Positions 1 to 64,000 of a stretch of 64,000 bases of DNA are shown here, piece after piece. Both the position numbers and the translations under genes were made by a program. Within the stretch, counting starts at the first letter, position 1, and every line of letters starts with the position of its first letter. The stretch is from the NCBI GenBank assembly GCA_041649715.1, contig JBAZMP010000001.1, positions 18,741 to 82,740 of the forward strand, written 5' to 3'. Source of the stretch: Patescibacteria group bacterium. GTDB lineage: Bacteria; Patescibacteriota; Patescibacteriia; JAXHNJ01. Below the pieces are notes generated by a model. The model made no database searches. It saw nothing but the letters and a program-made list of their open reading frames with translations, and was not told where the DNA came from.

Positions 1-38
1 AAATTAAACTTTTTATACTATAATGAATTGATAGCCAT

Positions 39-1058
39 ATGAAACTTTCTCTTTTTAATTATCATTTACCCAAGGAATCAATTGCCCAGAAGCCGGCCAA
101 ACCCCGTGAGAATTCGCGCTTGATGGTTCTAGAACGGAAAGAAAAGACGATCAGACATGATCATTTTTATAATCTGCCGAAATATCTGCGAAAAGGCGAT
201 GTTTTGGTATTCAACGATTCCAAGGTTTTTCCGGCTCGCCTGCCCGCCAGAAAAAAAACCGGCGGCAGGCTGGAAGTTTTTCTTTTAAGACCGGAGGGCA
301 AATATTGGGAGTGTTTAGTAGGAGGAAGAGTCAGACGGGAAGGAATGGAATTTTCCGTGGGGCCGAAACTATCAGGCAAAATCGTTAAAAAAATAGGGAA
401 AGGTGTCTGGCACGTAAAGTTCAATTTAAGCGGCAATAAGTTCTGGCAAGCCGTGAATAAATATGGTAAGGCCCCGACGCCGCCGTATATCAAAAGAACT
501 TCCGATTTAAAAGAATACCAAACGGTTTTTGCCAGAAATTTAGGCTCGGTGGCCGCGCCGACGGCCGGATTTCATTTTAGCAAAAAGTTAATCAAGAATT
601 TACGAAATTCAGGAATTAAGACCGAATTCGTCACCTTGCATGTGGGCTACGGCACTTTTCAGCCGGTAAAAGTGGAGGATATTACCAAACATAAGATGCA
701 CGAAGAGTTTTTAGAGATAAAAAAAGAAGTGATTCAGAAGTTATTTAAATATAAAAAAGAAGGCCGGCGGATTATCGCGGTGGGTACGACCTCGGCTCGG
801 GTTTTGGAAGGAATTATCGCAAAATATAAAAAGGCGCCGAATAAAGATATTCTCAGTCAAACAAATATTTTTATTTACCCTGGCCATAAATTCAAATTCA
901 TTGACGGTCTAATCACTAATTTTCATCTGCCGAAAAGCACGCTCTTGATGCTCGTCAGCGCTTTCGCCGGCTTGCCTTTTATTAAAAAAGCTTATCAAAA
1001 CGCGATCAGAAAAAAATACAGGTTTTATTCCTTCGGTGATGGAATGCTTATATTATAA
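39..1058 (+). CDS. queA: S-adenosylmethionine:tRNA ribosyltransferase-isomerase
   Basis: 339 aa. N-terminal LFNYHLPKESIAQKPAKPRENSRLMV and overall length/architecture match the QueA family. Confidence 0.8.
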   Translation: MKLSLFNYHLPKESIAQKPAKPRENSRLMVLERKEKTIRHDHFYNLPKYLRKGDVLVFNDSKVFPARLPARKKTGGRLEVFLLRPEGKYWECLVGGRVRREGMEFSVGPKLSGKIVKKIGKGVWHVKFNLSGNKFWQAVNKYGKAPTPPYIKRTSDLKEYQTVFARNLGSVAAPTAGFHFSKKLIKNLRNSGIKTEFVTLHVGYGTFQPVKVEDITKHKMHEEFLEIKKEVIQKLFKYKKEGRRIIAVGTTSARVLEGIIAKYKKAPNKDILSQTNIFIYPGHKFKFIDGLITNFHLPKSTLLMLVSAFAGLPFIKKAYQNAIRKKYRFYSFGDGMLIL

Positions 1059-1078
1059 TCATCATTTATAAATTGTCT

Positions 1079-1113
1079 TGACAAAATAAACAAGTTGATG
1101 AATAATGAGTTTA
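1079..1113 (+). promoter_or_regulatory. sigma70-type promoter (TTGACA, extended -10 TGATGAATAAT) upstream of small ORF
   Basis: TTGACA at 1079 followed by ~17 nt and an A/T-rich -10. AGGAGG RBS follows at 1137. Confidence 0.4.
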
Positions 1114-1149
1114 GTCTATTTATCTTCAAAAGTATAAGGAGGTGCAGAG

Positions 1150-1350
1150 ATGAAAGAGGCAGTTAGTATTCTCGCGACAGTCTTGTCTAGTAGCATAAAT
1201 ACAGATGATAAAATCGAGGCAATCAATAGTTTGGCGGATTATTTGCCGGATCACGATGCCGTACACGCCCTCGGAGTTGCCGCAGAGACAGCCACTGACG
1301 GTCGTGTAAGACAAGCCGCTATAAAGGCTCTTGGTGGTCGGACGACATAG
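1150..1350 (+). CDS. 66-aa microprotein, HEAT/PBS-lyase-like repeat (AxxALxxLGD-type)
   Basis: Strong RBS AAGGAGG 7 nt upstream of ATG. The antisense ORF 1126..1368 lacks an RBS. Repeat signature IEAINSLADYL...VRQAAIKALGG. Confidence 0.5.
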   Translation: MKEAVSILATVLSSSINTDDKIEAINSLADYLPDHDAVHALGVAAETATDGRVRQAAIKALGGRTT

Positions 1351-1427
1351 GCAATGCCAAAATCGCAAACCGCTCTGAAAAATGGGCGGTTTTACTCTTT
1401 CGGCGACGGGAGGCTGATTTTTTCTGT

Positions 1428-1456
1428 TTGACAGGTGTTTTGGCCTTTGTTAGAAT
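1428..1456 (+). promoter_or_regulatory. consensus promoter TTGACA-N17-TAGAAT
   Basis: TTGACA 1428-1433, 17-nt spacer, TAGAAT 1451-1456. No ORF with an RBS follows. Confidence 0.5.
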
Positions 1457-1463
1457 AATAAGG

Positions 1464-1624
1464 TTCTTTCTTGCGCAACGCTATCGCTTAATCGTTGTGT
1501 GTCGTTTTCTCACTTTCTCCGTTCTCGCTTTGGCGCTAGCGTTGCGCCTATTTCACGCGTGCGGCCGGGTTTTCCTCGTTTTTCGAAGAATGCGGTCTGA
1601 TCCATAACCCGGCCGCTTTTTTTA
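1464..1624 (+). ncRNA. candidate ~160-nt structured small RNA (unknown family) ending in intrinsic terminator
   Basis: Lies between a consensus promoter and the GC hairpin gcggccggg...cccggccgc followed by T7. A long-range helix pairs ttgcgcaacgctatcgc (1481-1497) with gcgctagcgttgcgc (1535-1549). No coding ORF. Confidence 0.3.
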
Positions 1625-1656
1625 TCCGGCAAGAAGTCGAATTATTAAGGGTATAT

Positions 1657-1685
1657 TTGACAAATAGGTATCATTTTTCTAAGAT
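1657..1685 (+). promoter_or_regulatory. consensus promoter TTGACA-N17-TAAGAT
   Basis: TTGACA 1657-1662, 17-nt spacer, TAAGAT 1680-1685. Confidence 0.45.
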
Positions 1686-1691
1686 GGATTC

Positions 1692-1797
1692 AATTGCTCT
1701 GGGCAAGGCCAGAGAGTGGGTCTTGCTAATATGCCTAGGCTGGGCTAGAGTGCTTTGGGATTCCCCTCCGTGGAGCACTCACCCAGCCGTTTTTTTA
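1692..1797 (+). ncRNA. candidate ~105-nt small RNA ending in terminator ggctgggct...cacccagcc-T7
   Basis: Promoter-to-terminator unit with no ORF. Contains the internal hairpin ctctgggcaaggccagagag and a terminal GC-rich stem followed by a poly-T tract. Confidence 0.3.
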
Positions 1798-1813
1798 TTA
1801 TCCTTTTAAGATC

Positions 1814-1845
1814 TTGACAAAATAACTTCTATGTCCTAATATAAT
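1814..1845 (+). promoter_or_regulatory. consensus promoter TTGACA ... TAATAT/TATAAT
   Basis: TTGACA 1814-1819. TAATAT lies 17 nt downstream, overlapping a perfect TATAAT. Confidence 0.45.
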
Positions 1846-1849
1846 ATTT

Positions 1850-2071
1850 CCGTTCATTCCGATATTTTTGGTAACCACCCAGCCGGGGGCAATCCCGTCT
1901 TCCCCTAGAAGATGAGCCGCTTAAATCGCCCCCAATAAGACTGTTGTCTTGGCTCCCCGCCGGACATAGAATTCGCCTCATGAATTCTGGCGCGTTACCT
2001 ACGAGGCGGCCATCCACACTGGTAATGAGTCCCTAAAAATCCTCATAAATCCAGCTGGCCGCCTTTTTTTT
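1850..2071 (+). ncRNA. candidate ~220-nt structured RNA ending in long terminator hairpin (ggcggcca..ctgg / ccagctggccgcc-T8)
   Basis: Promoter-to-terminator unit, GC-rich relative to its flanks. No ORF with an RBS. Antisense ORF 1829..2017 is judged spurious. Confidence 0.3.
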
Positions 2072-2093
2072 ATTAATATTTTTCTTTTCGCCC

Positions 2094-2121
2094 TTGACAA
2101 AAAATAAGGCGGGAGTATGAT
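2094..2121 (+). promoter_or_regulatory. promoter TTGACA-N16-TATGAT for metalloprotease gene
   Basis: TTGACA 2094-2099 and TATGAT 2116-2121 lie upstream of the 2235 CDS. Confidence 0.4.
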
Positions 2122-2234
2122 GGAAATAGACAAACTTTGGTGGCGCAAAAGCAATTTTGCGCTTTTTTGTATTTTGGCGAAATTGCCCCAACAATTAATA
2201 TACTAGTATATAAATACAAAGAAAGGGAAATAAT

Positions 2235-2780
2235 ATGAAAAAAGTTCTTTATTTTCCGCTCTTTTTTCTGATGGCGGCGTTTATTATCGGCGCGGACGCA
2301 AAAGAAGCCAGGGCCTTCAGTTACGCCGGCTATCGCTGGGGCGGCTCCTGGCCATATGTCACGGTGGATTATAGCCCGGTAGCGGTCAATGCTTGGCGGA
2401 ATATCATCGCCAATATGATGTCCGACTGGAATAATACCCGGGCGCGCTATATTTTTCAGGCGGGCTCCTCGAACAATAAAGTCACGGTGACTTGGCGGAA
2501 TAGCCACGCGATTGCCACGACTAGCATTTATCGCCAGTGGTGGGGCGGCGGGAATGTTTCGAAAGTCACGGTCGCCATCAACAGTTATCACGCGTTTTAT
2601 CCGGTTCAGGCTTCCGGATATGATTTGGCGACGGTCATGCGCCATGAATTCGGCCATTGGCTGGTTTTGAACCATACGAACCCGCCTAGTTTGATGCAGC
2701 CGAGTTTAAGCCCCCGAGAGGTCCAATATGTCGGATTGGACGACCGGAACGGAATAAGATATATTTATGGGACAAGATAA
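2235..2780 (+). CDS. secreted zinc metalloprotease (zincin/matrixin-like, HEFGHxxxxxH)
   Basis: 181 aa. N-terminal signal peptide MKKVLYFPLFFLMAAFIIGADA. HEFGHWLVLNH zinc-binding motif. RBS AAGGGAAA upstream. Confidence 0.7.
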   Translation: MKKVLYFPLFFLMAAFIIGADAKEARAFSYAGYRWGGSWPYVTVDYSPVAVNAWRNIIANMMSDWNNTRARYIFQAGSSNNKVTVTWRNSHAIATTSIYRQWWGGGNVSKVTVAINSYHAFYPVQASGYDLATVMRHEFGHWLVLNHTNPPSLMQPSLSPREVQYVGLDDRNGIRYIYGTR

Positions 2781-3333
2781 TCATATGACAGCCAAAAAAC
2801 AAGTTATCCGCGTAGTTATTATCGTCGTGGTTTTGGTCGCCGTTTTCTTCGGCGGCCGGGAATTGTATTATGCCAAGCATATCACCCGGCAGAGCCTGAT
2901 GGTAAAACTGACGGCCGAGGAATTGGTCAGGGATTCAAATATAATTATGCAGGGAACAGTGACAAAGTCTCTGGGAACAAAAAGGTACGCCGATGAAAAT
3001 GGCGAGATAATGGTGAGCACTCGCTGGCAGGTGAAAGTGGATAAACAGTACAAAGGAGAAAATTTTGGGACGGTTATCGTGCAAACGCCGGGTGGCCGCT
3101 ATGGTTTAACCGAGGTAATCGTGGAGGATGCCGCCGTTCTAACGCCAGAAGAAAAGGTGCTGTTGTATCTCAGTCAGGCAGAAGATGAAGGGGAATACCG
3201 GGTAGTGGGCGAATTGCAGGGAAAATTTGAAGTGTCCGAAGATACCGCCGGCAATGTCACTTTTATCCAGCAAGGCACCGATGAAATAAAGACTCCGGAT
3301 AAATTACAAACAGAAATTTCTGTCGTAGAATAA
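2767..3333 (+). CDS. membrane-anchored hypothetical protein (single N-terminal TM)
   Basis: 188 aa. Hydrophobic segment VIRVVIIVVVLVAVFFGG. Overlaps the upstream gene by 14 nt, which suggests operon coupling. Confidence 0.5.
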   Translation: MGQDNHMTAKKQVIRVVIIVVVLVAVFFGGRELYYAKHITRQSLMVKLTAEELVRDSNIIMQGTVTKSLGTKRYADENGEIMVSTRWQVKVDKQYKGENFGTVIVQTPGGRYGLTEVIVEDAAVLTPEEKVLLYLSQAEDEGEYRVVGELQGKFEVSEDTAGNVTFIQQGTDEIKTPDKLQTEISVVE

Positions 3334-3344
3334 ATAAGGAAATC

Positions 3345-3376
3345 AAAAAGGCCCTGATACAACCAGGCCTTTTTGG
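3345..3376. terminator. bidirectional intrinsic terminator (aaaaaggccctg...caggcctttttgg)
   Basis: Perfect GC stem flanked by A-run and T-run. Sits between convergent genes. Confidence 0.55.
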
Positions 3377-3395
3377 TATTTTTGTTTTTATATAA

Positions 3396-6119
3396 TTAGT
3401 TGAATCCGGCCACCGTTATCCCCCCGCGGAAACTGGAAGAAAAAGCCATAAAATTAGCAATGAAATTTCCAGCCATCCCAAAAATTTTCACTTCCGGGCC
3501 GATATAGCCGGTGCTGACCGAGGTGATAATTTCATTGATGCCGTCGTTATTAAAATCGCCTGACCCAAGGTTTAGCCCGCCGCGGAAAGCGTTACTGTAG
3601 ACCATAAATTGGTTTTTTACGTTTCCATCCCGGTCAAAGACTCTCACCTGTGGCCCGCCGGATGATTGCGGAGCGGCGATTATTTCGGCTGTTCCGTCAT
3701 TATCTATATCGCTAGCCGCGAGATTGACGCCGCCGCGAAAAGTGGCGGCAAAGGCGAAAAATTGGCTTAAGACCGTTCCGTCAGCCTCAAAGATTCTCAC
3801 CTGCGGCCCGCCGCCCGCTCCGGCGCCGGCGATAATCTCCGAGACACCGTCGCCATTCACATCGTCAGCGGCGACCTTTACGCCGCCGCGGAAAGTGGCG
3901 GCAAAGGCGAAAAATTGTTCTTTCAGATTTCCCTTATAATCAAAGATCCTGATGTGCGGCCCGCCGCCCGCTCCGGCGCCGGCGATAATTTCCACCTTGC
4001 CGTCCCCATCAACGTCGCCGGCGGCGATATTGACCTCGCCCCGGAAGGTGGTGGCGTAGGCAAAGAACTGGCTGACCAGTTGGCCGCCGCCCGTGAAAAT
4101 CCTCACCTGCGGCCCGCCGGACGATTTTGGCCCGGTAACTATTTCTTCCGCGCCGTCCTGATTGATATCGGCGGCCACGACATTTAGACCCCCGCGGAAA
4201 GTGGCGGCAAAGGCGAGGAATTCCCCCGTTAATTTATTTTCGGAATTAAAACCCCTAACGCGCGGCAATTCACCGGAACCTAAGCCGATCAGAATATTGT
4301 TTTTAGGATATGAATAAACCTCTCGGGTTATAGAAGTAACATGACCCGCCCTGTCTTCGACCGAATAAGTCAGGCTGTTTATTCCCTTGTTTAAAATGAG
4401 TTCTTCCGAAAAAGTCGCGGCCGTGGTTTCTTGAGCATGATCGTCAATAGATAAGCTGATCACTCCGGAGGTGGCGTCACTCATAGTTCCCTTCGAGACC
4501 AGGCTTGAAGCGTAAACCGTTTGATCGGCGAACGGCAGGCTGATTTGAAGGCTCGGGGCGGCCGTATCAACATAGATGTAAGCGCTCTTTTTCATCTCGT
4601 TATTGCTGATGATGTCCTTGGAATAATATTCTATTAAGTGTTGTCCGTCTGCCAGGGAAAAAGACTGCGAGTATAATTTCCAGCTACCGGAATTGATCCG
4701 GTAATAAGTCGCCGCCACCCCGTTGTTGTCGGTGGCGGAAAGAGTTATTCGAGGATAAGTGATAAAATAGCCGTTATCGCCGTCAGGCTCGGCTGGCTTT
4801 GTGGTCAGGGTGGTGGTCGGTGAATTTATATCGTTTTCCGCCAAAGCGAAAGCGCCCTCGATATCTAGCAAGCCATAGCCGAAAGTGGTGTCATAGCCGG
4901 CCAGCCCCAGGTCTTTGGCGCCGTTTAAAAGGGCGGCTTCGGTTTTTTCCGCCGTCAAGCCAGACGATAATAGCAGGGCGGCGGCGGCCGTGACATGGGG
5001 AGCCGCTTGGGAAGTGCCGTTGAGGCTGGCTTGCCGGAAACGAGAACAGGTCGGGGGATTGGTGCAGTATTCCGCCAAGATGTTTTCTCCCGGCGCCATC
5101 AGGTCCAGGCCGGCTCCGTAATTGGAAAAAGCGGATATTTCATCCGTTTGTTTGGTGGCGCCGACGGCGATCACTTCCGGGTAAGCGGCCGGGTAATATA
5201 TCCGGTCGTTGCTGTCGTTGCCGGTGGAGGCGACGATGATAAGGCCGGCGTTGACGGCGTCTTTTATGGCGGTATATAATATTTCAGAACTGGTTTCTCC
5301 GCCCAGGCTCATGTTGATGACGTCCGCGCCATTTTCCCGCGCATAATCAATCCCTTGGGCGACCACCGCGGCCGTGGTCGTAGAATCATGTTTTATGACC
5401 CGGACCGGCATAATTGAGATATTAAAGGCGATGCCCGCAATGGCGCGGTCATTGTCAGTGGAAGCGGCGATGATCTCCGCGATTGAAGTGCCGTGGCCGT
5501 CGTCGTCATTGGGGTGCTTGTCATTTTCCATAAAGTCATAGCCGGCGACAAAATTGGTGTTTTCCAGATCCGGGGCGCGAATAAAGGAACCGTAATTTTC
5601 ATAAGCCACGCCGGTATCCAGCACGGCCACCACAATACTCGAACTGCCGCCGTACAAAGGAGGAGTGGCGTCATAATCCCAGGCCAGGGCCGTATTTATT
5701 TTCGCCAAATTCCATTGCTGGCTGTAATAAGGGTCGTTTGGGGAAAAAGTGTTTATCTTCAAGATATAATTTAGTTCGGCATATTTGACGTATGGATTTT
5801 TTTCGTAGGTCGCCACCAACTCGGGAATATTCTTGTTTTCGTCAAAATTTAGCTGAAATGAACCATAAAGGCTGGATGTTTTTTTCTCGCTTAAGGGTTT
5901 GATTTTTATCACGCCTTGATTTTTGTTCAAAGCATCAAGAGAACTAAGGGAAAATATTCCCCGGTTACCTAGATTCTCCAAGGCGGCGGCCTGGTAGGTT
6001 TCTTTGAGTTTAAGAATGAGGGAGTTTTGCGGGTAATCTGACTGGTTCGCTTTTGCCCCATTAACAAAAAATGCCGATAGCAGGCAGCTGAAGGCAAAAA
6101 TTGCGAAAAATTTTTTCAT
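3396..6119 (-). CDS. secreted subtilisin-like serine protease (peptidase S8) with C-terminal 7x FG-GAP repeat region
   Basis: 907 aa. Signal peptide. Asp/His/Ser triad motifs VAVLDTGV, HGTSIAEI, GTSQAAPHVTAAAALL. Seven tandem FAxAxxFRGGxNVAxxDxxxDGxxEII repeats. Confidence 0.85.
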   Translation of the reverse strand: MKKFFAIFAFSCLLSAFFVNGAKANQSDYPQNSLILKLKETYQAAALENLGNRGIFSLSSLDALNKNQGVIKIKPLSEKKTSSLYGSFQLNFDENKNIPELVATYEKNPYVKYAELNYILKINTFSPNDPYYSQQWNLAKINTALAWDYDATPPLYGGSSSIVVAVLDTGVAYENYGSFIRAPDLENTNFVAGYDFMENDKHPNDDDGHGTSIAEIIAASTDNDRAIAGIAFNISIMPVRVIKHDSTTTAAVVAQGIDYARENGADVINMSLGGETSSEILYTAIKDAVNAGLIIVASTGNDSNDRIYYPAAYPEVIAVGATKQTDEISAFSNYGAGLDLMAPGENILAEYCTNPPTCSRFRQASLNGTSQAAPHVTAAAALLLSSGLTAEKTEAALLNGAKDLGLAGYDTTFGYGLLDIEGAFALAENDINSPTTTLTTKPAEPDGDNGYFITYPRITLSATDNNGVAATYYRINSGSWKLYSQSFSLADGQHLIEYYSKDIISNNEMKKSAYIYVDTAAPSLQISLPFADQTVYASSLVSKGTMSDATSGVISLSIDDHAQETTAATFSEELILNKGINSLTYSVEDRAGHVTSITREVYSYPKNNILIGLGSGELPRVRGFNSENKLTGEFLAFAATFRGGLNVVAADINQDGAEEIVTGPKSSGGPQVRIFTGGGQLVSQFFAYATTFRGEVNIAAGDVDGDGKVEIIAGAGAGGGPHIRIFDYKGNLKEQFFAFAATFRGGVKVAADDVNGDGVSEIIAGAGAGGGPQVRIFEADGTVLSQFFAFAATFRGGVNLAASDIDNDGTAEIIAAPQSSGGPQVRVFDRDGNVKNQFMVYSNAFRGGLNLGSGDFNNDGINEIITSVSTGYIGPEVKIFGMAGNFIANFMAFSSSFRGGITVAGFN

Positions 6120-6137
6120 GCCGTAATTATACCAGAT

Positions 6138-8051
6138 TTAGTAGATTTTTTTAATCTCCACGCCGGTGTAATAGTGTTTTAATATTTCCAGCCAGGTTTT
6201 ATTATCATTTTGCGCCATGGCTCTTGCTCCGGTGCCGGACAAACCGACGCCATGGCCCCACAAGGTCATCCCTTGGCAATAGGGATCACTGACCGAGACC
6301 AGCCAGGGCTTGGCGCTGCCGCCGAAGACCTCGGTCCAAGCGCGGGTGCGCCCGTCTGAGCGGGAAAAATAAGGGGTGATGACGACCGCATTTTGATAAG
6401 TGACCGCCTGACCCGCGGTTTGGAGGGCATAAGTCGTGATTTGGGGGGAGCGAATTTCCACGTTATATCCCCGGTAGATTTGATCATTGGCCGAGTCATC
6501 CAGGGTAAAGTTGTCGTCTTTGTGCTTGAGGCCGCCTGTATTTATGTGGTACAGGGCGTATGTCCGAGCGGCGGTGATAAGAGCCTTTATGTATTCTTTC
6601 GGCTGGTCGCCGGAAGTTTCGCCCAAGCCTCGCAGGTAGGCCTCTAAAGAAAGTTCGTTGATGACCCAAGTTTTGCGCGAAGAGGCGGAATAGCGGATTT
6701 CCAAACTCCCTCGGAATTTATTATCATTGATGGTTTTGTTCCATTCGGTCAGGTTTGACCAGGAAGTGATTTCAAAAACCGTTTCCGGATTGTCGGAGGT
6801 AAAACGGATATAATTACTCAATGATTTTGAATAGCCGGGCGCTTTGACCAGATACTGACCGGTGATAAATTCCACGGAAGATTCTTCGCCGTTTACCTTG
6901 GCTAAAATATTATTGGCGCCGTCTCTTAAGGCATAGGGGCTGTTCGCCCTGATCTTCACCGCGCCGGTGGCGTCATAAAGACCGATCCGGATATTTGGTT
7001 CGCCGGCCTTGTTAGTAATGTCCGGGGGAGTGTATGTTTCTTTTTCCGCCACGGTGATCGGAATGGTCACTTGCCCGCCGCTTATCCATTCTAAATTTTC
7101 CGCCACCAGGCCGAAGCTTTCCCGGTAGTTGCCTTCGGTCACCGGCGCTTGAAGTGCGAAGCGGAAACGGCCGATTTCTCCGGGCTTTACTTCGTTATTA
7201 AGCAGGACGGCCGGCCGGTAATAGACTGGCCAAAAGATATGTCTAAAAAGGCTTTGGCGGCCGGCGGGATTAGAAACGTTCATGGCGATGAAGTTCTCCC
7301 CGGTATTGTACCAGGTGGCGGTGCCCCGATTGCGGAAATCTACCTCAAAGGTCAAAGCCTTGCCTGGTTCTATCTTGATGGATGAAGCCGTTGCCCCGGC
7401 TAGTTCGGCTTTGTAGGGTTTTACCACTTCGATCGGAATCGAAAATTCACCGCCGGTTATCCATTCTAGATTTTCGGCCACGAGGGCGAAATTTTCCGTG
7501 TAATCGCCGGCCGTTGGCGGAGCGTTTAAGGCAAAAATAAAACGGCCGGTTTCTCCGGGTTTTACTTCGGGATTAGAGAGCCGGCAGGGCCGATAAAAAT
7601 ACTCCTTCCAATATGGATGCCGGAAAGGACTGACCCGGCCGGCGGGTAAGCTGACATTTAGGGCGATAAAATTATTTCCGGTATTATGCCAGGTTTTTGT
7701 TCCGGTATTTTTAAAATCCACCCAAAAAGTCAAGGATTTTCCCGGCTGCATGCGCAAAGAAGGGTAGGCCCTGTTAATCATTTTCGCCTGATAGTCCTCG
7801 GCGACGCTGGTGGTTTTGACCCCGAGAACAAGGCCGTTTTTCTGATAACCGGCTTGGATATATTCCGTGACAGAATTTATGGCATTTTCGGGCCTGATCT
7901 CTTCGGCGAGGGCCGTATTTCCAGCGATGATCTTTTCTTCGGCCAGACGCAGGCCGAAAGCGGCCAGGCTTACTATGGCGTACATAAAAAGGACGGGAAA
8001 AATGATTTCCCAGGGTTTTGCGGCGCTGAATTTTTGTTTTTGTTTTCCCAC
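6138..8051 (-). CDS. SpoIID/LytB-domain protein with two N-terminal Ig-like repeat modules
   Basis: 637 aa. C-terminal SpoIID signature (YFSRSDGRTRAW...HGVGLSGTGARAMAQ). N-terminal TM. Two ~110-aa repeats with WVDFKNTGTKTW...VKPGETGRF. Confidence 0.75.
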   Translation of the reverse strand: MGKQKQKFSAAKPWEIIFPVLFMYAIVSLAAFGLRLAEEKIIAGNTALAEEIRPENAINSVTEYIQAGYQKNGLVLGVKTTSVAEDYQAKMINRAYPSLRMQPGKSLTFWVDFKNTGTKTWHNTGNNFIALNVSLPAGRVSPFRHPYWKEYFYRPCRLSNPEVKPGETGRFIFALNAPPTAGDYTENFALVAENLEWITGGEFSIPIEVVKPYKAELAGATASSIKIEPGKALTFEVDFRNRGTATWYNTGENFIAMNVSNPAGRQSLFRHIFWPVYYRPAVLLNNEVKPGEIGRFRFALQAPVTEGNYRESFGLVAENLEWISGGQVTIPITVAEKETYTPPDITNKAGEPNIRIGLYDATGAVKIRANSPYALRDGANNILAKVNGEESSVEFITGQYLVKAPGYSKSLSNYIRFTSDNPETVFEITSWSNLTEWNKTINDNKFRGSLEIRYSASSRKTWVINELSLEAYLRGLGETSGDQPKEYIKALITAARTYALYHINTGGLKHKDDNFTLDDSANDQIYRGYNVEIRSPQITTYALQTAGQAVTYQNAVVITPYFSRSDGRTRAWTEVFGGSAKPWLVSVSDPYCQGMTLWGHGVGLSGTGARAMAQNDNKTWLEILKHYYTGVEIKKIY

Positions 8052-8232
8052 TTATTTTTTAGCGATTAAAAAAAGTGCCAAAAGCCTCTGACACTATCTT
8101 TATTCACCCGTGTTTTTGCTTTTTATTTTCTAATATCATTTTAGCACAAAAAACGGGAAAAGTCAAGATACTGATGATTGACCAAAGCGTCTTAAAATGT
8201 TAAATTATAAACACTAATTTTTTCTAAATTTT

Positions 8233-9672
8233 ATGTCTTTAACCGGCCAAGTCGGCAGAAATACGCTTATCCAGGTGGTGGGAAAAATTTTAGGGACAAT
8301 CTTGGGTTTGATCGTCATCGGTCTGCTCACCCGTTATCTGGGGACAGAAGGTTACGGCCAATACACGACCATCATCGCCTATTTGGGTTTCTTTTCCGTG
8401 ATCGCCGACCTGGGTCTGTATTTGATTGTTCTGCGGGAGATTTCGAAAAAAGACGCCGAACCGGAAAAGATCCTGGGTAATGTCATTACTTTGCGGATAA
8501 TTTTTGCCGTCTTGATCTTGGGAGTGGGCGCGATCGTCGCTTTTTTTCTGGATTACCCGCCGGTCGTAAAATGGGGGATTTTGTTGGGGACGATAAATTT
8601 TGTTTTCGTCGCTCTGACCGGAGTGTTGACCAGCATTTTCCAGAAATTTCTGAAGATGTATAAAGTGATCTTCGGCGAAATATTCGGCCGCCTCGTTCTG
8701 CTGGTTTTCACCTTGATCTTTATCGGTTTGAAGCTGAATTTAATTTTTATCATCTTATCGGTGATTTTAGGGAGTTTTGCCAATTTTTTCCTGGTTTACC
8801 GGATGGCGGTCAAATACGTCCCCATCCGTTTTCTTTTTGATTTTTCCTACTGGAAATATATTTTAAAGGAGACCTGGCCTTTGGCCATTTCTGTTATTTT
8901 AAACCTCATATATTTTAAAATAGACACGGTCATTCTTTCTTTGATGAAACCGGCGGCCGATGTCGGGCTTTACGGGGCCTCATACAAGATTTTGGAAGTG
9001 TTGGTGACCCTGCCCAATATGTTCGTCGGTTTGATCCTGCCCCTGCTTACCTATTATGCCTTTTTAAACCGGGAAAAATTCATCGAAATCTTCCGCCGCG
9101 CTTTTGATTTTTTGATTTTAGTGACTGTCCCGCTGGTCACCGGCGGTTTTCTTCTGGCTAAACCCTTGATTTTGCTGGTCGGCGGCCAGGATTTTGCTAA
9201 AGCCGTTCCCATTTTCCAAATCCTCATTTTTGCCGTCGGCTGCCTTTTTTTGGGGAGTCTGAGCGGCCATACCATCGTAGCCATTAATAAGCAAAGGAAC
9301 ATGGTCTGGGGCTATTTGACCGTGGCGGCCCTGGGCCTGGTCTTGTACCTGATATTAATCCCGCCCTTTTCTTATATCGGGGCGGCCGTCGGCACGGTGA
9401 CCACGGAATTCACGATCGCGGCCATCGGTTATTACATCATTTTAAAAACGATGAAGTTCGCGCTGCCCTACAAAATTTTTGCGAAATCAATCATTGCTTC
9501 TGCGGTGATGGCCGGTTTTCTTTACGCCGCTTCCGGCTTTAACCTGATCATACAGCTGGTCGTCGGGGCCGTGATTTATATCGGGATTTCCTACGTTTTA
9601 AAGAGTTTTTCCAAAGACGAAGTTTTGTCCATTATCAAAATACGGGAGGAGGAAAAAAATCATGTTGAATAA
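8233..9672 (+). CDS. polysaccharide biosynthesis protein / oligosaccharide flippase (MOP/Wzx family)
   Basis: 479 aa, ~12-14 predicted TM segments. Wzx-like N-terminus. Confidence 0.7.
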   Translation: MSLTGQVGRNTLIQVVGKILGTILGLIVIGLLTRYLGTEGYGQYTTIIAYLGFFSVIADLGLYLIVLREISKKDAEPEKILGNVITLRIIFAVLILGVGAIVAFFLDYPPVVKWGILLGTINFVFVALTGVLTSIFQKFLKMYKVIFGEIFGRLVLLVFTLIFIGLKLNLIFIILSVILGSFANFFLVYRMAVKYVPIRFLFDFSYWKYILKETWPLAISVILNLIYFKIDTVILSLMKPAADVGLYGASYKILEVLVTLPNMFVGLILPLLTYYAFLNREKFIEIFRRAFDFLILVTVPLVTGGFLLAKPLILLVGGQDFAKAVPIFQILIFAVGCLFLGSLSGHTIVAINKQRNMVWGYLTVAALGLVLYLILIPPFSYIGAAVGTVTTEFTIAAIGYYIILKTMKFALPYKIFAKSIIASAVMAGFLYAASGFNLIIQLVVGAVIYIGISYVLKSFSKDEVLSIIKIREEEKNHVE

Positions 9673-10555
9673 AATTGTCCTTTCCGTGATCATTCCCACC
9701 TTAGAGCGGCCGGAGATCGTTTTTAACTTGGTCCAGGATTTATTGAACCAGTCATACGAGGATTTTGAAATCATAATCGTCGACCAAAGTCAGGCGGAAA
9801 ATAGGCCGCTTCAAGATTTATCCGTCGGTTCGGCCGACAAGATCAGGTATTATTTTCAACCGGGCCAAGGCGGCGTTTGCCGCAGCAAGAATTTCGCCCT
9901 CAAAAAGACGAAGGGAGAAATAATTTTGTTTCTTGACGATGACACGGAGGTGAAAGACCCGGATTTTATCAAGTATCATCTGGCCAATTATCTTGACCCG
10001 GAGATTACGGGCGTGGGCGGCCGGGTGGCGGATAAAAATGTCAAATTGAGGCCGAAAGCGAATGCCCCTATTTTGCGCGTCACCAAAACGGGGCGGGTCT
10101 TCGCCAATTCTGACGGTCAAGAAAAGCAGGAAATAAACGCCCCGCGAGGCGGCAATGTCTCTTATCGTAAAAAAGCGATCGACGAAATCGGCGGTTTTGA
10201 CGAAAGATTTGTCGGCAATGCCATGCGCGAGGAAACGGACTTTTCCCTGCGTATTTTTGAAAAGGGCCACAAAATTGTCTTTGAGCCGAAAGCGGTGGTG
10301 ACCCATTTGGGCGTCAATCGCGGCGGGTCTCGGGCAAAAAAAGATCGCCTGGGCTGGTATTTTGATTTTTTTCATAATGAGATGCTTTTTTTCCTGAAAC
10401 ATTTCCCCAAAAAATATTTGCCATTTTTGATCTGCCGGAAAATTAGGCCGATTATCGCCTGCCTGTTTTGGTACGGCCGCTTTCGGCCCAGGGCCTTAAT
10501 GACGCCCTGGCGGGGTTTTTTGGCCGGCTACCGCCACTATAAGTCTAGGTCTTAA
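9662..10555 (+). CDS. family 2 glycosyltransferase
   Basis: 297 aa. VIIPTLERPE...IIIVDQSQ...LDDDTE (DXD) motifs. Start overlaps the flippase stop (ATGTTGAATAA). Confidence 0.75.
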   Translation: MLNKIVLSVIIPTLERPEIVFNLVQDLLNQSYEDFEIIIVDQSQAENRPLQDLSVGSADKIRYYFQPGQGGVCRSKNFALKKTKGEIILFLDDDTEVKDPDFIKYHLANYLDPEITGVGGRVADKNVKLRPKANAPILRVTKTGRVFANSDGQEKQEINAPRGGNVSYRKKAIDEIGGFDERFVGNAMREETDFSLRIFEKGHKIVFEPKAVVTHLGVNRGGSRAKKDRLGWYFDFFHNEMLFFLKHFPKKYLPFLICRKIRPIIACLFWYGRFRPRALMTPWRGFLAGYRHYKSRS

Positions 10556-10564
10556 AAAAATCGT

Positions 10565-12010
10565 ATGCCAAATTTTGGCTCAAGAGAAAATAAGAATATC
10601 GGCTGGTTTTTAACGGCTTTATTTCTGGCTTTAATCGGCGGTTTTTTGGCCGGCTATTTTAACCTTCTTGGTTTGGCCATTGTTTGCGGTCTTTGTTTTT
10701 TTATTTTAGCCTGCTTGTTCATTTTTAACGAACCTTTTTATGGCGTTATGCTGATCACTTTCTTTCTTCCCTTTGAAAGGATCGGGACGCTGGAAGTCTC
10801 ATCTTTTACTTTAAAGATCAATCATCTCTTCGGGCTGATAACTATTGTCGCCTGGTTCTTGACCATGTTGATCAAAAAAGAAGTCCGCTTCAAAAAAATG
10901 CCTATTATCGTGCCGCTCTTGCTTTTTCTCCTGATCAACCTTTTGTCTTTTACGCAGGCGGCCAACCTGATGCGGGCCGCCACTGTTTTTCTTTTCACTC
11001 TTTTGGCCATTTTAATCGGTTTGACGGCGGCCAATCTTATCGACACCAAAGAAAAACTAAAAAGAACGGTTATCGTTCTGTTCCTAAGCGCTTTTCTGGT
11101 GACGGTTTTCGGGCTTTTTCAGTTCGCCGGCGATTTAAGCGGACTGCCTCCCTCCATAACCGGCCTGAGAGATTTATACACAAAAGAGGTCTTTGGCTTT
11201 CCGCGCGTTCACTCCACGGCACTCGAGCCTTTATATTTCGCGAACTATCTTTTGATCCCCTTGTGCCTGGCTTTAAGCCTGCTTTTTGGCCGGAGCAAAA
11301 AGATCAAATGGTTCTGGCTGTTGATGCTCATTATTTTGGGGCTGACTAATTTTATCCTGGCTTTGTCGCGTGCCGCCTATATCGCTTTGGTTTTTTCCCT
11401 GATTATCCTTTTATTTTTTCATTTTCGGAATTTATTTTCCTTAAAACGGATCATTTACGCCCTGGTCGTTATTCTGGCCGTTTATTTTCTTTTTGTCCGC
11501 ATTTTTCATCTTACCGGCGACTTTAGTTTATATTTTGAAAAATTTTCCACCCAGGTGACCGGTATTTTTACCGGCGCCTCTTATACCGACCGGGCGGACA
11601 CCATCAATCAGGCCTGGGCGCTTTTTAAAACTCACCCTTACTTGGGCGTAGGGACGGGAAATTTCGGGCCCGAGGTCGCCTGGTACGCCTTGGTGACGCC
11701 GGAAAAAGGTTGGCTTATCGTCAACAATGAATTTTTGGAGATATTAACGGAAACCGGGATTTTTGGTCTATTGGCCTTTTTTGCCTGGCTGGCCGTTCTT
11801 TTTATCCGTTCGTTCCAGGCGGTTAGAAGGGCCAAGGACGCTTTCCTAAAAGCGGTGATGATCGGACTTTCGGCCGCTTTTATCGGCGTGATTATCCAGT
11901 ATCAGACTTTTTCTATTTTATATATCATTCATGTTTGGTTTTTATTCGGCTTGATGATGGCCGTCATGAATTTAATAGATCAAGAAAATTCTGATAAGAT
12001 AAAGATATGA
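10565..12010 (+). CDS. O-antigen ligase/polymerase-like membrane protein (Wzy_C)
   Basis: 481 aa polytopic membrane protein. Periplasmic loop between TM clusters is typical of WaaL/Wzy. Confidence 0.6.
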   Translation: MPNFGSRENKNIGWFLTALFLALIGGFLAGYFNLLGLAIVCGLCFFILACLFIFNEPFYGVMLITFFLPFERIGTLEVSSFTLKINHLFGLITIVAWFLTMLIKKEVRFKKMPIIVPLLLFLLINLLSFTQAANLMRAATVFLFTLLAILIGLTAANLIDTKEKLKRTVIVLFLSAFLVTVFGLFQFAGDLSGLPPSITGLRDLYTKEVFGFPRVHSTALEPLYFANYLLIPLCLALSLLFGRSKKIKWFWLLMLIILGLTNFILALSRAAYIALVFSLIILLFFHFRNLFSLKRIIYALVVILAVYFLFVRIFHLTGDFSLYFEKFSTQVTGIFTGASYTDRADTINQAWALFKTHPYLGVGTGNFGPEVAWYALVTPEKGWLIVNNEFLEILTETGIFGLLAFFAWLAVLFIRSFQAVRRAKDAFLKAVMIGLSAAFIGVIIQYQTFSILYIIHVWFLFGLMMAVMNLIDQENSDKIKI

Positions 12011-13299
12011 CAAACGCCATCCTGATAATTATCGCCTTAATCCTTTTTTTCCTCGTCTGTCTGAAGAGGCTGGATATTTCTTTAGGCCTGATCGCTCTGA
12101 CCCTTTTTAGCTATCTGATCCGTTTTAAAATATTCAATATTCCGTTCACTTTCCTGGAAATGATGATTCTGGTGATGTTTGCCGTTTGGCTGGCCAAAAC
12201 TCTGGTCAAAAGAGAGAAGATCTATTTAAGCTCGTTTTTACGGCCGGGCTTGTTTTTAATTTTAGTGGCTATGGTCTCGGTTATCGTTTCTCCGGATACG
12301 CGGGCTGCGTTAGGAATTTTTAAAGCCTATTTTATCGAGCCGTTTCTGTTTTTTCTGGTTTTTATCAACGTGATAAGGACCAAAAAAGAATTGAAATACC
12401 TCATTTTTTGTCTGGCCGTCGGCGCCCTTTTTCTGTCGATAATAGCGATTTGGCAGTATTTAGGCCTGATTCCCGGTCTTAAACCCTATATCACGGAAAG
12501 TCCCAAGCGGGCCACTTCACTATTTGAGTTTCCCACGGCGGTGGGCAAGTATTTAGGGCCGATTATCGCCCTGTTTTTTGCCCTGATCTTCGCCAACAAT
12601 AAAGTATTAAAAGAAGAAAACTACTTTCCTGATAAATTTTATCTTTGGGGAGTGCCGGCCGTCCTGTTGCTGGCCACTGTTTTTTCTTTTACGCGCGGGG
12701 CTTTAATGGGCCTGGCCGGGGCTTTTGTTTTCTTGAGTTTTTTTAGCCGGTACAAGAAAATTATCTGGCTGGGAATTTTATTGATAATGATTGTTTTTAT
12801 CAGTCTGCCCTGGGGCCGGCATGAGCTTTTGTCCGTTTTTTCCGGCCAGGATACCTCGACTGACGTCCACGCCATAATGTGGCAGGGAACCTGGCGGATG
12901 CTGAAGGCTCACCCCGTATTTGGGGCCGGCCTGGCCGGTTTCCCCGCTCTATATAATGTTTTCCGCGATCCCGCCCACGTGGAATTATTTCCTTACCCGG
13001 ATAATTGGTTTCTGGCCGTTTGGTCGGAATTAGGTTTGGCCGGTTTGGCGGCTTTTGGCTGGTTGATCGCCAAATACATCAAAGAGGCTATTTCATTATT
13101 ACGGAAAAATATTGATCCGTATTTCCGTCAGTTGATCTTAGGCTTGCTGGCCGTGATAATCGTCTTATTTATCCATGGGTTAGTTGATACGCCTTATTTT
13201 AAAAATGACTTATCAGTGATGTTCTGGCTTTTCGTCGGGATTTTAGCGGTCGTAAAAAAGACGGGCGAGGCTTGCCAAAAGGGCGAAAACAGTGTATAA
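12007..13299 (+). CDS. O-antigen ligase/polymerase-like membrane protein (second paralog)
   Basis: 430 aa polytopic. Overlaps the upstream stop by 4 nt. Confidence 0.6.
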   Translation: MTNAILIIIALILFFLVCLKRLDISLGLIALTLFSYLIRFKIFNIPFTFLEMMILVMFAVWLAKTLVKREKIYLSSFLRPGLFLILVAMVSVIVSPDTRAALGIFKAYFIEPFLFFLVFINVIRTKKELKYLIFCLAVGALFLSIIAIWQYLGLIPGLKPYITESPKRATSLFEFPTAVGKYLGPIIALFFALIFANNKVLKEENYFPDKFYLWGVPAVLLLATVFSFTRGALMGLAGAFVFLSFFSRYKKIIWLGILLIMIVFISLPWGRHELLSVFSGQDTSTDVHAIMWQGTWRMLKAHPVFGAGLAGFPALYNVFRDPAHVELFPYPDNWFLAVWSELGLAGLAAFGWLIAKYIKEAISLLRKNIDPYFRQLILGLLAVIIVLFIHGLVDTPYFKNDLSVMFWLFVGILAVVKKTGEACQKGENSV

Positions 13300-13323
13300 T
13301 TAAGGGGTAAAATAAAAACAAAA

Positions 13324-15516
13324 ATGGCTAAGGCAAAAACAAAAAAATTCGCCGTTTTATTATCTGTATTTGTAATTACTTTGCCGGTAATTACTTTTTT
13401 GTTTACGCCTTCGGTTTCCGCCAAAGATATCAGCCTGGATATTATCACGCGGGCGGAGTGGGAAGCGGATGAGAGCTGGCGCTTTAATTCAAAAAATCAG
13501 GAGATTTGGCCGGCCGAGTACGCCAAAGTGGAAAAAATCATTATTCACCACACGGCTGGTTCATTGGGCGGCGCTGACCCGGCGGCCATAATCCGCGGCA
13601 TTTATCACTGGCATGCCGTTTCTTTGGGCTGGGGCGACATCGGTTACAATTATCTGATAGATGAAAAAGGCAATGTCTACGAGGGCCGCTATGGCGGCGA
13701 CGGAGTGATGGGAGCGCACGCCTACAACGACAAAACCAACGCGGGTTACAACCGGGGCACGCTGGGGATCGCTATTTTGGGGAATTATCAGACTGACGTT
13801 TTGACGAACGCGGCCAAAGAAGCCCTGACGAATTTAATCGCCGTCAAGGCCCGCGATTTCGGCTTCGCCCCCGATGGCCGCAGTATTTTTAATGACGAGG
13901 ATCTGCTTAATCTTGTCGCTCACCGGGATATTGACAGCACCTTATGCCCGGGAAGAAATATCTATTCGCAGATGGATCAAATTCGGGAAAGCAGCCAGAT
14001 AAAATATAAGGGTTTGCCGGGCCTGCCGGCCGCCGACAAAGAGATGACCTATGTTGGACAAAGCGATGCGACTTTGACGCTCAGTCCGGGAGAAGAAAAA
14101 GAAATGTGGGTGGATTACCGTAATGACGGGCGCTCAACCTGGAAAAACTATGTAGCCAGTACGCCGTATTTGTCCGTTACGGAAACCAGCCCATTAAAAG
14201 CTTCAGATTGGCTTTCCGACACGCAAGCCGCGGGGCTTTCGACACCGAACGTGGCCAGCGGCCAAACCGGGCGGTTTGTCTTCAAGATCAAGGCCCCTAA
14301 CGATGAAATCCGTTTAGACCAAAGCTTTCGTATCATATGGGATGAAGAAGCAGTTCCTGGTACTTCCTTTAATCTTCATTTAGAAATAACCGGCTTTGAT
14401 TACGCGGCCAATGATTTAAAGCACGATATATTAAAGGCCACCTTTCCTAAGGTCACGAGGACGGTCACAATCAACTACCAGAATATCGGGTTAAAAACTT
14501 GGGCGAAAGACGATATTTATTTGGCCATCACGAACGAAAACGGCCGCCAAAGTTCCTATTATGATGCCGCTTGGCCAGACCAGGGAGGAAAGATCAGATT
14601 TAATGAAAGTGAAGTGAAAAGCCAAGGGCGAGCGACTTTTACCTTTAAAATGCATAGCCAGGGCGTTGACGCCTATAAGACCAAATTTTCTCTGAAAAAA
14701 TCCGACGGTACTACTCTGCCGGGCAGCGAAAAAATCGTGGCCACGCGTGTTGATTCCACTTATCAGGGCAAGATCGTTTCCCAAACGGTGCCGGTCGCCC
14801 TGCTTTCTAGTTGGCGGCCGACGGTGACCGTAAAGTTTGAAAACACCGGTTTATCAACCTGGGGAAAGAACATCGTGCTTAACGTGTATGACGGCGACTG
14901 GCGCAACAGCGCTTTTTCCCATCAGTCCTGGCCGACCGCTTGGGGACATTTTAATTTTCAGGAAACTCAAGTGAGGCCGGGCGAAACAGCCACCTTCCGG
15001 CTGACTCTTTATCCGCCCGCGCGGGCCGGCACATATTTTACCATTTTTAAACTGGAGAACACGACGTCGGTCAGTTTGCCCGTGCAAGGGGAGACTCGCC
15101 TGCTTATCCGGGTGGATGATGCCGGCTTGAAATTAGCGGAAAGCTATCAGGCGGAGTTTCTATCGGTTTCCGCCCCGCCCGCCTTGCGGCAGTATCAGCG
15201 CTTTACTAATGTCGTGAAAATAAAAAATACCGGCACGCAAACCTGGGGCAAGGACGTGGTTTTGAATATCTATGACGCGGACTGGCGGGAAACCTATTTC
15301 CGCGATGAATTGACCTGGCCGGCTTTCGAAGGCGGAATAACATTTTTAGAAGATCAGGTCCGGCCGGGCGAAACGGCCACTTTCCGTTTTATTTATCGGG
15401 CGCCGGTCAAAACCGGGCTTTACCGCAACCGGTTCATGCTTTCCATCGCCGGCCGGGAATATCTCGGGGTTCCCGGTTCGGAAAACTCAGCCTTGACCAG
15501 AGTTGATCCGATATAA
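13324..15516 (+). CDS. N-acetylmuramoyl-L-alanine amidase (PGRP/Amidase_2) with ~5 C-terminal Ig-like repeat modules
   Basis: 730 aa. IIHHTAGS...YHWHAVSLGWGDIGYNYLID amidase_2 signature. C-terminal repeats share WxxxxRPGETATFR with the SpoIID-like protein. Internal repeats are visible at the nucleotide level. Confidence 0.8.
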   Translation: MAKAKTKKFAVLLSVFVITLPVITFLFTPSVSAKDISLDIITRAEWEADESWRFNSKNQEIWPAEYAKVEKIIIHHTAGSLGGADPAAIIRGIYHWHAVSLGWGDIGYNYLIDEKGNVYEGRYGGDGVMGAHAYNDKTNAGYNRGTLGIAILGNYQTDVLTNAAKEALTNLIAVKARDFGFAPDGRSIFNDEDLLNLVAHRDIDSTLCPGRNIYSQMDQIRESSQIKYKGLPGLPAADKEMTYVGQSDATLTLSPGEEKEMWVDYRNDGRSTWKNYVASTPYLSVTETSPLKASDWLSDTQAAGLSTPNVASGQTGRFVFKIKAPNDEIRLDQSFRIIWDEEAVPGTSFNLHLEITGFDYAANDLKHDILKATFPKVTRTVTINYQNIGLKTWAKDDIYLAITNENGRQSSYYDAAWPDQGGKIRFNESEVKSQGRATFTFKMHSQGVDAYKTKFSLKKSDGTTLPGSEKIVATRVDSTYQGKIVSQTVPVALLSSWRPTVTVKFENTGLSTWGKNIVLNVYDGDWRNSAFSHQSWPTAWGHFNFQETQVRPGETATFRLTLYPPARAGTYFTIFKLENTTSVSLPVQGETRLLIRVDDAGLKLAESYQAEFLSVSAPPALRQYQRFTNVVKIKNTGTQTWGKDVVLNIYDADWRETYFRDELTWPAFEGGITFLEDQVRPGETATFRFIYRAPVKTGLYRNRFMLSIAGREYLGVPGSENSALTRVDPI

Positions 15517-15675
15517 GCATCTGGACACGATAACCGATTTCATATAAATCGCATATTTTTTTGTGAATCCGTTTATCGTCAGAAGGTTATCCATTACCTT
15601 AATAACATCTCTTATAATAATATAAATAAATTATCGCTGCGTTTTTTGTGGTATTCATAAGCAATCTTCTGCCTC

Positions 15676-15710
15676 TTGACAAGCAAGGAAAAGGGATATA
15701 AGTTATAGTA
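15676..15710 (+). promoter_or_regulatory. promoter TTGACA upstream of PheRS-like gene
   Basis: cctcTTGACAagcaaggaaaagggataTAAGTT. Confidence 0.35.
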
Positions 15711-15778
15711 TTCAGTTAAGAAGGCAAGATAAAAGAAGTAGTTCTTTAACAACCAAGATAGAAATGGAGGGTTTTATC

Positions 15779-16894
15779 ATGAAGAAAGAGATCATGCTGC
15801 CTGAGCGCCTGGCTGCGTCGTTGGCTATTTTGGACCTGACTGATCCAAAAAACGGCATCCATGCGATCAACTTAGTTGTGCAAAAAGTAAGACAGGCTTT
15901 AACAGTCGTCTACAAAGGCATTCCGGTTGAAGAGACCAGGAAAGATCCTATCGTCACCGTCAAAGAGAATTTTGATGACCTTCTTTTTCAAGAGGACAAT
16001 CTTGGTCGCTCTTCGCGCTATACGCGGTATGTGTCCGCGGATATGATTCTGCGAACGCATACCTCAGCGGCCGTTCCCGGCTGGCTGAATAAAGCGGTTC
16101 GCCAGGGAATCAACGATGCCATCATTGTCTTGCCCGGCATGTGTTACCGGAGAGATATCGTTGACAGGACGCATTGTGGAGAACCGCATCAGATGGATGT
16201 TTGGCGAGTAAAGCGCGGTGTTCCGCGGTTGGTACGTTCGGATTTAATCCGTTTGTTCGAGACTATTCTGAATAGCGTCGTACCGGAGTATCAGTATCGC
16301 GCTAATGATGTGGTGCATCCCTATACTGTTAACGGTCTTGAAATTGAGGTATTGGTGGACGGAAATTGGCTTGAAGTTCTTGAATGCGGCGAGATCCATC
16401 CTGCCATTCTGGGAAATGCCAATCTGGATCCGAGGGAGTATTCGGGTCTTGCCCTGGGCATGGGCTTGGATCGTCTCGTGATGATCATCAAAGGCATCGA
16501 TGATATCCGAGTCCTCCGTTCGGAAGACTCGCGTATTAAGCGCCAAATGGAAAACCTCGATAAGTACGTCAAGGTTTCTGATCAGCCAGCGGCTAAGCGG
16601 GTGCTTTCATACTCTACTTCAGCAGACAAGACAGAGGAGGATGTTTGTGAAGAAATCCGCGATGAACTCGGATTCGAGGCCTCATGCATTGAGGAGATTC
16701 AATATTCTGAGATTTTCTACGAGCAGTTGCCGGCAAAAGCACGCGAGAACTTAGGCATTCATCCTGATCAGAAGAATGTGGTCGTGACAATTTTGTTTCG
16801 TTCGCCAGAGGGCTCTCTTCAACGATCCATGGTTAACGAATGGATGCGACGTTTGTATCCGAAGCTAAACAAGGGGGACAGAGGATACATGTAA
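15779..16894 (+). CDS. monomeric (mitochondrial-type) phenylalanyl-tRNA synthetase-like protein: PheS-like class II core + C-terminal FDX-ACB anticodon-binding domain
   Basis: The ORF track starts at 15764, but GGAGGG lies 9 nt upstream of the ATG at 15779 (MKKEIM). Core motifs ILRTHTSAAV, GMCYRRDxxDRTH, WLEVLECGEIHPAIL, GLALGMGLDRLVMIIKGIDDIRVL closely match bacterial PheS. The ~130-aa C-terminal extension carries VVVTILFRSPEGSLQRSMVNEWMRRL, resembling the FDX-ACB domain. The HHPAR-equivalent reads NLGR. Confidence 0.65.
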   Translation: MKKEIMLPERLAASLAILDLTDPKNGIHAINLVVQKVRQALTVVYKGIPVEETRKDPIVTVKENFDDLLFQEDNLGRSSRYTRYVSADMILRTHTSAAVPGWLNKAVRQGINDAIIVLPGMCYRRDIVDRTHCGEPHQMDVWRVKRGVPRLVRSDLIRLFETILNSVVPEYQYRANDVVHPYTVNGLEIEVLVDGNWLEVLECGEIHPAILGNANLDPREYSGLALGMGLDRLVMIIKGIDDIRVLRSEDSRIKRQMENLDKYVKVSDQPAAKRVLSYSTSADKTEEDVCEEIRDELGFEASCIEEIQYSEIFYEQLPAKARENLGIHPDQKNVVVTILFRSPEGSLQRSMVNEWMRRLYPKLNKGDRGYM

Positions 16895-16915
16895 ACGATT
16901 AATCATTATTTCGAA

Positions 16916-16988
16916 GGGTTACTTGCATAATCTGCAGTAACCCTTTTTAATATTATAAAGAGGCCCCGCGACACCAGCGCCGCGGGGC
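16916..16988. terminator. pair of convergent intrinsic terminators
   Basis: First hairpin gggttacttgcataatctgcagtaaccc followed by T5. Second hairpin ggccccgcgacaccagcgccgcggggc, reading as the minus-strand terminator for the lysS-like gene. Confidence 0.5.
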
Positions 16989-16996
16989 TATTTAGC

Positions 16997-18445
16997 CTAG
17001 AAGACCGGAAATAACTCTACGTCACGTATGTCTTCCGTGTTGAGCAGAAGCATAAGGAGACGTTCTATTCCCATACCGATTCCTCGGCTCGGAGGAAGAC
17101 CGAATTTCATCGCACTTAATATGTCTTCGTTGATAACGTTGAGTTGAGTGCCTTTACGATAATTCAGCTGTTCTTTCATTCTTTGCCTTACAATGCCAGG
17201 ATCACGTTCCGGATTAACAATGTCGGCAACGAGCATTCCATTAATTACGAGAAGCGTTTCGTCAACGGTAGACATATCGTCGTTGAGTTTGTAAAGCGGG
17301 GATTGAGCGGCTGGTAGATTCCGGAGGAAGGCCGGCCCCGTGATTTTTGACATAACATAGGTATACAGGGCAGTTGCGATCGTATACTTGTTCACGACCG
17401 CCGGTAGCGGGATGCCCATTCTCATGGTCATGTTCGCGAGCAGTTCGATGGGACCATCCTCTTTATACACAAGACCCGTGTATTTTTGGATTTCGCCCCT
17501 AAAATCATAGGCAGGCCACTCATCGGAACAGTCAATCACTCCACCCGTTATCGGAAGTGTGGCAGAACCATAGAGTTGAACGAGGATTTCGCGTATCATG
17601 TCCCGCACCAGATCTTCCATTTTCTTCCGATCAGCGTACGCTTGGTACAGTTCCAAAATAGTGAATTGCGGGAGCATATCGGCCGTGGCGCCTTGATTTC
17701 GGAAGGATTTGCCGATTTCGAAAACCTTAGAAAAACCGGCAATCATTAACTTCCAAAGGAAAAGTTCAGATGTCACCCTGAGAAACATATCGTTGTCTGA
17801 TTCGACTACGTGCGTCACAAAAGGATCCGCTAGCCCTCCTTCAAAATTTTTCAGCAGTAGGGTTATGGGAGTTTCCTCATAACCCTTTTGGTGAAGAAAT
17901 TGCCTGATTGTCCGGATAACTAACGCGCATCTGCGAAAATGCAGCAGTTTTTCCGGATCCCTTATTAGTTGGAGATGCCTTTGGGTGTGCCAGTTTGTTT
18001 TCTTGTGGAAATCAACGTTAGTGTCGTATACATCGCCGACTGCCTTGGAGAGAAGTTCAATCTTTTTTCCGAGAAAAACAGGGTTGTTATCGACACGGAG
18101 TTTGGTCCCTTCAATCATCACAATATCACCGTAATGAATGGTCGTGTTTATGGTCCGGATATTTTCCGGTGTCCGCGTTAAATAAACCGGAATCGAAACC
18201 CCGTTACCCTCGATTCGCTCAAGGATGATGACGTCTTTTTTCTCAAGTTCTCCAAATAATCCGAACTTAGAAATTTCTCCTGTCCTGTCAGCGAGCATAA
18301 GCCTACCGACTAACACAATTTTCTCGCCGTAACCAACTGTGTGGAACTCTCCCGGTTCAATAGAAACTCTCGCCACCTCACGACGGTAAGCGAGAGCATC
18401 ATTGACGAGGGCATTCATCCTTTTTCTCTCACTTTTTCGAGCCAT
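16997..18445 (-). CDS. lysS: lysyl-tRNA synthetase, class II (divergent)
   Basis: 482 aa. N-terminal OB-fold region. Class IIb motifs FRNQGATADMLPQFTILELY and GMGIERLLMLL. Ends in a TAG stop. Promoter TTGACA-N17-TAAGTT on the minus strand at ~18519-18555. Confidence 0.7.
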   Translation of the reverse strand: MARKSERKRMNALVNDALAYRREVARVSIEPGEFHTVGYGEKIVLVGRLMLADRTGEISKFGLFGELEKKDVIILERIEGNGVSIPVYLTRTPENIRTINTTIHYGDIVMIEGTKLRVDNNPVFLGKKIELLSKAVGDVYDTNVDFHKKTNWHTQRHLQLIRDPEKLLHFRRCALVIRTIRQFLHQKGYEETPITLLLKNFEGGLADPFVTHVVESDNDMFLRVTSELFLWKLMIAGFSKVFEIGKSFRNQGATADMLPQFTILELYQAYADRKKMEDLVRDMIREILVQLYGSATLPITGGVIDCSDEWPAYDFRGEIQKYTGLVYKEDGPIELLANMTMRMGIPLPAVVNKYTIATALYTYVMSKITGPAFLRNLPAAQSPLYKLNDDMSTVDETLLVINGMLVADIVNPERDPGIVRQRMKEQLNYRKGTQLNVINEDILSAMKFGLPPSRGIGMGIERLLMLLLNTEDIRDVELFPVF

Positions 18446-18564
18446 GAGGCTAACCTCCTGTTATGGTTTTTGAATGTGCCGCAGAGAAATTTATTTTCTC
18501 TGTTTCTTGCCTTAACTTATACCGTTTTATCGAAAATGTCAAGGGTTACTCCAGAAAGCATTAT

Positions 18565-19101
18565 TTACCTTTTAAATACATCGTACTTAAAGTCCTTGTA
18601 GGTCATGGAAGGTCTTGGCCCCTTGCTGTTTTGATATTTGCCTTTGTATAAGATTATGTTTCCAAAGGGGACCCAGAAACTTACTTGAGCGATAAGAATG
18701 CCGGGATATAGGCGGACCGGAAGAGTGGCGTATAACTGAAATGTGGTTACTCCGTGAGAGCCTATATCGATCAAATCGGCCGTGACGTGCACAAAAAGGC
18801 CCATTCGAGCGGTGCCGGATTTACCGTGGATCAGCGGCACATAAAAATCACTCCCAATTCTTTCATTTGAATGGCCCAAGACAAACTCACCTTGTTTCAA
18901 AACCAAGCCGTCATTGGGGATTTTTATTTCTACGTAAGGAGTCTCAACTTTTGGGTCGATAATTTCGGCCTTATAGCGTATGATTGTTTCACCAAGAGAT
19001 AAATCGTAGGAATTAGTGGTCACGCGGTTTTCTATAAACGGGTTGATTTCAATTTTGCCGTTTTTCACCTCCTCAATAATTTTGTTTCCTGTTAATATCA
19101 T
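18565..19101 (-). CDS. dCTP deaminase-family protein (dUTPase-like fold), catalytic Glu replaced by Gln
   Basis: 178 aa. MILTGNKIIEEV...NPNSYDLSLG is a Dcd-like N-terminus. The conserved TLEL motif reads TFQL. Overlaps the upstream paralog by 29 nt. Confidence 0.7.
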   Translation of the reverse strand: MILTGNKIIEEVKNGKIEINPFIENRVTTNSYDLSLGETIIRYKAEIIDPKVETPYVEIKIPNDGLVLKQGEFVLGHSNERIGSDFYVPLIHGKSGTARMGLFVHVTADLIDIGSHGVTTFQLYATLPVRLYPGILIAQVSFWVPFGNIILYKGKYQNSKGPRPSMTYKDFKYDVFKR

Positions 19102-19612
19102 AATTTTTTTGATCGCCAGGCGTTAATGATTCTTGCGGGTGATTTAAAAACCCATAACGTCCGCAGTATTTCTTAAACAAACCGTAATTTTTCCAAAACG
19201 AAACTTGCCCGATAATCATCCCCGGGTATAATTTAATTGGTATGGTTGCGACCATTTCCAGAGTCCATTTATGCGTTGATGAGGTGTGGCCAAGATTTGC
19301 CGAGCATTGGAGAAAGAGGCCGTATCTTCCCAGAGAACTGCGACCAATGAGAGACATGGCATACTTCTGGCTGCCGATTACTTCGTAAGTTGTCGCCAAA
19401 TACATTTTTTTTGCCTCCAGGATATACCCTTCCCGGGGCATCTCAATCTCTTCAAAAAATGATTTATACCCATCAAATCTTTCAAAAACTTTCAATACGG
19501 GGCCGAGTCTGTAATTATAACTATTGGGATTAACTTGTTCGGTAGAAAAAGGTTTTATCGTAATATTGCCCCTTTTAACCTCGTCGTTAATTTTACTACC
19601 AGTGAGAATCAT
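19073..19612 (-). CDS. dCTP deaminase-family protein (catalytic Glu retained)
   Basis: 179 aa. MILTGSKINDEV...NPNSYNYRLG. WTLEM motif retains the catalytic Glu. Confidence 0.7.
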   Translation of the reverse strand: MILTGSKINDEVKRGNITIKPFSTEQVNPNSYNYRLGPVLKVFERFDGYKSFFEEIEMPREGYILEAKKMYLATTYEVIGSQKYAMSLIGRSSLGRYGLFLQCSANLGHTSSTHKWTLEMVATIPIKLYPGMIIGQVSFWKNYGLFKKYCGRYGFLNHPQESLTPGDQKNYDINRKQNY

Positions 19613-19617
19613 AAAGT

Positions 19618-20442
19618 TTAGAACAGTTCGGTAAAGCGGTTCGGGTATACTGTTTTTCTAAAGCGAAGAACTAACACGCTATATCTCTGGTAGGGTCGTA
19701 GATCATTCGACATTTTCTTCACCCCAAATAACCGGTCAAACATCGCCTGGCGCACTTTTTGATTCTTTATACTGTGCATGAGGCAGGCCCTCTCCGTTGT
19801 TGACTGGCAGTAACACCGGAGCTCATAATCGGTTTCCGGCACCAACGTATTACGATCCTCATAGATAATTTCAAACTTGTTAAATAGCGTCATTATTTCT
19901 TTGTATGTTTCATTTGTTGGTGTTATGTCAAAGACTTTCTGTGCTCGTTTGATAAGATGATTCGGGATTGTGCGGGTGACATAAAAAGGGGAAGCTAAAA
20001 TATATCCGCCATCATTGAGCATGCCGAGGCATCGGTTTATCATTTTTTCTGGGTTGGGAAAAAATTTCAGAGAAGCTCCAACTACTATGTGAGTAAATTT
20101 ACCGCGCGGTTTATAGCGGAAACCATCAGCTACCTTGTATATAAAATTTATTTTAGATGCGTAGTGTTTTTTATTGTAATTTGCCATTTCAATCGATTTC
20201 CTTGATAAGTCAAAACCTTCGCCCTGGCAACCCGTCAGCGTCGCTAATTCACGAGAGGAAAATCCGGTGCTGCAGGCAACCTCAAGCAAACGGGAATTTC
20301 GGTTCAAACGTGAGTAAACCGCCCATTTCGACAGGGTCGTATACGATCCGGGTAATACATTCCATTGATTGATGAAACCAACAAAGTCGGTGTAGGAAAA
20401 CTTTTTAATAGCCTCCGGTGTTATTTTTTGTCCGTTTTTCAT
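19618..20442 (-). CDS. class I SAM-dependent methyltransferase-fold protein
   Basis: 274 aa. Motif I LLEVACSTGFSS, acidic loop GFDLS. Start overlaps the upstream gene. Confidence 0.65.
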   Translation of the reverse strand: MKNGQKITPEAIKKFSYTDFVGFINQWNVLPGSYTTLSKWAVYSRLNRNSRLLEVACSTGFSSRELATLTGCQGEGFDLSRKSIEMANYNKKHYASKINFIYKVADGFRYKPRGKFTHIVVGASLKFFPNPEKMINRCLGMLNDGGYILASPFYVTRTIPNHLIKRAQKVFDITPTNETYKEIMTLFNKFEIIYEDRNTLVPETDYELRCYCQSTTERACLMHSIKNQKVRQAMFDRLFGVKKMSNDLRPYQRYSVLVLRFRKTVYPNRFTELF

Positions 20443-21697
20443 GTGTATATTTTAGACGATAAACCTTGGGGATGTTGTTTATAAATGTTTGCGCCAGTGA
20501 GTAAGTGAGCGCTCCCTGATTGGGTACGACGATAATATCCTTATCCCGCAGTTTTTTACCATAATAATAGTAACCCCATATATCCCATGTCGTGCACAGG
20601 TTGCCCCACATCTTGAATTTCCGTTCTCTTTTACTAGGATGAGAGAGATTTATTATAGGGAAATATTCAGTTTTGAATCTTTGCCAGCCGACCATATTGA
20701 CGCCACCGTTCAATATGCAATTCTTATCTTCCTTGATATCAGAAACACTTAATAGGATATGCATTGCCCCATTACAGATGTAACGACCGGGTTCAGATAG
20801 ATAGGTGGCATTGATTAACGGAGCTAGATATTTCTTGATGGCGTTACCGATGTTCTGAGCGTATTCTTCGATGGTGGAGGCTTGTCGTATTACATACTTT
20901 GGCCAACCCGATTTACTTTGCTTAATAATTCCTTCGTTCGCAGAAGATTCGAATCCGCCGCCGAAATCAATATATTTTATCTTGCCAAGCTGGTCGTCGG
21001 GAAAATTCCATTTTAAATAACTAGCCAAATCGCGGATTGTATCTCTGTAATAAGAACTGGTTTTGTTGCGAGATTGATGAAAATGGATGCCGTTTAAATC
21101 TAAAAAGGAATATCGGTTTGCCTCTTTCCAGAAATCCTTCAGTGATTTGAGGGGGATGCCGTATTTTGTCCAGTCCCCCTGTAAAGCCATATGGATACGA
21201 ACACCGCATTCAATTCTTTTTTTACGTTTATTCGCCAGCCGGCCTAGCCGTTTTAATTCATTGAAACTGTCTATATGGAGGCGTACTTTGTCGGCATGAT
21301 TCAGAGCCATTTTCAGATCATGGTAGCTTTTAGCCGGGCTGTAATAAACGATTTTTTTTGTCCCGGCTTTTAGTGCGATATTAAGTTCTCTGGCGCTCGC
21401 CACATCCAACCCCATGCCTCTTTTCACCGCCTCCCTGATGATATAGGGATGATGATTGAGTTTTAAGGCGTAATACGGCTGAAAATCCGGGATGTGTTTT
21501 TGGAAGGCGGTAATAAACGTTTTTATGTCTTTGTCCAGGGATTTTTGGTCATAAACATAAAAAGGTGTTTTATATTTATCGGCTAATTTAAAAAATTCAT
21601 TCCTCAGCAAAATAATTTTATTGACCACTGACAATATGTTTTTTGACACTGTATAGCGCGTCATTTTTCTAACCAGAAACGGCTTTATTAAAGACAA
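20405..21697 (-). CDS. PLP-dependent decarboxylase, fold III (Orn/DAP/Arg decarboxylase family)
   Basis: 430 aa. TPFYVYDQKSLDKDI..YALKLNHHPYIIREAVKRGMGLDVASARELNIALKAG matches the LysA/ODC N-terminal TIM barrel, including the PLP lysine. Confidence 0.75.
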   Translation of the reverse strand: MSLIKPFLVRKMTRYTVSKNILSVVNKIILLRNEFFKLADKYKTPFYVYDQKSLDKDIKTFITAFQKHIPDFQPYYALKLNHHPYIIREAVKRGMGLDVASARELNIALKAGTKKIVYYSPAKSYHDLKMALNHADKVRLHIDSFNELKRLGRLANKRKKRIECGVRIHMALQGDWTKYGIPLKSLKDFWKEANRYSFLDLNGIHFHQSRNKTSSYYRDTIRDLASYLKWNFPDDQLGKIKYIDFGGGFESSANEGIIKQSKSGWPKYVIRQASTIEEYAQNIGNAIKKYLAPLINATYLSEPGRYICNGAMHILLSVSDIKEDKNCILNGGVNMVGWQRFKTEYFPIINLSHPSKRERKFKMWGNLCTTWDIWGYYYYGKKLRDKDIIVVPNQGALTYSLAQTFINNIPKVYRLKYTHEKRTKNNTGGY

Positions 21698-22673
21698 TTT
21701 GGTCGTTGTTAAGTAATCCGGTCCCGCCGTTTGGGATAGTGATCATAGGATCGGAATGGCCAAAGTCAGCGTTATATAGGACAGGATACTGGACGCCAGA
21801 AAAATATCTATGCAACAATTCCTCGAATGAATCTTCCGGCGAGAATTGAGATTGCTCGGTAAAACGCCCGAACACTAAACCGGAGATTTTTTTGAACCAA
21901 CCGATTTGCTCGCCTTGGCATAAAAATCGGTCAACATGGGCCGGCGTGCTTGTTTCGTCTTCCTCGATAAAGAGAATTTTTCCGGTCATATCAGGCAGAT
22001 ATTCTGTGCCGTTCAGGATTAATAACGTCTGGAGGTTCCCGGCCACAATTTGTCCTTTCGCCTTCCCTTTTTTGAATATTATAATTCCCTCATTTTTCTT
22101 GTTAACCCGATGGTTATTGTCTTTCCTGATAAAATATAAGTCATCCGCATAATCAGGGGATGACTTAATAATTATTTTTTCTCTTGGAGTAATACAGATA
22201 TTATTCAAATAGTTCCAGCTATAGACAAATGGTTCCGGTTTGGCAAATGAAATCACGCACGGACCGGAAAACGTCACAAGGCCAGTTTTTTGAGTAATCG
22301 CAGTTGTTAAAGCGGTTACGTCCGAATAACCAATAAAGATTTTAGGGTGCATTTTGATCAGCTTGTAATCCAAGTGATCCAATAACTGGTTGGTATTAAA
22401 TCCGCCCCAGAAAGACATAATGCCGCCGACATCTTCCCGCTTTACGAAGTGATGAATATCATCGACGCGTAAAGAGATCGATCCGGCTGTATGCTTTTGG
22501 GTTAATTCTTTCATGGATTTGCCCTCTTCGATTTGAAATCCTTTCATTCGTAGATATTCATAGCCGCGCTGTATTACGTTTTCAGGACAGATACCTCTGA
22601 CCGGATCCGCCGGAGCGATAATCCCAATCTTTTTATTCTTATCCAGTTTTGGCGGTAGTATTCTCAGGCTCAT
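21669..22673 (-). CDS. peptidase S66 family (LD-carboxypeptidase / MccF-like)
   Basis: 334 aa. IGIIAPADP N-terminus. Nucleophile motif GYSDVTAL. C-terminal FGHSDP with a His. HVDRFL. Confidence 0.75.
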   Translation of the reverse strand: MSLRILPPKLDKNKKIGIIAPADPVRGICPENVIQRGYEYLRMKGFQIEEGKSMKELTQKHTAGSISLRVDDIHHFVKREDVGGIMSFWGGFNTNQLLDHLDYKLIKMHPKIFIGYSDVTALTTAITQKTGLVTFSGPCVISFAKPEPFVYSWNYLNNICITPREKIIIKSSPDYADDLYFIRKDNNHRVNKKNEGIIIFKKGKAKGQIVAGNLQTLLILNGTEYLPDMTGKILFIEEDETSTPAHVDRFLCQGEQIGWFKKISGLVFGRFTEQSQFSPEDSFEELLHRYFSGVQYPVLYNADFGHSDPMITIPNGGTGLLNNDQIVFNKAVSG

Positions 22674-22909
22674 AATTATTATATTACGGGATAAAATTAA
22701 GATATTTATACGGTTAAACTATTTAAATTATACATCTTTGGTGGATAAAAATCAAAAATATTGAAGATTTTTTCACGCAGTTTTTTGAAGGAAGCAATCC
22801 TTTGAAGGGGTAAGCCCGTACGACCGTTGTCGCCGTTTATTCTTAGACGGCGAATTTTTTATTCCATAAAAAAACTAGCCTTTGATACGGCCAGTTTTTT
22901 TATTGAGAA

Positions 22910-23512
22910 TTATTGTTCTTTATTTATTCTTTCCTCAAATTCATTGGTGATTTCCACCACTCTTTCATCGTCAGCCACGCCTCTTAGCTCTCCGACTAGT
23001 TCTAGCACCTTCGCTTTTTTTTCTTCATCAGTAAAATCCTTTTTATCTAAAGTAACCAGGTTTAGGCCCACCTGCGCTTCTAAGTGGCGCAAATCTTGTT
23101 CGTTGTGGCCGGGTTTTCCCCAACCGTCGATCACTCTCTCGATTAAACTGATCGTTTGGTCGATTTGGTCCGCTTTGTTTTCCCTGGTTTTTTCCCGCTT
23201 CAGGAGTTTTTTATCCGGTTTCAGGCCAAATCTTTCTTTTAATTGGTGGATGATTTTCGGTATTCTTTTGTCGTCAGCCACTTTCTCCAATTTATCAACT
23301 AAGCCGAAGACCTCTTCTTTTCTTTCGTCAGTTAAATCCCCCTCTTTTAAGACCGCGAGATTCAAGCCCGTTTCCGCTTCCATCCGGCGCAATTCTGCTT
23401 CGTTGTTGTCTGGTTTTTCCCAGCCTGTGACCGTTTGTTCAAGAAGGCCGACCGTCTGTTCGATCTGCCAGCTTTTGGCCGCTTCTTGGTTTGGTTCGCC
23501 TTCAATGCCCAT
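22910..23512 (-). CDS. hypothetical protein with two tandem ~95-aa internal repeats
   Basis: 200 aa, charged composition. Repeat 1 IEQTVGLLEQTVTGWEKPDNNEAELRRMEAETGLNLAVL... Repeat 2 IDQTISLIERVIDGWGKPGHNEQDLRHLEAQVGLNLVTL... The opposite-strand ORF 22827..23516 is Ser/Leu low-complexity and judged a shadow. Confidence 0.5.
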   Translation of the reverse strand: MGIEGEPNQEAAKSWQIEQTVGLLEQTVTGWEKPDNNEAELRRMEAETGLNLAVLKEGDLTDERKEEVFGLVDKLEKVADDKRIPKIIHQLKERFGLKPDKKLLKREKTRENKADQIDQTISLIERVIDGWGKPGHNEQDLRHLEAQVGLNLVTLDKKDFTDEEKKAKVLELVGELRGVADDERVVEITNEFEERINKEQ

Positions 23513-23825
23513 ATAATTTCCTTTCGTATTATTTTTTGATCTATTGTTAGATTAGCTTAGCGTAAAAAACGGAAAATGTCAAGAAGGAAACACGGTTATT
23601 CTAATTTTGTTATATTTTTCCTTCACGTCCCCTTATTTACTCCCTAATTCTTCCCAATCCGCGCATTCTTTGATTTTTATATGCTGTAACGGTAAGGGCG
23701 CAATTTAGGCGGGTAATATCCAGGGGCAGGAACTTTTTAGCTTGTAAATAATGGATATTTTACATAGTTGCTAAAATATGCTATATTTAAAAGGAATTTA
23801 ATTTATTAAAATAATAAAAAAGCCT

Positions 23826-24107
23826 ATGGCAAAAATTACAAAATCCCAGTTGCTCAATGTCTTGGCCGAAAAAACCACTTTGGCCAAAAAGCAAGTCGCC
23901 ATGTTTTTAGATGCTTTAGCGGAAGTAGCCTACAGCCAGGTAAAATCCAACGGAGAATTTACCATTCCGGGAATTGGCAAATTAGTCAAAAAGCATCGCG
24001 CGGCTCGGATGGGTCGTAACCCAGCGACCGGCGCCACGATCAAAATTGCGGCTAAGACAGTGGTAAAATTCCGCGTCGCCAAAGCGGCCAAAGACGCCAT
24101 TCTATAA
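23826..24107 (+). CDS. hup: DNA-binding protein HU
   Basis: 93 aa. GFGKFxxRxRxARMGRNPxTGAxIKIAAKxVVKF is an HU/IHF-family signature. Confidence 0.9.
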   Translation: MAKITKSQLLNVLAEKTTLAKKQVAMFLDALAEVAYSQVKSNGEFTIPGIGKLVKKHRAARMGRNPATGATIKIAAKTVVKFRVAKAAKDAIL

Positions 24108-24128
24108 ACAATAGTTGGTCTAATAATA

Positions 24129-24160
24129 AAAGGCCAGTCTCGTAGGAGCTGGCCTTTTTT
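24129..24160 (+). terminator. intrinsic terminator after hup
   Basis: aaaaggccagtctcgtaggagctggcctttttt. Confidence 0.6.
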
Positions 24161-24167
24161 GGTTTAT

Positions 24168-25205
24168 TCATTTTCTTGTTATTTGGACAATCCCGTTATT
24201 TCCGTCCACTTTAACTAGGTCGTTATCTGTTATGAATTTCGTCGCTATTTTAGTGCTAATGACACAGGGTGTCTTGAGCTCTCGGGAAACGATCGCGGCG
24301 TGACAGGTGATTCCTCCCTCATCAGTGACAATACCGGCCGCTCGTCTCAAAGCGACCATCATATCGGCGGTTGTCATGGGCGTGATCAGAATATCGCCTT
24401 TTTTTACCTTGTTTAAATCAGAGAGTTCAAAAACGACTCTTGCTTTTCCTTGCGCTTTGCCGCGGCAGGCGGATTGACCCTTGATTATATCGGCATCAAT
24501 CTTTTCCTTAGTGTTGTCTTTTAAAATAATATCATTATCCGTTAAGTATTTCTTGATATTTAAATATATTTTACCCCGATGAAATAAGTAGCCATGTGTT
24601 CTTCTGGCGAGTTCATTCTTCGAAGGAAAACTTTTAGTCTTTTCGCTGGGCAATAAATAAGGGAAATATTTTGGAGGAATACGATTTTTTTGTCCTAATT
24701 CGAGGTAAGTAATGTTTGACAGATAGGTCATAGCCGGATGAAGTATGCCTTCGCTTTCCACCCTGATGGTAAAGCATGTTTTTCTTAATTTTTGACTGAC
24801 TTTGAAAATTTTGGTACCGCCAAAAATATTAGAGAGGGCAATAATAGGCCAGATTTCCTGAATCAAAAAATACAACCTATTTGAATTTTTCAGCCTTTTA
24901 GTGATAATCGATTTTATTTCCCGGCGATAGATATCAAATTTCACCTTTCTTTTGATAAACAGTGAAATATTATTTTCTAAATAATTAAATATCGGTTCCA
25001 AGCCTTGTTTTGGGTCAGAAAAATTATAATAGATAGAAATTCCTTTCTGCGGGTGATATATAAATAGCGGATCAAAAAAAATAAGATTATCAAATTGTCG
25101 AGGTAGGGCTAATCTTTCGCCCCTATCCCAGCAATCACAGGCGATTAAATCCATTGGTCTGGCCATGATTTTTCGGAATTCTTGTTTTCGCAAGTGTTTT
25201 TTCAT
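24168..25205 (-). CDS. PEP-utilizing-enzyme swivel (phosphohistidine) domain protein, paralog 5
   Basis: 345 aa. C-terminal GKARVVFELSDLNKVKKGDILITPMTTADMMVALRRAAGIVTDEGGITCHAAIVSREL (PF00391-like). Variable N-terminal half. Confidence 0.7.
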   Translation of the reverse strand: MKKHLRKQEFRKIMARPMDLIACDCWDRGERLALPRQFDNLIFFDPLFIYHPQKGISIYYNFSDPKQGLEPIFNYLENNISLFIKRKVKFDIYRREIKSIITKRLKNSNRLYFLIQEIWPIIALSNIFGGTKIFKVSQKLRKTCFTIRVESEGILHPAMTYLSNITYLELGQKNRIPPKYFPYLLPSEKTKSFPSKNELARRTHGYLFHRGKIYLNIKKYLTDNDIILKDNTKEKIDADIIKGQSACRGKAQGKARVVFELSDLNKVKKGDILITPMTTADMMVALRRAAGIVTDEGGITCHAAIVSRELKTPCVISTKIATKFITDNDLVKVDGNNGIVQITRK

Positions 25206-25253
25206 TTTAAGATTCAGAGAGTAGTAATCGGTCTTGTTTGGATAATATATATT

Positions 25254-26453
25254 TTATTTCCTTCCCGATTTTTTGATAATTTGAGCCACTCCTTTATAGG
25301 CGTTTACTTGTACCAAATCGCCGTTTTTTAAAATTTGAGTCGCATTTTTTGTCCCCACGAGGCAGGGTTTTTTCAGTTCGCGTGAGATTATGGCCGCATG
25401 GCAAGTTATGCCGCCTTCGTCCGTAATAATCGCACCAGCATTCTTAAGAAAGGGAGTCATTTGCGGATTGGTCATGCTCGTGACTAAAATATTGCCCTTT
25501 TTCACCGCCGTGGTGCCGCTCCAGGATAAGTGAATTATTACCTTACCAGTGGCAAGACCGGGGTAGGCGATATCGCCCCTGATTTTGCGGTTATCAATTT
25601 TTCGAAGTTTATTTTGCCAATAAATGAATTTGTTACCGGTATATAAATTCCATGCCCCATCTTTTTTGATAAAAACGCAGCCCTTTAACCTTTTTCTTAA
25701 CTCCCCCGTAGATACTGTTATTTCATCAGTGATAGCCTTTTCTACTTCCTCCTTTCTCATGGCGCTAGCAAGATTAATCGATAGCTTGGTTTTTTTGGCA
25801 ATATATTTTGTGAAAGAGTCATCAGTGACGTATGTTTCCGAGTCTTTATGTAGCTGTAATTTGATCTCTCCCATTCGTCCTAGCCTTTTCACGTATTTTT
25901 TTACTTGACCATTAGTGATTTCGTTTATTTTATGCGTAGATAAAATTTTAACCAATGCGTTTCTTGATGTTAATTTAAGAAGCTTAGCTTCAACTGCCTG
26001 CGAGAATGGCGGTTCGTAAAATCGGTATAATTTGCAGAATTTATCGTTTAACCGCAGAGATTTTTTCCATTCGGCTAGAACGTTTTTTGAATTAAGCCGT
26101 GGTTTTTTGTAGTTTTTAAGCTGGACGCTTAAATTTTTGGATTTGGCAATTAAAGAAGCGGAGAATTTGTCATTTAATAATCGGGAGCCCAAATAACGGC
26201 ATTGTTTTATGCTTAAGGGTGACAAATAGGCCCTAGTGATGTTGTTTTCGCGCAAAACGATAAAATCAACCTCGCCGTAAGTTTCATTGTTGTTAAAAAT
26301 CATGTCCAGGGTAAGAATATTGAACCCGGAATTAGAAAAATGAAGACTATATCTTTTGGCGTCTTGATTATTTTTTTGAGAGCGCATTTTATAAAGTAGT
26401 AATCGGTCTCGATTGGACAATATACATTTTATTTTTTTCGTAGGCCCATTCAA
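25254..26453 (-). CDS. PEP-utilizing-enzyme swivel domain protein, paralog 4
   Basis: 399 aa. C-terminal ...ILVTSMTNPQMTPFLKNAGAIITDEGGITCHAAIISREL. Confidence 0.7.
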   Translation of the reverse strand: MNGPTKKIKCILSNRDRLLLYKMRSQKNNQDAKRYSLHFSNSGFNILTLDMIFNNNETYGEVDFIVLRENNITRAYLSPLSIKQCRYLGSRLLNDKFSASLIAKSKNLSVQLKNYKKPRLNSKNVLAEWKKSLRLNDKFCKLYRFYEPPFSQAVEAKLLKLTSRNALVKILSTHKINEITNGQVKKYVKRLGRMGEIKLQLHKDSETYVTDDSFTKYIAKKTKLSINLASAMRKEEVEKAITDEITVSTGELRKRLKGCVFIKKDGAWNLYTGNKFIYWQNKLRKIDNRKIRGDIAYPGLATGKVIIHLSWSGTTAVKKGNILVTSMTNPQMTPFLKNAGAIITDEGGITCHAAIISRELKKPCLVGTKNATQILKNGDLVQVNAYKGVAQIIKKSGRK

Positions 26454-27327
26454 TATCCTGCGGTATGCCGTAGTGTTTTTCGATTTTTTGGCAGAGTTTA
26501 GCCAGGGATATTATTTGTTTGTCGCCAAGCTTTTGTTTTTCTTGCTGGCTGGCCGGCACAGATTTGTTCATATTTCCAGAGGGACCTTTAACAATCATTT
26601 TTCCCTGCTGACTGATGCTTTTTTCCTTGAGGGCAAAATTCTTTTTATCGATAATATAGGTGTCGGGAGTAATAATACCCCCGACGATCGCTTCGCCCAG
26701 GCCGTAGCCGGCTTCAATCACGATTTGGCCCCGATCTTTAGTCACTGGGTGGGCGGTGAAACAAATACCCGAGATTTCTGAATTAATCATTTTTTGGACG
26801 ACCACGGCGACTGCCACTTTTGTTTTACGCAGTTTTTTCTCAAAGCGGTAGGAGATGGCGCGGGGCGTAAATAGCGACGCCCAGCATTTTTTGACGCTGG
26901 TCAGCAGGTTTTTATTATCCACGTTGAGATAACTTTCTAATTCGCCGGCCCAGGAAGCAACGGAGGAATCTTCGGCGGTAGCGGAACTGCGCACCGCTAC
27001 ATATTTAGCCTTAAGATTTAAGAATTCTTTTTGTATTTCGCCTTTCATCTCCGGCGGAAATTCAAGCTTTAAAATTAAACCCCTGATTTTATCCGACGCT
27101 TGATTAACTGAATTAATATTTTTTAGGTTGATCTTATTTAACAAAGCTTCAATTTTCGTCCCCAGTTGGTTTTTTTCCACGAACTGGTCAAAAGCCGAAG
27201 CCAAAACGACAAAACCGGGAGGGACGGGAATGCCAGCCTGCGTCATTTCGCCTAAAGAAGCGCCCTTGCCGCCGGCAATGGCGGCGTCATTTTTGCCTAA
27301 ATATTGAAAATTTTTAACAAAGGCCAT
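26389..27327 (-). CDS. pyruvate phosphate dikinase/PEP synthase N-terminal ATP-grasp (PPDK_N) domain protein, stand-alone
   Basis: 312 aa. GGKGASLGEMTQAGIPVPPGFVV, VAVRSSATAEDSSVASWAGELESYLNV, EWAYEKNKMYIVQSRPIT. Matches the nucleotide-binding domain of PpsA/PPDK/RPH and lacks a swivel domain. Confidence 0.75.
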   Translation of the reverse strand: MAFVKNFQYLGKNDAAIAGGKGASLGEMTQAGIPVPPGFVVLASAFDQFVEKNQLGTKIEALLNKINLKNINSVNQASDKIRGLILKLEFPPEMKGEIQKEFLNLKAKYVAVRSSATAEDSSVASWAGELESYLNVDNKNLLTSVKKCWASLFTPRAISYRFEKKLRKTKVAVAVVVQKMINSEISGICFTAHPVTKDRGQIVIEAGYGLGEAIVGGIITPDTYIIDKKNFALKEKSISQQGKMIVKGPSGNMNKSVPASQQEKQKLGDKQIISLAKLCQKIEKHYGIPQDIEWAYEKNKMYIVQSRPITTL

Positions 27328-27328
27328 A

Positions 27329-28801
27329 TTATTTTGCCTTTTTAATTATTTTTACCAATCCATGATTAGCGTTTACGTCAATTAAATCTCCATCTGCCAG
27401 AGATCTTGTGGCGATCTGAGTCCCGGTAATGCAGGGGATATTTAATTCTCTGGAGACAATGGCGGCGTGACAGGTAATTCCGCCTTCATCCGTGATGACC
27501 GCCGCCGCCTTTTTCATAATTGAGACATATTCGGGGCGGGTCATAGAGGCCACAATCACGTCGCCGTTGTCCATTTTAGAAAAATCCTTTTGGTTTAGAA
27601 TAATCTTCGCGATACCAATAACTTTTCCGGGCGAGACGGTTGTTCCCCTGATTTCTGAAGCGGCAATGGTTTTTTCCAGAATTTCAAAGTATTCCTCGGC
27701 GATTGAACCAGAAACGACTTCAAGTTTCGTGGTTTTTCCCGCAAAAACAATGAGACCAATGTTAGCTCTTTTTTTAAGCTCGGCAATCGTTTTTTTATCG
27801 CGTTTTATAATCAGGGGTATTTCATCGGGGACAGCATATTTTAGAAGGTCGATGCCAATCCCAATTTCTTTTGATATTTTTTCAATTATTTCAATAAATA
27901 CATAATTGGCTATCTGGTTGTATTTTTTGCGATCATCGCGATACGTAGTTACCCAATTAAAAAAGTTTAAGAATCGTAAAGTATTTCCGCTTATGGCGTA
28001 TTTATTAATCAAGGCGTTTTTGTTTTTCTTTACTTCTTCAAATTTTTCCAGCCCGTTTATTATACTCTTTACTTCCGCCTGATTTTTTACTAATTCTTTT
28101 AACTTTTTGGAAAAATATTTTTCATCGAGATACTCCGCCTTTTCATAATCATTCTTAAGCCAGTAATAATTGTCAGAATGTTTATTGATTAATTTTTTAA
28201 CTTCAGGCGAGTCAATGCCTTTTTCTTTGGCAATTTTATAAATACTTGAAAGGTCTTTTTGCTCTTTCTGCAAATTGGATAGTTCATCCGGGCTTAGCAG
28301 CGTATTTACATCATTCTTGTCTAGTTTTTCTTTGGTAGGGCCGAAAATAAAATCAATAATTTGGCTTTCGAAAGGATCCAGCAAGTCGATGTATAATGAA
28401 TTTTCCCAAAATTTCATATTCCATTCTAAAAATGACTCGTATTCTTTAATAAAAGATCGTGAAATGACTTTGTTTTTGAGGATAGCGAGCCCTGTTTTTT
28501 CTATTTCTTTGGCCGCGAGATAACAATCATTTTTCAGAGTTTTGAAGAAATCATTATTATTTTTGAGCCGGACAAATATCTTTTTTACCTGCTCGAGCGT
28601 TAAAAAATAATCGAAATAATGATAAAAGGTAAAACCGGTTTTTGTTTTGAGAAAAGTGCCTAAATCATTGGGGAAATAAAAACCCGATTTTTTAAACATC
28701 CTTTCGGAAAGGGCTAAAAAAGGCATCCCGCAACATAAAGGAATTCCTGCCCCGGATTGTCGGTACCACTTGATCGTTTTTACCTTTTTTTTCGTAAGCA
28801 T
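27329..28801 (-). CDS. PEP-utilizing-enzyme swivel domain protein, paralog 3
   Basis: 490 aa. C-terminal ...VIVASMTRPEYVSIMKKAAAVITDEGGITCHAAIVSRELNIPCI. N-terminal ~380 aa is paralog-specific. Confidence 0.7.
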   Translation of the reverse strand: MLTKKKVKTIKWYRQSGAGIPLCCGMPFLALSERMFKKSGFYFPNDLGTFLKTKTGFTFYHYFDYFLTLEQVKKIFVRLKNNNDFFKTLKNDCYLAAKEIEKTGLAILKNKVISRSFIKEYESFLEWNMKFWENSLYIDLLDPFESQIIDFIFGPTKEKLDKNDVNTLLSPDELSNLQKEQKDLSSIYKIAKEKGIDSPEVKKLINKHSDNYYWLKNDYEKAEYLDEKYFSKKLKELVKNQAEVKSIINGLEKFEEVKKNKNALINKYAISGNTLRFLNFFNWVTTYRDDRKKYNQIANYVFIEIIEKISKEIGIGIDLLKYAVPDEIPLIIKRDKKTIAELKKRANIGLIVFAGKTTKLEVVSGSIAEEYFEILEKTIAASEIRGTTVSPGKVIGIAKIILNQKDFSKMDNGDVIVASMTRPEYVSIMKKAAAVITDEGGITCHAAIVSRELNIPCITGTQIATRSLADGDLIDVNANHGLVKIIKKAK

Positions 28802-28817
28802 AAATTGGCTTGTTATA

Positions 28818-30320
28818 TTATTTTCTGATTATTTTAATAATTCTATCTTCCAGACCAAATTCGACCAGATCGCCGTCTTTTAAGACTTTAGTCGCAATTT
28901 TAGTGCCGATAATACAGGGAATGTGCAATTCGCGGCTGACAATCGCCGCGTGGCAGGTGATGCCGCCTTCGTCGGTAATGATCGCTTTGGCTTTTTTCAC
29001 GGCCGGCATCAATTCGGGCCGGGTCATGCTGCAGACGATTATCTCTCCCTTTGTTATTTTGCTTATTTCGCTTGAAGACTGGATTATTTTTACGATTCCC
29101 CGAGCATAACCCTTGGAAGCAATATTGCCCCTGATAACGTTTTGAGTCAAATCGGCTGGCTCAGTAATAATACTTTTAACTTCATAAAGCTTTTGGCGGG
29201 GGATCGTTTCTACACGCGTACGAGTGCCGATAAAGCCGAATTTTTGTTTTCTTTCGGGCAATGATTTTAGCGGTTTTGTATCTTCAAAAATACTTGTTAT
29301 TTCATGTGGGGTAAGAAATTCAAGGTCAGACAATTTTAATTTCAGCCGTTTGGCGATTTGACCGTTTAAGATATGTAGCCAGTAATTCGCTTTCATATTG
29401 GCCATTTTGCGCAGGTCTTGCCAGAGAGTCGTCATTTCTACCAGCTTTACCAGGGTTTTTATCTCTTTGCCAAGTTTATATTTGCCGATGATTTTATCCT
29501 TTATTTTTTTGTCTTTCGCATTTTTCTTCAGGGATGCATTTAGGGATATTTTATGCAATTCTTTTTTAAAATAAGCGAGATCCAGATTTCTATTTCTGGC
29601 GTAGCTGCTTTTTATCCAATAATAATTCTGGAAGTATTCATCATAAGCTTTTGCAAAATTTCGCTTCCGCGCGTGAAGCTTATGCTTTTTGGCTAAGAAT
29701 GCCAGAAATTCTTTTTCTTTTTCTAGAAAAGATTTTTCCGCGGGGTTAGTCAGTTCTGAGACAATTTGCGGGACGAGTTTATCGTTCTTTATTTTTTTCG
29801 AAATAATATCTGGAAAATATTCATCCATTAAAAAACCGAAACCGTCGGTAATCAAGGCGAGACTGTATTCTTTGACATAGGTCCGGTAAAATTCGGCATA
29901 AAGTCCGGTTAATTGATGATTTGTCAGTTTTGGTAACTTCGTATTTAATAAGCTGATGCAAAGTCGATTGAATGATGCAAAATAATTTTTCCAGGTATTA
30001 TGGATGATTAATGCCCGTCCCTTTTCGGCAGCCGATAAAAAATATCGGCCTACTTCCAGCGCCTGATTTTTTTCCATGGCATAGGTGGCATGACCGTGAA
30101 TAACCAGGCAGACTAGGGGAGTGTAATCGCGGAGGAAGTGCTTGGCTAATTCCAGAGTGGCGGATTCCACAACCGGATAAATCGTGGCCACTGTCGCTTC
30201 GCCTGACTGGACGATAAATTCATGACCTTTGAGTAGATTGACAATATTGTTCGTTTTTCGCGCCCCTTTTTTTCTAGCGGAAATTATTTTTCTACTCATT
30301 TCCTTAATATTATTTTTCAT
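28818..30320 (-). CDS. PEP-utilizing-enzyme swivel domain protein, paralog 2
   Basis: 500 aa. C-terminal ...IIVCSMTRPELMPAVKKAKAIITDEGGITCHAAIVSRELHIPCI. Shares the YYWIK/YYWLK central motif with paralog 3. Confidence 0.7.
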   Translation of the reverse strand: MKNNIKEMSRKIISARKKGARKTNNIVNLLKGHEFIVQSGEATVATIYPVVESATLELAKHFLRDYTPLVCLVIHGHATYAMEKNQALEVGRYFLSAAEKGRALIIHNTWKNYFASFNRLCISLLNTKLPKLTNHQLTGLYAEFYRTYVKEYSLALITDGFGFLMDEYFPDIISKKIKNDKLVPQIVSELTNPAEKSFLEKEKEFLAFLAKKHKLHARKRNFAKAYDEYFQNYYWIKSSYARNRNLDLAYFKKELHKISLNASLKKNAKDKKIKDKIIGKYKLGKEIKTLVKLVEMTTLWQDLRKMANMKANYWLHILNGQIAKRLKLKLSDLEFLTPHEITSIFEDTKPLKSLPERKQKFGFIGTRTRVETIPRQKLYEVKSIITEPADLTQNVIRGNIASKGYARGIVKIIQSSSEISKITKGEIIVCSMTRPELMPAVKKAKAIITDEGGITCHAAIVSRELHIPCIIGTKIATKVLKDGDLVEFGLEDRIIKIIRK

Positions 30321-31119
30321 AAGATTCGGCTAGTTCTTCAAGCTTGTCCATATCTACGCTATATTCTTGTCCGCGGAAATTAACGGATAATTTCTTTTCG
30401 CCCTTTTCGTCAATATTGAGGGAAAATTCCATGCCCTCGGCAAAATTAAGCGCGCCCCCGATTTCTTCCAGCTTTTCGAAACCGGTAATTTCCCTATCCT
30501 TATCTTTTCTGATCAAGATCTCTTTTAACAGCGCTTCGGGCAGGCCCTGGTGCGTCACATTAACTAGGTCGATATTTGAACCGGAATACAGTCTTTTCGC
30601 CATTCGTGAATATCGATTTAGAACATAGGCTAAAGACTCGGCCACTTCATGGGGCGATAAAGTATCTGGGTCGGGTCTTTCTTTGCCGAAGTTTAAATAC
30701 CAATCGGTGGCCGTGTCGGGATCATTTTTTGCCAACTCATTAAATTTTTTCATGAATTCCTCGGATAAAGGCGGCATGCCTATTTCGGCCCTAATTCGGG
30801 TATTTAACTTTTTATCGTGCGGTGCTCCTTCGATAACTTTTTCTACGGTTTCCAGCGCTCTTTTTACCGGACTGGAATAGCCCTTGATCGCGTCTCTTTT
30901 TTCCAGATCTTCTCCAAATTTAGTAGCTTGTTGTTTGCCTTCTTCTGTTAAAGTTCCGGTTAGATCTTTTGCTCCGTGCCGCATAAAAAATACATGCATT
31001 TCGACATTACTTCCAAATCGGTTTTCCGGTGTTTCTAGATGACTGATTCGTGGCTCATTTTCCATATTTTTATATTTACAATTGCTCAAATTTTTCAGCC
31101 GCCAGCTTTTTGAATTCAT
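30310..31119 (-). CDS. histidine phosphatase superfamily protein (phosphoglycerate-mutase-like)
   Basis: 269 aa. FFMRHGAKDLTGTLTEEGKQQA carries the RHG catalytic motif. Confidence 0.6.
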   Translation of the reverse strand: MNSKSWRLKNLSNCKYKNMENEPRISHLETPENRFGSNVEMHVFFMRHGAKDLTGTLTEEGKQQATKFGEDLEKRDAIKGYSSPVKRALETVEKVIEGAPHDKKLNTRIRAEIGMPPLSEEFMKKFNELAKNDPDTATDWYLNFGKERPDPDTLSPHEVAESLAYVLNRYSRMAKRLYSGSNIDLVNVTHQGLPEALLKEILIRKDKDREITGFEKLEEIGGALNFAEGMEFSLNIDEKGEKKLSVNFRGQEYSVDMDKLEELAESYEK

Positions 31120-31666
31120 TAAAAAAGAAAGAATCTAAAGATTTTTTCAGCAGTTTTAGAATTGCGGTCTTGTTTTTGAACCTCTTTTTTACTTTTTCGA
31201 TTCGCTCGGCGGAAAATCTGTCCAAATGATCAATGTCGTGGAACAATTTTTTGTTATGAGTATTATAAGCCTTGTTGAGGTTAATGCCGGTTAGCGTGTC
31301 GGCATCGTGCAGGCTGATGATGTCGACTATTTCTTTTATTTTTTCTTTTGGGTAATGGAGGGAAGTTAAAATGGTTTTAGCGATTTTCGCTCCGACGAGC
31401 ATATGCACTAATTTGCCGTTAGTTAGCACTTCCGAGCCGGCGACCCATTTAAAGTGTTCTTCCAGGAGGCCGGCATGGCCGATATCATGCATCATGGCGA
31501 CCGGTATTAAGATATCTTGGTCCATTTTCAATTTCCCGCGATAGTTAGTGATAATATTTACAGTTTCTTGGGCATGGCCCAAGTCATCCGGCCGCCCAGC
31601 CCTTAATAAGGGAAGACTTTTTTTCCATATTTTCCGGTATTTCGCCGGAGCGATGAACTTTTTCAT
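31076..31666 (-). CDS. HD-domain phosphohydrolase
   Basis: 196 aa. H...HD...H...D metal ligands (HAQETVNI, MMHDIGH, LHDAD). Confidence 0.7.
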   Translation of the reverse strand: MKKFIAPAKYRKIWKKSLPLLRAGRPDDLGHAQETVNIITNYRGKLKMDQDILIPVAMMHDIGHAGLLEEHFKWVAGSEVLTNGKLVHMLVGAKIAKTILTSLHYPKEKIKEIVDIISLHDADTLTGINLNKAYNTHNKKLFHDIDHLDRFSAERIEKVKKRFKNKTAILKLLKKSLDSFFFNEFKKLAAEKFEQL

Positions 31667-31670
31667 AAAA

Positions 31671-33098
31671 TTATAAGATAATTTTTATAATTCCATTGTT
31701 AGCGTCAATTTCCACTTGTTGGCCGTCTTTCAGAGCCTTGGTCGCCATTTTCGTCCCGATAATGCAGGGTATATTCAATTCCCGGCTGACGATAGCGGCG
31801 TGGCAGGTGATGCCGCCTTCATCCGTAATGATGCCGATCGCTTTTTTGAGCAGAGGGACGAATTCTGGTCGCGTCATGCTGGTTACCAGAATTTCTCCTT
31901 GTTTAAATTTAGAAAAATCTTTAGCGCTTAGAACGATTTTCACCGTACCTTTAACATGGCCTCGATTAGCGACATTGCCTTTTATTTCCGAGATTTTTCC
32001 GCTTAAATTAAATATTTCTTTATAGATATTATTCTTTGCTTTTTCAAAGTCAGCGTATTCGATTTCCGGGCCCTTTTTGCCAAAGAAGATGATAAAGCCC
32101 TTTTTCCTTCGTGTTAATTCCGCTTTGAATTTTTTTTGCTTGTAATGCTTCGTAACAAAATCTTTATACATGGTGTATATAATATTCTTTTCGGGTAAAT
32201 CTAGCCTTAAAAACATTTCCCGGATAGCATTGGAGAGCACGGCGTTTAGCTTATAAACGGATTCTTTACGCACATCTCTGATGTAGATGGCGATTTTTAT
32301 ATAATCAAATAAATCTCTCGTTTTTTTTGTTAAGGTTCGGCGATATTTTTCTACCAAAATTTTGTTTTGCCTAATCTGTTTTTGTAGCTTATTCTCTTCA
32401 TTTTTGATTCTTTGTAAGCCACCCAGTTCTTGAAGGTTTTGACGGGCTAATTTCAAGCAATCTTTTAGTTTTGGCGTATAAAGATAGTTGGCAAAAACCC
32501 ACTGGTTTTCTTTGTTTTTTGATTTATTAAAATCTATGAGCCCTGCCTGGCTTTTGTAAACAAAGGGAGTGAAATCGGTTAGCTGACTTAGATGCATAAA
32601 CTTCTGAAAATTTATCTTTGTTTTCATCCGGTCAAAATATTCTTTAACAATATGCTCATCCAGGGCCTCAGAAAACAAGGTGATAACCTGCCAATCCCTT
32701 AATTTTTCAAAAGTATTTATGATCAATTGTTCAAGCTCGCGAAGATTTAACATTTTTAACCTTGAAGGATAATATTGGCGGTAAATATGGTTAAAATCTT
32801 GGTCGATTTTTTTAAAATCAGCAAGCTCGGTAAATTTCTTTCTATTTTTCAGATATTTTTCCAAAGCTTGTTTGGTGGAAGCGGTATATTGGTTATTATT
32901 AAAAAATCCAATACCCCTTTTTCCGCCCAAAAGTAAGGCTAAAGAACCAAAATCACCCCTAAAATATTTTTTCTTAAGAGGCGAATATATAAGAAGACAA
33001 GAAGTTCCCCAAACCAAAGAGGAGAAATTTCCTTCGTGTTTGGTAATTTCCCGGTCCTTGTTGTCTTTAATGAATTTTTCTATTAATTTGTATTTCAT
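31671..33098 (-). CDS. PEP-utilizing-enzyme swivel domain protein, paralog 1
   Basis: 475 aa. C-terminal ...ILVTSMTRPEFVPLLKKAIGIITDEGGITCHAAIVSRELNIPCI. The annotated ATG abuts the tRNA-Ala 3' end, so the true start may be an internal Met. Confidence 0.65.
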   Translation of the reverse strand: MKYKLIEKFIKDNKDREITKHEGNFSSLVWGTSCLLIYSPLKKKYFRGDFGSLALLLGGKRGIGFFNNNQYTASTKQALEKYLKNRKKFTELADFKKIDQDFNHIYRQYYPSRLKMLNLRELEQLIINTFEKLRDWQVITLFSEALDEHIVKEYFDRMKTKINFQKFMHLSQLTDFTPFVYKSQAGLIDFNKSKNKENQWVFANYLYTPKLKDCLKLARQNLQELGGLQRIKNEENKLQKQIRQNKILVEKYRRTLTKKTRDLFDYIKIAIYIRDVRKESVYKLNAVLSNAIREMFLRLDLPEKNIIYTMYKDFVTKHYKQKKFKAELTRRKKGFIIFFGKKGPEIEYADFEKAKNNIYKEIFNLSGKISEIKGNVANRGHVKGTVKIVLSAKDFSKFKQGEILVTSMTRPEFVPLLKKAIGIITDEGGITCHAAIVSRELNIPCIIGTKMATKALKDGQQVEIDANNGIIKIIL

Positions 33099-33100
33099 TT

Positions 33101-33177
33101 TGGTGGACCCGAGCGGATTCGAACCGCTGATCTCCTCATTGCAAATGAGGTGTTCTAGCCAGCTGAACTACGGGCCC
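33101..33177 (-). tRNA. tRNA-Ala (anticodon TGC), CCA encoded
   Basis: Cloverleaf gggcccg/tagttcagctggctagaac/cctca-tttgcaa-tgagg/T-arm ggttcgaatcc. G3:U70 Ala identity pair. Confidence 0.85.
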
Positions 33178-33183
33178 AAAAGT

Positions 33184-33453
33184 TTATTCCGAAATAGTCG
33201 TCGTCTGGTCTAAAGAGGAAGAGGTAGACTTGAATATTTTACTGATACATCCGCCGAGGCAACCGGTTAGGGCCAAAAAAGTGCCGATAATAATGATCAG
33301 GCCGATAAGCTTGATAAATATCTTGGTCCCGCCCTCGCTGCCCAGGTGAGCTTCCGCCCAGTCGATCGGGCCGGTAAAATTATAAAACCACTCCGTTTTG
33401 ACAACGAGGAGAGAACCCACAATAATGGCGATGCCTCCAATAACGTAGTTCAT
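33184..33453 (-). CDS. small membrane protein (2 TM), hypothetical
   Basis: 89 aa. IGGIAIIVGSLLVV and LIGLIIIIGTFLALTG hydrophobic spans. Confidence 0.4.
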   Translation of the reverse strand: MNYVIGGIAIIVGSLLVVKTEWFYNFTGPIDWAEAHLGSEGGTKIFIKLIGLIIIIGTFLALTGCLGGCISKIFKSTSSSLDQTTTISE

Positions 33454-33469
33454 ATATTTGTTATGGTGG

Positions 33470-33590
33470 GCAACGAGGGTTTTAAAACCCTCGACCTTAC
33501 GGACCCGCCCGCCTTGACTGCCATCAAGGCAGTCAAGGCGGGTGTAAACCGTACGCTCTAACTCCCGAATGTTTTCGGGACGTCGGGACT
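33470..33590 (-). pseudogene. degenerate tRNA-Val(UAC)-like copy carrying a 39-nt perfect-hairpin insertion between anticodon-loop positions 37 and 38
   Basis: Minus strand reads gttagagcg-tacgg-tttaca[cccgcc...gggcggg]t-ccgta-aggtc-gaggg-ttttaaaa-ccctc. D-arm and anticodon arm are tRNA-like. The T-loop is degenerate and there is no acceptor stem. Insert spans 33504-33542. Confidence 0.4.
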
Positions 33591-33839
33591 AGTCGCCCAC
33601 TATTTTATTGATAATCTTTGCGCTTTTCTTACCTTTTTGGGATTTTTCTCTTTTATAAGCCAACCTTCTATCCAGATATTTTTCTAATCGGAGGAGAATA
33701 AACGGTCGTCGATGTTGAGTAGCTTTCGATAAGCCTCAATTATGTTCTCAAAAAACATTTCTTGAAGTTATTTGTTACGCCAATATAATATTAATTATCT
33801 TTTTGGCTTTTTATTATATAGACATGATACATATTACCG

Positions 33840-33913
<74 letters not shown>

Positions 33914-33923
33914 AGAATTATAA

Positions 33924-34006
33924 TGCGGACGGAGGGAGTTGAACCCTCATGCCAAAAATGGCCAGGAGCCTCAGTCCTGCGCGTATACCAATTCCGCCAC
34001 GTCCGC
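33924..34006 (-). tRNA. tRNA-Leu (anticodon GAG), long variable arm
   Basis: gcggacg/tggcggaattggtatacgcgc/cagga-ctgaggc-tcctg/long variable arm gccatttttggc/T-arm gagggttcaactccctc. Confidence 0.8.
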
Positions 34007-34048
34007 ATGAAAATAGATTTTTGTTAAAAAACTCAACACTGGATTTAG

Positions 34049-34130
34049 GGCGTATACCACCCCGAACCACTAAAGGGTTCGGGGTAGCCCTGAACTCTTC
34101 AGTAGTTCAGGGCAATTCCGCCACGTCCGC
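34049..34130 (-). pseudogene. 5' fragment of a tRNA-Leu-like gene with a 55-nt double-hairpin insertion in the D-loop, truncated after the D-arm
   Basis: Minus strand reads gcggacgtggcggaattg[ccctgaac..gttcaggg + ccccgaacc..ggttcgggg]gtatacgcc. The acceptor/D-arm is identical to the adjacent tRNA-Leu. No anticodon or T arm follows. Confidence 0.45.
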
Positions 34131-34136
34131 CTGTTT

Positions 34137-34448
34137 TTACTTGGCTTCGGTTAATTTTCTCGCTTTTGAGGAACGAAGATGATAAAGCTTTGAGCGCCTG
34201 ACTTTATATTTTCTTGTTACTTCTATTTTTTTGATCGTCGGCGAATAAAGGGGGAATATTTTTTCCACGCCGATGCCTTCGGAGATCTTCCGCACTGTGA
34301 AAGTTTTGTTTTCGCCCTTGTTGCGGATAGCGATGACAATGCCTTCAAATATCTGGGTTCTTTCCTTGCCGCCTTCTTTGATTTTTTGGTGGACTTTTAT
34401 CTGATATCCTGGCCGCAGATCCGGCAGTTTTTCTTGGTTTTCGGTCAT
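34137..34448 (-). CDS. rplS: 50S ribosomal protein L19
   Basis: 103 aa. GDxVxVxxKIxEGxKERxQxFEGVVIAxRNxG signature. Confidence 0.9.
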
Positions 34449-34509
34449 AAATTTAATTTGTTTTAAAATAATTAACTTCTTTATAGTATAGAGAAAAACG
34501 AGCGTCCCG

Positions 34510-35433
34510 TCAAGTCTGTCCCTTTAATTCATTTAAAATCGTTGAAAGCTCCGGAGGCAGTTTTTGGCTGAATTCCAACCACTGATTGTTCAGGCTATAA
34601 AAACCCAGTTTGTCGGCGTGCAGAAAAATGCGATTGAGCCGAATTTTTTCCTTTATTTTCTTGTTTTTGTAGAGTTGATCACCGACAATCGGAACCCCCA
34701 GGGCCTTCAAGTGGACGCGAATCTGGTGGGTGCGGCCGGTATATGTTCTTATTTCAAGATAAGTATAATTTGAATAGCGCTTGATGACCCTATAATGGGT
34801 TATCGCTTTTTCACCCGTTTGGTTTTGAGGCCGGGCGACAAATTTGCCTTCTTTGCCGCGGGCAATGGGAAAATCGATCAATCCTTCTTCTTTTATCAAC
34901 CGGCCGGTCACTAAAGCCAGATATTCCTTTTTGACCAGGTGGGACTGGAACAGATTTTTCAGATGGATAAATGATTTTTGGTTTTTTGCCACGACCATCA
35001 GGCCGGAAACGTCTTTATCCAGGCGATGGACGATGCCCGGTCGGCTAGGGTCTTCCCCGACGGAAAGCAAGGAAGGCAAGTGGGCGAGCAGGCGGTTGAC
35101 CAGCGTTTTTTCCCGGCAACTTTCCGCCGGATGAACAGCCAGGCCCGCTTCTTTATTAACGACCAAAAAATCGTCGTCCTCAAAAACGATTTGGAGAGGT
35201 TTTTTTTCGTCAGGCGTAAGGTCGATTTTGGCCGGCTCTTCCGGAGTAATTTCCACTTGATCGCCCCCTTTTAGGAAAAGGTGGACCGGGGGATTTTTTC
35301 CGTTGACCAAGACCATCCCCTTTTTGATCAATTTTTGCAGGTGGGCGCGGGAATATTGCGGATATTGCCGGCATAAGAATTTATCCAGCCTCTCTTTGGC
35401 GGCGTCGTTTTCCACGTTTAGCGTCTGTTTCAT
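34510..35433 (-). CDS. rluD: RluA-family 23S rRNA pseudouridine synthase (RluD-like) with N-terminal S4 domain
   Basis: 307 aa. RLDKFL S4 domain. [16 protein letters not shown] catalytic Asp motif. Confidence 0.85.
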
Positions 35434-36914
35434 TTTAGGAGTTTTTTAACTAGGCTCATCGCTTCTTTTTTCGTGTTTATTTCCTTATTAAGCTGTTTTT
35501 CCCGCGCGGCGGCCAGCAGTCCGCCGATCAAGGGGCCTTGAGGCAGGTCAAAATTTTTCATAATCTCGTGGCCGTTGATCAGGGGCGGCGGCAGGCTTTT
35601 TCTTTTTTTATCCAGGGCTTTCAATTCCTCAAGCCTTTTCAGCATTCTTTTCAGATGGCGGGTGTTGGGTTTTCCTTTTCGCGGCAGACTGGCGAGAATA
35701 TCGGCGAGCATGATCCTGACCAGTTTTTCGCCCGGCACGAGAGGGTTAAAAAAAAGTTTTTCCACGGTGCTCGCTTTCAAGTGATACGGATCGTCAATGA
35801 TCAAAAGCATATGCCGGCCGACCAGCCAAACGACGTTTTCTTTTTTTATTTCACCCGTGCTTTCCAGCTTTAGGCGGTTGATGATCCTTTCGGCGATTTG
35901 CGCGCCCTGGCGGTCGTGCCGGTTAAAGCGGATGCGGTCCACGCCGTCTTTTTCCGGCGTCTGCAGGGTCGGCACTTTGCCGATATCGTGGAAAAGAAGG
36001 GCCAGGATGATCTCCAGGTCGTCCGTTCTTTCCGGCACGAATCTTAAAAATTCCGGGGAATTCAGCTTTTCCAAAGCGAGGCGGGTGTGGGCGTAGACGT
36101 CGCCTTCGGTGTGGAATTGCGGCGGTTGCGGCGTTTTTTTCATCGCATCCATTTCCGGCAGCAAAATCGGCAAAGCGCCGCTCAAGTTGAACAGATCAAG
36201 CGTTTCCAGCGGATTGGCTTTCAGGGCTTTCAAGAATTCTTTGGCGATGCTTTCCCGCGGCACCACTTTATCTTTCAGATGTTTTATCAGTTTCTTTATC
36301 GCCCGCCAGGTTTTTCTCTCGATTTGAAAATTTAGCTGAACGGCAAATCTTAAGGCCCGAAGCAGCCGGGAATAATCCTCTCTGAATCTTAGTTCCGGCC
36401 GGCCGACCGCCCGGATTTTTTTGGCGGCGAGATCAGCCAGTCCGCCCTGGGGGTCGATTAATCTTTTTTCCTTCACCTCGAAGGCCATGGCATTGATGGT
36501 GAAATCGCGCCGGGACAGATCCTTTTCAATGGGAAGTTTGTAGTCTGATTGAATTTTAAAATCTTTATACCCGCCGGTCAAACCCAGAGAATGTTCGGTC
36601 CGCGGAAGGGCGATATCCACGCTTTCTATCCGGCTGTTTCTCGGGATGAACTTAAAAACCCCGAAAGATCTGCCGACCAAATTGACTTTGCCTATTTTTT
36701 TCAAGAAATTTTCCAAGCTTTTTGGCGGCACGTTTCCGACCACAAAATCGTAATCTTTGGTTTTTCTTTTCAGAATGATATCCCTGACGGCGCCGCCGAC
36801 CAGGTAAACTTTTGCTTTCGGAAAATTCTTGATGATTTTGTTTACAAAACTTAAACCCGGCTCATTTTTCAGGGCTTTTAAAAAGATGTCGTTTCTGGCG
36901 GTAATCTTGGTCAT
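35430..36914 (-). CDS. cca: CCA-adding enzyme / tRNA nucleotidyltransferase with HD domain
   Basis: 494 aa. KVYLVGGAVRDIIL ... DFTINAMA polymerase-beta head. LLFHDIGK HD domain. Confidence 0.8.
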   Translation of the reverse strand: MTKITARNDIFLKALKNEPGLSFVNKIIKNFPKAKVYLVGGAVRDIILKRKTKDYDFVVGNVPPKSLENFLKKIGKVNLVGRSFGVFKFIPRNSRIESVDIALPRTEHSLGLTGGYKDFKIQSDYKLPIEKDLSRRDFTINAMAFEVKEKRLIDPQGGLADLAAKKIRAVGRPELRFREDYSRLLRALRFAVQLNFQIERKTWRAIKKLIKHLKDKVVPRESIAKEFLKALKANPLETLDLFNLSGALPILLPEMDAMKKTPQPPQFHTEGDVYAHTRLALEKLNSPEFLRFVPERTDDLEIILALLFHDIGKVPTLQTPEKDGVDRIRFNRHDRQGAQIAERIINRLKLESTGEIKKENVVWLVGRHMLLIIDDPYHLKASTVEKLFFNPLVPGEKLVRIMLADILASLPRKGKPNTRHLKRMLKRLEELKALDKKRKSLPPPLINGHEIMKNFDLPQGPLIGGLLAAAREKQLNKEINTKKEAMSLVKKLLK

Positions 36915-36945
36915 TGCTTTCTTATTCTACCATTGCCATCTTCTC

Positions 36946-36985
36946 TTGACAAAGAAGATAAAATAGGCTAAGATGGATTATTCTC
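36946..36985 (+). promoter_or_regulatory. promoter TTGACA-N17-TAAGAT
   Basis: tctcTTGACAaagaagataaaataggcTAAGATgg upstream of the 37053 CDS. Confidence 0.45.
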
Positions 36986-37052
36986 ATGTTCTTTTTGATA
37001 GATTTCTGAACTAAACCTTTTTAAAAAGGACCTTTTTAAAAAGGAGTGAGTC

Positions 37053-37433
37053 ATGGCGGAAAAAAAGGTCCCTTTGATCATCAAGGCCAGGATTTTCGTC
37101 ACTCCGGTGATGGGAAACACTCTCCTGATTGTTCATCCGCTCATCATCGAGCACGAGGTCATCAGCCTGGAGATCGAAGGCGAGAAAGACAGCATAGCTA
37201 TTCGGCGGGCGATCCAAAACGGCAAGATAATTCAGTTTCCCGTCTTTTCCATTCCCCAAGGGGAACCGGGCCGCAACGCCCTTTTCATGATTGGTCTGGC
37301 TGTGAGGAATATGGTGCGACTTCTGTCGGATGAGTTTCCTGTCGGCAAGACGGAGATCCATTTCTCCTTTTCCAAGCCTTTCCGCGTGGAAGGAGTTAAC
37401 AAGGTCAATCAGCTGGTTATCGAACGCCTCTGA
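37053..37433 (+). CDS. hypothetical protein (126 aa)
   Basis: RBS AAAGGAG 8 nt upstream. Has its own promoter and terminator. The antisense ORF 37011..37361 is judged a shadow. GC-rich. Confidence 0.5.
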   Translation: MAEKKVPLIIKARIFVTPVMGNTLLIVHPLIIEHEVISLEIEGEKDSIAIRRAIQNGKIIQFPVFSIPQGEPGRNALFMIGLAVRNMVRLLSDEFPVGKTEIHFSFSKPFRVEGVNKVNQLVIERL

Positions 37434-37450
37434 AGAGGCAAGGATGCAGT

Positions 37451-37490
37451 GGGCGAAACTCTCTCGCGAGAGTTTCGCCCTTTTTCTTTA
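37451..37490 (+). terminator. intrinsic terminator gggcgaaactctctcgcgagagtttcgccc-T5
   Basis: Perfect 12-bp stem followed by a T-run. Confidence 0.6.
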
Positions 37491-37589
37491 TAATTTGAAT
37501 ATTAGGTCTTGACAAAAAACATAAAATAGTGTATATTGCCAGGTTGTTTGCAAAAACAACATTAGTCGTGGTTTGTAAAACGGGATGTT

Positions 37590-38381
37590 TTGCAAACTAA
37601 AGTTCCTTTCATTGAAGCTTGGCGGGATGCTAAGCTTCAAAACCGTGGCGGGATGCCACAGGAGGTTCGAGCCATGTCCCTCACTAAATCCAAGATTGAG
37701 GCTTTCTTTAAAGAATTCCCATTTCTGAAGAAATGTCTGGATCCTTATCTAGAGCGGCTTGCCAAGTTCTCGGATGATCCGCTTTCATGGATAGGATCCA
37801 TCCAGGTAAGTCGGCTTGATCTGGAAGCATTGGAAGAAGTTCCTCATGTGCGAAAGGGAAGCCGTTACGATAACGATGTCAGGCTGGTAATTGTTGATAA
37901 GTCTGGCAGAGAAATCTGTGAAGTGTCTCGTACGCACTGGGAAAAACATCCGCAGAGGAGTTTGTTCAGGCCCTCGACTTGGTTCTCGATAGAGATTGAG
38001 GGGCAAAAGTTGAGCGATGCCTTGGCGGCTCTTCCTTCAGGCCAGGATTTCGGGTACGTGGTCTGGATTTCAGATACGATTTTCCTTCACGTAAGGATTT
38101 ATAAGCTCCCCAAGAGTTTCTCTCTGAACGAGTGGGTCGAGGAGCTCAAAGATCGGGCAGTAAAGGAAATTCGGGATGAAGTCTCTTTGTCCGAATGGGA
38201 CGGTGAGAGCATCAAGATTATAAAAGGCCAGGGCGGTTACTTTGTCGCGCTTCCCGACGTTACGACGGGCAGTGCGATAGACGATATTTGGTGGGCTCCT
38301 ACGATCGAAGAGGCATTAGGCAAGTTTGTATGCAATAGGGCCGCTTTTATGGGTCTGAAGATTGAAGTTCGTTTAACCTGA
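37590..38381 (+). CDS. hypothetical protein (likely start 37675, MSLTKSK..., ~235 aa)
   Basis: GGAGG lies 8 nt upstream of the ATG at 37675. Promoter cTTGACAaaaaacataaaatagtgTATATTg at 37510-37540. No recognizable domain. Confidence 0.5.
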   Translation: MQTKVPFIEAWRDAKLQNRGGMPQEVRAMSLTKSKIEAFFKEFPFLKKCLDPYLERLAKFSDDPLSWIGSIQVSRLDLEALEEVPHVRKGSRYDNDVRLVIVDKSGREICEVSRTHWEKHPQRSLFRPSTWFSIEIEGQKLSDALAALPSGQDFGYVVWISDTIFLHVRIYKLPKSFSLNEWVEELKDRAVKEIRDEVSLSEWDGESIKIIKGQGGYFVALPDVTTGSAIDDIWWAPTIEEALGKFVCNRAAFMGLKIEVRLT

Positions 38382-38385
38382 CTAA

Positions 38386-38418
38386 GCGGGGCCACGATGA
38401 AAATCGTGGCCCTTTTTC
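38386..38418 (+). terminator. intrinsic terminator ggggccacgatgaaaatcgtggccc-T5
   Basis: Perfect stem followed by a T-run. Confidence 0.6.
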
Positions 38419-38640
38419 TTTATCAAAGAATCACCATAATTGGCGAATCAATTTTAACGTCCTATCCTTACCGCCTGGTAAAAAATAGAGCTGGACAGTA
38501 GGTTAAGTCAGAACTTATTTTATGGATGATTCTAGCGATTTTTATGTATCAAATCGGCTTGACAAAACTCCACTTTCATTATAAGGTGTGGAGTCCTTCG
38601 CTAGTTAACTTGGTTCACTTCAAAATAAGGGGGTTGAGTT

Positions 38641-38994
38641 ATGGATTCGCGGAAAATCCAAGTTTATATGGCTAGAGTGTACCCGAAATCAGTTCACACG
38701 GAGAATTATAGAATTCTCTCAATTCCTGGACGGGATGACGTATATTTCGTCTTCCGCAAAGGTTGGGGCAATCGGTTATTCCTTGTTTGGGAATGCAACG
38801 GAAAGATTCATTGCAAGTTGCTCGGCGGCAATTCCAGCTGCCAAGTTATTCCGGAAGAAAAGACGCTGGCCATGAAGGATAATGTGGTTCAGCTCTACTG
38901 TGGCGTAATGAACTTCATTGGCGCGTCGCCTGGAGTGTTACTGAGATACAGACTTGGTAAAGTCGGCTACGCAAATCCGAAAGCCGTGTCATAA
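38641..38994 (+). CDS. hypothetical protein (117 aa)
   Basis: RBS AAGGGGG upstream. Promoter gcTTGACAaaactccactttcatTATAAGg at 38560-38590. Cys-containing, no recognizable domain. Confidence 0.5.
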   Translation: MDSRKIQVYMARVYPKSVHTENYRILSIPGRDDVYFVFRKGWGNRLFLVWECNGKIHCKLLGGNSSCQVIPEEKTLAMKDNVVQLYCGVMNFIGASPGVLLRYRLGKVGYANPKAVS

Positions 38995-39023
38995 TCTAGG
39001 AGGTCCCAGTTTAGTCGAGTAGT

Positions 39024-39056
39024 GGGGTTGCGATCAAAGTCGCAACCCCCTTTTTC
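39024..39056 (+). terminator. intrinsic terminator ggggttgcgatcaaagtcgcaacccc-T5
   Basis: Perfect stem followed by a T-run. Confidence 0.6.
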
Positions 39057-39140
39057 TTTATATTTGAAAGTAGCCTTGACGTTTTAAGGTTCTTGTGTCA
39101 GTCTGATATCAAATTGGAGGAAGAAATTAAAGCACATTAA

Positions 39141-39638
39141 ATGAAAAAACCAAGAGGTGTAATAATGTTAAAAGTGATGACTGTTAGCTGGTTTGTCAGG
39201 CAGGACCAGATCTTGCTGGGCTTGAAGAAGCTCCGTTTAGGGGCCGGGCTTTATAACGGTTTCGGCGGACGAGTGGAGCCAGGCGAGACCATTGAACAAG
39301 CCGCCATTCGGGAGTTTGAGGAAGAAACCAAAGGGATGCAGGTTAAGAGGCAGGAAGAAATCGGCCGCGTGACGGTTCGATTTGAAGAGTCAGATTTGGT
39401 CGTTGAGCTTCATTTCTTTCTGGTGATTGAATGTTGTGGAGAGCCGGCGGAAAACGACGAAATGAAGCCCGAATGGTTTTCTCTCGAGGAGATCCCCTTT
39501 AATAGGATGTGGCCGACTGACCGTATATGTTTACCTTTGGCGATAAAAGGTTTGAAATTTACCGGCCATTTCTTGCTGAACAACCCAGACCAGAGAAAAG
39601 TGATCTCTAAAGAAATCACCGTTGTCGAATTTATTTAA
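39141..39638 (+). CDS. NUDIX hydrolase
   Basis: Nudix box GGRVEPGETIEQAAIREFEEETKG. Probable true start at 39165 (MLKVMT), with an AGAGGTG RBS. Followed by the terminator ccccttaag...cttaagggg-T5 at 39638-39671. Confidence 0.8.
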   Translation: MKKPRGVIMLKVMTVSWFVRQDQILLGLKKLRLGAGLYNGFGGRVEPGETIEQAAIREFEEETKGMQVKRQEEIGRVTVRFEESDLVVELHFFLVIECCGEPAENDEMKPEWFSLEEIPFNRMWPTDRICLPLAIKGLKFTGHFLLNNPDQRKVISKEITVVEFI

Positions 39639-39718
39639 CCCCTTAAGATTAATAGTCATTAAGGGGTTTTTCCTATCTAAAAAACGCCGGATATAATCCG
39701 ACGGTTTTTCAGGCGTGA

Positions 39719-39947
39719 GTGGGCAGTACAAGACTCGAACCTTTCTGACCTTTACGATGTCAATTCTTCGATGCGACTCAGAACAGGCTTCACGCTCTAA
39801 ATTTCTCTGATTGGTGGGCGGCACAAGACTCGAACTTGTGACCTTTACGACCCGCCCGCCTTGACTGCCATCAAGGCAGTCGGGCGGGTGTCAACCCTTC
39901 GGCTTCGCCTCAGGGCAGGCTCTACGCTCCAAGTTTTTAGTCGTGAG
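39719..39947 (-). repeat. two tandem degenerate tRNA-Val(GAC) partial copies; the second carries the same 38-nt hairpin insertion between positions 37 and 38
   Basis: Both copies share tgggc(a/g)g(t/c)acaagactcgaac...gacctttacga with the intact downstream tRNA-Val. The first copy carries a different 28-nt insertion where the 5' anticodon stem should be and lacks a 5' acceptor. The second copy has the cccgcccgccttgactgccatcaaggcagtcgggcggg insert at 39850-39887 and also lacks a 5' acceptor. Confidence 0.45.
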
Positions 39948-40021
39948 TGGGCGGCACAAGACTCGAACTTGTGACCTTTACGATGTCAACGTAACGCTCT
40001 AACCAACTGAGCTAGCCGCCC
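39948..40021 (-). tRNA. tRNA-Val (anticodon GAC)
   Basis: gggcggc/tagctcagttggttagagc/ttacg-ttgacat-cgtaa/acaagttcgagtcttgt/gccgccca. Confidence 0.85.
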
Positions 40022-40051
40022 ACTCGCAACTAAATATATTGTAAATTTTTA

Positions 40052-40127
40052 TGGTGCGCCTGGGGGGATTCGAACCACCGACCTTCCGCTTATAAGGCGG
40101 ATGCTCTAACCATTGAGCTACAGGCGC
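40052..40127 (-). tRNA. tRNA with anticodon TAT (tRNA-Ile(UAU)-like), CCA encoded
   Basis: gcgcctg/tagctcaatggttagagc/tccgc-cttataa-gcgga/T-arm ggtgg-ttcgaat-ccccc (one U:C mismatch)/caggcgc-a-cca. Confidence 0.7.
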
Positions 40128-40193
40128 AGGCAAAAAAACAAGCTTTTTGTAAAATAAGCTTAGCAAAATTTTTTTATTTCTTCAAGTCTTGCT

Positions 40194-41141
40194 TTATTCT
40201 TCGGTACTTTCAACCCCGGGTTTTCTCCGGAAAAGCCGGATGATTTTGGCGATACCGCGCCCTTCGTTAAGGTCAACAAAGATATTGGTCCAGGCGCTGA
40301 ACTGAAAAGTGGCGATGACGGCGCTTACGAGAATGGTTATTACCGTGAAAATAGTGTAGCCGGCCGAAGTAAAGGGTAGATTGGCGAAACTTAAAACCGC
40401 TATGATAATGTAAAGCACAACAAAGCTCAACAGAAAAAGAATAATGGCGTTCTCAAAAGTAACCAGCCAATTTTTCCGGAAGAGAGAAAAGCTGCTTTTA
40501 ACCGCTTGTTTTACCCTTTGCCCCTTAAGAACGATGTAGGCGGAGGCATAGCGGAGGAGAAAAGAGACAAAAATATTAAAGGGGATATAAATCAAAAAAG
40601 CGAGCAGGCTGGCCAGCCCGAGCCACAAAAAATTGCCGGTTGTAATATAGACAAGAATTAGAGGAAGGCAGAACAACACCAGGAAACCATAGATGAAGAT
40701 CTTCGCCCAAAGGTTTAAAACAAAGATCGGCCAGAAAAACTTCGTGCCGAGAATAAAACCTTCGATAAAGGTAAATTTTTCCCCGCGGCGGAAACGGAAA
40801 GAGGCGCTGATCAGGGCGGTTTGGGAAACGGTAATGAGGTAGATAAAAATCGTCAAGATAACCAAACTGACCAGAAAGATCAGCAATGAGGAAGAAATAT
40901 AGGTGGTAAACATGGCGGACAGATTATGCCAGATCGTTGACCAAAAATCTTGCGGCATAGTTACTTTTAGATTTTGTAGGCCGTTTTCGAGGTCGGTGAT
41001 TTTGGCGAAATTATTAGTGATGATATCATATTCTCCGCCGCTGGAGGTCAGGGCGACAAAAACACCGAAAAACCACAGATATTTCAGGCGCCAGGTCGTC
41101 CGCCAGGCTGTTTTGAAGATAGTCCGATAAAAACCGTTCAT
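40194..41141 (-). CDS. polytopic membrane protein, hypothetical (~7 TM)
   Basis: 315 aa, hydrophobic throughout. Basic C-terminal tail. Confidence 0.5.
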   Translation of the reverse strand: MNGFYRTIFKTAWRTTWRLKYLWFFGVFVALTSSGGEYDIITNNFAKITDLENGLQNLKVTMPQDFWSTIWHNLSAMFTTYISSSLLIFLVSLVILTIFIYLITVSQTALISASFRFRRGEKFTFIEGFILGTKFFWPIFVLNLWAKIFIYGFLVLFCLPLILVYITTGNFLWLGLASLLAFLIYIPFNIFVSFLLRYASAYIVLKGQRVKQAVKSSFSLFRKNWLVTFENAIILFLLSFVVLYIIIAVLSFANLPFTSAGYTIFTVITILVSAVIATFQFSAWTNIFVDLNEGRGIAKIIRLFRRKPGVESTEE

Positions 41142-41244
41142 TATTTTTATACCCCCCGAAATTTTAGTAGAGATAATTTATCTTAATATTATTAAATTAT
41201 AACAAGTCAAAGAAGTAAAGTAAAGAATTTGTGGCCGCCAAATC

Positions 41245-43059
41245 TTATTTCAAGATCGCCTCAAATTCTTCTCTTTCCAGGGTTTCTTTTTCCAGCAATA
41301 CTTTGACTATTTTTTCCAGGGCTGATTTTTTCCCCTGGATGATATCAGTCGCCCGTTTATAGGCGGCGCTGATAAATTTGCTGATCTCCAGGTCAATTTT
41401 TTCCGCCACTTTTTCCGAATAGTCCCTTTGTTCGTGGATTTCCCGGCCCAGGAAAATGAGCTCATCTTTTTCGCCGAAGGTGCGGGGGCCTAAAGCGTCG
41501 CTCATGCCGTATTGGGTGATGATCTGCCGGGCCAAGCGGGTGGCTTCTTTCAGGTCGTTGCTGGCGCCGGTCGTGACATCGTTGAAAATCTCTTTTTCGC
41601 AGGCAAAGCCGGCCAGAAGAACGGCCAAATTTTCCACGAATTCCGTTTTGGTGTAGAGATGTTTGTCTTCGGTCGGCATTTTCAGGGTATAGCCGGCGGC
41701 GCGCCCGCGTGAAATAATGGAAACTTTTTGCACGGGGTCGGAATGGGGCAGGGAGTGGTTTACCAGGGCGTGCCCCGCTTCGTGATAAGCGGTGATTTTC
41801 TTTTCATTGTCGCTGATAATGCGGCTTTTTCTTTCCGGCCCGAGCATTAATTTTTCGATCGAATCAAGGCAGTCGCTCTGGCCGATCTTCTTTTTGTTGT
41901 TCCGAGCCGCTAAAATCGCCGCTTCATTAAGGAGGTTGGCCAGGTCGGCGCCGGAGAAACCCGGGGTGCGTTCCGCCACCTTTCTCAAATTCACCGTTTC
42001 ATCAAAAGGCTTCAGCCGGGCATGGACTTTCAGGATCTCTTCTCTTTCGGCAATATCAGGGAGGTCCAGAATGACCCGCCGGTCAAAACGCCCCGGCCGC
42101 AATAAAGCGGGGTCTAGGATATCCGGCCGGTTGGTGGCGGCAATGATTATGACATTGGTATCGGTTTCAAAGCCGTCCATCTCCACCAATATTTGATTCA
42201 AGGTCTGTTCTCTTTCGTCGTGGGAACCGCCCAAGCCGGCCCCCCTTTGGCGGCCGACCGCGTCTATTTCATCGATGAAAAGGATGCAAGGGGCGTTTTT
42301 TTTCGCTTTACGGAAGAGATCGCGGACCCGGGAAGCGCCTACACCGACGAACATTTCCACGAATTCCGAACCGGAAATATTGAAAAATGGGACATTGGCT
42401 TCGCCCGCCACGGCTTTGGCAAGCAAGGTTTTGCCGGTGCCCGGCGCGCCAACCACTAAAACACCTTTGGGGATGCGGGCGCCGATGCTGATGAATTTTC
42501 GAGGATTTTTCAAAAAATCAATTATTTCTTCCAACTCCATTTTGGCTTCTTTGACCCCGGCCACGTCGCGGAAAGTCACTTTTTCCCGCTTGTCTTTCGG
42601 TCTTTGTTCCCGGGCGCCGCTTTGGCCGAAAGAAAGGGCCTTATTATTGGAGCCTTGGATCTGACGCATCGTGTACCAAATAAAACCGACGATCAGCAAA
42701 AAGGGAAGAAGGAAGGGCAGCAAACTGACCAGCCAGTAAGAAAGACCGCTATTGTCTTTTACCGTTACTTTTACTTTAGCGAGTTTTTCCGGTGTCACGC
42801 CGTAATTTTTCGCCAGCGTGCTCAGCGATTCCACGCCTTCTTTGCGGGTGGTTTCTTTAGTGTCGTTAATCAGGGTGATTTCCAGCTTTTCGCCGTTGAT
42901 CACGATGCTTTTCACCTCTTCTTTGTTTATCTGGTCAATCAGCCGGCTGATATCCACCTCCTCGGCTTTATTAAGGTCGGAGTTGAAAAGGCTTAAGATC
43001 GCGGCCAGGGCGACAAAAATGAAGAAAAAAATGATAAAGTTCTTAAATAAATTTTTCAT
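41245..43059 (-). CDS. ftsH: ATP-dependent zinc metalloprotease FtsH
   Basis: 604 aa. N-terminal TM pair. Walker [12 protein letters not shown] region. HEAGHAL zinc motif. Confidence 0.92.
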
Positions 43060-43086
43060 AGTTGATGATATTTTGTGTTTAAGTGG

Positions 43087-44436
43087 TCAAATTTTTTCTT
43101 TTTTTGGCTTGGTCGTTTTTTTCTCCTCTTTTTCCGGATGATCGGCTTTTTTCGTTTTTTCACTTTTCTTTACTTTTTCTTTTTCAATATCTTTTTTTTC
43201 ATCTTTGCTTTTTTGCGCCGGTTTTTCCGCCGTCGGCAGGCTTTCCGGCTCCGATTTGCTTTTCGCGTCTTTGGCAACTTTTTCTTCTTCCGGCACCGGC
43301 TCTTTTTTAATATCTTTACTTTCCGAAATTTTAGCTTCTTTCGTAGTCGCTTTTAGAGAAAGACCCAATCGGTGGTTTTCCGGCTCTATGGAAAGAATTT
43401 TAAAGGAATATTTTTCCCCCTCCTTGATTATTTCCGAAGGATGGGCGATTTTTTTCTCCGAGAGCTCGGAAATGTGAACGAGTCCGTGGATAGCCTGGTC
43501 TAACTCGACAAAAGCGCCGAAAGGATTTATTTTTAATACTTTGCCGGAAGTCACCTGCCCGACCCGATATTTGTTAATGACATCTTTCCAGGGGTCATTT
43601 TGCAGTTGTTTAGTTGAAAGAGAAACTTTGGTGCCGTCGATACTGATGATCTTTGCCTTGATTTGATCGCCGACTTTTATTATTTCCCGCGGGTTGTCTA
43701 TCCTTTGCCAGGCGAGCTCCGAAATATGGACCAAACCCTCCAATCCCTCGCCGAATTCGATGAAAGCGCCGAAATCAACCACGCCCGTCACGCGGCCTGA
43801 AACGATATCGCCGGTTTTGTAGTTCGCCACCGCCGCTTTTTGCTGGTTTTCCCAGGCGGCTTTTTCCGAGACGATCAATTTATTGTCCGATTCGTCCAGG
43901 TCGATGATTTTGGCTTTCAATTTCTGGCCGATCAGTTTTTTGAGCATTTCCAAAATCTTGTTTTTGTCCCCGCCCTCCACTCGCGGGTAATGTTCCGGGA
44001 TCAGCTGGGAGACGGGGATAAAGCCGTCAACTTTCCCGACCTTGACCATCAGTCCGCCCCGGTTGGCCTCGGTCACCGGCACTTCAATTATATCGTTGCT
44101 GGCCAGCATTCTTTGCAGTTCGTTCCAGGCTTTTTGGTGGCCGGCGGAACGGAAAGAAAGCTCCAGTTCTCCATTTTCGTTTTCTATTTCCAAAACAGTG
44201 GCTTGGACTTCGTCGCCGATTTTTATAGTGGAAAATTCTCCGGATTCGTCGATCAATTCCCGGCCGCGGACAATACCCGTGACTATCCCGCCGATATCTA
44301 GGTGAACGGTGGAATTGGAGACAGAAATGACTTTTCCCTTGATCAAATCACCCACTTTTGGCAAAAGGGGTTGGTTTTTATCTTGCAGGAGTTTTTCCAT
44401 GGTGGAAAAATCCTGGTCCGTAATCTGTTGGTTCAT
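43087..44436 (-). CDS. rpsA: 30S ribosomal protein S1 (4 S1 domains) with long Lys/Glu-rich C-terminal tail
   Basis: 449 aa. Repeated S1 OB folds (GxxVxGxVxxIxxFGAFVEL). C-terminal KEKVKKSEKTKKADHPEKEEKKTTKPKKEKI tail. Confidence 0.8.
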   Translation of the reverse strand: MNQQITDQDFSTMEKLLQDKNQPLLPKVGDLIKGKVISVSNSTVHLDIGGIVTGIVRGRELIDESGEFSTIKIGDEVQATVLEIENENGELELSFRSAGHQKAWNELQRMLASNDIIEVPVTEANRGGLMVKVGKVDGFIPVSQLIPEHYPRVEGGDKNKILEMLKKLIGQKLKAKIIDLDESDNKLIVSEKAAWENQQKAAVANYKTGDIVSGRVTGVVDFGAFIEFGEGLEGLVHISELAWQRIDNPREIIKVGDQIKAKIISIDGTKVSLSTKQLQNDPWKDVINKYRVGQVTSGKVLKINPFGAFVELDQAIHGLVHISELSEKKIAHPSEIIKEGEKYSFKILSIEPENHRLGLSLKATTKEAKISESKDIKKEPVPEEEKVAKDAKSKSEPESLPTAEKPAQKSKDEKKDIEKEKVKKSEKTKKADHPEKEEKKTTKPKKEKI

Positions 44437-44644
44437 ATTTAGTTTTATAGCCTACTTATGGTAAGTAAGCCCCCGGCTGACTGTTCTTGGTTAAAAACCG
44501 AGGTATTTAATTAATTAAGAACAGTACTGGTATTATAGGGCGGACCGGCATTTTTGGCAAGAAGGGGCGATTAGTCGGCATTTGACAGGAGTGTTATAAT
44601 AAGGGCAGAAAGCCGACGAATACATCTAATAATATTCATATTAT

Positions 44645-45619
44645 ATGGTGGCCACCCCTTATATAAAAAGGTTCACGTCAAAAAATCTAAAAGCCGCTAT
44701 CGGGAACATAGTGACGCCTAGTGGCGGGGGCGAATTAACAAAATATAAATTTGATAAGTTAATAAAAAATATCAAAAAGTCTGATCCCGCTGCCCTTGAA
44801 AAACATCAGGCAACGCTTAACAGCATCGCTAAAGGTCATACAAAATCATTTACCAGGGCCTACTCAAAGCAGTTTATGGAGGATTTTGCGAAGGCGGTTA
44901 GAAAGGCACCATCCGGTTATGTTCTGACAGAATCCGGTAAAAATTATCTGGGCAGGGGTATAGATAAATCTTTTAAGGCAGTGGCTGACAAGCCGGCGAT
45001 TGAAGAAAAAATGGGGATGGGCCCAACTCGCGAGGAACTAGCCGTCCAGAAAGCCCATGAGGCAAAAATAGAAAAATTGAGGGGACTAAAGGAAGCGGCG
45101 AGGCATAGGCTTAATGTATACTATCAAGCAGAAGCGATTAGAAAAGAACAAGGCGATCCGCTTGGGAATAGAACGAGTGAATCTTTGGTAGGGCCAGGAG
45201 CAACAGGGGAGAAACCCATGACGAGTATTTCGGAGATAGACAAAGATAAATCATCGGTCGGCCAATCTTCTTCAAAAAATCAGAATGGCAGTTCTCCGAA
45301 AAATTCCTCGGCTCACTTGGCCTCCGGCTCGTTCGGCGGCGCCGGCAGTTCTGTTCCGGCCGCACCGCTGGAGGGCGGTAATGCTTTTTACGGAGTGAGC
45401 GCGGGAGATCCGGGATCAGGTACCGGGGAAAAAACCAGCGACGGTCATATAAAAGACGAAAATCAGACTCCACCCGATGATAGCAAGCCCGCGGCCAGTG
45501 GCGATAAAGACCTGGCTGAAAAAGCGGACGAAGATAAATCAAAAGAAGCAGATAAAACCTCGCCAGAGCCGGAAAAATCTGAATCAAAGGAACCCCCTAC
45601 TTCCGGCCTGTTTGAATGA
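44645..45619 (+). CDS. hypothetical protein with disordered Ser/Gly/Pro/Glu/Lys-rich C-terminal half
   Basis: 324 aa. No recognizable domain. Confidence 0.4.
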   Translation: MVATPYIKRFTSKNLKAAIGNIVTPSGGGELTKYKFDKLIKNIKKSDPAALEKHQATLNSIAKGHTKSFTRAYSKQFMEDFAKAVRKAPSGYVLTESGKNYLGRGIDKSFKAVADKPAIEEKMGMGPTREELAVQKAHEAKIEKLRGLKEAARHRLNVYYQAEAIRKEQGDPLGNRTSESLVGPGATGEKPMTSISEIDKDKSSVGQSSSKNQNGSSPKNSSAHLASGSFGGAGSSVPAAPLEGGNAFYGVSAGDPGSGTGEKTSDGHIKDENQTPPDDSKPAASGDKDLAEKADEDKSKEADKTSPEPEKSESKEPPTSGLFE

Positions 45620-45733
45620 ATAATTACAGAGATAAATTTGGCTAATGTAAGCCATTTTTTTATTAACAGAAAAACTTTACAGACCCGTTATTTTTTGTTA
45701 AAATACAAAGGTAAGAAAGCTAACTTTTTTTAT

Positions 45734-46369
45734 ATGCAGATACAATGGTTCGGTCTCTCGTATTATAAAATCCAGACCAAAGACGCAGTAATTCTGGTCA
45801 ATCCTTACGCCTCAAAATTCGGTTTGAAAACGCCGCATTTCAAAGCGGACATTCTTTTAATCAGTCAGGAAAATGAAGAGTATAATTATCGGCCGGCAGG
45901 CCTTTCTAATCCTTTTACGATTGACTCGCCCGGTGAGTTTGAACTAAAGGATGTTTTTGTGTATTCCGTCCCCTTCTATCCCGAGAATAAGAAGGAGTCG
46001 GAAAAAGGCCCGATAAACCAATTTTTGCTTGAAGCGGAGGGGATGACTCTGGCTTTTTTGGCGGGATTAAATTCGGTGCCGACCGAAGAACAGCTGGAAA
46101 GATTTGATGAAGTGGACGTGCTTTTTATACCGGTCGGCGGCAAGGAGGTTCTAGACGCCGCGGCGGCCAGTAAGGTAATTTCGGAAATCGAACCCCGCAT
46201 CGTTGTCCCCATGCATTATAAAACTCCCGGTTTGAAGCTGTCTTTAGCGGATGCAAATTTGTTTTGTCGGGAGATGGGTATTAAGGAATCAGAAAGTCTG
46301 GAAAAATTGAAAATATCGGCAAAAGATCTGCCGCAGGATGAAACCAAGGTTTTTCTTTTGAAACCTTAA
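45734..46369 (+). CDS. MBL-fold metal-dependent hydrolase (UPF0173-like)
   Basis: Start MQIQWFGLSYYKIQT matches the canonical MKITWLGHS start (the ORF track starts earlier, at 45638). The HxHxDH site reads LISQEN, so it may be a catalytically divergent member. Confidence 0.55.
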   Translation: MQIQWFGLSYYKIQTKDAVILVNPYASKFGLKTPHFKADILLISQENEEYNYRPAGLSNPFTIDSPGEFELKDVFVYSVPFYPENKKESEKGPINQFLLEAEGMTLAFLAGLNSVPTEEQLERFDEVDVLFIPVGGKEVLDAAAASKVISEIEPRIVVPMHYKTPGLKLSLADANLFCREMGIKESESLEKLKISAKDLPQDETKVFLLKP

Positions 46370-46375
46370 AATTCT

Positions 46376-46789
46376 ATGCCCGCAAACCGCCAGGAAAAAT
46401 CCGTCCGCGTGAGGATCATAAAAAAACCGTTTTCCAGGAAGGACAAGGCGGCAAAAATTACCGGCGAACCGGCTCGCCGGTTCGAAAAAAAGCCGAGTCT
46501 GCCCGGGCTTGGGGAAACGGAATACCAGAAAAAGCGGCTGATCGTCGGCGTGAGCGTTAGTTTGATCATGCTGATTGTATTTCTGGTCTGGCTCTCGTTT
46601 GTTGGCCGCAATCTTTCAGGGGTCAGGGGGGAAAATGAAGGATTATGGCCCAAGATCACGGGCTACCTGAAAGAAAGTTATTCCGGCCTGAAGAACAGTT
46701 TTGAGGGTTTCCCCACTTCAGTCAATCAAAATTCCAATTCCGGCGAAGATACGGAACTGGAGAAAAGGATTTTTCCGGCGACAAATTAA
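46376..46789 (+). CDS. hypothetical single-pass membrane protein
   Basis: 137 aa. Basic N-terminus. TM segment LIVGVSVSLIMLIVFLVWLSFVG. Lies immediately upstream of gyrA. Confidence 0.4.
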   Translation: MPANRQEKSVRVRIIKKPFSRKDKAAKITGEPARRFEKKPSLPGLGETEYQKKRLIVGVSVSLIMLIVFLVWLSFVGRNLSGVRGENEGLWPKITGYLKESYSGLKNSFEGFPTSVNQNSNSGEDTELEKRIFPATN

Positions 46790-46798
46790 TCATTACCT

Positions 46799-49342
46799 AT
46801 GCCTAAAAACAGGAAAAGAATCACTAAAAAATTTGTTCCCAGCCCAAGTCTTAAGGGCAAAGAAGCGGAGGTTTTGAAATCCGCGGAAAAAGGGGAGACC
46901 AATAATATCGGCCGCCTAGAAGCACGTTCGATCACAGACGAAATGGAAGAATCTTATTTGGACTATGCCATGTCGGTTATTATCTCGCGCGCCTTGCCGG
47001 ATGTGCGGGACGGCTTGAAGCCGGTCCACCGCCGGATTTTATACGGCATGTGGAAAATCGGTCTGACGGCGTCCGCGAAATACCGGAAATCCGCCACGGT
47101 CGTCGGCGAAGTTTTGGGTAAATATCATCCGCATGGCGATGTCGCCGTTTATGATTCTATGGTTAGGATGGCCCAAGATTTTTCCTTGCGCTACCCCCTA
47201 GTAAATGGCCAGGGCAACTTTGGTTCTTTGGACGGCGATGGCCCGGCGGCCATGCGCTATACCGAAGCCAAACTGGCCAGAATCGCGGAAGAATTGCTTC
47301 TTGACTTGGAAAAAAATACCGTGGATTTTGTCCCCAACTATGACGGGACTCATAAGGAACCGAAGGTTCTGCCGGCCCTGCTTCCCAATTTTTTGCTCAA
47401 TGGCACCGTCGGCATTGCGGTGGGAATGGCCACCAATGTTCCGCCGCATAACTTGGGAGAAGTGATTGACGGCATCGTTCATGTTATCGATCATCCTGAA
47501 GCGGATACCGAGGATTTGATGCAGTTCATCAAGGGTCCGGATTTTCCTACGGGCGGTCTGATCTATAACAGGGATGATATCAAACAGGCTTACGGCACGG
47601 GCCGGGGCGGCATTGTCATGCGGGCTAAGACGGAAATCGTTGAGGATAAAAACGGCGCCTACAAGATCATCATCAATGAGATACCCTATCAGGTGAACAA
47701 GGCCGTGCTGCTGGAAAAAATGGCGGATTTGGTCCGGGACAAAAAACTGGAAGGACTGAGGGATTTAAGGGACGAATCCGATAAAGACGGAGTGCGCATT
47801 GTCATCGAGCTAAAGAAAGAAGCTTACCCCAAGAAGGTTTTAAACAAACTTTTTTCCCTGACCCAATTGCAGGAAACTTTTCATGTTAACATGCTCGCGC
47901 TCGTTGATGGTTTGCAGCCGCGAGTTTTGAACCTGAAGATGGTTTTAGAGGAATACATCAAGCACCGTAAGGAGATCGTGACGCGCCGGACAGAGTTTGA
48001 ATTGGAGCAGGCCAAATTACGGGCCCATATTTTGGAAGGATTGAAAATCTGCCTGGCCAAGCTTGAAGCCGTCATTCGTCTGATAAAAAATTCCAAAGAT
48101 AAGGACCAGGCCAAGGTGAATTTAATGAAACGGTTCAAGCTATCGGAAATTCAGGCCAACGCCATCCTGGAAATGAAGCTCTCGCAATTATCAAATCTGG
48201 AGCGGCAGAAAATTTTAGACGAATTAAAGGAAAAACTGACCCTGATTAAAGAACTAAAGGGTATTCTAGCCTCCAAGGCGAAAATATTGGCGATCATAAA
48301 AAAAGAGCTGGCGGATTTAAGGCAGAAGTACGCCGATCCCAGAAAAACCGAAGTGGTGGCCAATCCCATCGGCAAGTTCACCCAGGAGGATTTAGTGCCG
48401 AACGAACCGGCCATTGTAATGATGACCCGTGACGGCTACATCAAGCGTTTAAGTCCGGAGACTTTCCGCACCCAAAGCCGCGGCGGCAAAGGGGTGATCG
48501 GCCTGACCACCAAAGAGGAAGATATCGTGGAAATGTTTTTGTCGACCACGACGCACGCGGATCTGTTGTTTTTCACCAGTCGCGGCAAGGTCTTTTCCTT
48601 GAAAGCCTATGATGTGCCGGCCGCTTCCCGCACGGCTAAGGGCCAGGCGGTCGTAAATTTCCTCCAGCTAGATTCCGCAGAGAAAGTTTCCGCCCTGCTG
48701 CCCCTGACCGAGCTTAAAGATTATAAATTTCTGGTGATGGTGACCCGCAACGGCGTGATCAAAAAAGTGGACATAAAGTTGTTTGAAGATATCAGGCGTT
48801 CCGGCCTCATCGCCGTCAAATTGAAAGAAAACGATGAGTTGAACTGGGTCAAGCCTTCAAACGGCCAGAGCGAAATAATCCTGGCCACCGCAGAAGGCCA
48901 GGCGATCCGGTTTAAGGAAAAAGACGTCCGGCCGATGGGGCGCGGGGCGGCCGGCGTCCGGGCCATTCGGCTAAAAGGCAAGGATATCGTGGCCGGCATG
49001 GATATCATCGATCTGGGGGAAGATACTTCTATTTTGCAGCTGGCGGTGGTCATGCAAAACGGTTTCGGCAAAAGAACAGGGGTGAAAAGCTATAAAGTTC
49101 AGCATCGCGGCGGCAGCGGTGTTAAAACAGCGAAGATAACTCCGAAGACCGGCCGCATCATCTCCGGCTTTATCGTCAATCAAAAGCTGGAAAAAGAAGA
49201 TCTGATCATCATCTCCCGCAAAGGCCAGGTCATCCGATTGCCCTTAAAAAGCGTTTCTGTTTTAGGACGGGCCACTCAGGGCGTGAGGCTGATGCGTTTT
49301 TCCGAAAAGGATGACGCGGTTGCTTCCGTTACATTTATTTAA
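46799..49342 (+). CDS. gyrA: DNA gyrase subunit A
   Basis: 847 aa. [17 protein letters not shown]. Active-site Tyr region. C-terminal beta-pinwheel repeats. Confidence 0.95.
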
Positions 49343-49364
49343 CAACTAACATCAATATTATTTT

Positions 49365-49643
49365 ATGTCAGTTCCCTCCAAAAGAAGACCAAGAAGTGAA
49401 GCCGGCGGGCGCGCGTTTCACCTGCGTTTGAAAAAAAGAATGTTGATAGCCTGTTCCCATTGTAAAAAGGAGATACCGACGCACCGGGTCTGTCCTTTCT
49501 GCGGCTATTACAAGGGAAGAGAAGTTATTCACATCAAATTAAAAAAGGAAAAAGGCAAAAAGCATAAAGAGAAGGCTGACCAGAATGAAAAAGTCCCAGC
49601 CAAAGAAAATAAGCCGGAAAAAAAGTCCAAAGAAAAAAAATAA
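49365..49643 (+). CDS. rpmF: 50S ribosomal protein L32 with Lys-rich C-terminal extension
   Basis: 92 aa. CPFCGYYKGREVI matches the L32 core (GYYRGRKVI). The extension KLKKEKGKKHKEK... is unusual for L32. Confidence 0.7.
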   Translation: MSVPSKRRPRSEAGGRAFHLRLKKRMLIACSHCKKEIPTHRVCPFCGYYKGREVIHIKLKKEKGKKHKEKADQNEKVPAKENKPEKKSKEKK

Positions 49644-49859
49644 TACACAAATCCGGCTGAACCCGTAATATCCTTTTTTATAAATACACCAGTACTTTTT
49701 CGGACTGGCGGCAGTTTTATTTTAGCCGAGAGCCAGCTAAATATGGTAGATTGCTTATATCATCCGTTCTATTTTTCATTTTCTTCTGTTTATTGCCGAC
49801 TTGAAAATATTTCTCCGATATTATATCCTAAAAGCAGGGTCAAATATTTTTTTAAACCT

Positions 49860-50303
49860 ATGTCAAACCGTCATTTATCCCGTACGATCGCCATGCAGAC
49901 GCTTTATGAGTGGGATTTTAACGAGAGAAAAGACCAGGATTTGACCGATAACATAAAAATAAATGCCCATGAATTCGCGCCGGATTTTGATGATGAGGGT
50001 TTTGCCCGCTCAATCGTCGAGGGGGTGAAGAAAAATATCGAGCAGATCGACCGTTTAATCACGAAATACGCCCCGGAGTGGCCCCTAGACCAAATTACGA
50101 TCGTCGACCGCAATGTTCTCCGCATCGGCATCTACGAATTGAAATTTTCCGCCGATATTCCGCCCAAAGTCGCCATCAATGAGGCCATTGAATTAGCCAA
50201 GGGTTTTGGCGGCGAATCATCAGGCAAGTTCGTAAACGGGGTGCTAGGGGCGATTTTCCGCGACGAGGGCGGCGAGGAAAATCAAAAAAAATCAGACAAA
50301 TAG
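49860..50303 (+). CDS. nusB: transcription antitermination factor NusB
   Basis: Start [20 protein letters not shown] matches the NusB N-terminus. The ORF track starts earlier, at 49743. Confidence 0.8.
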
Positions 50304-50368
50304 CGTTAATAGCCGGACTTAAGGGATTGAAAATCAATCTTTTGTGTCTGGCGGTTAGGAAACGGAAA

Positions 50369-51061
50369 ATGAAGGATTTTTCCCAATTAGAGAAAAAAAT
50401 CGGCCTTAAGTTCAAAAAAAAGGACCTGCTTAAACAGGCCATGGTTCATCGTTCTTACCTGAACGAGAACCCCACTTTCCCTTTGCCGCATAACGAAAGG
50501 CTGGAATTTTTAGGCGACGCCGTTTTAGAACTGGTGGTCACTTTGTATCTGTATAAGAATTTTCCCAATCCGGAAGGGGATCTGACCAATTTCCGGGCGA
50601 GCCTGGTCAATACCCGGATGCTGGCGAAAATGGCCGAAAATCTGGGTTTTGACGATTATTTATACTTAAGCAAGGGCGAGGCGAAAGACGATAAATCAAA
50701 AGCCCGGCAGACGATCTTGGCCAATTCTTTTGAATCAGTGGTCGGCGCTATTTATCTTGATCACGGGTTTGGGCAGGCGGAAAACTTTATCAAAGAGAAG
50801 CTGCTTAAGGAACTGCCGGACATCTTGAAGGAAAGAAAATACCTGGACGCCAAGAGCAAATTGCAGGAGATAGTCCAGGCCAAAATCGGAGTGACCCCGG
50901 CCTACAAGGTGATCGATGAGTGGGGGCCCGATCACAACCGCCGTTTCAAAATCGGCGTCTTTTTCGGCCGCGAGTCGGTGGCCGAAGGAGAAGGGTATTC
51001 CAAGCAGGAGGCCCAGATGACGGCGGCGGAAAACGCCCTAAAAACGAAAGGTTGGCTCTAA
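50369..51061 (+). CDS. rnc: ribonuclease III
   Basis: ERLEFLGDAVLELVV RNase III signature plus a C-terminal dsRBD. Probable start MKDFSQLEKKIG. Confidence 0.9.
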   Translation: MKDFSQLEKKIGLKFKKKDLLKQAMVHRSYLNENPTFPLPHNERLEFLGDAVLELVVTLYLYKNFPNPEGDLTNFRASLVNTRMLAKMAENLGFDDYLYLSKGEAKDDKSKARQTILANSFESVVGAIYLDHGFGQAENFIKEKLLKELPDILKERKYLDAKSKLQEIVQAKIGVTPAYKVIDEWGPDHNRRFKIGVFFGRESVAEGEGYSKQEAQMTAAENALKTKGWL

Positions 51062-51065
51062 TTTT

Positions 51066-51557
51066 ATGGATTTAGGCCTGACACTTGTATTAATCATTTG
51101 CGGCCTGATAATGATGGCCGGACTTTTCAGCATCATTTTTCCTTATTTACCGAGCATTCCCCTGATCTGGCTGGGGATTTTTTTATTCGCCGTGGCCAAC
51201 AAATTCGAGAAAATTGACGAGAAATTTCTGCTCTTGATGACCGTTCTGCTTTTGGTGGTGATATTATTGGATTACATGACCGATTATTGGGGGGCCAAAG
51301 GTCTTGTTTTCAGCTTCTGGGCCATCTTAGGGGCGGTGATCGGCGGCCTCATCGGCTCTCTTTTCAATATTATTTGGGGCTTGATTCTCGGTCCCCTGGT
51401 CGGCGCTTTGCTTGGAGAAATCATGTCCGGCCAGGACCTGGCTTTTGCCATAAAAACGAAAAGATACACCATAATTTGCTATGTCGCCGGCACCATTATC
51501 AAAATAAGCGTGGGGGTGGCGATGGTCGGGCTTTTTATCTGGAAATTAACCAGTTGA
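51066..51557 (+). CDS. DUF456-like small membrane protein
   Basis: 163 aa, 4 TM, Gly-rich helices. Confidence 0.5.
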   Translation: MDLGLTLVLIICGLIMMAGLFSIIFPYLPSIPLIWLGIFLFAVANKFEKIDEKFLLLMTVLLLVVILLDYMTDYWGAKGLVFSFWAILGAVIGGLIGSLFNIIWGLILGPLVGALLGEIMSGQDLAFAIKTKRYTIICYVAGTIIKISVGVAMVGLFIWKLTS

Positions 51558-51664
51558 AATTGATAAAATTATTAGAAATCGCAAATCCGCCTATACAAGG
51601 CGTTTTTTGGCCTAAAAAAAGTCCGGCCTATTAAGGTTTTCTGGCCGGACAAAAGATCACTGCT

Positions 51665-51910
51665 TTAAGAACGAAGCAGACGGGAATAAAAGTCATGTAT
51701 CAACTGCGCGGTTAATTGTTGCAAGGTTAGGCGCATTTTTTCCATTCTTCTGTTGGTCGCGGCCGTTATCTCGTCGTCCGTGAAACCCATGGCCGCCAGT
51801 TCATCATAAAGATTGAATTGAGCGCCTCGCCGGCTTTTTTCTAAAAGTATCTCCATGGCTCCGTCAATCAATAGTATTCGAAAGTCTTTGATCGTAATGC
51901 TCATTTTCAC
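51665..51910 (-). CDS. hypothetical 81-aa protein
   Basis: GAGGTG RBS 5 nt upstream of the ATG. GC-rich. No recognizable domain. Confidence 0.4.
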   Translation of the reverse strand: MKMSITIKDFRILLIDGAMEILLEKSRRGAQFNLYDELAAMGFTDDEITAATNRRMEKMRLTLQQLTAQLIHDFYSRLLRS

Positions 51911-52118
51911 CTCGCAGGTTATGGGTAAAGAGCAATCTAAAATTATCTAATCTCATTTTATCATATTTGTCAAGATTTGACCTTCTTGCTAAGATAAAAT
52001 ACTTTGTACATTGAAAGCTAAGTAGTTTTTTAAGGGCAGAATTGAAGGGAGGTTCTGAATTTAGATAGGTTATTAATTCATGGGTCAAACAGAGGATGAG
52101 GCCTGAAAGGAGAGGAAG

Positions 52119-53096
52119 ATGAAGAATTTTGCCGATCGGCTTATTGAGGCCATCCAGGCCAAAAAGTCCTACCTTTGTGTGGGGCTTGATCCTCAGCTGC
52201 GGTATTTCCCGCCGCTTCTGCTGAAGAATTGTGCTTCGTTGGGCGAGATGGGAGGCGTGGGAGAAGCCATCTTGACTTTCAATCGCTCCATCATCAACGC
52301 CACGGCCGAATACGCCGCCTGCTACAAGACGCAGATGGCTTTTTACGAGCAGTACGGTCCGACGGGCATCTGGGCTTTTCAGGAAACCGTCAGATACGCT
52401 CACGAGAAGGGAGAGCTGGTCGTCGAAGACGCCAAGCGGGGGGACGGCGGCGACACGGCCGAAGCCTATGCCGAGGGTCATCTCGGGCTGATCGATGTCA
52501 TCGGTCCCGACGGGGAACTCGTCAAAGCGAGATCCCCATACGATGTGGACGCGATCACCATCCACGACTGGATAGACGAGCCTTGTCACGAGCCCTTTAT
52601 CAGAGTGGCTGTCCGTGAAGGCAAGGGCGTATTCGTCGTGGACAAGACTTCCTTCAAGCCGGCTTCGCGTTTCCAGGAGATGGCGGACGCCGACGGCGAA
52701 AAAGGCTGGGTCAAGATGGCAAAGGTCATCAAGGTCCTGGGTGAAAGCCTGAAGGGTGAACACGGCTATTCTCCCATCGGCGTGGTGATGGGCGCCACTT
52801 ATCCGGAAGAAGCCAAACTCATGAGAGAACTGCTGCCGGAGGCGTTCAAACTCATCCCCGGTTTTGGTGTCCAGGGCGGCGGGGCGGATGAAGCGGTCGT
52901 CTGCATCAATCCGGACGGATTCGGCATCCTCCCCAACAATTCCCGGGGCACCAACTATGCCTGGCATCCGAAGTTCAAATCGGAATTCCAAGGCGATCCC
53001 ATGAGCTATATCATATCGTCGGCCAGGGAAACGAAGAAGTGTCGCGACGCCCTCAACGCGGCGGTGCTGAAGAAGAACGGTTCTTTGCCCTGGTAG
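52119..53096 (+). CDS. pyrF: orotidine 5'-phosphate decarboxylase, type 2
   Basis: 325 aa. KSYLCVGLDP. DAKRGDGGDT. RBS GAAAGGAGAGG. Ends in a TAG stop. The antisense ORF 51864..53099 is a GC-rich shadow. Confidence 0.85.
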   Translation: MKNFADRLIEAIQAKKSYLCVGLDPQLRYFPPLLLKNCASLGEMGGVGEAILTFNRSIINATAEYAACYKTQMAFYEQYGPTGIWAFQETVRYAHEKGELVVEDAKRGDGGDTAEAYAEGHLGLIDVIGPDGELVKARSPYDVDAITIHDWIDEPCHEPFIRVAVREGKGVFVVDKTSFKPASRFQEMADADGEKGWVKMAKVIKVLGESLKGEHGYSPIGVVMGATYPEEAKLMRELLPEAFKLIPGFGVQGGGADEAVVCINPDGFGILPNNSRGTNYAWHPKFKSEFQGDPMSYIISSARETKKCRDALNAAVLKKNGSLPW

Positions 53097-53139
53097 CAAG
53101 TGATCGTAAACCCTAACCCTTTTAAGGGGGTGAAAGAAA

Positions 53140-53874
53140 ATGGATGAGGAAGAAATCCTGCAAGTCTTTGAGAGATCGGGCGCCTTGTTGCGGAATACTC
53201 ACGTGGTTCTGACCAAAAAGGAATTTCCCAAGGGTTCCGGCGACCTGCACTGGTTCCACAGCGATCAGTACGTGAACAAGGACGCTCTTTTCACCCGGCC
53301 TCATGATCTAGCGTGTCTCGGCGCGGAAATTGCCGAACACTATGACGGTCGGGGGATTGAAATCGTCGTCGGACCGGCGGTCGGCGCGGTCGGCCTTTCT
53401 CTATTGGTCGGCTCCAATCTCCAGCTTCTTGAAGAAGATGAAAGTCGCGTAATCCCCGTATACGCGGAGAAAGGGGTGGATGGAGAATTTATCATTCGGG
53501 GTTATTTTGCCACTCTTATTCCTGGCAAGAGAGTGCTGGTTGTGGAAGACGTGGCTTCTTCCGGGGGTTCGGCCAAGCGGGTTGTGGAGGCGGTCAGAAA
53601 AGCGGAAGGAATCGTTGATGATGTCGCTTTCCTCTGGAACCGCGGTCGGGTGACGCCTGCTGATCTGGGAGTGAACGAAGTTTTTTCTCTCCTGGAATCA
53701 GAGATGCCGATGTTTATCGCCGAAGAGGATGGCCAGTGTCCGCTCTGCCGGGACAGGATCCCGATTGACAAGCGCGTCGGCAAGTGGAAAGAATATCTCG
53801 AAGAAAAAGCCAGAGGTGACAGCCGTTTTGCCGACTGGTGTCGCAGTTTGCTCCATTTCAACGAGAAGATTTAA
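53140..53874 (+). CDS. pyrE: orotate phosphoribosyltransferase-like protein with C-terminal Cys-x2-Cys zinc-ribbon-like tail
   Basis: 244 aa. PRTase motif VLVVEDVASSGGS. Collinear with E. coli PyrE through ~residue 200. Extra ...GQCPLCRDRIP... tail. Confidence 0.7.
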   Translation: MDEEEILQVFERSGALLRNTHVVLTKKEFPKGSGDLHWFHSDQYVNKDALFTRPHDLACLGAEIAEHYDGRGIEIVVGPAVGAVGLSLLVGSNLQLLEEDESRVIPVYAEKGVDGEFIIRGYFATLIPGKRVLVVEDVASSGGSAKRVVEAVRKAEGIVDDVAFLWNRGRVTPADLGVNEVFSLLESEMPMFIAEEDGQCPLCRDRIPIDKRVGKWKEYLEEKARGDSRFADWCRSLLHFNEKI

Positions 53875-54023
53875 CCTTCAAGCGAACCCGCTCGACTTCA
53901 AGAGAGCGGGTTTTTTTATAGGCAAAAAAATCTATTGACATATAAAAAACAATGTGTTAAGATGGCGTATTCAAATACTTACTAGTTCCTTATTTGTGCT
54001 CATTATAGAAGGGAGAAATCCAA

Positions 54024-54400
54024 TGGATAAGAAAATACTGTTGCTATTAAATCGTTCGGTGCAAATGGATTCAGGGAGCGCCATCCTTTACGGAGGCAAA
54101 GAATTTGAAGTCATGACTTTTGAAGACGGCGACGAGGCAATTAACATGGCTCGCGACTGGCAGCCTGATTTTATCCTGGTTGATATCATTACCCCGAAAC
54201 TCGACGGCTACGAAGTCTGCCGGATTATCAAAGGAAATCCGCTCACCAGACATATTCACGTGGTGCTTGTCACCGGTCATGACCGCGAAATAGACAAGCG
54301 GCTGGGCCAGCAAGTTGGGGCGGCCGGCAATTTGGTCAGACCGGTCAACGCCATGAGACTGATTGAGCTTATCAACCGGATTCTGGCTTTGCCAGGCTAG
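54024..54400 (+). CDS. single-domain response regulator (REC/CheY-like)
   Basis: Start MDKKILLLLNRS, with the RBS GAAGGGAGAAATCC. Phosphoacceptor Asp in FILVDIITPKLDGYEV. Conserved TGH...K. TAG stop. Terminator aaacccgcggccaag...gcgggtttttt at 54446-54481. Confidence 0.7.
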
Positions 54401-54551
54401 AAAATACAGAGTTGACGCCTATCTCACAATTTAGGATAAGAAAGTAAACCCGCGGCCAAGAAAAAGCAGCGGGTTTTTTTATCCACAATAATAGTATTTG
54501 ACAATCAAATTCATTTCCTATAACATAAGATAACTGTTGTTCAAAAAATAA

Positions 54552-54627
54552 GTGGGCGTAGCTCAACGGTTAGAGCGCCTGACTCTAAATCAGGATGTTG
54601 TTGGTTCAAATCCAATCACCCACTCCA
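54552..54627 (+). tRNA. tRNA with anticodon CTA (amber-reading), CCA encoded
   Basis: gtgggcg/ta/gctc-aacggtta-gagc/g/cctga-CTCTAAA-tcagg/atgtt/gttgg-ttcaaat-ccaat/cacccac-t-cca. One C6:A67 mismatch in the acceptor stem. Confidence 0.7.
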
Positions 54628-54649
54628 GATTTTCTTGCTCTTTAGCGTT

Positions 54650-54724
54650 GTCCCAGTAGCTCAGCGGTAGAGCGCCTGACTCTAAATCAGGCAGTCGGAG
54701 GTTCAACTCCTCTCTGGGACTCCA
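54650..54724 (+). tRNA. tRNA with anticodon CTA (amber-reading), second copy, CCA encoded
   Basis: gtcccag/ta/gctc-agcggta-gagc/g/cctga-CTCTAAA-tcagg/cagtc/ggagg-ttcaact-cctct/ctgggac-t-cca. Perfect acceptor stem. D-arm and anticodon arm are identical to the first copy. Acceptor and T arms differ. Confidence 0.75.
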
Positions 54725-54866
54725 AATTTTGAGGCTGGCAGGAAAAGCGATAAAAAAACCGCAGACTCTCCGCTAATCCTGGTCAGCCTTTTTCTATTGG
54801 CAAAACCAGGAAAATCTAGTAAAATAATAGGAAAGGGCGATTGTCGCCTTTTCTCATTTTTACGTT

Positions 54867-57575
54867 ATGTATTTAAAGAAACTGGAAATTCAGGGTTTTA
54901 AATCGTTTGCCCATAAATCGGTCTTGGAATTCAACCCCGGTATCACTTGTGTGGTGGGCCCGAACGGTTCCGGCAAATCAAACGTGGCGGATTCCATCCG
55001 CTGGGTGATGGGCGAGCAGAGCCTTAAGGTTTTGCGCGGCAAAAAATCCGAAGACGTGATTTTCGCCGGCTCCGACAAAAAAACCCGGTTGTCTTCCGCC
55101 GAGGTGTCTTTGCATATCGATAATCGGGATCATTCCATGCCCATTGATTATGACGAAGTGGTGATCACCCGCCGGGTCTACCGCGACGGTTTGGGCGAAT
55201 ATTTGATAAATAAAAAACCCGCCCGGCTGCAGGACATTTTGCTTTTATTGGCTAAAGCCAATTTCGGCCAGCGGACTTATTCCATCATTGCCCAAGGCAT
55301 GATCGATTATTTCATTATGGCTTCCCCGCGCGAACGCAAAGAGCTTTTCGACGAGGCGGCCGGCGTGAGGCAGTATCAGATCAAGCGGGATCAGGCGATC
55401 TTAAAACTTGACCACACTAAGGAAAATTTGGGCCAGGTGGAAGTTTTGCTCAATGAAATTTCTCCGCGCCTGCGTTCATTGACCCGGCAGGTTCACCGCT
55501 GGGAAAGAAAAGAGGAGATCGAAAAGAACTTGCGGGAAAAACAGATCGGCTATTATAATTTTTTATACCAGGATATTTTCCAGAAACACGAAGAAGCGCA
55601 AAATAATTTTTTAACCCTGGAAAAAGAAAGGCAAAAAGTTAAGGAAGAAATCGATCAGCTTCATGGGCGGCTGGAGGGTCTGGCCAAGGAAAGCACCCGG
55701 GGGGAATTATTCACTGAACGGCAAAAAGAATACCAAAAGATTCTGGACCAAAAAAACTCTTTGGCTCAGGAAAAAATGGTTTTGGAGGGTCAAATGGAGC
55801 TGGATCTGGTCGCGACCGGCGGCAGCGACCTGAATTACTGGCGCAAGAAAAAAGAAGAGGTGGGCCATAAACTTGGCGATTTGAGAACCGAGACCAAGAT
55901 TATTGAAGAAAAAATAAAGATACTAGAGCCTAAATTAGAGGAAAGGATCCGCCAGCAAAAAGAAATATTGGGGGAGTGTGATAAAATAGAGCATCGTTTG
56001 AAGATAGTCCAGGAAAAAATGGCCGGTCAGGAACCCCTGGATTTTACCGGGATAAAAAATGAATTGAACCAGCTGTATCTTTTACAGCAGGATTTCATCA
56101 AAAAAATCAGCGAAACAAGCGAACTGGAGGGCTTAAAGACGATCAAAAAAGAGGCCGAGAAGATCAAGGAAAGGATGGCCTTGTTTTTGGAAAAAGTGAA
56201 GTCTTCTTCCCCCACCTCCCCGAAAGAAATCATTGGCCTGCAAAATGCGCTTAGCGAGCAAATCAGAAAAAGAGACATTCTCGTCAATGAAGTCAATGAC
56301 ATGAAGGTGGAAATGGAAGTAAAGCGGGAAATACTCAGCAATAGGCTTAAAATAAGCCAGGAGACAGAAAATGAATTAGCGGCCCTGGATCGTCAGATTG
56401 AGCGTTTTGCCGCCGGAACAAAGGAAGAAAAAAACAGCCGTTTAGCCGGCCAGAAAAAAGAACTGGAAGGAAAGATCGCGGCGGCGGATAAGGAATTGGC
56501 CGAAGCCCAAAAAAGAATCAACGCTTTTAATGACGAGGAACAGCAGAAAAAGGACAGTCTTTTCGCCCTGCAAAAGGATTTTCGCCTCAAACAGGAAGGT
56601 TTGAATGAAATTGCCAACAAGATAAATAGTTTTAAGGTGGAACTGGCCCGTTTTGAAACGAAAAAAGAGGATTTAGAGCATGAAGTAAAGGAGGAATTGC
56701 CGGAAAACCACTGGCCGGCTGTGTTTAGGGAGAAAAGACCGGTTGTTGAGGGCTTTAATAAAACGGAAGATGAAAATGAGATCTTGCGGCTCAAGCATCA
56801 GATCGGTCTGATCGGCGGGATCGACGAAAATACGGAAAATGAATACAAAGAAACTAAAGAGAGATATGATTTTTTAAAGACCCAGTCGGATGATCTAAAT
56901 AAATCTCTTCTGGATCTTGAGAAAGTCATCGCGGATCTGGACCGGACCATCGAGCAAAGATTTAACCAGTCATTTGAGAAAATAAACGAGCAATTCGGCA
57001 AATACTTCAAGGTTTTGTTCAATGGCGGCCAGGCCAAACTTAGCCTGATTAAGGAAGAATTAAAGGAGGATGAGGAGGAATTAGAGGTGATCGATGAAAA
57101 ATCCGCCGGAGGCGGATCCGCCTTAGGCGGAGAAAAAGAAAAAAAGACCGCTGAGGAAGAAATGCCGGAAGCGGCCGAGAAGAAGAAAAAGTCGGAAAAA
57201 GTGGTCGCCGGAGTGGAGATAATGGCTACCCCGCCCGGTAAAAAGTTAAAGAATATCAACATGCTTTCCGGCGGGGAAAGAGCCTTAAGTTCGATTGCCT
57301 TGATTTGCGCCATCCTGGATAATAATCCTTCGCCCTTTGTCGTGCTGGACGAGGTGGACGCCGCCCTAGACGAAGCCAATTCTATTAAATTTGCCAGCAT
57401 TGTGGGAAACTTGAGCAAGAAAAGCCAGTTTATTGTGATCACTCATAATCGGGCGACCATGGAAAAGGCGAATATTCTTTACGGCGTGACCATGGGCGAT
57501 GACGGCGTGTCTAAGCTCCTTTCCATAAAAATGGAGGAAGCGGAAGAGGTGATAAATCAGCACGGCAACCGTTAA
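54867..57575 (+). CDS. smc: SMC-like chromosome segregation ATPase (short, 902 aa; no obvious hinge)
   Basis: N-terminal Walker A GPNGSGKSN. C-terminal ABC signature LSGGERALSSIAL and Walker B VVLDEVDAALD. Long coiled-coil middle region. Confidence 0.8.
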   Translation: MYLKKLEIQGFKSFAHKSVLEFNPGITCVVGPNGSGKSNVADSIRWVMGEQSLKVLRGKKSEDVIFAGSDKKTRLSSAEVSLHIDNRDHSMPIDYDEVVITRRVYRDGLGEYLINKKPARLQDILLLLAKANFGQRTYSIIAQGMIDYFIMASPRERKELFDEAAGVRQYQIKRDQAILKLDHTKENLGQVEVLLNEISPRLRSLTRQVHRWERKEEIEKNLREKQIGYYNFLYQDIFQKHEEAQNNFLTLEKERQKVKEEIDQLHGRLEGLAKESTRGELFTERQKEYQKILDQKNSLAQEKMVLEGQMELDLVATGGSDLNYWRKKKEEVGHKLGDLRTETKIIEEKIKILEPKLEERIRQQKEILGECDKIEHRLKIVQEKMAGQEPLDFTGIKNELNQLYLLQQDFIKKISETSELEGLKTIKKEAEKIKERMALFLEKVKSSSPTSPKEIIGLQNALSEQIRKRDILVNEVNDMKVEMEVKREILSNRLKISQETENELAALDRQIERFAAGTKEEKNSRLAGQKKELEGKIAAADKELAEAQKRINAFNDEEQQKKDSLFALQKDFRLKQEGLNEIANKINSFKVELARFETKKEDLEHEVKEELPENHWPAVFREKRPVVEGFNKTEDENEILRLKHQIGLIGGIDENTENEYKETKERYDFLKTQSDDLNKSLLDLEKVIADLDRTIEQRFNQSFEKINEQFGKYFKVLFNGGQAKLSLIKEELKEDEEELEVIDEKSAGGGSALGGEKEKKTAEEEMPEAAEKKKKSEKVVAGVEIMATPPGKKLKNINMLSGGERALSSIALICAILDNNPSPFVVLDEVDAALDEANSIKFASIVGNLSKKSQFIVITHNRATMEKANILYGVTMGDDGVSKLLSIKMEEAEEVINQHGNR

Positions 57576-57622
57576 ATAGCAAAAAACAAGCCAATATCAG
57601 ATATGGGTTTCTTTTTATTTTT

Positions 57623-58807
57623 TTAAATGGAAGTGACGCGCAGCACTTCTTCCAAGGTGGTGATTCCCGCCGCGGCTTTCATGATTCCTTTTTCCCGTAA
57701 GCTTTTCATGCCCTTGATTTGCGCTTGTTCAAATATGGTCTGATAGGGAGCGCGGGAAATAATTAGGGATTTTAGCTCGTTATCCAGGTTCAATATCTCA
57801 AAAATAGCCGTGCGGCCGAGGTAGCCCGCCGCGCCGCATTTTTGGCAGCCTCTTGATTTTACGAGGTTTATTTCTTTGAAGTTTTCCAGGCTGAATTCCT
57901 TGATCAAGGCCGGGGTCGGTATGATTTTTTCGGCGCAATGCGGGCAGACGACCCTAACCAGGCGCTGGGCGATGATACCGATGGTGGCCGAACTGATTAA
58001 GACCGGTTCAACGCCGATATCCACCAATCGGGAAATCGCCCCGACGGCGTTATTGGTGTGAAGGGTGGTCAAGACCAGGTGCCCGGTGAGGGCGGCCCGG
58101 ACGGCGATATCGGCCGTGTCGCGGTCGCGGATTTCGCCAAGCATGATGATATCCGGATCTTGCCGGAGCAATGAGCGCAAACCAGAAGCGAAGGTCAGGC
58201 CGTTATCCGGATCAATCTGGGTCTGCCGGATCAAGGGCAATTGATATTCCACGGGATCTTCCAGGGTGACAATGTTTTTTTCGATGGTGTTTAAGGTATG
58301 AAGCGTCGAATATAGGGTGGTGGTTTTGCCGGAGCCGTTCGGGCCGGTGACAAAGATAATCCCGTAAGGTGTCGCTATCATTTTTTTGTACAAGGCATAC
58401 TCTTCCTCTGAAAAACCCAGGTGTTCCAGGCCGAGCATTATCTGGGTTTTATCAAGAAGTCGCAAGGAGACATTTTCGCCATAAAGAGTGGGAAAGATAG
58501 AAACCCTCAGGTCAAGCTCTTTTTTGTCTAGTTCAAAACTGATCCGTCCATCCTGGGGCTTGCGGCGTTCAGCGATGTCCAGGTCGGCTAACACCTTGAT
58601 CCTGGAAACGAGCGGTTCCAGAAAGGAAACAGGATGGTTGGCCACTTCCCTTAGAATACCATCAATTCTGAACCTGATTCTCAATCTTTCGTTTTCCGGC
58701 TCAAGATGGACGTCAGAGGCATGATAGGTTAACGCCGCCCTCACTATTTCATTCACCATTTTTATGATCAATCCGGATTCCGATTCTGTTTTATTGCTTT
58801 TTCCCAT
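57623..58807 (-). CDS. type IV pilus / type II secretion assembly ATPase (PilB/GspE family), short form
   Basis: 394 aa. Walker A VTGPNGSGKTTTLYS. Asp box and His box present. C-terminal tetracysteine CPHC...CQKC. Confidence 0.8.
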   Translation of the reverse strand: MGKSNKTESESGLIIKMVNEIVRAALTYHASDVHLEPENERLRIRFRIDGILREVANHPVSFLEPLVSRIKVLADLDIAERRKPQDGRISFELDKKELDLRVSIFPTLYGENVSLRLLDKTQIMLGLEHLGFSEEEYALYKKMIATPYGIIFVTGPNGSGKTTTLYSTLHTLNTIEKNIVTLEDPVEYQLPLIRQTQIDPDNGLTFASGLRSLLRQDPDIIMLGEIRDRDTADIAVRAALTGHLVLTTLHTNNAVGAISRLVDIGVEPVLISSATIGIIAQRLVRVVCPHCAEKIIPTPALIKEFSLENFKEINLVKSRGCQKCGAAGYLGRTAIFEILNLDNELKSLIISRAPYQTIFEQAQIKGMKSLREKGIMKAAAGITTLEEVLRVTSI

Positions 58808-58927
58808 AAGATTGTCGCCTTAATACGATTTAATCTTATCTTTTTTCACTTTTTTCGTCAAAGCCCTTACCTTGACAGTTTAATCCATTTCATTTATCAT
58901 GTAAGAAAGACTTATTAAGCTTTCATT

Positions 58928-59338
58928 ATGCTTATCATCCGTTTAAGCCGTCAGGGAAAGAAAAATGAGCCGTATTTTCGGCTGATTATCAACGAAAAAA
59001 CCAAAGACACAGTCGGCGACTACCTGGAGTCACTCGGTTTTTATGATCCGAGAAAAAAAATTCTGAAAATGAACGAGGAAAGAATAAAATATTGGCTTTC
59101 CAAAGGCGCCCAGGCTTCAGGCACTGTGCATAATATTTTAGTGACCAGAGGCCTCATTTCCGGAAAGAAGATAAAAAAGGGCGGGAATAAAAAAGAAGAA
59201 ATAAAAGTGGAAGGGCAGGCGGAAAAGAAAACCGGTACAGGTCCGCAGGCCGCGCCGGCGGAAAATACTGCAACTCCGAAAGAAGAGAAAAAAGAAAAGG
59301 CTAAGGTTTCTGAAGAGAAACCGGCCGAAAAAAAGTGA
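58928..59338 (+). CDS. rpsP: 30S ribosomal protein S16 with Lys/Glu-rich C-terminal extension
   Basis: 136 aa. MLIIRLSRQGKKNEPYFRLII..GFYDP S16 core. ~55-aa K/E-rich tail. Confidence 0.85.
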   Translation: MLIIRLSRQGKKNEPYFRLIINEKTKDTVGDYLESLGFYDPRKKILKMNEERIKYWLSKGAQASGTVHNILVTRGLISGKKIKKGGNKKEEIKVEGQAEKKTGTGPQAAPAENTATPKEEKKEKAKVSEEKPAEKK

Positions 59339-59503
59339 AGGTTTAATAATATTTTTCCGGATAGATAAAACTTGACAGCATTATTCCATTTGGTACATTA
59401 AAGATAGAGAGTATTTGATAAACCAGTCTGTTTTTACCGGTTTAAGGTAAATCGGTCGGTGAAAAGGTCGGCAGCACTGGTAAACCAAAATGTAAGGAAG
59501 CAT

Positions 59504-59836
59504 ATGGCAAAGTACAAAGATCAGGAATTTGTGGAATACGTGGTTAAAGCCTTAGTGGACAAACCCGAGGATGTCAAAACCGATCGGGCTGTCGATGAGA
59601 TGGGCGTCTTAATCACCCTGAAAGTAAACCAGGAAGATTTGGGCCAGGTCATCGGCCGTCAGGGTCAAACCGCGAAATCCATCCGCACGCTTCTCCGTGT
59701 CGTAGGCGCCAAGAATCATGCCCGCGTCAACCTCAAGATTTATGAACCGGAGGGCAGCCGCCGACCGCCAAGAATGGTCCGCGAAGATTCAGCCGCGAAT
59801 GAAGATACGTCCGCGGTAGACGACTTAAAACTTTAG
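59504..59836 (+). CDS. KH-domain RNA-binding protein (UPF0109, rpsP-trmD operon member)
   Basis: Start MAKYKDQEF, with a GGAAG RBS (the ORF track starts earlier, at 59459). VIGRQGQTAKSIRTLL carries the GxxG KH loop. Confidence 0.7.
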   Translation: MAKYKDQEFVEYVVKALVDKPEDVKTDRAVDEMGVLITLKVNQEDLGQVIGRQGQTAKSIRTLLRVVGAKNHARVNLKIYEPEGSRRPPRMVREDSAANEDTSAVDDLKL

Positions 59837-59911
59837 AATCGTCGAAATAAAAAAGACAAGAACCGTAATTCGTGATAAAATGTAATTACGGTTTTTGTTA
59901 ATATTTTGACT

Positions 59912-60559
59912 ATGCAATTCGATATTCTTACGATTTTCCCGGCCATTTTCTCCTCATTTTTAAAGGAGAGCATTTTTAAAAAGGCGCAGGAAAAAAAACA
60001 GGTGAAAGTCAATCTTCATGATTTCCGTCGTTTCGCGGCCGGCCGCCATCGGACGGTTGATGATAAGCCTTACGGCGGGGGGCCAGGCATGATTTTAAAA
60101 GTGGAGCCGCTTTATGCCTGTTTAAAAACAATCAAAAGAAAAAAGAAGACAAAAGTAATTATTTTGAGCGCCAAGGGAAAAATGTATGATCAGAAAATAG
60201 CGCAAAGATTAAGCCGCGAGGAGCAGCTAATTTTTCTTTGCGGACGCTACGAAGGTATTGACGAAAGAATAAAAAAATTCGCCGACCTGGAACTTTCTTT
60301 GGGGCCTTATGTGACCATGGGCGGCGAGGTGGCGGCGATGGTGATGATGGAATCAATCGCCCGGCTCATCCCCGGGGTCTTGGGCAAACATATCTCCTTG
60401 GAAGAAGAAAGTTATTCCCAAAATTTGAAATATTTGGAATATCCCCAATATACCCGGCCGCCCGTTTTCAAAGGAGCAAAAGTTCCCGCTGTTCTCCTTT
60501 CCGGCGATCATAAGAAAATCAAAGGCTGGCGGGATAAATCGGCTAAAACAATCATATGA
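59912..60559 (+). CDS. trmD: tRNA (guanine37-N1)-methyltransferase
   Basis: MQFDILTIFPAIF N-terminus. SPOUT knot motifs. Confidence 0.85.
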   Translation: MQFDILTIFPAIFSSFLKESIFKKAQEKKQVKVNLHDFRRFAAGRHRTVDDKPYGGGPGMILKVEPLYACLKTIKRKKKTKVIILSAKGKMYDQKIAQRLSREEQLIFLCGRYEGIDERIKKFADLELSLGPYVTMGGEVAAMVMMESIARLIPGVLGKHISLEEESYSQNLKYLEYPQYTRPPVFKGAKVPAVLLSGDHKKIKGWRDKSAKTII

Positions 60560-61833
60560 CCATTATTCCCCGGGGTCTTTCAGAAATATTAAAAAATCGT
60601 CATTTTTTAAAACTTTGGCTCTCCCAAGTTTTGTCTATGACGGCCGGCGATATGCTGACCTTTTTGCTGGCAATCCGCATTTATCAGCTGACCAATAATA
60701 ATTTTATCGTCAGTGTCTATATCGCCCTGGTGGGCATACCGCCCGTCGTTTTTTCCGTGATTGCGGGGGCGTATGCCGATAATCACAACCGGAAAAGGAT
60801 TCTCGCCGTTTCAAACTTGTTACGCGTCGGTATTTTGTTTTTGTTTTTAGCCTTTCATGCCAACCCCTATATTTTGATGGCCTTGGCTTTTTGTATCGCG
60901 ACTGTTTCCCAGTTTTTCGGACCGGCGGAAAGCGCCACTATCCCCAACCTTGTGCGGCGAGACCAGTATTACCTCGCGAATTCGATGTTCATGTTTACGA
61001 ATTACACCGCTTTTTTAATCGGTTATTCGTTGGCTGGTCCGGCTTTATTCTATTTGAAAGACCAGACAATTTTCGTCGTATTATTGATAATGTACATAGT
61101 GGCTTTTGGCGCGAACTATTTATTGCCGTCTCAAAGCCAGCATCTTTTAATGAAAAAGGAAGCGGGGGTCTATGGGAACGCATTGAAGAAAATTTTTCAC
61201 GATATTGGCGAAGGATTTAAGATATTAAAGAATAATAAGCCCGTGCTTTTTTCCATTATTCAGATGGCCATTGTTTTTTCCGCGGAAAGAGCCGTGATCG
61301 CTTTATTCCCCGATCTCGCCTCTAAATATTTTCATTTCAGCGTGGCGGAATTGAGCTACTATTTGGTCTTGCCGGTCGGGATAGGAGCATTCGCCGGCGC
61401 CGTTCTCGTCAATCAGATTAAGAAAAGATTTGCCAAAAGAAAAATAATAAACTGGTCTCTGATCGTCGATGGTATTGTTCTGCTCGCCATCCCCTTTTAT
61501 TATTTCGCCTTGAATCTCGGCCCTGTTTATCTGAAGATCGCCACCTGTTCGCTGGGTTTTGCCTCGGGTTTGGTCGATGTCTTTATCATCGTTACGGCCC
61601 AGACCTTGATTCATGAGTCAACCGCCGATGAAAGCCGGGGCCGGATCTTTGGCAATTTAATGGGCGTCGTTAATTTGGTCAATGTCCCCGTGGTTTTAGT
61701 GGTCGGTTTTTTGGCCAGTTTTTATCCGGTCACGACCATTATCGGCATTGTCGGACTGATTGTCACGGTTTTCGGCCTGAGCTGCCGGTTTTTTTATAAG
61801 AGAAACTTGCGCTTAAAGGCGTCTGATCCTTAA
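60556..61833 (+). CDS. MFS-type transporter (12 TM)
   Basis: 425 aa, polytopic. ADNHNRKR motif at the loop 2-3 position. Confidence 0.65.
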   Translation: MTIIPRGLSEILKNRHFLKLWLSQVLSMTAGDMLTFLLAIRIYQLTNNNFIVSVYIALVGIPPVVFSVIAGAYADNHNRKRILAVSNLLRVGILFLFLAFHANPYILMALAFCIATVSQFFGPAESATIPNLVRRDQYYLANSMFMFTNYTAFLIGYSLAGPALFYLKDQTIFVVLLIMYIVAFGANYLLPSQSQHLLMKKEAGVYGNALKKIFHDIGEGFKILKNNKPVLFSIIQMAIVFSAERAVIALFPDLASKYFHFSVAELSYYLVLPVGIGAFAGAVLVNQIKKRFAKRKIINWSLIVDGIVLLAIPFYYFALNLGPVYLKIATCSLGFASGLVDVFIIVTAQTLIHESTADESRGRIFGNLMGVVNLVNVPVVLVVGFLASFYPVTTIIGIVGLIVTVFGLSCRFFYKRNLRLKASDP

Positions 61834-62040
61834 TTGCTTGACAAGCGCCATCTTTTGATATATTATAAATATGCTCTTTGAATTAGGTCGAAATTTAACT
61901 AAAATTAGCCAAAAAGGAGAACAAAATCTTCTTCTTATTCTTAATAATTCGATTTTGAGTTTTTTTTGAGAAAAAACAGTGATCTCTAAAATATTTTTCG
62001 GGGCTCTCTGTTTTTTCTTGATTTAATTTTAGCGGCCGAC

Positions 62041-62072
62041 CTTGACAACTAAAACGTGATAGAAATGGGTTC
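62041..62072 (+). other. 16S precursor leader half of RNase III processing stem (also carries rRNA promoter TTGACA at 62043)
   Basis: ttgacaactaaaacgtgatagaaatgggt is the reverse complement of 63852-63883 (acccatttctatcacattctagttgtcaa) with 2 mismatches. Confidence 0.6.
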
Positions 62073-62287
62073 ACGAAATCAATTAAACATACTTTAGCAA
62101 GTGGTGGAGAAATGAAAGGAGGATGTTTGAGGACCAGCATGTTCTTTTTATAAAATAACAGCTGATGTATCCTATCTTCTCCTTTCATTCTTCCATCACT
62201 TGTGTAAAGTCAACAAAATTTTTCACTTTTTGAAAAGTTTACCGCGAGCTATTGAGTGGCTTGCGTTTAATCTTTTCAAATTTTACT

Positions 62288-63774
<1,487 letters not shown>

Positions 63775-63851
63775 AGGGAGTAAACTAGAAGGTTAATCCA
63801 TCAAGATTAATCTCAATACGGTCGGTCTTCGAGAAAATTTTTCGAAGATAT

Positions 63852-63883
63852 GACCCATTTCTATCACATTCTAGTTGTCAAAG
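63852..63883 (+). other. 16S precursor trailer half of processing stem
   Basis: Pairs with 62041-62072. Confidence 0.6.
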
Positions 63884-64000
63884 AGGCGTCAAGACGGGTC
63901 AAGAGTTGATTTTTCCCGTCTTTTTTGATAGATTATTTATATACTTTTGCCCCGCACAAATTCCTTTTGGAATTATGCGGTGTAGGGAGCGCGGACGATG

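Follow-up and report, generated by a model that had tools for sequence, protein, structure and literature searches.

Our results identify the protein encoded at positions 15779 to 16894 on the forward strand of the window (the whole 64,000-nucleotide stretch of Patescibacteria DNA analysed here) as a member of the SrmL family, judging by its match to a curated family model. The best explanation of its role, which we hold tentatively, is that SrmL may work as a stand-alone tRNA ligase of the PheRS lineage that does no editing and probably has tRNA-Phe as its substrate. Direct support exists for the fold, the domain architecture, the adenylation residues, the family membership, the coexistence with pheS in a related genome and the position in phage tRNA arrays.

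The NCBIfam model NF051887, 'PheS-related mystery ligase SrmL', scored 407.8 bits (cutoff 300), with residues 24-371 of the protein aligned to positions 3-349 of the 349 in the model. NF051887 is a curated equivalog model with a name and no described function, so the family itself is not new, and RefSeq proteins named SrmL occur in Hyalangium, Pyxidicoccus and Arenibaculum. The protein scored below the cutoffs of the models for both PheS (TIGR00468, 107.6 bits, cutoff 237.45) and mitochondrial PheRS (TIGR00469, 138.4 bits, cutoff 258.35), and these failed cutoffs, together with the 'mystery ligase' label chosen by the NCBI curators, speak against a tRNA-Phe ligase. Scores were also far from the cutoffs for PylS_Cterm (13.5 bits, cutoff 178) and SepS (19.2 bits, cutoff 381). 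Neither 'SrmL' nor 'mystery ligase' was found in the literature searched, searches on PheRS paralogues with FDX-ACB and on aaRS paralogues in CPR returned nothing relevant, and a review of aaRS duplication does not mention PheRS.

Counted from its first ATG, the open reading frame spans 15764..16894 (+) and codes for 376 aa. The ATG at 15779 is favoured over the one at 15764 because a putative Shine-Dalgarno sequence, GGAGG, is read at 15766-15770 (+), 8 nt upstream of the later ATG. The resulting product of 371 aa, followed by a TAA stop, agrees with the homologues, which open with MKKEI, and with NCBI protein P0001 from a Patescibacteria MAG, which has 371 aa and is 100% identical. The first-pass annotation credited the gene with its own promoter, a claim that we could not uphold: the weak candidate at 15676..15702 (+) has a perfect -35 (TTGACA, 15676-15681), but its -10 (TATAAG, 15697-15702) is weak and follows a 15-nt spacer, and the consensus scan called no promoter there. 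The terminator that it placed between convergent genes was found, with each gene having a hairpin of its own. For SrmL, a terminator-like hairpin, AGGGTTACT / AGTAACCCT, with a T-run is read at 16915..16948 (+), 21 nt past the stop; the hairpin proper (16915-16944) has a 12-nt loop that exceeds the limit of the terminator scan, which consequently did not list it. The other, an 11-bp GC-rich hairpin at 16963..16988 (-) seen both in the scan and in the sequence, is context outside SrmL and terminates the LysRS-like gene (16997..18445, -), which indeed lies tail-to-tail with SrmL. A GC-richer patch around the gene had also been described, but the 48.7% GC of SrmL falls within the spread of the window (45.1 +/- 4.3%), values this high occur in 20% of stretches of the same size and gyrA and ftsH have 50% GC, leaving a horizontally acquired GC island unsupported. 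The long gaps upstream of SrmL in nine loci gave no T-box or riboswitch, elements that could have pointed to the ligand, at Rfam gathering scores, and around the window gene none appeared even at E <= 1.

The window copy is chromosomal and lies among housekeeping genes. The block beside it (LysRS-like gene, two DCD-like genes, a methyltransferase, a LysA-like gene and an LD-carboxypeptidase) is shared by only 6-7 close CPR relatives in 79 loci, and the LysRS-like gene was rejected as a functional partner, its position reflecting local synteny. Comparison of the cellular loci, a set without P0126 (Arenibaculum), found no operon partner conserved across the family. For a self-sufficient enzyme this is as expected: in cells the gene forms a transcription unit of its own and has no conserved partner. 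Some gene types were observed near SrmL in several genomes: an Orn/DAP-type or group II PLP decarboxylase in the window and in L020, L081 and L082; a radical-SAM/SPASM protein with an amidohydrolase and a GNAT, convergent or divergent, in six CPR loci; and an upstream Amidase_2 gene in the window and in Hyalangium. A true lysA overlaps the 3' end of SrmL in L020. A role in anti-phage defence was considered and set aside, as PADLOC gave no match for SrmL.

A single chain with a PheS core followed by an FDX-ACB domain, the architecture initially proposed for this gene, is borne out by domain searches, by the architecture of the family and by the predicted structure with its fold search. The class II (PheS-type) catalytic core lies at 15875..16549 (+), residues ~33-257 of 371, and Pfam tRNA-synt_2d (PF01409) covers residues 38-262 of the 376-aa ORF at 1.9e-36. 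All of the peptides quoted in the first-pass annotation (WLEVLECGEIHPAIL, GMGLDRLVMIIKGIDDIRVL and VVVTILFRSPEGSLQRSMVNEWMRRL) and the NLGR element are found in the ORF, and PheS motifs 2 and 3 are present; however, WLEVLECGEIHPAIL had been taken for motif 2, which reads PGMCYRRD..HQMD, with motif 3 as GMGLDRL. The core begins after ~30 residues, for which the model shows short helices alone, in keeping with the reported absence of the N-terminal coiled coil. The domain search that found the core left the FDX-ACB-like (ferredoxin-fold) domain at 16577..16870 (+), residues ~267-364, below threshold in the window protein: PF03147 scored 17.2 bits (threshold 31.1) over profile positions 1-86 of 94, with the final 8 profile positions and the last strand of the canonical fold unmatched. 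The assignment of the C-terminal extension to this domain still stands, since PF03147 is present in the precomputed domain lists of many SrmL relatives, including more divergent members, the family profile aligns into the anticodon-binding domain of mitochondrial PheRS and the model superposes on that enzyme.

The AlphaFold model (pLDDT 94.6, pTM 0.90) predicts a beta-alpha-beta-beta-alpha secondary structure for the FDX-ACB-like domain. Its top full-length Foldseek match is human mitochondrial PheRS, 3CMQ (E 1.4e-28, TM 0.77, 381 columns), and bacterial PheS chains match in the core only, with an rmsd of ~2 A over ~235 residues. A search of solved-structure sequences with the SrmL family profile likewise had mitochondrial PheRS on top, at 136 bits. 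As predicted, then, the architecture is like that of monomeric mitochondrial PheRS, a single chain of core plus FDX-ACB.

A set of 58 SrmL members, spanning CPR, Proteobacteria, Actinomycetes and Myxococcota, yielded the signature residues. Invariant in all 58 are Arg124 of motif 2, Arg232 of motif 3, Gln138, Glu199, Thr183 and Ala225, and the THTS element is conserved across them too. R124, R232, T183 and A225 correspond to E. coli R195, R301, T251 and A294, and Thr183 and Ala225 are the universal PheRS pocket Thr and Ala. The window protein carries the full family signature (R77, Y81, R124, R125, D140, W142, H180, Y182, T183, E199, E202, C203, A225, R232, E305, N333, R341 and Y360), which is invariant or near-invariant across the four lineage groups. 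Other elements differ from those of all characterised PheRS: HPxR reads DNLGR and FHQxE reads EPHQMD in the window protein, with only the Arg and the HQ kept family-wide, Pro136 stands in for the adenine-stacking Phe and Asp140 for the alpha-amino-binding Glu, and Glu202 is family-specific. Second SrmL paralogues retain Phe where the window protein has Pro136. The caution already expressed that activity may differ on account of HPxR was justified, given that the element is lost family-wide and that the protein fails both PheRS equivalog models. The changes from FPF to HPY and from G to E202 were dropped as proof of a non-Phe pocket: where SrmL reads H-P-Y-T and E-C-G, the human cytosolic enzyme reads N-P-Y-T and G-N-S-G, and both SrmL elements fall within genuine PheRS variation. 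The one-residue motif-2 loop length was also dropped as a synapomorphy with mitochondrial PheRS; Thermus PheS presumably shares it.

In human mitochondrial PheRS, the identity nucleotide G34 is contacted by Asp364, Phe366, Ser375 and Arg414 (PMC7540514). Our comparison covers three of these columns, in which Asp364 becomes S, Q, E or G (never D), Phe366 becomes T, I or V, and Arg414, whose placement via the C-terminal G-x motif is less certain, becomes Y, W or F at the C-terminus. As aligned, the G34 anticodon contacts of the mitochondrial enzyme are replaced in SrmL. The altered contacts, the changes in HPxR, the adenine-stacking Phe and the alpha-amino Glu, the family-specific Glu202 and the unmatched last strand of the FDX-ACB fold count against a tRNA-Phe ligase.

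The SrmL family is found in many Patescibacteria, in bacteria with large genomes (Lentzea, Rhizobium, Myxococcota) and in huge phages. Six phage genomes of 415-635 kb encode a bona fide SrmL that scores 395-532 bits against the family profile, carries 26-30 of the 32 signature residues and is 37-47% identical to the window copy. A seventh viral contig (L174), which has a tmRNA gene of the ARAGORN-asterisk kind and may be cellular DNA, was left uncounted. SrmL sits inside arrays of 25-29 tRNAs in three of the six genomes. In L087 it is flanked by both tRNA-Phe(GAA) genes, the only two among 25 tRNAs (chance ~0.0035), and in L091 a tRNA-Phe is located ~130 bp ahead of the gene, though the two (67% identical) represent one phage lineage. 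In L088 the order is SerRS, a HisRS-like gene and SrmL, and four tRNA-Ser genes stand directly before SerRS, an internal control for the placing of a synthetase next to its cognate tRNAs. In L089 a PNKP-type RNA repair gene precedes SrmL, its stop overlapping the SrmL start. This setting fits the repertoire described for huge phages (PMC7162821), and the position of the phage copies in tRNA arrays suggests that SrmL still charges a tRNA. Cellular loci offer nothing comparable: no tRNA gene was found within 10 kb of SrmL in 50 genome loci, and the only 3 tRNAs near it in 80 metagenome loci are all unrelated. The idea of a dedicated tRNA beside cellular SrmL was rejected on these ~130 loci, and their want of a neighbouring relevant tRNA, along with the origin of the phage tRNA-Phe flanking in a single lineage, counts against the tRNA-Phe reading as well.

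PylRS and SepRS, class IIc enzymes from PheRS-related stock that took on new substrates, are precedents for a neofunctionalised class IIc synthetase, one that would charge tRNA-Phe or another tRNA with an amino acid other than Phe. We regard this as unlikely for SrmL, even though invariant, family-specific residues (H180, Y182, E202, D140, R83, Y81 and Y84) surround the substrate site and the G34 read-out residues seem to be swapped for invariant E305, Q331, N333, R341 and Y360. Two divergent SrmL copies lie side by side in the CPR genomes L005, L007 and L011, which hints at diversified specificity, and coexistence with canonical PheRS would also suit a new function, as would the two tandem CUA-anticodon (amber-reading) tRNAs at 54552-54724 of the window. 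However, the pocket residues Thr183 and Ala225 are kept, HPYT and ECG occur within the range of true PheRS, no special tRNA adjoins SrmL in the ~130 cellular loci and the tRNAs that flank it in phages are ordinary tRNA-Phe(GAA). TAG, which ends 5 of the 52 ORFs in the window, behaves as a normal, rare stop codon. The family also extends to Rhizobium, Lentzea and Myxococcota, in which we know of no recoding.

Some synthetase relatives act independently of tRNA, such as EpmA/PoxA, the SerRS-like amino acid:carrier-protein ligases and AsnA. SrmL could in this manner transfer its aminoacyl-adenylate to a protein, a carrier protein, a small molecule or a cell-wall precursor, with FDX-ACB as a docking module, and the apparent loss of the anticodon contacts and the recurrence of metabolic genes nearby without an operon (PLP decarboxylases, the radical-SAM/SPASM set, Amidase_2) would be consistent with it. 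Yet no partner is conserved family-wide, the neighbours are mostly convergent or divergent rather than co-transcribed, the RNA-binding FDX-ACB fold is strongly conserved, and the phage copies lie amid tRNAs, aaRS genes and an RNA repair enzyme instead of metabolic genes, all of which makes a tRNA-independent ligase rather improbable.

CPR genomes are strongly reduced, and SrmL could be imagined as the sole housekeeping PheRS of such a genome, having replaced PheS/PheT as in mitochondria. Neither pheT nor pheS was found in the window, in agreement with the first-pass observation that no pheT follows SrmL, but these 64 kb are only a part of a contig of 608 kb. Though a mitochondrial-type architecture suffices for PheRS function in organelles (PMC7540514), SrmL in the related CPR genome L014 has a canonical pheS (262 bits, cutoff 237) as its direct neighbour, some CPR genomes have two SrmL copies, and PheS/PheT are expected in the carriers outside CPR with large genomes, so that sole-enzyme status seems very unlikely. 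It is even more doubtful that SrmL has a non-catalytic or regulatory role, sensing tRNA or amino acid as an aaRS-like protein that performs no ligation. HisZ is an example of such a protein, and the Pro136 that takes the place of the adenine-stacking Phe of motif 2, the loss of HPxR and scores below every PheRS cutoff would fit. However, the motif 2 and 3 Arg, Gln138, Asp140 and Glu199 are invariant across distant lineages and phages, a pattern expected of an active enzyme, and second paralogues have Phe at the Pro136 position. Least probable of all is that SrmL is a naturally orthogonal PheRS-lineage synthetase with its own amino acid and tRNA that could serve the CUA tRNAs at 54552-54724. 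In a less radical reading, the SrmL lineage (Alphaproteobacteria, phages) may be the prokaryotic source of monomeric mitochondrial PheRS.

If SrmL is an editing-free tRNA ligase, the reading that we prefer, its catalytic core would bind ATP and an aromatic, Phe-like amino acid and then make the aminoacyl-adenylate. The FDX-ACB domain would swing out of the closed state that the model predicts into an open one, and the amino acid would be passed to the 3' end of the bound tRNA, most probably tRNA-Phe(GAA). Without an editing domain, the protein would function as a paralogue alongside canonical PheS/PheT, not as their replacement. Three points here are inferred: a tRNA as the acceptor, tRNA-Phe as that tRNA and Phe as the amino acid. 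A plain second PheRS looks redundant because pheS coexists with SrmL in L014 and the family has carriers with large genomes.

Paralogues of aaRSs have repeatedly been a source of new biology, as with PylRS, SepRS, EpmA and GluQRS, and SrmL is a strongly conserved and, by its residues, catalytically intact-looking PheRS relative in CPR, soil bacteria and huge phages. Should it prove to be a PheRS made from one gene and without editing, the mitochondrial enzyme would have its first prokaryotic counterpart, with a bearing on the origin of that enzyme; SrmL would also be a compact aaRS used by phages and a potential second source of bacterial Phe-tRNA, possibly insensitive to inhibitors or stress. 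If its specificity differs, it would be a candidate for a new aaRS/tRNA pair, and if it were orthogonal with the CUA tRNAs, a new natural system for genetic-code expansion or conditional read-through, comparable to PylRS/tRNA-Pyl.

Among known systems, SrmL shares with mitochondrial PheRS (human FARS2; 3CMQ, 3TUP) a single chain with no coiled coil and no editing domain, and the closed state of that enzyme matches the model at TM 0.77. The two are only ~24% identical, though, and the ~35 residues that the mitochondrial enzyme has inserted after motif 2 are missing from SrmL, as are its HPSR, the Phe and Glu of its FHQLE and its FPF pocket. With bacterial PheS, part of an (alpha-beta)2 enzyme, it has in common the class IIc fold, motifs 2 and 3, THTS and the pocket Thr and Ala, but it has no coiled coil and no PheT partner in the window, and FDX-ACB, a domain of PheT in bacteria, is carried on SrmL itself. 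PylRS and SepRS belong to the same subclass, with no specific similarity to SrmL and with different tRNA-binding domains. Finally, in the manner of the aaRSs of huge phages, phage SrmL sits in tRNA arrays and near SerRS and HisRS-like genes, whereas the window copy is chromosomal.

The full-length match of the gene product at 15779..16894 (+) to the NCBIfam equivalog model NF051887, "PheS-related mystery ligase SrmL" (407.8 bits, cutoff 300), is, at the sequence level, decisive for its identity. SrmL is an already catalogued family without a described function and, as a family, is not a new discovery; the name is in RefSeq use for Hyalangium, Pyxidicoccus and Arenibaculum, the literature library searched has no paper with "SrmL" or "mystery ligase", and PheRS paralogues are absent from a 2022 review on aaRS duplications. 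The protein fails the NCBIfam models for bacterial PheS (107.6 vs 237 bits) and mitochondrial PheRS (138.4 vs 258 bits), as well as those for archaeal PheS, SepRS and PylRS. Pfam places a PheS-type class II core (PF01409, 1.9e-36) in it, and FDX-ACB matches the C-terminal 100 residues over profile positions 1-86 of 94, at 17.2 bits against a threshold of 31.1. Our preferred reading, held tentatively and at a little short of even probability, is that SrmL belongs to the PheRS lineage as a tRNA ligase of one chain, lacks editing, and operates alongside canonical PheRS, with tRNA-Phe as its probable substrate. It is noteworthy as a member of a family with no described function, whose question is open to direct test.

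The finding itself is real, and the predicted structure bears on its architecture. The AlphaFold2 model, built from a 58-sequence family alignment, reached a mean pLDDT of 94.6 and a pTM of 0.90, and its best seven Foldseek matches in the PDB are all human mitochondrial PheRS, with 3CMQ aligned over 381 columns (E 1.4e-28, query-normalised TM 0.77, rmsd 3.4 A). The model is nearer the closed state than the open, tRNA-bound 3TUP (rmsd 17.9), and bacterial PheS chains align with its core only, over ~235-270 columns. The best solved sequence match of the family profile is also mitochondrial PheRS (136 bits vs 126 for the best bacterial PheS), in an alignment that extends into the anticodon-binding domain. 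Therefore, the first-pass annotation, which had described a single-chain PheS core plus FDX-ACB of mitochondrial type, was correct at the level of architecture.

Most of what had been said of the gene itself also stood. A single ORF was called at 15764..16894 (+, 376 aa) and contains all the peptides that had been quoted, but the true start is the ATG at 15779, because a GGAGG Shine-Dalgarno (15766-15770, +) lies 8 nt upstream, all close homologues begin with MKKEI, and the identical NCBI protein ("hypothetical protein WC528_00120", Patescibacteria group bacterium, contig of 608,530 bp) has 371 aa; this start had been proposed before. The claim of an own promoter was not confirmed: a perfect TTGACA is found at 15676-15681 (+), but the -10 is weak and a consensus scan called no promoter in the upstream region. 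A 9-bp terminator-like hairpin with a T-run, read from the sequence, follows the stop codon (16915-16948, +); the convergent gene has a GC-rich hairpin of its own at 16963-16988, picked up by a terminator scan. The supposed GC-richer patch is not real: the gene has 48.7% GC, the figure for the whole window is 45.1 +/- 4.3%, and a value this high is reached by 20% of segments of the same size.

Human mitochondrial PheRS reads G34 through Asp364, which is essential, Phe366, which stacks, Ser375 and Arg414 (PMC7540514). In the SrmL profile alignment, position 310 (equivalent to Asp364) is S/Q/E/G and never Asp, position 312 (Phe366) is T/I/V/W/S, and the C-terminal equivalent of Arg414 is Y/W/F, while E305, G326, N333, R341 and Y360 are invariant and Q331 nearly so. 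Selection has conserved the fold of the domain, but not the PheRS manner of recognising G34. These substitutions are what might be seen in a synthetase that had gained a new specificity, for its amino acid or its tRNA, a reading that we consider unlikely, though far from negligible, and one to which the phage loci, with their pointer to tRNA-Phe, are less favourable.

Of all the evidence, the phage copies indicate most strongly that SrmL acts on tRNA. Among annotated phage genomes, tblastn recovered a full-length homologue from the 635-kb "uncultured phage" LR745206.1 (family-profile score 469 bits, 27/30 signature residues), and IMG/VR holds five more, on contigs of 415, 508, 517, 578 and 145 kb. 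The scores of the six copies range from 395 to 532 bits, 26-30 of the 32 signature positions are retained in each, and their mutual identity is 39-67%. As many as 67 tRNAs and 15 aaRS genes have been described in huge phages (PMC7162821), and in three of the six genomes (phage contigs L087:9708-11308, L091:9800-11077 and L088:1565-11083) SrmL lies within tRNA gene arrays, which number 25, 28 and 29 genes. The tRNAs directly up- and downstream of SrmL in L087 are the only two tRNA-Phe(GAA) among 25 (label-shuffling probability ~0.0035), and in L091, a relative, a tRNA-Val is nearest upstream of SrmL and a tRNA-Phe(GAA) comes next. The L088 copy of SrmL comes straight after a HisRS-like gene and a SerRS, and four tRNA-Ser genes directly precede the latter, which serves as an internal control that aaRS genes of phages adjoin their cognate tRNAs; 8 kb upstream, tRNA-His and tRNA-Phe genes are interleaved. 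This flanking points suggestively to tRNA-Phe as the target, but not conclusively, since L087 and L091 represent a single lineage. On phage contig L089 (517 kb; 8889-11140), the gene for a PNKP-type polynucleotide kinase-phosphatase (HAD_PNKP plus P-loop kinase domain) has a stop codon that overlaps the SrmL start, which suggests co-expression with an RNA/tRNA repair function. A tRNA-independent ligase, against which the setting of the phage copies among tRNAs speaks, is as unlikely a reading as one of new specificity; no tRNA was found near SrmL in ~130 cellular loci. Among the tRNA-His and tRNA-Phe genes of L088 there is also a tRNA-like gene (1820-1894) whose anticodon loop ("ggaa") has 8 nt, which recalls frameshift-suppressor tRNAs.

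Patescibacteria are rich in SrmL (at least 120 clusters listed, 56-100% identity), and homologues at ~38-44% identity occur in many Lentzea species, Rhizobium tropici, Myxococcus, Polyangiaceae, Gemmatimonadota, Kribbella, Reinekea and Arenibaculum. When 1.84 billion representatives were searched exhaustively with a profile, 446 proteins matched at E <= 1e-30, at least 150 of them above 200 bits. It is very improbable that SrmL is the sole PheRS of the window genome. Neither pheS nor pheT is present in the 64-kb window, part of a 608-kb contig, so that the earlier statement that no pheT follows holds over this stretch; in the CPR locus L014, however, a canonical pheS (TIGR00468, 262 vs 237 bits) is convergent to SrmL, which is therefore a paralogue there and not a replacement. 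Three CPR loci carry a second, divergent copy a few kb from the first and ~40% identical to it (L005:16441-17700, L007:6778-7998 and L011:11252-12379; 372, 361 and 305 bits against NF051887), and those of L005 and L007 retain the motif-2 Phe that is Pro in the main clade and have EAGL in place of ECGE.

The cellular neighbourhood varies. Tail-to-tail with SrmL, the window has a co-oriented block (16997-22673, -) of an LD-carboxypeptidase (S66), a LysA-like PLP decarboxylase (20405-21697; 141 vs 298 bits), a SAM methyltransferase, two tandem dCTP-deaminase-like genes and a LysRS-like gene. This arrangement is found in only 6-7 of 79 loci, from closely related CPR genomes, and is kept as a unit in L002, L003, L006, L008, L009 and L010 and partly in L012; it could represent a peptidoglycan or DAP-to-lysine salvage/modification pathway. 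The convergent LysRS-like gene (16997-18445, -) is full-length (482 aa) and falls under every LysRS cutoff (264 vs 468 bits). In an alignment with a solved LysRS, the conserved block FELFIxGREhANAFTELNDP reads TLLVINGMLVADIVNPERDP, with several acidic and Asn residues gone that we take to bind ATP/Mg2+ and lysine, and the gene may be a neofunctionalised paralogue, not the housekeeping LysRS. The methyltransferase (19618-20442, -) matches PADLOC mad2 of the candidate defence system "mads" weakly (42 bits, 9.8e-12), probably through generic methyltransferase similarity. Upstream of SrmL is a secreted-looking 730-aa protein (13324-15516, +) with an N-acetylmuramoyl-L-alanine amidase and repeated N_BRCA1_IG Ig-like domains; in Hyalangium (L080) a smaller Amidase_2/PG_binding gene is likewise upstream. 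Neither a T-box/riboswitch upstream of SrmL nor a defence-system signature for it was found.

Six other CPR loci place an AhbD/NirJ-like radical-SAM/SPASM protein, under all cutoffs, beside SrmL (L001:11236-13833, L004:9538-10581, L007:5423-6469, L015:11189-12429, L017:106-2194 and L035:5800-9719), in a convergent or a divergent arrangement depending on the locus, with Amidohydro_2 in L001, L017 and L035 and a small GNAT in L001, L015 and L035. Outside CPR, SrmL is a stand-alone unit with a 250-400 bp gap upstream and a usually convergent downstream gene. PLP amino-acid decarboxylases of two unrelated folds recur near SrmL in unrelated lineages, namely in the window block, in the actinomycete L020 (11040-12419), where a true lysA (429 bits) overlaps the SrmL 3' end, and as PF00282 enzymes on the Myxococcota-type contigs L081 (11505-12893) and L082 (7164-8693). 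They are not a family-wide partner, and their recurrence could be chance.

The window also contains two tandem CUA-anticodon, amber-reading tRNA genes (54552-54627 and 54650-54724, +), labelled "tRNA-Pyl" by ARAGORN (Rfam tRNA 69-70 bits), with a canonical C-U-CUA-A-A loop, an encoded CCA end and a U73 discriminator. They sit between a response-regulator gene and smc, a housekeeping and not a prophage context, and might or might not be connected with SrmL; of the 52 long ORFs in the window only 5 end in TAG, and no genes look split by it. A tRNA-Ile(UAU; tat) at 40052-40127 (-) adjoins tRNA-Val(GAC); AUA is decoded in most bacteria by a lysidine-modified CAU tRNA.

For the active site, the alignment was registered on E. 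coli PheS numbering, where T251 and A294 land as expected. The motif 2 and motif 3 arginines (R124 and R232), Q138, E199, the THTS element and the pocket residues Thr183 and Ala225 are conserved in the 58 members, and that SrmL is a non-catalytic protein, in spite of its departures from canonical PheS, is the least probable reading. These departures are HHPAR to xxxGR, the adenine-stacking Phe to Pro136, Glu210 to Asp140, F-P-F to H-P-Y and G-C-G to E-C-G. Sequence cannot decide the amino-acid specificity of SrmL, and as evidence for a non-Phe substrate the changes are weak, since human cytosolic PheRS alpha (3L4G) varies at the same positions. Human mitochondrial PheRS has the canonical residues at all five sites, whereas the cytosolic enzyme has N-P-Y-T and G-N-S-G where SrmL has H-P-Y and E-C-G, so that two of the SrmL changes do not exceed the variation among genuine PheRS enzymes.

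Follow-up and report, generated by a model that had tools for sequence, protein, structure and literature searches.

A candidate biosynthesis and immunity cluster for an aminoacyl-nucleotide inhibitor in a Patescibacteria genome

Five genes follow each other on the minus strand of the 64 kb window (the whole stretch of DNA analysed here): an S66 serine peptidase (21669–22673, 334 aa; Peptidase_S66 1e-32, S66C 3e-30), a fold-III PLP-dependent decarboxylase (20405–21697; Orn_Arg_deC_N 4e-32), a SAM-dependent transferase (19618–20442, 274 aa; Methyltransf_31/25/11 ~1e-9), and two paralogs with a dCTP-deaminase fold, DCDa (19073–19612, 179 aa; PF22769 4e-28) and DCDb (18565–19101, 178 aa; PF22769 2e-33). 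The ORF list returned the same coordinates as the first-pass annotation, and Pfam profile matches agreed with the families it had assigned. The overlapping stop and start codons that it described were found at three of the four junctions (29, 38, and 29 nt, computed with the longest ORFs), while the remaining one has a gap of 5 nt, and its low-GC operon differs only modestly from the surroundings (0.39–0.42 vs. 0.451 for the window). The 10 kb upstream of the operon have an equally low GC content.

The five-gene span turned out to be too short, as the unit comprises six to seven genes. It runs from a promoter-like site 5' of the S66 gene (TTGATT-17-TATAAT, 22727–22755, minus strand; 10/12 matches, a consensus match only) to a GC-rich hairpin terminator (16963–16988, minus strand; 11 pairs, 9 of them G-C) and includes, downstream of the five ORFs on the same strand, a lysyl-tRNA synthetase (LysRS)-like gene (16997–18445, 482 aa). 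On the other side of the hairpin, and convergent to the LysRS-like gene, lies a PheRS-like gene on the plus strand (15764–16894), designated SrmL ("PheS-related mystery ligase"). A motif search located the exact promoter-like motif TTGACA-N15-TATAAGTTA just twice in the window, once inside the unit ahead of the LysRS-like gene (18513–18542, minus strand) and once ahead of SrmL (15676–15705, plus strand). A cell-wall amidase is encoded nearby (13324–15516).

The transferase had been likened to MccD of microcin C maturation, with ordinary methyltransferases as the alternative, and the comparison came out as predicted: the best PDB match was MccD itself (5fcd, E 2.6e-27, residues 2–259), followed at a distance by the next one (3e-4). 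The protein shares 29% identity with E. coli MccD along its full length (E 2e-32) and 23% with AgnB1 of the agrocin 84 cluster (E 4e-23), and 442 relatives were found. A 3-amino-3-carboxypropyl transfer is its proposed role, although the MccD homologue AgnB1 belongs to a pathway whose product carries no aminopropyl group, so that membership in the MccD family does not prove carboxypropyl over methyl transfer. The S66 protein likewise grouped with MccF, as proposed, rather than with the LD-carboxypeptidase LdcA. Its best PDB matches were the MccF-like BA_5613 and Lmo1638 (1e-58), with MccF and MccF-like proteins at E-values of 1e-58 to 1e-42 vs. 1e-27 to 1e-15 for LdcA, and it scored 116 bits against the NCBIfam LdcA model (cut-off 378 bits). 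It shares 33% identity with E. coli MccF, to whose catalytic triad Ser117, Glu237, and His306 align, and 30% with the S66 protein of the agrocin 84 cluster; a role as self-immunity or processing amidase is proposed.

The decarboxylase may start at a TTG (430 aa) or, as is likely, at the ATG at 21664 (419 aa). The sequence contains K79 as the PLP-binding lysine along with GGG, EPGR, and C..D motifs, and the score against the LysA model (141 bits) stayed below the cut-off of 298 bits. Its suggested likeness to the N-terminal domain of MccE holds for the common fold, but beyond that the protein resembles MccE (20% identity over 181 aa, E 2e-10) no more than it does other fold-III enzymes, and the nearest solved structures, LysA and ODC, matched at just 1e-19. 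The losses in the two deaminase-fold paralogs are complementary (residues in M. tuberculosis numbering). DCDa (63.6 bits against TIGR02274, cut-off 92.8 bits) keeps the deaminase Glu129 in 52/52 sequences but has lost the dUTPase-type aspartate (Asp119 to His or Gln), with further changes of His112 to Gln and Asp33 to Asn. DCDb (93.2 bits against the same model, just above its cut-off) keeps Asp119 in 53 of 54 sequences, together with the histidine and the C-terminal lid, and has lost the deaminase glutamate (Glu129 to Gln in 43/54, to Met in 11/54). A complete active site is thus found in neither protein.

The LysRS-like protein combines an OB-like N-terminal domain with a class II core in which the ATP/Mg site is dismantled. 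It scored 264 bits in the family-model search (cut-off 468 bits), and its AlphaFold2 model (mean pLDDT 74) matched the LysRS fold over the full length. Together with its relatives it forms a discrete clade, to which canonical LysRS proteins score at most 206 bits and in which PF01336 was detected in no member; an invariant stretch, DETLLVINGMLVADIVNPERDP, replaces a 22-letter LysRS stretch, and in the motif 2 loop HNPEF is changed to MLPQF. The NCBI name for this clade is "amino acid--tRNA ligase-related protein". The first-pass annotation had speculated that the gene encodes an insensitive copy of an antibiotic target. The protein is instead a dedicated paralog that, judged by its residues, appears unable to stand in for LysRS by catalysis, and a biosynthetic role, namely as an aminoacyl transferase, is more likely. 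ATP-dead aminoacyl-tRNA synthetase (aaRS)-like aminoacyl transferases have precedent, and the same Asp-to-Glu change occurs in the AlaRS-like family. SrmL (407.8 bits against NF051887, cut-off 300 bits) probably starts at 15779, giving 371 aa, the length of the database protein as well. It has an FDX-ACB-like C-terminal domain and retains the motif 2 and motif 3 arginines, and is apparently an active monomeric PheRS-like enzyme.

The comparison across genomes covered 60 loci, which belong to Patescibacteria, to DPANN archaea, and to bacteria in culture (Pseudomonas batumici, Photorhabdus, Burkholderia, Paenibacillus, Streptomyces, Facilibium). About 55 of them, drawn from all three groups, share a fixed module of MccD-like, DCDa, and DCDb genes. 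Of the 55 informative loci, 54 have the genes in this order, and DCDa and DCDb overlap by a median of 4 nt; the arrangement is not due to chance. The conserved neighbours are the MccD-like and DCD genes, and not the lysine or peptidoglycan genes whose synteny would have spoken for ordinary functions. The module is usually accompanied by an S66 peptidase (40 loci) and an aaRS-derived protein, which in most loci of other than the window type is a truncated AlaRS core (AlaRS-core-like gene in 38 loci) in place of the LysRS-like protein. SrmL is convergent with the LysRS-like gene in six of the eight window-type loci; the other two lack SrmL or end before it. A decarboxylase gene lies within 8 kb of the MccD-like gene in 22/60 loci, directly beside it in loci of the window type and in several others. 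Ten of the 60 loci have a genuine but divergent LeuRS gene within 8 kb (chance probability ~1e-6), and these copies are just ~35% identical to each other, proteobacteria included. In cultured genomes the neighbours look like natural-product clusters, with MFS and ABC exporters, ATP-grasp proteins, AMP-ligases, a carbamoyltransferase, further methyltransferases, and a P450. No MccB was found, in agreement with the first-pass annotation.

Taken together, these data support the earlier interpretation, and we consider it moderately probable that the block at 15.7–22.8 kb encodes the synthesis of, and the immunity to, an aminopropylated aminoacyl-pyrimidine-nucleotide that would inhibit an aaRS. 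The analogy to microcin C stands for the MccD and MccF homologies, but the agrocin 84 cluster is no more distant an analogue and has the closest architecture, with the same combination of a class II aaRS-like protein (AgnA), an MccD-family enzyme (AgnB1), a LeuRS (AgnB2), and an S66 peptidase (PMC8323819). For the DCD pair, whose complementary losses, gene order, and overlap were observed, we envisage a hetero-oligomer (dCTP deaminase:dUTPase fold) that would convert a (deoxy)cytidine triphosphate into the pyrimidine nucleotide part. Such a pair was previously undescribed, and the role given to it is the weakest link of the proposal; the dNTP pool may be the target instead. The LysRS-derived protein, which keeps the tRNA-synthetase architecture without canonical ATP/Mg binding, could then aminoacylate an amino group of the nucleotide, with an aminoacyl-tRNA as the probable donor, on the model of the aaRS-like proteins AcmF (ascamycin biosynthesis) and SbzA (SB-203208 biosynthesis). 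In microcin C, MccD and the MccE N-terminal domain place an aminopropyl group on the phosphate; here, homology and adjacency suggest that the MccD-like enzyme would add 3-amino-3-carboxypropyl from SAM and the decarboxylase would turn it into aminopropyl. The S66 peptidase, given its homology and intact triad, may cut the amide bond of the aminoacyl-nucleotide, as a step of either self-immunity or maturation. SrmL could be the enzyme dedicated to charging the tRNA, or else a synthetase copy that is insensitive. The absence of the decarboxylase from most loci and of an exporter from the window block count against this proposal.

It is unlikely that the block is instead a resistance island against aminoacyl-nucleotide antibiotics made by others, with the MccF-like protein as hydrolase, the synthetase-like genes as spare copies, and the nucleotide-modifying enzymes inactivating the drug. 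Stand-alone MccF homologues that confer resistance exist, going by PDB names, and elsewhere in Patescibacteria SrmL adjoins S66, S51 peptidase, and GNAT proteins, families of microcin C resistance (for S51, PMC9239234), as well as NUDIX proteins and duplicated synthetases. However, the only known role of MccD-type enzymes is in biosynthesis, where their tailoring raises potency (PMC8323819, PMC10491745), the LysRS-like protein is a poor candidate for a spare copy, and the adenylating enzymes, carbamoyltransferase, and exporters in the clusters of cultured genomes suggest synthesis.

The strong conservation of the sequences in minimal genomes and the tRNA-binding-type domains kept by the synthetase-derived proteins would fit a cellular modification, in which an aminocarboxypropyl or aminopropyl group is placed on a pyrimidine in DNA, tRNA, or a nucleotide cofactor and the synthetase-like proteins serve as tRNA-binding modules. 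The DCD fold is also employed in phage DNA hypermodification pathways. This explanation is nevertheless improbable: no relatives were found among 2.9 million viral contigs, the cluster matched no defence system, no tRNA gene accompanied the module in any of 33 loci, and the distribution is patchy and mobile, with exporters, divergent LeuRS, and S66 amidases as associates.

Peptidoglycan and lysine salvage next to housekeeping pyrimidine metabolism, clustered incidentally in a reduced genome, is very improbable. An LD-carboxypeptidase would free meso-DAP, LysA would yield lysine for charging by LysRS, and Dcd would provide dUMP for thymidylate, which is compatible with the fold assignments taken alone, with the amidase close by, and with D-Ala-D-Ala ligase or transglycosylase genes beside some related loci. 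Yet the LdcA and LysA cut-offs were missed, the LysRS-like protein lacks the ATP/Mg residues, both DCD active sites are incomplete, the MccD-like gene is unaccounted for, and the same module occurs in large genomes beside exporters and extra LeuRS genes. It is hardly credible that the block is a cassette for genetic-code expansion, whose pathway would make a non-canonical amino acid to be loaded onto amber-suppressor tRNAs by the LysRS-like protein or by SrmL, which is intact, monomeric, and of the PheRS/PylRS class. Two tandem tRNA(CUA) genes do occur at 54.5 kb in the window, but they lie 36 kb off in an unrelated housekeeping context, tRNA(CUA) is absent near the module or SrmL in the 33 related loci, TAG still terminates genes (two of them in the block), and the DCD and S66 genes are left without a role.

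No description of the cluster was found in the searched literature. With a serine recombinase beside the module in five loci, the block is horizontally mobile, widely shared, and patchily distributed. For secondary metabolism encoded in genomes of ~0.6 Mb, its very high conservation (60–80% identity between candidate phyla) is unusual and could reflect a cellular function instead. In the reading we favour, as biosynthesis and immunity cluster, the block would make and decorate an aminoacyl-nucleotide mimic of the aminoacyl-adenylate type and would protect its host against this compound, which would fall into one class with the microcin C warhead, agrocin 84/TM84, and ascamycin.

The block at about 15.7–22.8 kb of the window probably belongs with the aminoacyl-nucleotide synthetase-inhibitor clusters; its core enzymes appear to be new, and the range of its hosts is unexpected. 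ORF calling on the window, which is part of a 608,530-bp contig of a Patescibacteria MAG, recovered all five minus-strand genes of the microcin C-like operon proposed in the first-pass annotation, i.e., an S66 peptidase (21669–22673), a fold-III PLP decarboxylase (20405–21697), and a class I methyltransferase-fold protein (19618–20442, hereafter MccD-like), each identified with Pfam and NCBIfam models, as well as two tandem dCTP-deaminase-fold paralogs, DCDa (19073–19612) and DCDb (18565–19101), both matching PF22769 ("dCTP deaminase-like"). The junctions described as overlapping do overlap by 29, 38, and 29 nt, with the exception of one that is a 5-nt gap, and the GC content of the genes (0.39–0.42) is indeed lower than that of the window (0.451), although the difference is modest. 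The proposed extent of five genes was too short: the transcription unit is longer and includes a LysRS-derived paralog (LysRS-like, 16997–18445, minus strand; NCBIfam score below cut-off), located on the same strand 119 nt from DCDb, and no terminator was found directly 3' of DCDb. A promoter-like site (22755–22727, minus strand) lies ahead of the S66 gene, and a strong hairpin (16988–16963) lies between the LysRS-like gene and the convergent PheRS-like gene srmL (15764–16894; NF051887). The motif TTGACA-N15-TATAAGTTA has two copies in the whole 64-kb window, one ahead of each synthetase-like gene. Directly upstream of the operon, a 200-aa acidic protein with two internal repeats (WEKPDNNEAELRRMEAETGLNL..., WGKPGHNEQDLRHLEAQVGLNL...) is encoded at 22910–23512 (minus strand), with an antisense 229-aa ORF overlapping its gene; this protein had no family match and is not conserved beside the block at other loci.

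The proposed kinship of the methyltransferase-fold protein with MccD was borne out, as a search of solved structures matched PDB 5fcd over its whole length (residues 2–259 against 4–264, E 2.6e−27; next structure 3e−4), and E. coli MccD (reference sequence taken from the mcc plasmid) shares 29% identity with it over the full length (E 2e−32). MccD-like relatives at 60–80% identity numbered 442, and the plasmid matches worth noting, apart from mccD, were to pAgK84-type plasmids alone. In microcin C, the carboxypropyl group of SAM is transferred to the phosphoramidate phosphate and then decarboxylated, and MccF cuts the aminoacyl-nucleotide amide (PMC8323819, PMC10491745), the order of the steps of MccD and the MccE N-terminal domain (MccE-NTD) being open (PMC10491745). 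The PLP decarboxylase encoded next to it indirectly supports the view that the MccD-like enzyme may transfer the SAM carboxypropyl group, with release of MTA, and not a methyl group; homology to MccD does not settle which group is transferred, because agrocin 84, the product of a pathway with the MccD-family protein AgnB1, has no aminopropyl group in its structure. For the decarboxylase, the assignment to the fold-III PLP family stands (the PLP lysine and the usual fold-III motifs are present), but the specific likeness to MccE-NTD (20% identity over 181 aa, 49 bits) does not, as this domain is no closer than LysA and ODC structures (60–73 bits). The enzyme is also set apart from canonical LysA (TIGR01048, 141 bits vs. 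an equivalog cut-off of 297.9 bits), in line with the initial proposal. Its gene adjoins and overlaps the MccD-like gene in the window, and the family was found at 22 of 60 loci, i.e., it is missing from the majority of those carrying the module formed by MccD-like, DCDa, and DCDb.

The S66 protein falls, as had been supposed, on the MccF side of its family (200 bits with BA_5613 and Lmo1638, 148 with MccF, and 59–99 with LdcA-type chains) and reaches 116 bits on the LdcA equivalog model (cut-off 378). It is 33% identical to E. coli MccF, with a complete catalytic triad (Ser117, Glu237, and His306, aligned with Ser118, Glu243, and His311 of MccF), a likeness suggesting that it may hydrolyse an aminoacyl-nucleotide amide bond.

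DCDa and DCDb scored 63.6 and 93.2 bits, respectively, on TIGR02274 (cut-off 92.8), and both are distant from canonical Dcd in sequence alignment. Across about 52 aligned loci (M. tuberculosis Dcd:dut numbering), the deaminase glutamate Glu129 is kept in DCDa (52/52) and is Gln or Met in DCDb (54/54), while Asp119 is His or Gln in DCDa (52/52) and kept in DCDb, which also keeps His112 and Asp33 (Gln and Asn in DCDa, respectively). We take Asp119 to be the catalytic motif-3 Asp of dUTPases. Both the Dut aspartate and the lining of the uracil pocket by Ala115 are documented (PMC5519681). Neither paralog has a complete Dcd active site (Glu and motif-3 Asp in a single chain); the two have in common the conserved nucleotide-binding motif residues Ser102, Arg106, Ala115, and Gln148, and the C-terminal Lys/Tyr lid is retained by DCDb. 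The fold and the nucleotide-binding motifs are shared with the bifunctional M. tuberculosis Dcd:dut and M. jannaschii DCD-DUT, but enzymes of that type are homotrimers or hexamers with all catalytic residues in each chain, whereas here the residues are divided over two co-translated paralogs, the Glu being found in DCDa alone and the Asp and His in DCDb alone. DCDa precedes DCDb at 54 of 55 loci (median overlap 4 nt), and MccD-like precedes DCDa at 47 (median gap 2 nt).

The LysRS-like protein remained far below the cut-offs of lysine-tRNA ligase models (264 vs. 468 bits and 222 vs. 428 bits). Its motif 2 loop reads MLPQF where LysRS has HNPEF, and the LysRS stretch supplying the Mg-binding glutamates and the lysine pocket is replaced by DETLLVINGMLVADIVNPERDP, which is invariant across the family. 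This family stands as a clade of its own, comprising about 75 clusters, and beyond it scores fall from 362 to 206 bits (canonical LysRS); its members are labelled "amino acid--tRNA ligase-related protein" by NCBI, and PF01336, the anticodon-binding domain carried by canonical LysRS, is absent from the clade and from the window protein. In an AlphaFold2 model (pLDDT 74), an N-terminal OB-like barrel and a class II core superpose on full-length LysRS. The convergent ORF passes the NF051887 model ("PheS-related mystery ligase SrmL") with 407.8 bits (equivalog cut-off 300) and keeps the motif 2 and motif 3 arginines. What this analysis adds for SrmL is its genomic context, namely an aminoacyl-nucleotide-type block and related islands elsewhere. 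In three loci from other Patescibacteria (L075, L076, and L077, SrmL at 9001–10125 in each), SrmL lies within different synthetase-rich islands together with an S51 peptidase, GNAT and NUDIX proteins, an S66 peptidase, duplicated GlyRS-, PheRS-, MetRS-, and TrpRS-like genes, radical SAM enzymes, a carbamoyltransferase, and ABC exporters. In five loci with the same block make-up as the window (L006:14680-14928, L010, L012, L014, and L017), the gene directly upstream of SrmL codes for a conserved, roughly 80-aa protein (...SSSPSAA.EM.F....D..KAKAGRWLAVLRRDY...) that is absent from the window itself.

Two further synthetase families accompany the module at other loci. The AlaRS-core-like family is a very divergent, truncated AlaRS core of about 380 aa (profile vs. 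AlaRS N-terminal fragment, E 1e−73), for which a specific kinship to AgnC1 or AgnA of the agrocin 84 cluster was rejected (hhalign probabilities 0.3% and 5.8%). The module-linked LeuRS is full length (818 bits on TIGR00396), and its copies share about 35% identity pairwise, even between Burkholderia, Roseateles, and Pseudomonas, and are therefore not housekeeping orthologues; the chance probability of ten LeuRS within 8 kb of the module is about 1e−6. The LeuRS pair of a Firmicutes MAG (UBA5010, L056:16201-18627) and a Saccharibacteria MAG (L060:7510-9921) is 67% identical, unlike the other pairs, which is explained either by recent transfer between phyla or by mis-binning.

Scanning GTDB with each species represented by a single genome yielded 67 loci, whose genes were counted after ORF calling, phmmer, and clustering, ORF calls being approximate in the high-GC loci (Streptomyces, Burkholderia). 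MccD-like was present at 60 of these, DCD genes at 56, the S66 peptidase at 40, AlaRS-core-like at 38, the decarboxylase at 22, full-length LeuRS at 10, SrmL at 8, and the LysRS-like paralog at 10, two of them weak or distant matches (L003, L066). The module is carried by many Patescibacteria lineages, by DPANN archaea (Woesearchaeota, Nanoarchaeota/Nanobdellota), and by cultured bacteria (Paenibacillus baekrokdamisoli, Burkholderia lata, three Streptomyces, Pseudomonas batumici, Photorhabdus viridis, and Facilibium subflavum). Its neighbourhood in these cultured strains includes MFS and ABC exporters, ATP-grasp proteins, AMP-ligases, additional methyltransferases, and a P450, along with a carbamoyltransferase, an aldo-keto reductase, and a glyoxalase. 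The window-type loci (L001, L006–L014, L017) have the S66, decarboxylase, MccD-like, DCDa, DCDb, and LysRS-like genes, with convergent SrmL in most; the same block occurs between differing flanks, from which it follows that it is mobile as a whole. At five loci (L012:15688-17040, L018, L021, L036, and L037) the module is adjoined by a large serine recombinase with Resolvase, Recombinase, and zinc-ribbon domains, which suggests that the module is carried on an integrative element. Window-type blocks of 66–71% identity were also found in MAGs labelled as Gammaproteobacteria, Bacteroidetes, Hyphomicrobium, Thermodesulfobacteriota, and Thermotogota (L006, L007, L010, L013, and L017), contigs that are most likely mis-binned Patescibacteria. 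Neither the MccD-like/DCD/DCD module nor the SrmL context is described in the full-text literature searched, which mostly leaves out subscription journals.

Three known systems are informative for comparison. With E. coli mcc the block shares an MccD homologue, a neighbouring fold-III PLP decarboxylase, here as a separate protein, and an S66 peptidase of the MccF clade whose catalytic triad is identical, and it has two DCD-fold proteins and synthetase-derived proteins beyond those of mcc. The MccC pump and the MccE acetyltransferase domain were not seen among the block genes. Unlike mcc, which has the MccA peptide and the MccB/ThiF enzyme, the block has no MccB/ThiF homologue, as had been noted at the outset (none at E ≤ 1e−3 among the ORFs of the window and of more than 70 related loci), and an MccB-dependent, microcin C-like RiPP was rejected on this ground, although a 7-residue peptide gene could escape a search by sequence alone.

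In the agrocin 84 (agn) cluster of pAgK84, AgnB1 (MccD family; 23% identity to MccD-like, E 4e−23) has on one side AgnA, a class II synthetase-like adenylation protein that is annotated as asparagine synthetase A, and on the other agnB2, which encodes an immunity LeuRS, with an S66 peptidase downstream (30% identity to the window protein, E 5e−39). Agrocin 84 is a nucleotide phosphoramidate mimicking leucyl-adenylate, AgnA is the candidate P–N bond-forming enzyme, and AgnB2 confers self-immunity (PMC8323819). A LeuRS accompanies the module at ten related loci but not in the window. The agn cluster has two NUDIX proteins instead of DCD-fold genes, along with many further tailoring genes that the block lacks, and AgnA matches the LysRS-like protein around motif 3 only.

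AcmF is a truncated AlaRS (aminoacylation and tRNA-recognition domains) with a D232E change and without the residues for ATP and alanine activation, and transfers alanine from Ala-tRNA to the sulfamate NH2 of dealanylascamycin, while SbzA (SB-203208), an IleRS copy, performs the same type of reaction with Ile-tRNA; both are synthetase paralogs in which amino-acid activation is lost or nearly so, and the NH2 group that they acylate belongs to a nucleoside-type warhead (PMC12945691). The AlaRS-core-like family has the same truncation as AcmF and a Glu at the position of its Asp-to-Glu change. Residues of the ATP/Mg site have likewise been lost from the LysRS-like protein, but it is derived from LysRS and not from AlaRS or IleRS, and the block has no sulfamate pathway genes.

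Several other features of the window were recorded. An eight-gene array at 24168–33098 (minus strand) contains a stand-alone PPDK_N ATP-binding protein (26389–27327), five proteins of 345–500 aa that differ in their N-terminal regions and each end in a PEP-utilizer phosphohistidine "swivel" domain, a histidine phosphatase, and an HD-domain protein, and looks like a split multi-substrate kinase system of the PEP-synthase/rifampicin-phosphotransferase type; a specific kinship to the agn split pair was rejected, the similarity being at the domain level only. Between a response-regulator gene and smc, and not in a prophage context, lie two amber-suppressor tRNA genes in tandem (anticodon CUA; 54552–54627 and 54650–54724, both plus strand). 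They encode the CCA end, have U73 as discriminator, score 69–70 bits on the Rfam tRNA model, and are identical in the D and anticodon arms while differing in the acceptor and T arms; TAG terminates 5 of 51 long ORFs in the window, read-through of each adding 1–16 codons. A tRNA-Ile gene with anticodon UAU is present at 40052–40127 (minus strand) and also in a related Patescibacteria locus (L012:2181-2255). The complete bacterial 16S rRNA gene at 62283–63772 (plus strand; Rfam 1410 bits) could precisely place the organism within Patescibacteria.

With moderate confidence, we read the block as encoding biosynthesis of, and immunity to, an aminopropylated aminoacyl-nucleotide synthetase inhibitor. 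Homologies, active-site patterns, gene order, and co-occurrence are directly supported, and from them we infer the chemistry. DCDa and DCDb would assemble into a heteromer and derive the nucleotide part from a (d)CTP-type nucleotide, the synthetase-derived protein would attach an amino acid, probably from aminoacyl-tRNA, and the MccD-like enzyme and the decarboxylase would add the aminopropyl group. The S66 enzyme may serve immunity or maturation by cutting the aminoacyl-nucleotide amide, SrmL may be a dedicated charger or an insensitive synthetase, and the LeuRS copies at other loci may act as AgnB2 does. A bolder and rather unlikely proposal is that the DCD pair is a novel type of P–N bond-forming enzyme using its own deamination ammonia to generate a nucleoside phosphoramidate. 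DCDa would deaminate (d)CTP, and ammonia would replace water in the composite DCDb active site and attack the alpha-phosphate, giving the 5'-phosphoramidate of a pyrimidine nucleoside. The phosphoramidate NH2 would next receive an aminoacyl group from aminoacyl-tRNA through the ATP-dead LysRS-like or AlaRS-like protein, and the phosphate an aminopropyl group through the MccD-like enzyme and the decarboxylase. If true, this would be a route to N-acyl-phosphoramidate synthetase inhibitors independent of MccB, in which a swap of the synthetase-derived module could change the warhead amino acid (Lys-, Ala-, or Leu-type), and which would be used by ultra-small Patescibacteria, DPANN archaea, and culturable producers.

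Among the alternatives, a resistance island is doubtful; several of the families beside SrmL in L075–L077 are known microcin C resistance determinants, and the surroundings of the module in cultured genomes look like a natural-product cluster. We regard a cellular modification pathway as improbable, and a phage or DNA-hypermodification origin was rejected, as no relative was present among 2.9 million viral contigs; anti-phage defence was likewise set aside, PADLOC models returning nothing for the block beyond a generic methyltransferase-domain match (mad2, 42 bits). Lysine and murein salvage, ruled out by family cut-offs, active-site residues, and synteny, keeps very little credibility. Genetic code expansion is the least credible of all, and a tie to the two tRNA(CUA) genes was rejected because no tRNAs occur near the module at 33 loci.

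To our knowledge, few natural products that mimic adenylates as aminoacyl-nucleotides are known, i.e., microcin C, agrocin 84, albomycin, and ascamycin. If the inhibitor reading is true, the block represents an unrecognised and very widespread family of adenylate-mimic antibiotics, and as the module is present in culturable producers, its product could be isolated. The new enzymology on offer includes a putative split heteromer of the dCTP deaminase/dUTPase fold and an enzyme descended from LysRS that lacks an ATP site. The block also provides the first functional context for SrmL and suggests a possible role for AgnB1 in the unsolved agrocin 84 pathway. Secondary metabolism is usually considered to be lacking in genome-reduced Patescibacteria and DPANN archaea; if our reading is true, these minimal genomes would hold such a cluster and swap it between domains, which would bear on how episymbionts interact with their hosts and competitors.

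What the first reader, a model, noticed from the sequence alone, without database searches (positions are those of the whole stretch)
24168..33098. Disassembled rifampin-phosphotransferase/PEP-synthase-like system: one ATP-grasp subunit plus five paralogous swivel-domain subunits, with His-phosphatase and HD hydrolase
Eight co-directional, tightly packed minus-strand genes form a low-GC block (~35% against ~45% in neighbors). The block is bounded by hup on one side and tRNA-Ala plus a pseudo-tRNA on the other.

Five proteins (475, 500, 490, 399 and 345 aa) each end in a near-identical phosphohistidine swivel domain (ITDEGGITCHAAI[VI]SREL). Their N-terminal 250-380 aa are diverged from one another, with only a weak shared YYW[IL]K motif.

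One separate 312-aa protein is a stand-alone PPDK_N ATP-grasp nucleotide-binding domain with no swivel.

In known PpsA, PPDK and RPH enzymes these modules are fused in one polypeptide. Here a single ATP-binding subunit appears positioned to charge five different substrate-specific phosphocarrier subunits.

Two embedded genes for a histidine phosphatase and an HD phosphohydrolase suggest a built-in dephosphorylation or reset arm.

Possibilities are xenobiotic or antibiotic inactivation by phosphorylation (as in RPH), or a diversifying defense or competition module. I am not aware of such a multi-paralog split arrangement having been described.
Basis: partly seen in the sequence, partly recalled or inferred. 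Interest (0 to 1): 0.8.

Follow-up and report, generated by a model that had tools for sequence, protein, structure and literature searches.

The report
One ATP subunit, five phosphocarrier kinases
This operon of an ultra-small Patescibacteria genome encodes one ATP-binding subunit and five different partner subunits of a rifampin-phosphotransferase-like kinase. The same one-to-many layout recurs in many tiny symbiotic bacteria and archaea, where such genes are commonly labelled 'PEP synthase'.

Summary
Eight co-directional genes (24168-33098, minus strand) encode one stand-alone PPDK_N ATP-grasp protein, five proteins ending in a PF00391 phosphohistidine swivel domain, a His_Phos_1 phosphatase and an HD hydrolase.

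The N-terminal parts of the swivel proteins are not orphan sequences. They have the fold of the substrate-binding domain of rifampin phosphotransferase (RPH). The three long paralogs carry a motif that aligns with RPH's catalytic Arg-Glu...Lys.

The split itself is not new: PpsAB, CreHI and HpeHI are characterised two-component dikinases. What I found no description of is the one-to-many layout.

In 78 related loci from Patescibacteria and DPANN archaea:
- there are 2 to 12 paralogous modules per locus;
- no locus has more than one ATP-grasp gene;
- some archaea fuse the whole set into one protein, the largest being 4768 aa with 1 ATP-grasp and 10 swivel modules.

These fusions support a shared ATP-charging subunit.

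Paralog subfamilies are conserved across both domains, which argues against a fast-diversifying defence module. No PEP/pyruvate-binding domain is present, so this is not PEP synthase.

The substrates are unknown. I rate it a new variant of a known kind, interest 0.7.

The parts
31671..33098 (-). S475: long carrier-kinase subunit, made of an RPH-like helical substrate-binding domain plus a C-terminal phosphohistidine swivel domain. Catalytic His433; R274-D275-x-x-K278 aligns with RPH R666-E667-x-x-K670.
31076..31666 (-). HD196: small HD-domain phosphohydrolase-like protein.
   Evidence: Pfam HD 22.4 bits against cut-off 22. Homologs lie in 10 related loci, usually directly next to swivel genes of subfamilies 3 and 1. 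No solved relative by sequence.
30310..31065 (-). HP251: histidine-phosphatase-superfamily (branch 1) protein with an RHG motif. The ORF extends to 31119, but the ATG at 31065 avoids overlap with the HD gene.
   Evidence: PF00300 E 1.3e-13. The gene call on the source contig is 251 aa. Profile homologs lie in 26 of 78 related loci, many adjacent and co-directional.
28818..30320 (-). S500: long carrier-kinase subunit. Catalytic His457; motif Q301-D302-x-R304-K305, with Gln at the position of RPH Arg666.
   Evidence: PF00391 E 3e-22. N-domain profile E 1e-63 to 1e-79 against S475 and S490 profiles. Motif.
27329..28801 (-). S490: long carrier-kinase subunit. Catalytic His445; R288-D289-x-R291-K292.
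   Evidence: PF00391 E 4.9e-23. The N-domain alone finds 710 cluster representatives, nearly all 470-520 aa. Motif.
26389..27327 (-). G312: stand-alone ATP-grasp (PPDK_N) nucleotide-binding subunit, the only one in the window.
   Evidence: PF01326 E 2.6e-101. Closest solved relatives are PEP synthase 8a8e (2e-81) and RPH (2e-64). K21, R113, S132 and E293 align with RPH K22, R117, T136 and E297. No second copy in the window.
25254..26387 (-). S399 (377 aa from the ATG at 26387): short subunit with a truncated N-domain plus swivel (His352 in 399-aa numbering). It lacks the RDxRK segment.
24168..25166 (-). S345 (332 aa from the ATG at 25166; the ORF extends to 25205): short subunit with an almost orphan N-domain plus swivel (His302 in 345-aa numbering).
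   Evidence: PF00391 E 9.6e-24. Its N-domain has only one other homolog cluster among 5.8 billion proteins. hhalign shows that only the last ~100 residues of the N-domain plus the swivel are shared with S475.
33101..33177 (-). tRNA-Ala(UGC). This is a boundary feature and not part of the enzyme system. Its 3' end lies 2 nt from the S475 start codon.
   Evidence: ARAGORN. Rfam tRNA 70.2 bits.

Best explanation
The block is one operon for a multi-component, RPH-type ATP-dependent dikinase with a hub-and-spoke layout.

Proposed mechanism:
1. The single ATP-grasp subunit G312 binds ATP.
2. By analogy with RPH, PEP synthase and PpsAB/HpeHI, G312 transfers the beta-phosphate to the conserved histidine of a swivel domain and releases AMP and Pi.
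3. Each of the five partner proteins carries its own swivel domain. That domain swings back onto the protein's own N-terminal helical domain, where the phosphate is passed to an acceptor bound there.

The three long partners (S475, S490, S500) have the RPH substrate-binding fold and the [R/Q]-D-x-R-K motif that aligns with RPH's catalytic R666-E667-x-x-K670. They are most likely three kinases with different, unknown, probably small-molecule acceptors.

The two short partners (S399, S345) keep the swivel and the ~100 residues before it but lack the motif segment. They may use other residues, or act as carriers or regulators.

The His_Phos_1 and HD proteins are phosphohydrolases. They probably act on the phosphorylated products or on phospho-His.

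What is shown: domain content, fold, conserved catalytic residues, conserved gene neighbourhood, and natural fusions of one ATP-grasp with many modules.

What is inferred: the phosphotransfer itself, the sharing of G312 by all five partners, the nature of the acceptors, and the role of the phosphatases.
For: - Domain content: Pfam and NCBIfam assignments.
- ATP-grasp: G312 keeps the ATP-phosphate ligands that were mutated in RPH (residues listed in PMC4844700).
- Catalytic motif: a 69-sequence family profile aligns RPH residues 638-866 and places the family's R-D-x-R-K on RPH R666-E667-x-x-K670. In that alignment R291 and K292 are invariant, and R288 and D289 nearly so.
- Paralog homology: the S475, S490 and S500 N-domains are homologous at profile E 1e-50 to 1e-70.
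- Natural fusions:
  - ~800-aa ATP-grasp + N-domain + swivel proteins, whose module is the S475 type.
  - ~680-aa ATP-grasp + S399-type proteins.
  - Giant ORFs with 1 PPDK_N plus 10 PEP-utilizers domains (4768 aa) and 1 plus 8 (3761 aa), confirmed by Pfam. All ten His motifs in the 4768-aa ORF are intact.
- Census of 78 related loci:
  - 384 swivel modules against 32 ATP-grasp domains.
  - 26 loci have exactly one ATP-grasp gene and none has two.
  - All core genes are co-directional.
- Precedent: two-component relatives PpsAB, CreHI and HpeHI work this way biochemically (PMC12167813).
Against: - No biochemical data exist for any member of this clade.
- 38 of the 65 multi-module loci show no ATP-grasp within the ±10 kb fetched. 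Many of these arrays run to the locus end, so the one-per-array rule is not proven genome-wide.
- HpeH and HpeI did not form a stable complex in solution (PMC12167813), so shared use cannot be read from the sequence.
- S500 has Gln at the position of the essential RPH Arg666, and S399 and S345 lack the segment. Only about half of the long modules in the family match a strict [RKQ]DxRK pattern.
- The swivel and ATP-grasp domains are closer in sequence to true PEP synthase than to RPH. The swivel has the PEP-synthase-type Thr at His-2, not the Met of RPH and HpeH (PMC12167813). The family is therefore a mosaic.
- How one ATP-grasp domain could serve ten swivel domains in cis is unexplained.
Confidence: 0.7

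Rival explanations
1. Xenobiotic or antibiotic inactivation battery. Each paralog would phosphorylate and inactivate a different toxic compound made by hosts or competitors, as RPH does with rifamycins.
For: The fold and catalytic motif are RPH-like. Stogios et al. describe the wider RPH family as small-molecule dikinases, some of which act on antibiotics (PMC4844700). rph-like hits have been reported in CPR resistome surveys (PMC8651080).
Against: RPH equivalog models score at most 73 bits (swivel proteins) and 289 bits (ATP-grasp) against a cut-off of 999. Identity to RPH is only 17%. The paralog subfamilies are conserved across Patescibacteria and DPANN archaea and are mostly single-copy per locus. 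That looks like housekeeping orthogroups rather than an accessory resistome. Co-encoded phosphatases would undo an inactivating phosphorylation.
Confidence: 0.1
2. Split or degenerate PEP synthase (PpsA) or PPDK that interconverts pyruvate and PEP, as automatic annotation suggests.
For: The best NCBIfam and PDB sequence matches of both the ATP-grasp and the swivel domains are to PEP synthase. Sources name relatives 'phosphoenolpyruvate synthase/pyruvate phosphate dikinase' or 'PEP-utilizing enzyme'. The swivel has the PEP-synthase-type GGxTCH motif.
Against: None of the eight proteins has the PEP/pyruvate-binding TIM-barrel domain PF02896. All scores lie far below the PpsA equivalog cut-offs (351 and at most 131 bits against 598). 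The swivel is C-terminal behind an RPH-like helical domain, not central. True PpsA-like proteins with a central swivel occur as separate genes beside two arrays, in L005 and L076.
Confidence: 0.04
3. ATP-dependent activating or condensing enzymes in the manner of PigC, RedH and HapC, or kinases acting on a polymer or a protein (as glucan water dikinase or PTS enzyme I do), rather than kinases of free small molecules.
For: PigC and RedH models match both G312 and the swivel parts. The same domain set is used for condensation (PMC13534948, listed) and for glucan phosphorylation (PMC13553574, listed). Hexapeptide-repeat transferases recur next to arrays in 7 loci.
Against: The PigC and RedH matches cover only the ATP-grasp and swivel regions and lie far below cut-off. 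No carbohydrate-binding or HPr-like partner is seen in the operon. Nothing in the data separates these acceptor classes.
Confidence: 0.12
4. Anti-phage defence or inter-microbial competition module that diversifies quickly, carried on a low-GC island next to tRNA genes.
For: The paralogs are tandem with very divergent N-domains. The block has slightly lower GC and a tRNA at one end. S345 is almost an orphan.
Against: No PADLOC hit. No match in phage or plasmid collections. No integrase or other island hallmark was seen in the block or among the called neighbouring genes, and the adjacent genes have similar GC. The subfamilies are old and shared between domains.
Confidence: 0.04

Closest known systems
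Rifampin phosphotransferase RPH (Listeria monocytogenes; PDB 5FBS/5HV1)
   Different: RPH is one polypeptide, whereas here the ATP-grasp is a separate gene serving five partner genes. Identity is 17%. The RPH equivalog cut-offs are not met. The His-2 residue is Thr here and Met in RPH. RIF-binding residues were not examined.
Two-component phenolic dikinases: PpsAB (phenylphosphate synthase), CreHI and HpeHI (PMC12167813)
   Same: An ATP-grasp subunit plus a separate substrate-binding-and-swivel subunit. The mechanism, via a conserved His, has been shown biochemically. In the Hpe pathway a later step dephosphorylates the product.
   Different: Those are 1:1 gene pairs in aromatic-catabolism clusters of Proteobacteria and Actinobacteria, with Met at His-2. 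Here the ratio is 1:5 (up to about 1:10 elsewhere), the His-2 residue is Thr, there are no carboxylase or aromatic-catabolism neighbours, and the hosts are Patescibacteria and DPANN.
PEP synthase (PpsA) and PPDK
   Same: These give the highest sequence similarity for both the ATP-grasp domain (8a8e, E 2e-81) and the swivel domain (E 1e-26), including the GGxTCH motif.
   Different: The window proteins have no PEP/pyruvate TIM-barrel domain. The swivel is C-terminal, not central. An RPH-like helical domain takes the place of the TIM barrel.
PigC, RedH and HapC prodiginine condensing enzymes
   Same: RPH-like ATP-grasp and swivel architecture. The NCBIfam models match both parts.
   Different: They are single ~880-aa polypeptides in pigment gene clusters. 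The matches lie far below cut-off and are restricted to the ATP-grasp and swivel regions.
PTS enzyme I
   Different: Enzyme I takes phosphate from PEP through a TIM-barrel domain and passes it to HPr. Neither partner is present here.

Membership tests
RPH-type small-molecule dikinase superfamily | ATP-grasp (PPDK_N) nucleotide-binding domain with Lys22, Arg117 and Thr136-type phosphate ligands | tested here: met
   G312 matches PF01326 at E 2.6e-101. K21, R113, S132 (Ser in place of Thr) and E293 align with RPH K22, R117, T136 and E297.
RPH-type small-molecule dikinase superfamily | C-terminal phosphohistidine swivel domain with the catalytic His | tested here: met
   All five proteins match PF00391 at E 3e-22 to 3e-26. 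The catalytic His aligns in all five: H433, H457, H445, H352 and H302.
RPH-type small-molecule dikinase superfamily | Helical substrate-binding domain of the RPH fold preceding the swivel | tested here: met
RPH-type small-molecule dikinase superfamily | Catalytic Arg-Glu...Lys ('block 9', RPH R666/E667/K670) | tested here: inconclusive
   Present in S475 (R274/D275/K278) and S490 (R288/D289/K292). S500 has Q301/D302/K305. The segment is absent from S399 and S345.
RPH-type small-molecule dikinase superfamily | ATP-dependent phosphotransfer through phospho-His to an acceptor, releasing AMP and Pi | not testable with these tools
   This needs a biochemical assay.
Rifampin phosphotransferase proper (NCBIfam NF041857 / NF000283) | Full-length equivalog score above the curated cut-off | tested here: not met
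   Best scores are 289 bits (G312) and at most 73 bits (swivel proteins) against a cut-off of 999, and at most 195 bits against 1700.
Rifampin phosphotransferase proper (NCBIfam NF041857 / NF000283) | Conserved rifampin-contacting residues in the binding cleft | not tested
   No residue-level structural superposition was available. Overall identity to RPH is 17%.
Two-component phenolic dikinases (PpsAB / CreHI / HpeHI) | Separate ATP-grasp subunit and substrate-binding-plus-swivel subunit | tested here: met
   G312 is a stand-alone protein and the five partners lack PPDK_N.
Two-component phenolic dikinases (PpsAB / CreHI / HpeHI) | One-to-one gene pair within an aromatic-catabolism cluster, with a carboxylase and related genes | tested here: not met
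   There is one ATP-grasp to five partners. The neighbours are hup, tRNAs, ribosomal protein L19, a pseudouridine synthase, an S66 peptidase and similar genes.
Two-component phenolic dikinases (PpsAB / CreHI / HpeHI) | Met at the His-2 position, versus the regulatory Thr of PEP synthase (PMC12167813) | tested here: not met
   All five have GGITCH, that is Thr at His-2. Across the family Thr occupies this position in 253 of 323 motifs.
PEP synthase (TIGR01418 / NF005057) | C-terminal PEP/pyruvate-binding TIM-barrel domain (PF02896) and an equivalog score above cut-off | tested here: not met
   No PF02896 hit in any of the eight proteins. Scores are 351 bits and at most 131 bits against cut-offs of 598 and 739.75.
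Known anti-phage defence systems (PADLOC-DB 2.0) | Match of any component to a defence-system model | tested here: not met
   Zero families for all eight proteins at E up to 0.01.

The most novel reading that the evidence does not exclude
Patescibacteria and DPANN archaea share an undescribed, conserved 'dikinase battery'. In it, one ATP-grasp engine charges up to about ten different RPH-like carrier-kinase modules. The modules may be encoded as tandem genes or as a single megaprotein of up to 4768 aa. Each subfamily would have its own conserved acceptor. The battery would be a core metabolic device of these ultra-small symbionts, for example irreversible ATP-to-AMP-driven trapping or activation of scavenged metabolites in place of missing conventional kinases, with dedicated phosphatases. 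It would then be the true identity of much of what is annotated as 'PEP synthase' in their metabolic reconstructions.
Probability: 0.3. Interest if true: 0.85.

Novelty: new variant of a known kind. Interest (0 to 1): 0.7.

Why it matters
Patescibacteria and DPANN archaea make up a large share of microbial diversity, and their genomes encode very little recognisable metabolism.

Genes of this family are named 'PEP-utilizing enzyme' or 'phosphoenolpyruvate synthase/pyruvate phosphate dikinase' by public sources. One recent preprint lists 'PEP synthase' among the very few metabolic functions kept by Pacearchaeales, and notes that the canonical pathway supplying its substrate is missing (10.64898/2026.05.13.725050). 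I could not check whether that annotation refers to these proteins.

If many such genes are instead modules of a multi-substrate, ATP-to-AMP dikinase system, reconstructions of energy and carbon flow in these organisms need revision.

It would also define a conserved, multi-gene (in some archaea multi-module) system for which I found no experimental study. Its substrates could reveal what these symbionts take from their hosts.

Mechanistically, one ATP-grasp domain serving up to ten swivel domains, in trans or within one 4768-aa chain, goes beyond anything shown so far for swivel-domain enzymes.

Tried and rejected
- **Defence system:** PADLOC scan of all eight proteins gave no hits. tblastn of the S490 N-domain against phage and plasmid collections gave no match. 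I rejected a defence or mobile-element reading.
- **Operon signals:** the promoter and terminator consensus scan of 23700-34100 found no more terminator-like sites than shuffles (15 against 12.9 ± 3.8); promoter-like sites exceeded shuffles (39 against 26.1 ± 5.1) but none lay upstream of the operon on its strand.
- **Pseudo-tRNA:** neither ARAGORN nor Rfam found one next to tRNA-Ala.
- **HP and HD proteins:** a sequence search against PDB chains found no usable relatives.
- **Short subunit next to the ATP-grasp:** I tested whether the short class is the preferred gene immediately downstream of the ATP-grasp gene. The result was 6 of 15 against a background of 53 of 301, Fisher p = 0.03, which is too weak to build on.
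- **First profile-iteration script:** it timed out and was redone with HMMER alignments.
- **AlphaFold-database fold search:** the afdb50 library was unavailable.
- **Literature:** searches for any description of the arrays found nothing relevant. Terms used were PF00391 with CPR; 'phosphohistidine swiveling domain'; dikinase, Patescibacteria, DPANN and Saccharibacteria; and PEP synthase, CPR, DPANN and copies. The supplements of the Saccharibacteria Tn-seq paper held none of the search terms.
- **MarK:** this kinase (PMC12624787) belongs to an unrelated family, UPF0261.
- **Reverse reaction:** I considered and set aside ATP synthesis from phosphorylated donors plus AMP and Pi. From textbook free energies (my own knowledge), only PEP-class donors could drive it, and no PEP-binding domain is present.

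Full report
**1. The observation**

The region 24168-33098 holds eight minus-strand ORFs.

- Pfam assigns a C-terminal PEP-utilizers mobile (swivel) domain, PF00391, to five of them (E 3e-22 to 3e-26).
- The 312-aa protein is PPDK_N (PF01326, E 2.6e-101) and nothing else.
- The 269-aa ORF is His_Phos_1 (E 1.3e-13).
- The 196-aa ORF has a marginal HD match (22.4 bits against a cut-off of 22).
- No protein has the PEP/pyruvate-binding domain PF02896.

Refined starts come from in-frame ATGs that remove overlaps, and they match the independent gene calls on the source contig. They give proteins of 475, 196, 251, 493-500, 490, 312, 377 and 332 aa. The gaps between genes are -11 to 16 nt, plus one of 87 nt, which fits a single operon.

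The 18-residue core TDEGGITCHAAI[VI]SREL is identical in all five swivel proteins. The swivel domains as a whole are 42-65% identical. The N-terminal parts are barely alignable by BLASTP.

The window contains no further swivel or ATP-grasp ORF.

- Block GC is 38.6% against 45.1% for the window.
- The flanking 19-24 kb has similar GC, so the block is not a sharp island.
- No pseudo-tRNA is detectable beside tRNA-Ala.

The source is a 221-kb metagenome contig. NCBI names the organism 'Patescibacteria group bacterium'.

**2. What the parts are**

*The ATP-grasp subunit.* G312 is a complete ATP-grasp domain. Its closest solved relatives are archaeal-type PEP synthase (8a8e, E 2e-81) and RPH (E 2e-64). 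Mutagenesis of RPH showed that certain residues are needed to position the ATP phosphates (PMC4844700). Their equivalents are conserved in G312:

| RPH residue | G312 residue |
|---|---|
| Lys22 | K21 |
| Arg117 | R113 |
| Thr136 | S132 |
| Glu297 | E293 |

A profile of 69 diverse family members aligns RPH residues 638-866. It places the family's nearly invariant R-D-x-R-K on RPH R666-E667-x-x-K670. Stogios et al. identified that triad as critical for the second phosphotransfer and found it conserved even in distant clades.

In the window the motif status is:

| Protein | Residues at the RPH R666 / E667 / K670 positions |
|---|---|
| S475 | R274 / D275 / K278 |
| S490 | R288 / D289 / K292 |
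| S500 | Q301 / D302 / K305 |
| S399 | segment absent |
| S345 | segment absent |

Iterated profiles show that the S475, S490 and S500 N-domains are homologous (E 1e-50 to 1e-70). S399 joins more weakly (1e-10 to 1e-29).

*The short partners.*
- S345 shares only the ~100 residues before the swivel with S475 (hhalign).
- Its N-terminal ~130 residues are nearly orphan, with one other cluster among 5.8 billion proteins.

**3. Relatives elsewhere**

S475 orthologs are rare: 18 clusters, all about 475 aa with PF00391. A scan of one genome per GTDB species found at least 598 matching stretches. The 77 best loci carry these source labels:

| Label | Loci |
|---|---|
| Patescibacteria lineages | 37 |
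| DPANN lineages (Woese-, Pace-, Nano-, Micrarchaeota) | 21 |
| 'archaeon' | 5 |
| 'uncultured bacterium' | 4 |
| Other labels, possibly mis-binned | 10 |

I called ORFs in these loci and searched them with the window's domains.

- 384 swivel modules were found against 32 ATP-grasp domains.
- 65 loci have at least 2 modules, 40 have at least 5 and 20 have at least 8.
- All core genes are co-directional.
- 26 loci have exactly one ATP-grasp gene. None has two.
- 38 loci show none within the ±10 kb fetched.
- Complete swivel-only ORFs have a median length of 482 aa, with a second class at about 330-400 aa.
- The swivel is always at the C-terminus.

The N-domain modules cluster into about 41 subfamilies. 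Most occur once per locus. Every large subfamily contains both Patescibacteria and DPANN members. The arrays are therefore sets of distinct, old orthogroups and not recent local amplifications.

The S490 N-domain alone finds 710 representatives (E up to 1e-3) among 1.84 billion 50%-identity cluster representatives. Nearly all are 470-520 aa.

**4. Fusions that link the parts**

In other genomes the ATP-grasp domain is fused to different module types and numbers:
- to an S475-type module, giving ~800 aa with the swivel at the C-terminus, in L005, L007, L017, L023, L024 and L037;
- to an S399-type short module, giving ~680 aa, in L065 and in the truncated P0172, P0192, P0193, P0225 and P0289;
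- to 2 or 3 modules, giving 1100-1700 aa;
- in DPANN archaea, to 6, 8 or 10 modules in single ORFs of 2967, 3761 and 4768 aa.

Pfam confirms 1 PPDK_N plus 10 PEP-utilizers domains for the 4768-aa ORF and 1 plus 8 for the 3761-aa ORF. All ten His motifs in the largest ORF are intact.

In the window, G312 sits 1 nt from S490 on one side and 1 nt from S399 on the other.

These fusions are the strongest available evidence that one ATP-grasp unit works with many carrier modules.

**5. Accessory genes**

- His_Phos_1-like proteins occur in 26 of 78 loci.
- HD196-like proteins occur in 10 loci. They usually sit directly after a subfamily-3 module and/or before an S475-type module.
- Also recurrent are hexapeptide-repeat proteins (7 loci), LMW phosphotyrosine-phosphatase-like proteins (5), phosphate acetyl/butyryl transferases (5) and isochorismatase-family proteins (4).

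Phosphatases of several unrelated folds therefore accompany the kinases. Whether they act on products or on phospho-His cannot be told from sequence.

**6. Mechanism proposed**

G312 binds ATP and phosphorylates the swivel His of a partner with the beta-phosphate, releasing AMP and Pi. This step is by analogy with RPH, PEP synthase, PpsAB and HpeHI. The swivel then returns to its own helical domain, where the R/D/K site transfers the phosphate to a bound acceptor.

Three window paralogs have the full apparatus for this. Two have not, and their role is open.

The acceptors are unknown. The conservation of subfamilies across two domains of ultra-small symbionts points to conserved cellular metabolites rather than variable toxins, but that is inference.

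**7. Comparison with what is known**

The system works like RPH and like the two-component dikinases PpsAB, CreHI and HpeHI. It is not an ortholog of RPH, because the equivalog cut-offs are missed by a wide margin.

It is not a member of the phenolic-kinase subgroup, for three reasons:
- it has Thr instead of Met at His-2;
- the gene ratio is 1:5 instead of 1:1;
- there is no aromatic-catabolism gene context.

It is not PEP synthase, because it has no PF02896 domain and the domain order is wrong.

By sequence the ATP-grasp and swivel parts are closest to PEP synthase, while the middle domain is RPH-like.

**8. Novelty**

I found no paper describing tandem arrays of swivel-domain paralogs with a single ATP-grasp, or the multi-module giant proteins. 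The library searched is incomplete, so this is absence of evidence only.

The split architecture alone is known (PMC12167813). I therefore class the finding as a new variant of a known kind.

**9. Verdict**

It is not unique to this genome. It is a member of a widespread and apparently undescribed system of Patescibacteria and DPANN archaea.

- Interest: 0.7.
- Confidence in the shared-ATP-grasp dikinase mechanism: 0.7.
- Confidence in any particular substrate class: low.

Noticed in passing
window 54552-54627 and 54650-54724 (+): Two tandem tRNAs with anticodon CUA, which would read the amber stop codon UAG. ARAGORN labels them tRNA-Pyl, and Rfam scores them as tRNAs at 68.8 and 70.3 bits. 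TAG is the rarest stop among long ORFs in the window (4 of 44). This may indicate amber suppression or recoding.
   Followed up: partly
window 33098-33177 (-): The 3' end of tRNA-Ala(UGC) lies 2 nt from the ATG of S475. There is no room for a separate ribosome-binding site, so the operon may be co-transcribed with the tRNA.
   Followed up: no
L060:1523-15829 (+), L018:4349-15634 (+), L006:8273-17176 (+): Giant DPANN ORFs of 4768, 3761 and 2967 aa, made of one ATP-grasp domain followed by 10, 8 and 6 N-domain-plus-swivel modules. Pfam confirmed the two largest.
   Followed up: yes
L005:5807-8209 (-) and L076:7826-10321 (-): Proteins of 800 and 831 aa with the swivel in the middle (the PpsA-like domain order) lie on the opposite strand right next to two arrays. 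They appear to be true PEP-synthase-type genes, but their C-terminal domains were not scanned against Pfam.
   Followed up: partly
window 62283-63772 (+): An apparently full-length bacterial 16S rRNA gene (Rfam 1410.6 bits, covering model positions 1-1533), usable for placing the organism.
   Followed up: no
window 40052-40127 (-): ARAGORN reports a tRNA-Ile with anticodon UAU. It may instead be a CAU tRNA whose anticodon is modified, so this call needs checking.
   Followed up: no
L019:5700-8100: The closest relative's copy of the S475-HD region (Falkowbacteria MAG) is broken into ORFs of about 90 aa. This could be frameshift errors from long-read assembly or real pseudogenes.
   Followed up: no
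L043:4898-6160 and three other loci: ORFs of about 410 aa that resemble the long N-domain, with YFWIK and QDDRK motifs, but have no swivel domain. They may be modules that lack their own phosphocarrier.
   Followed up: no
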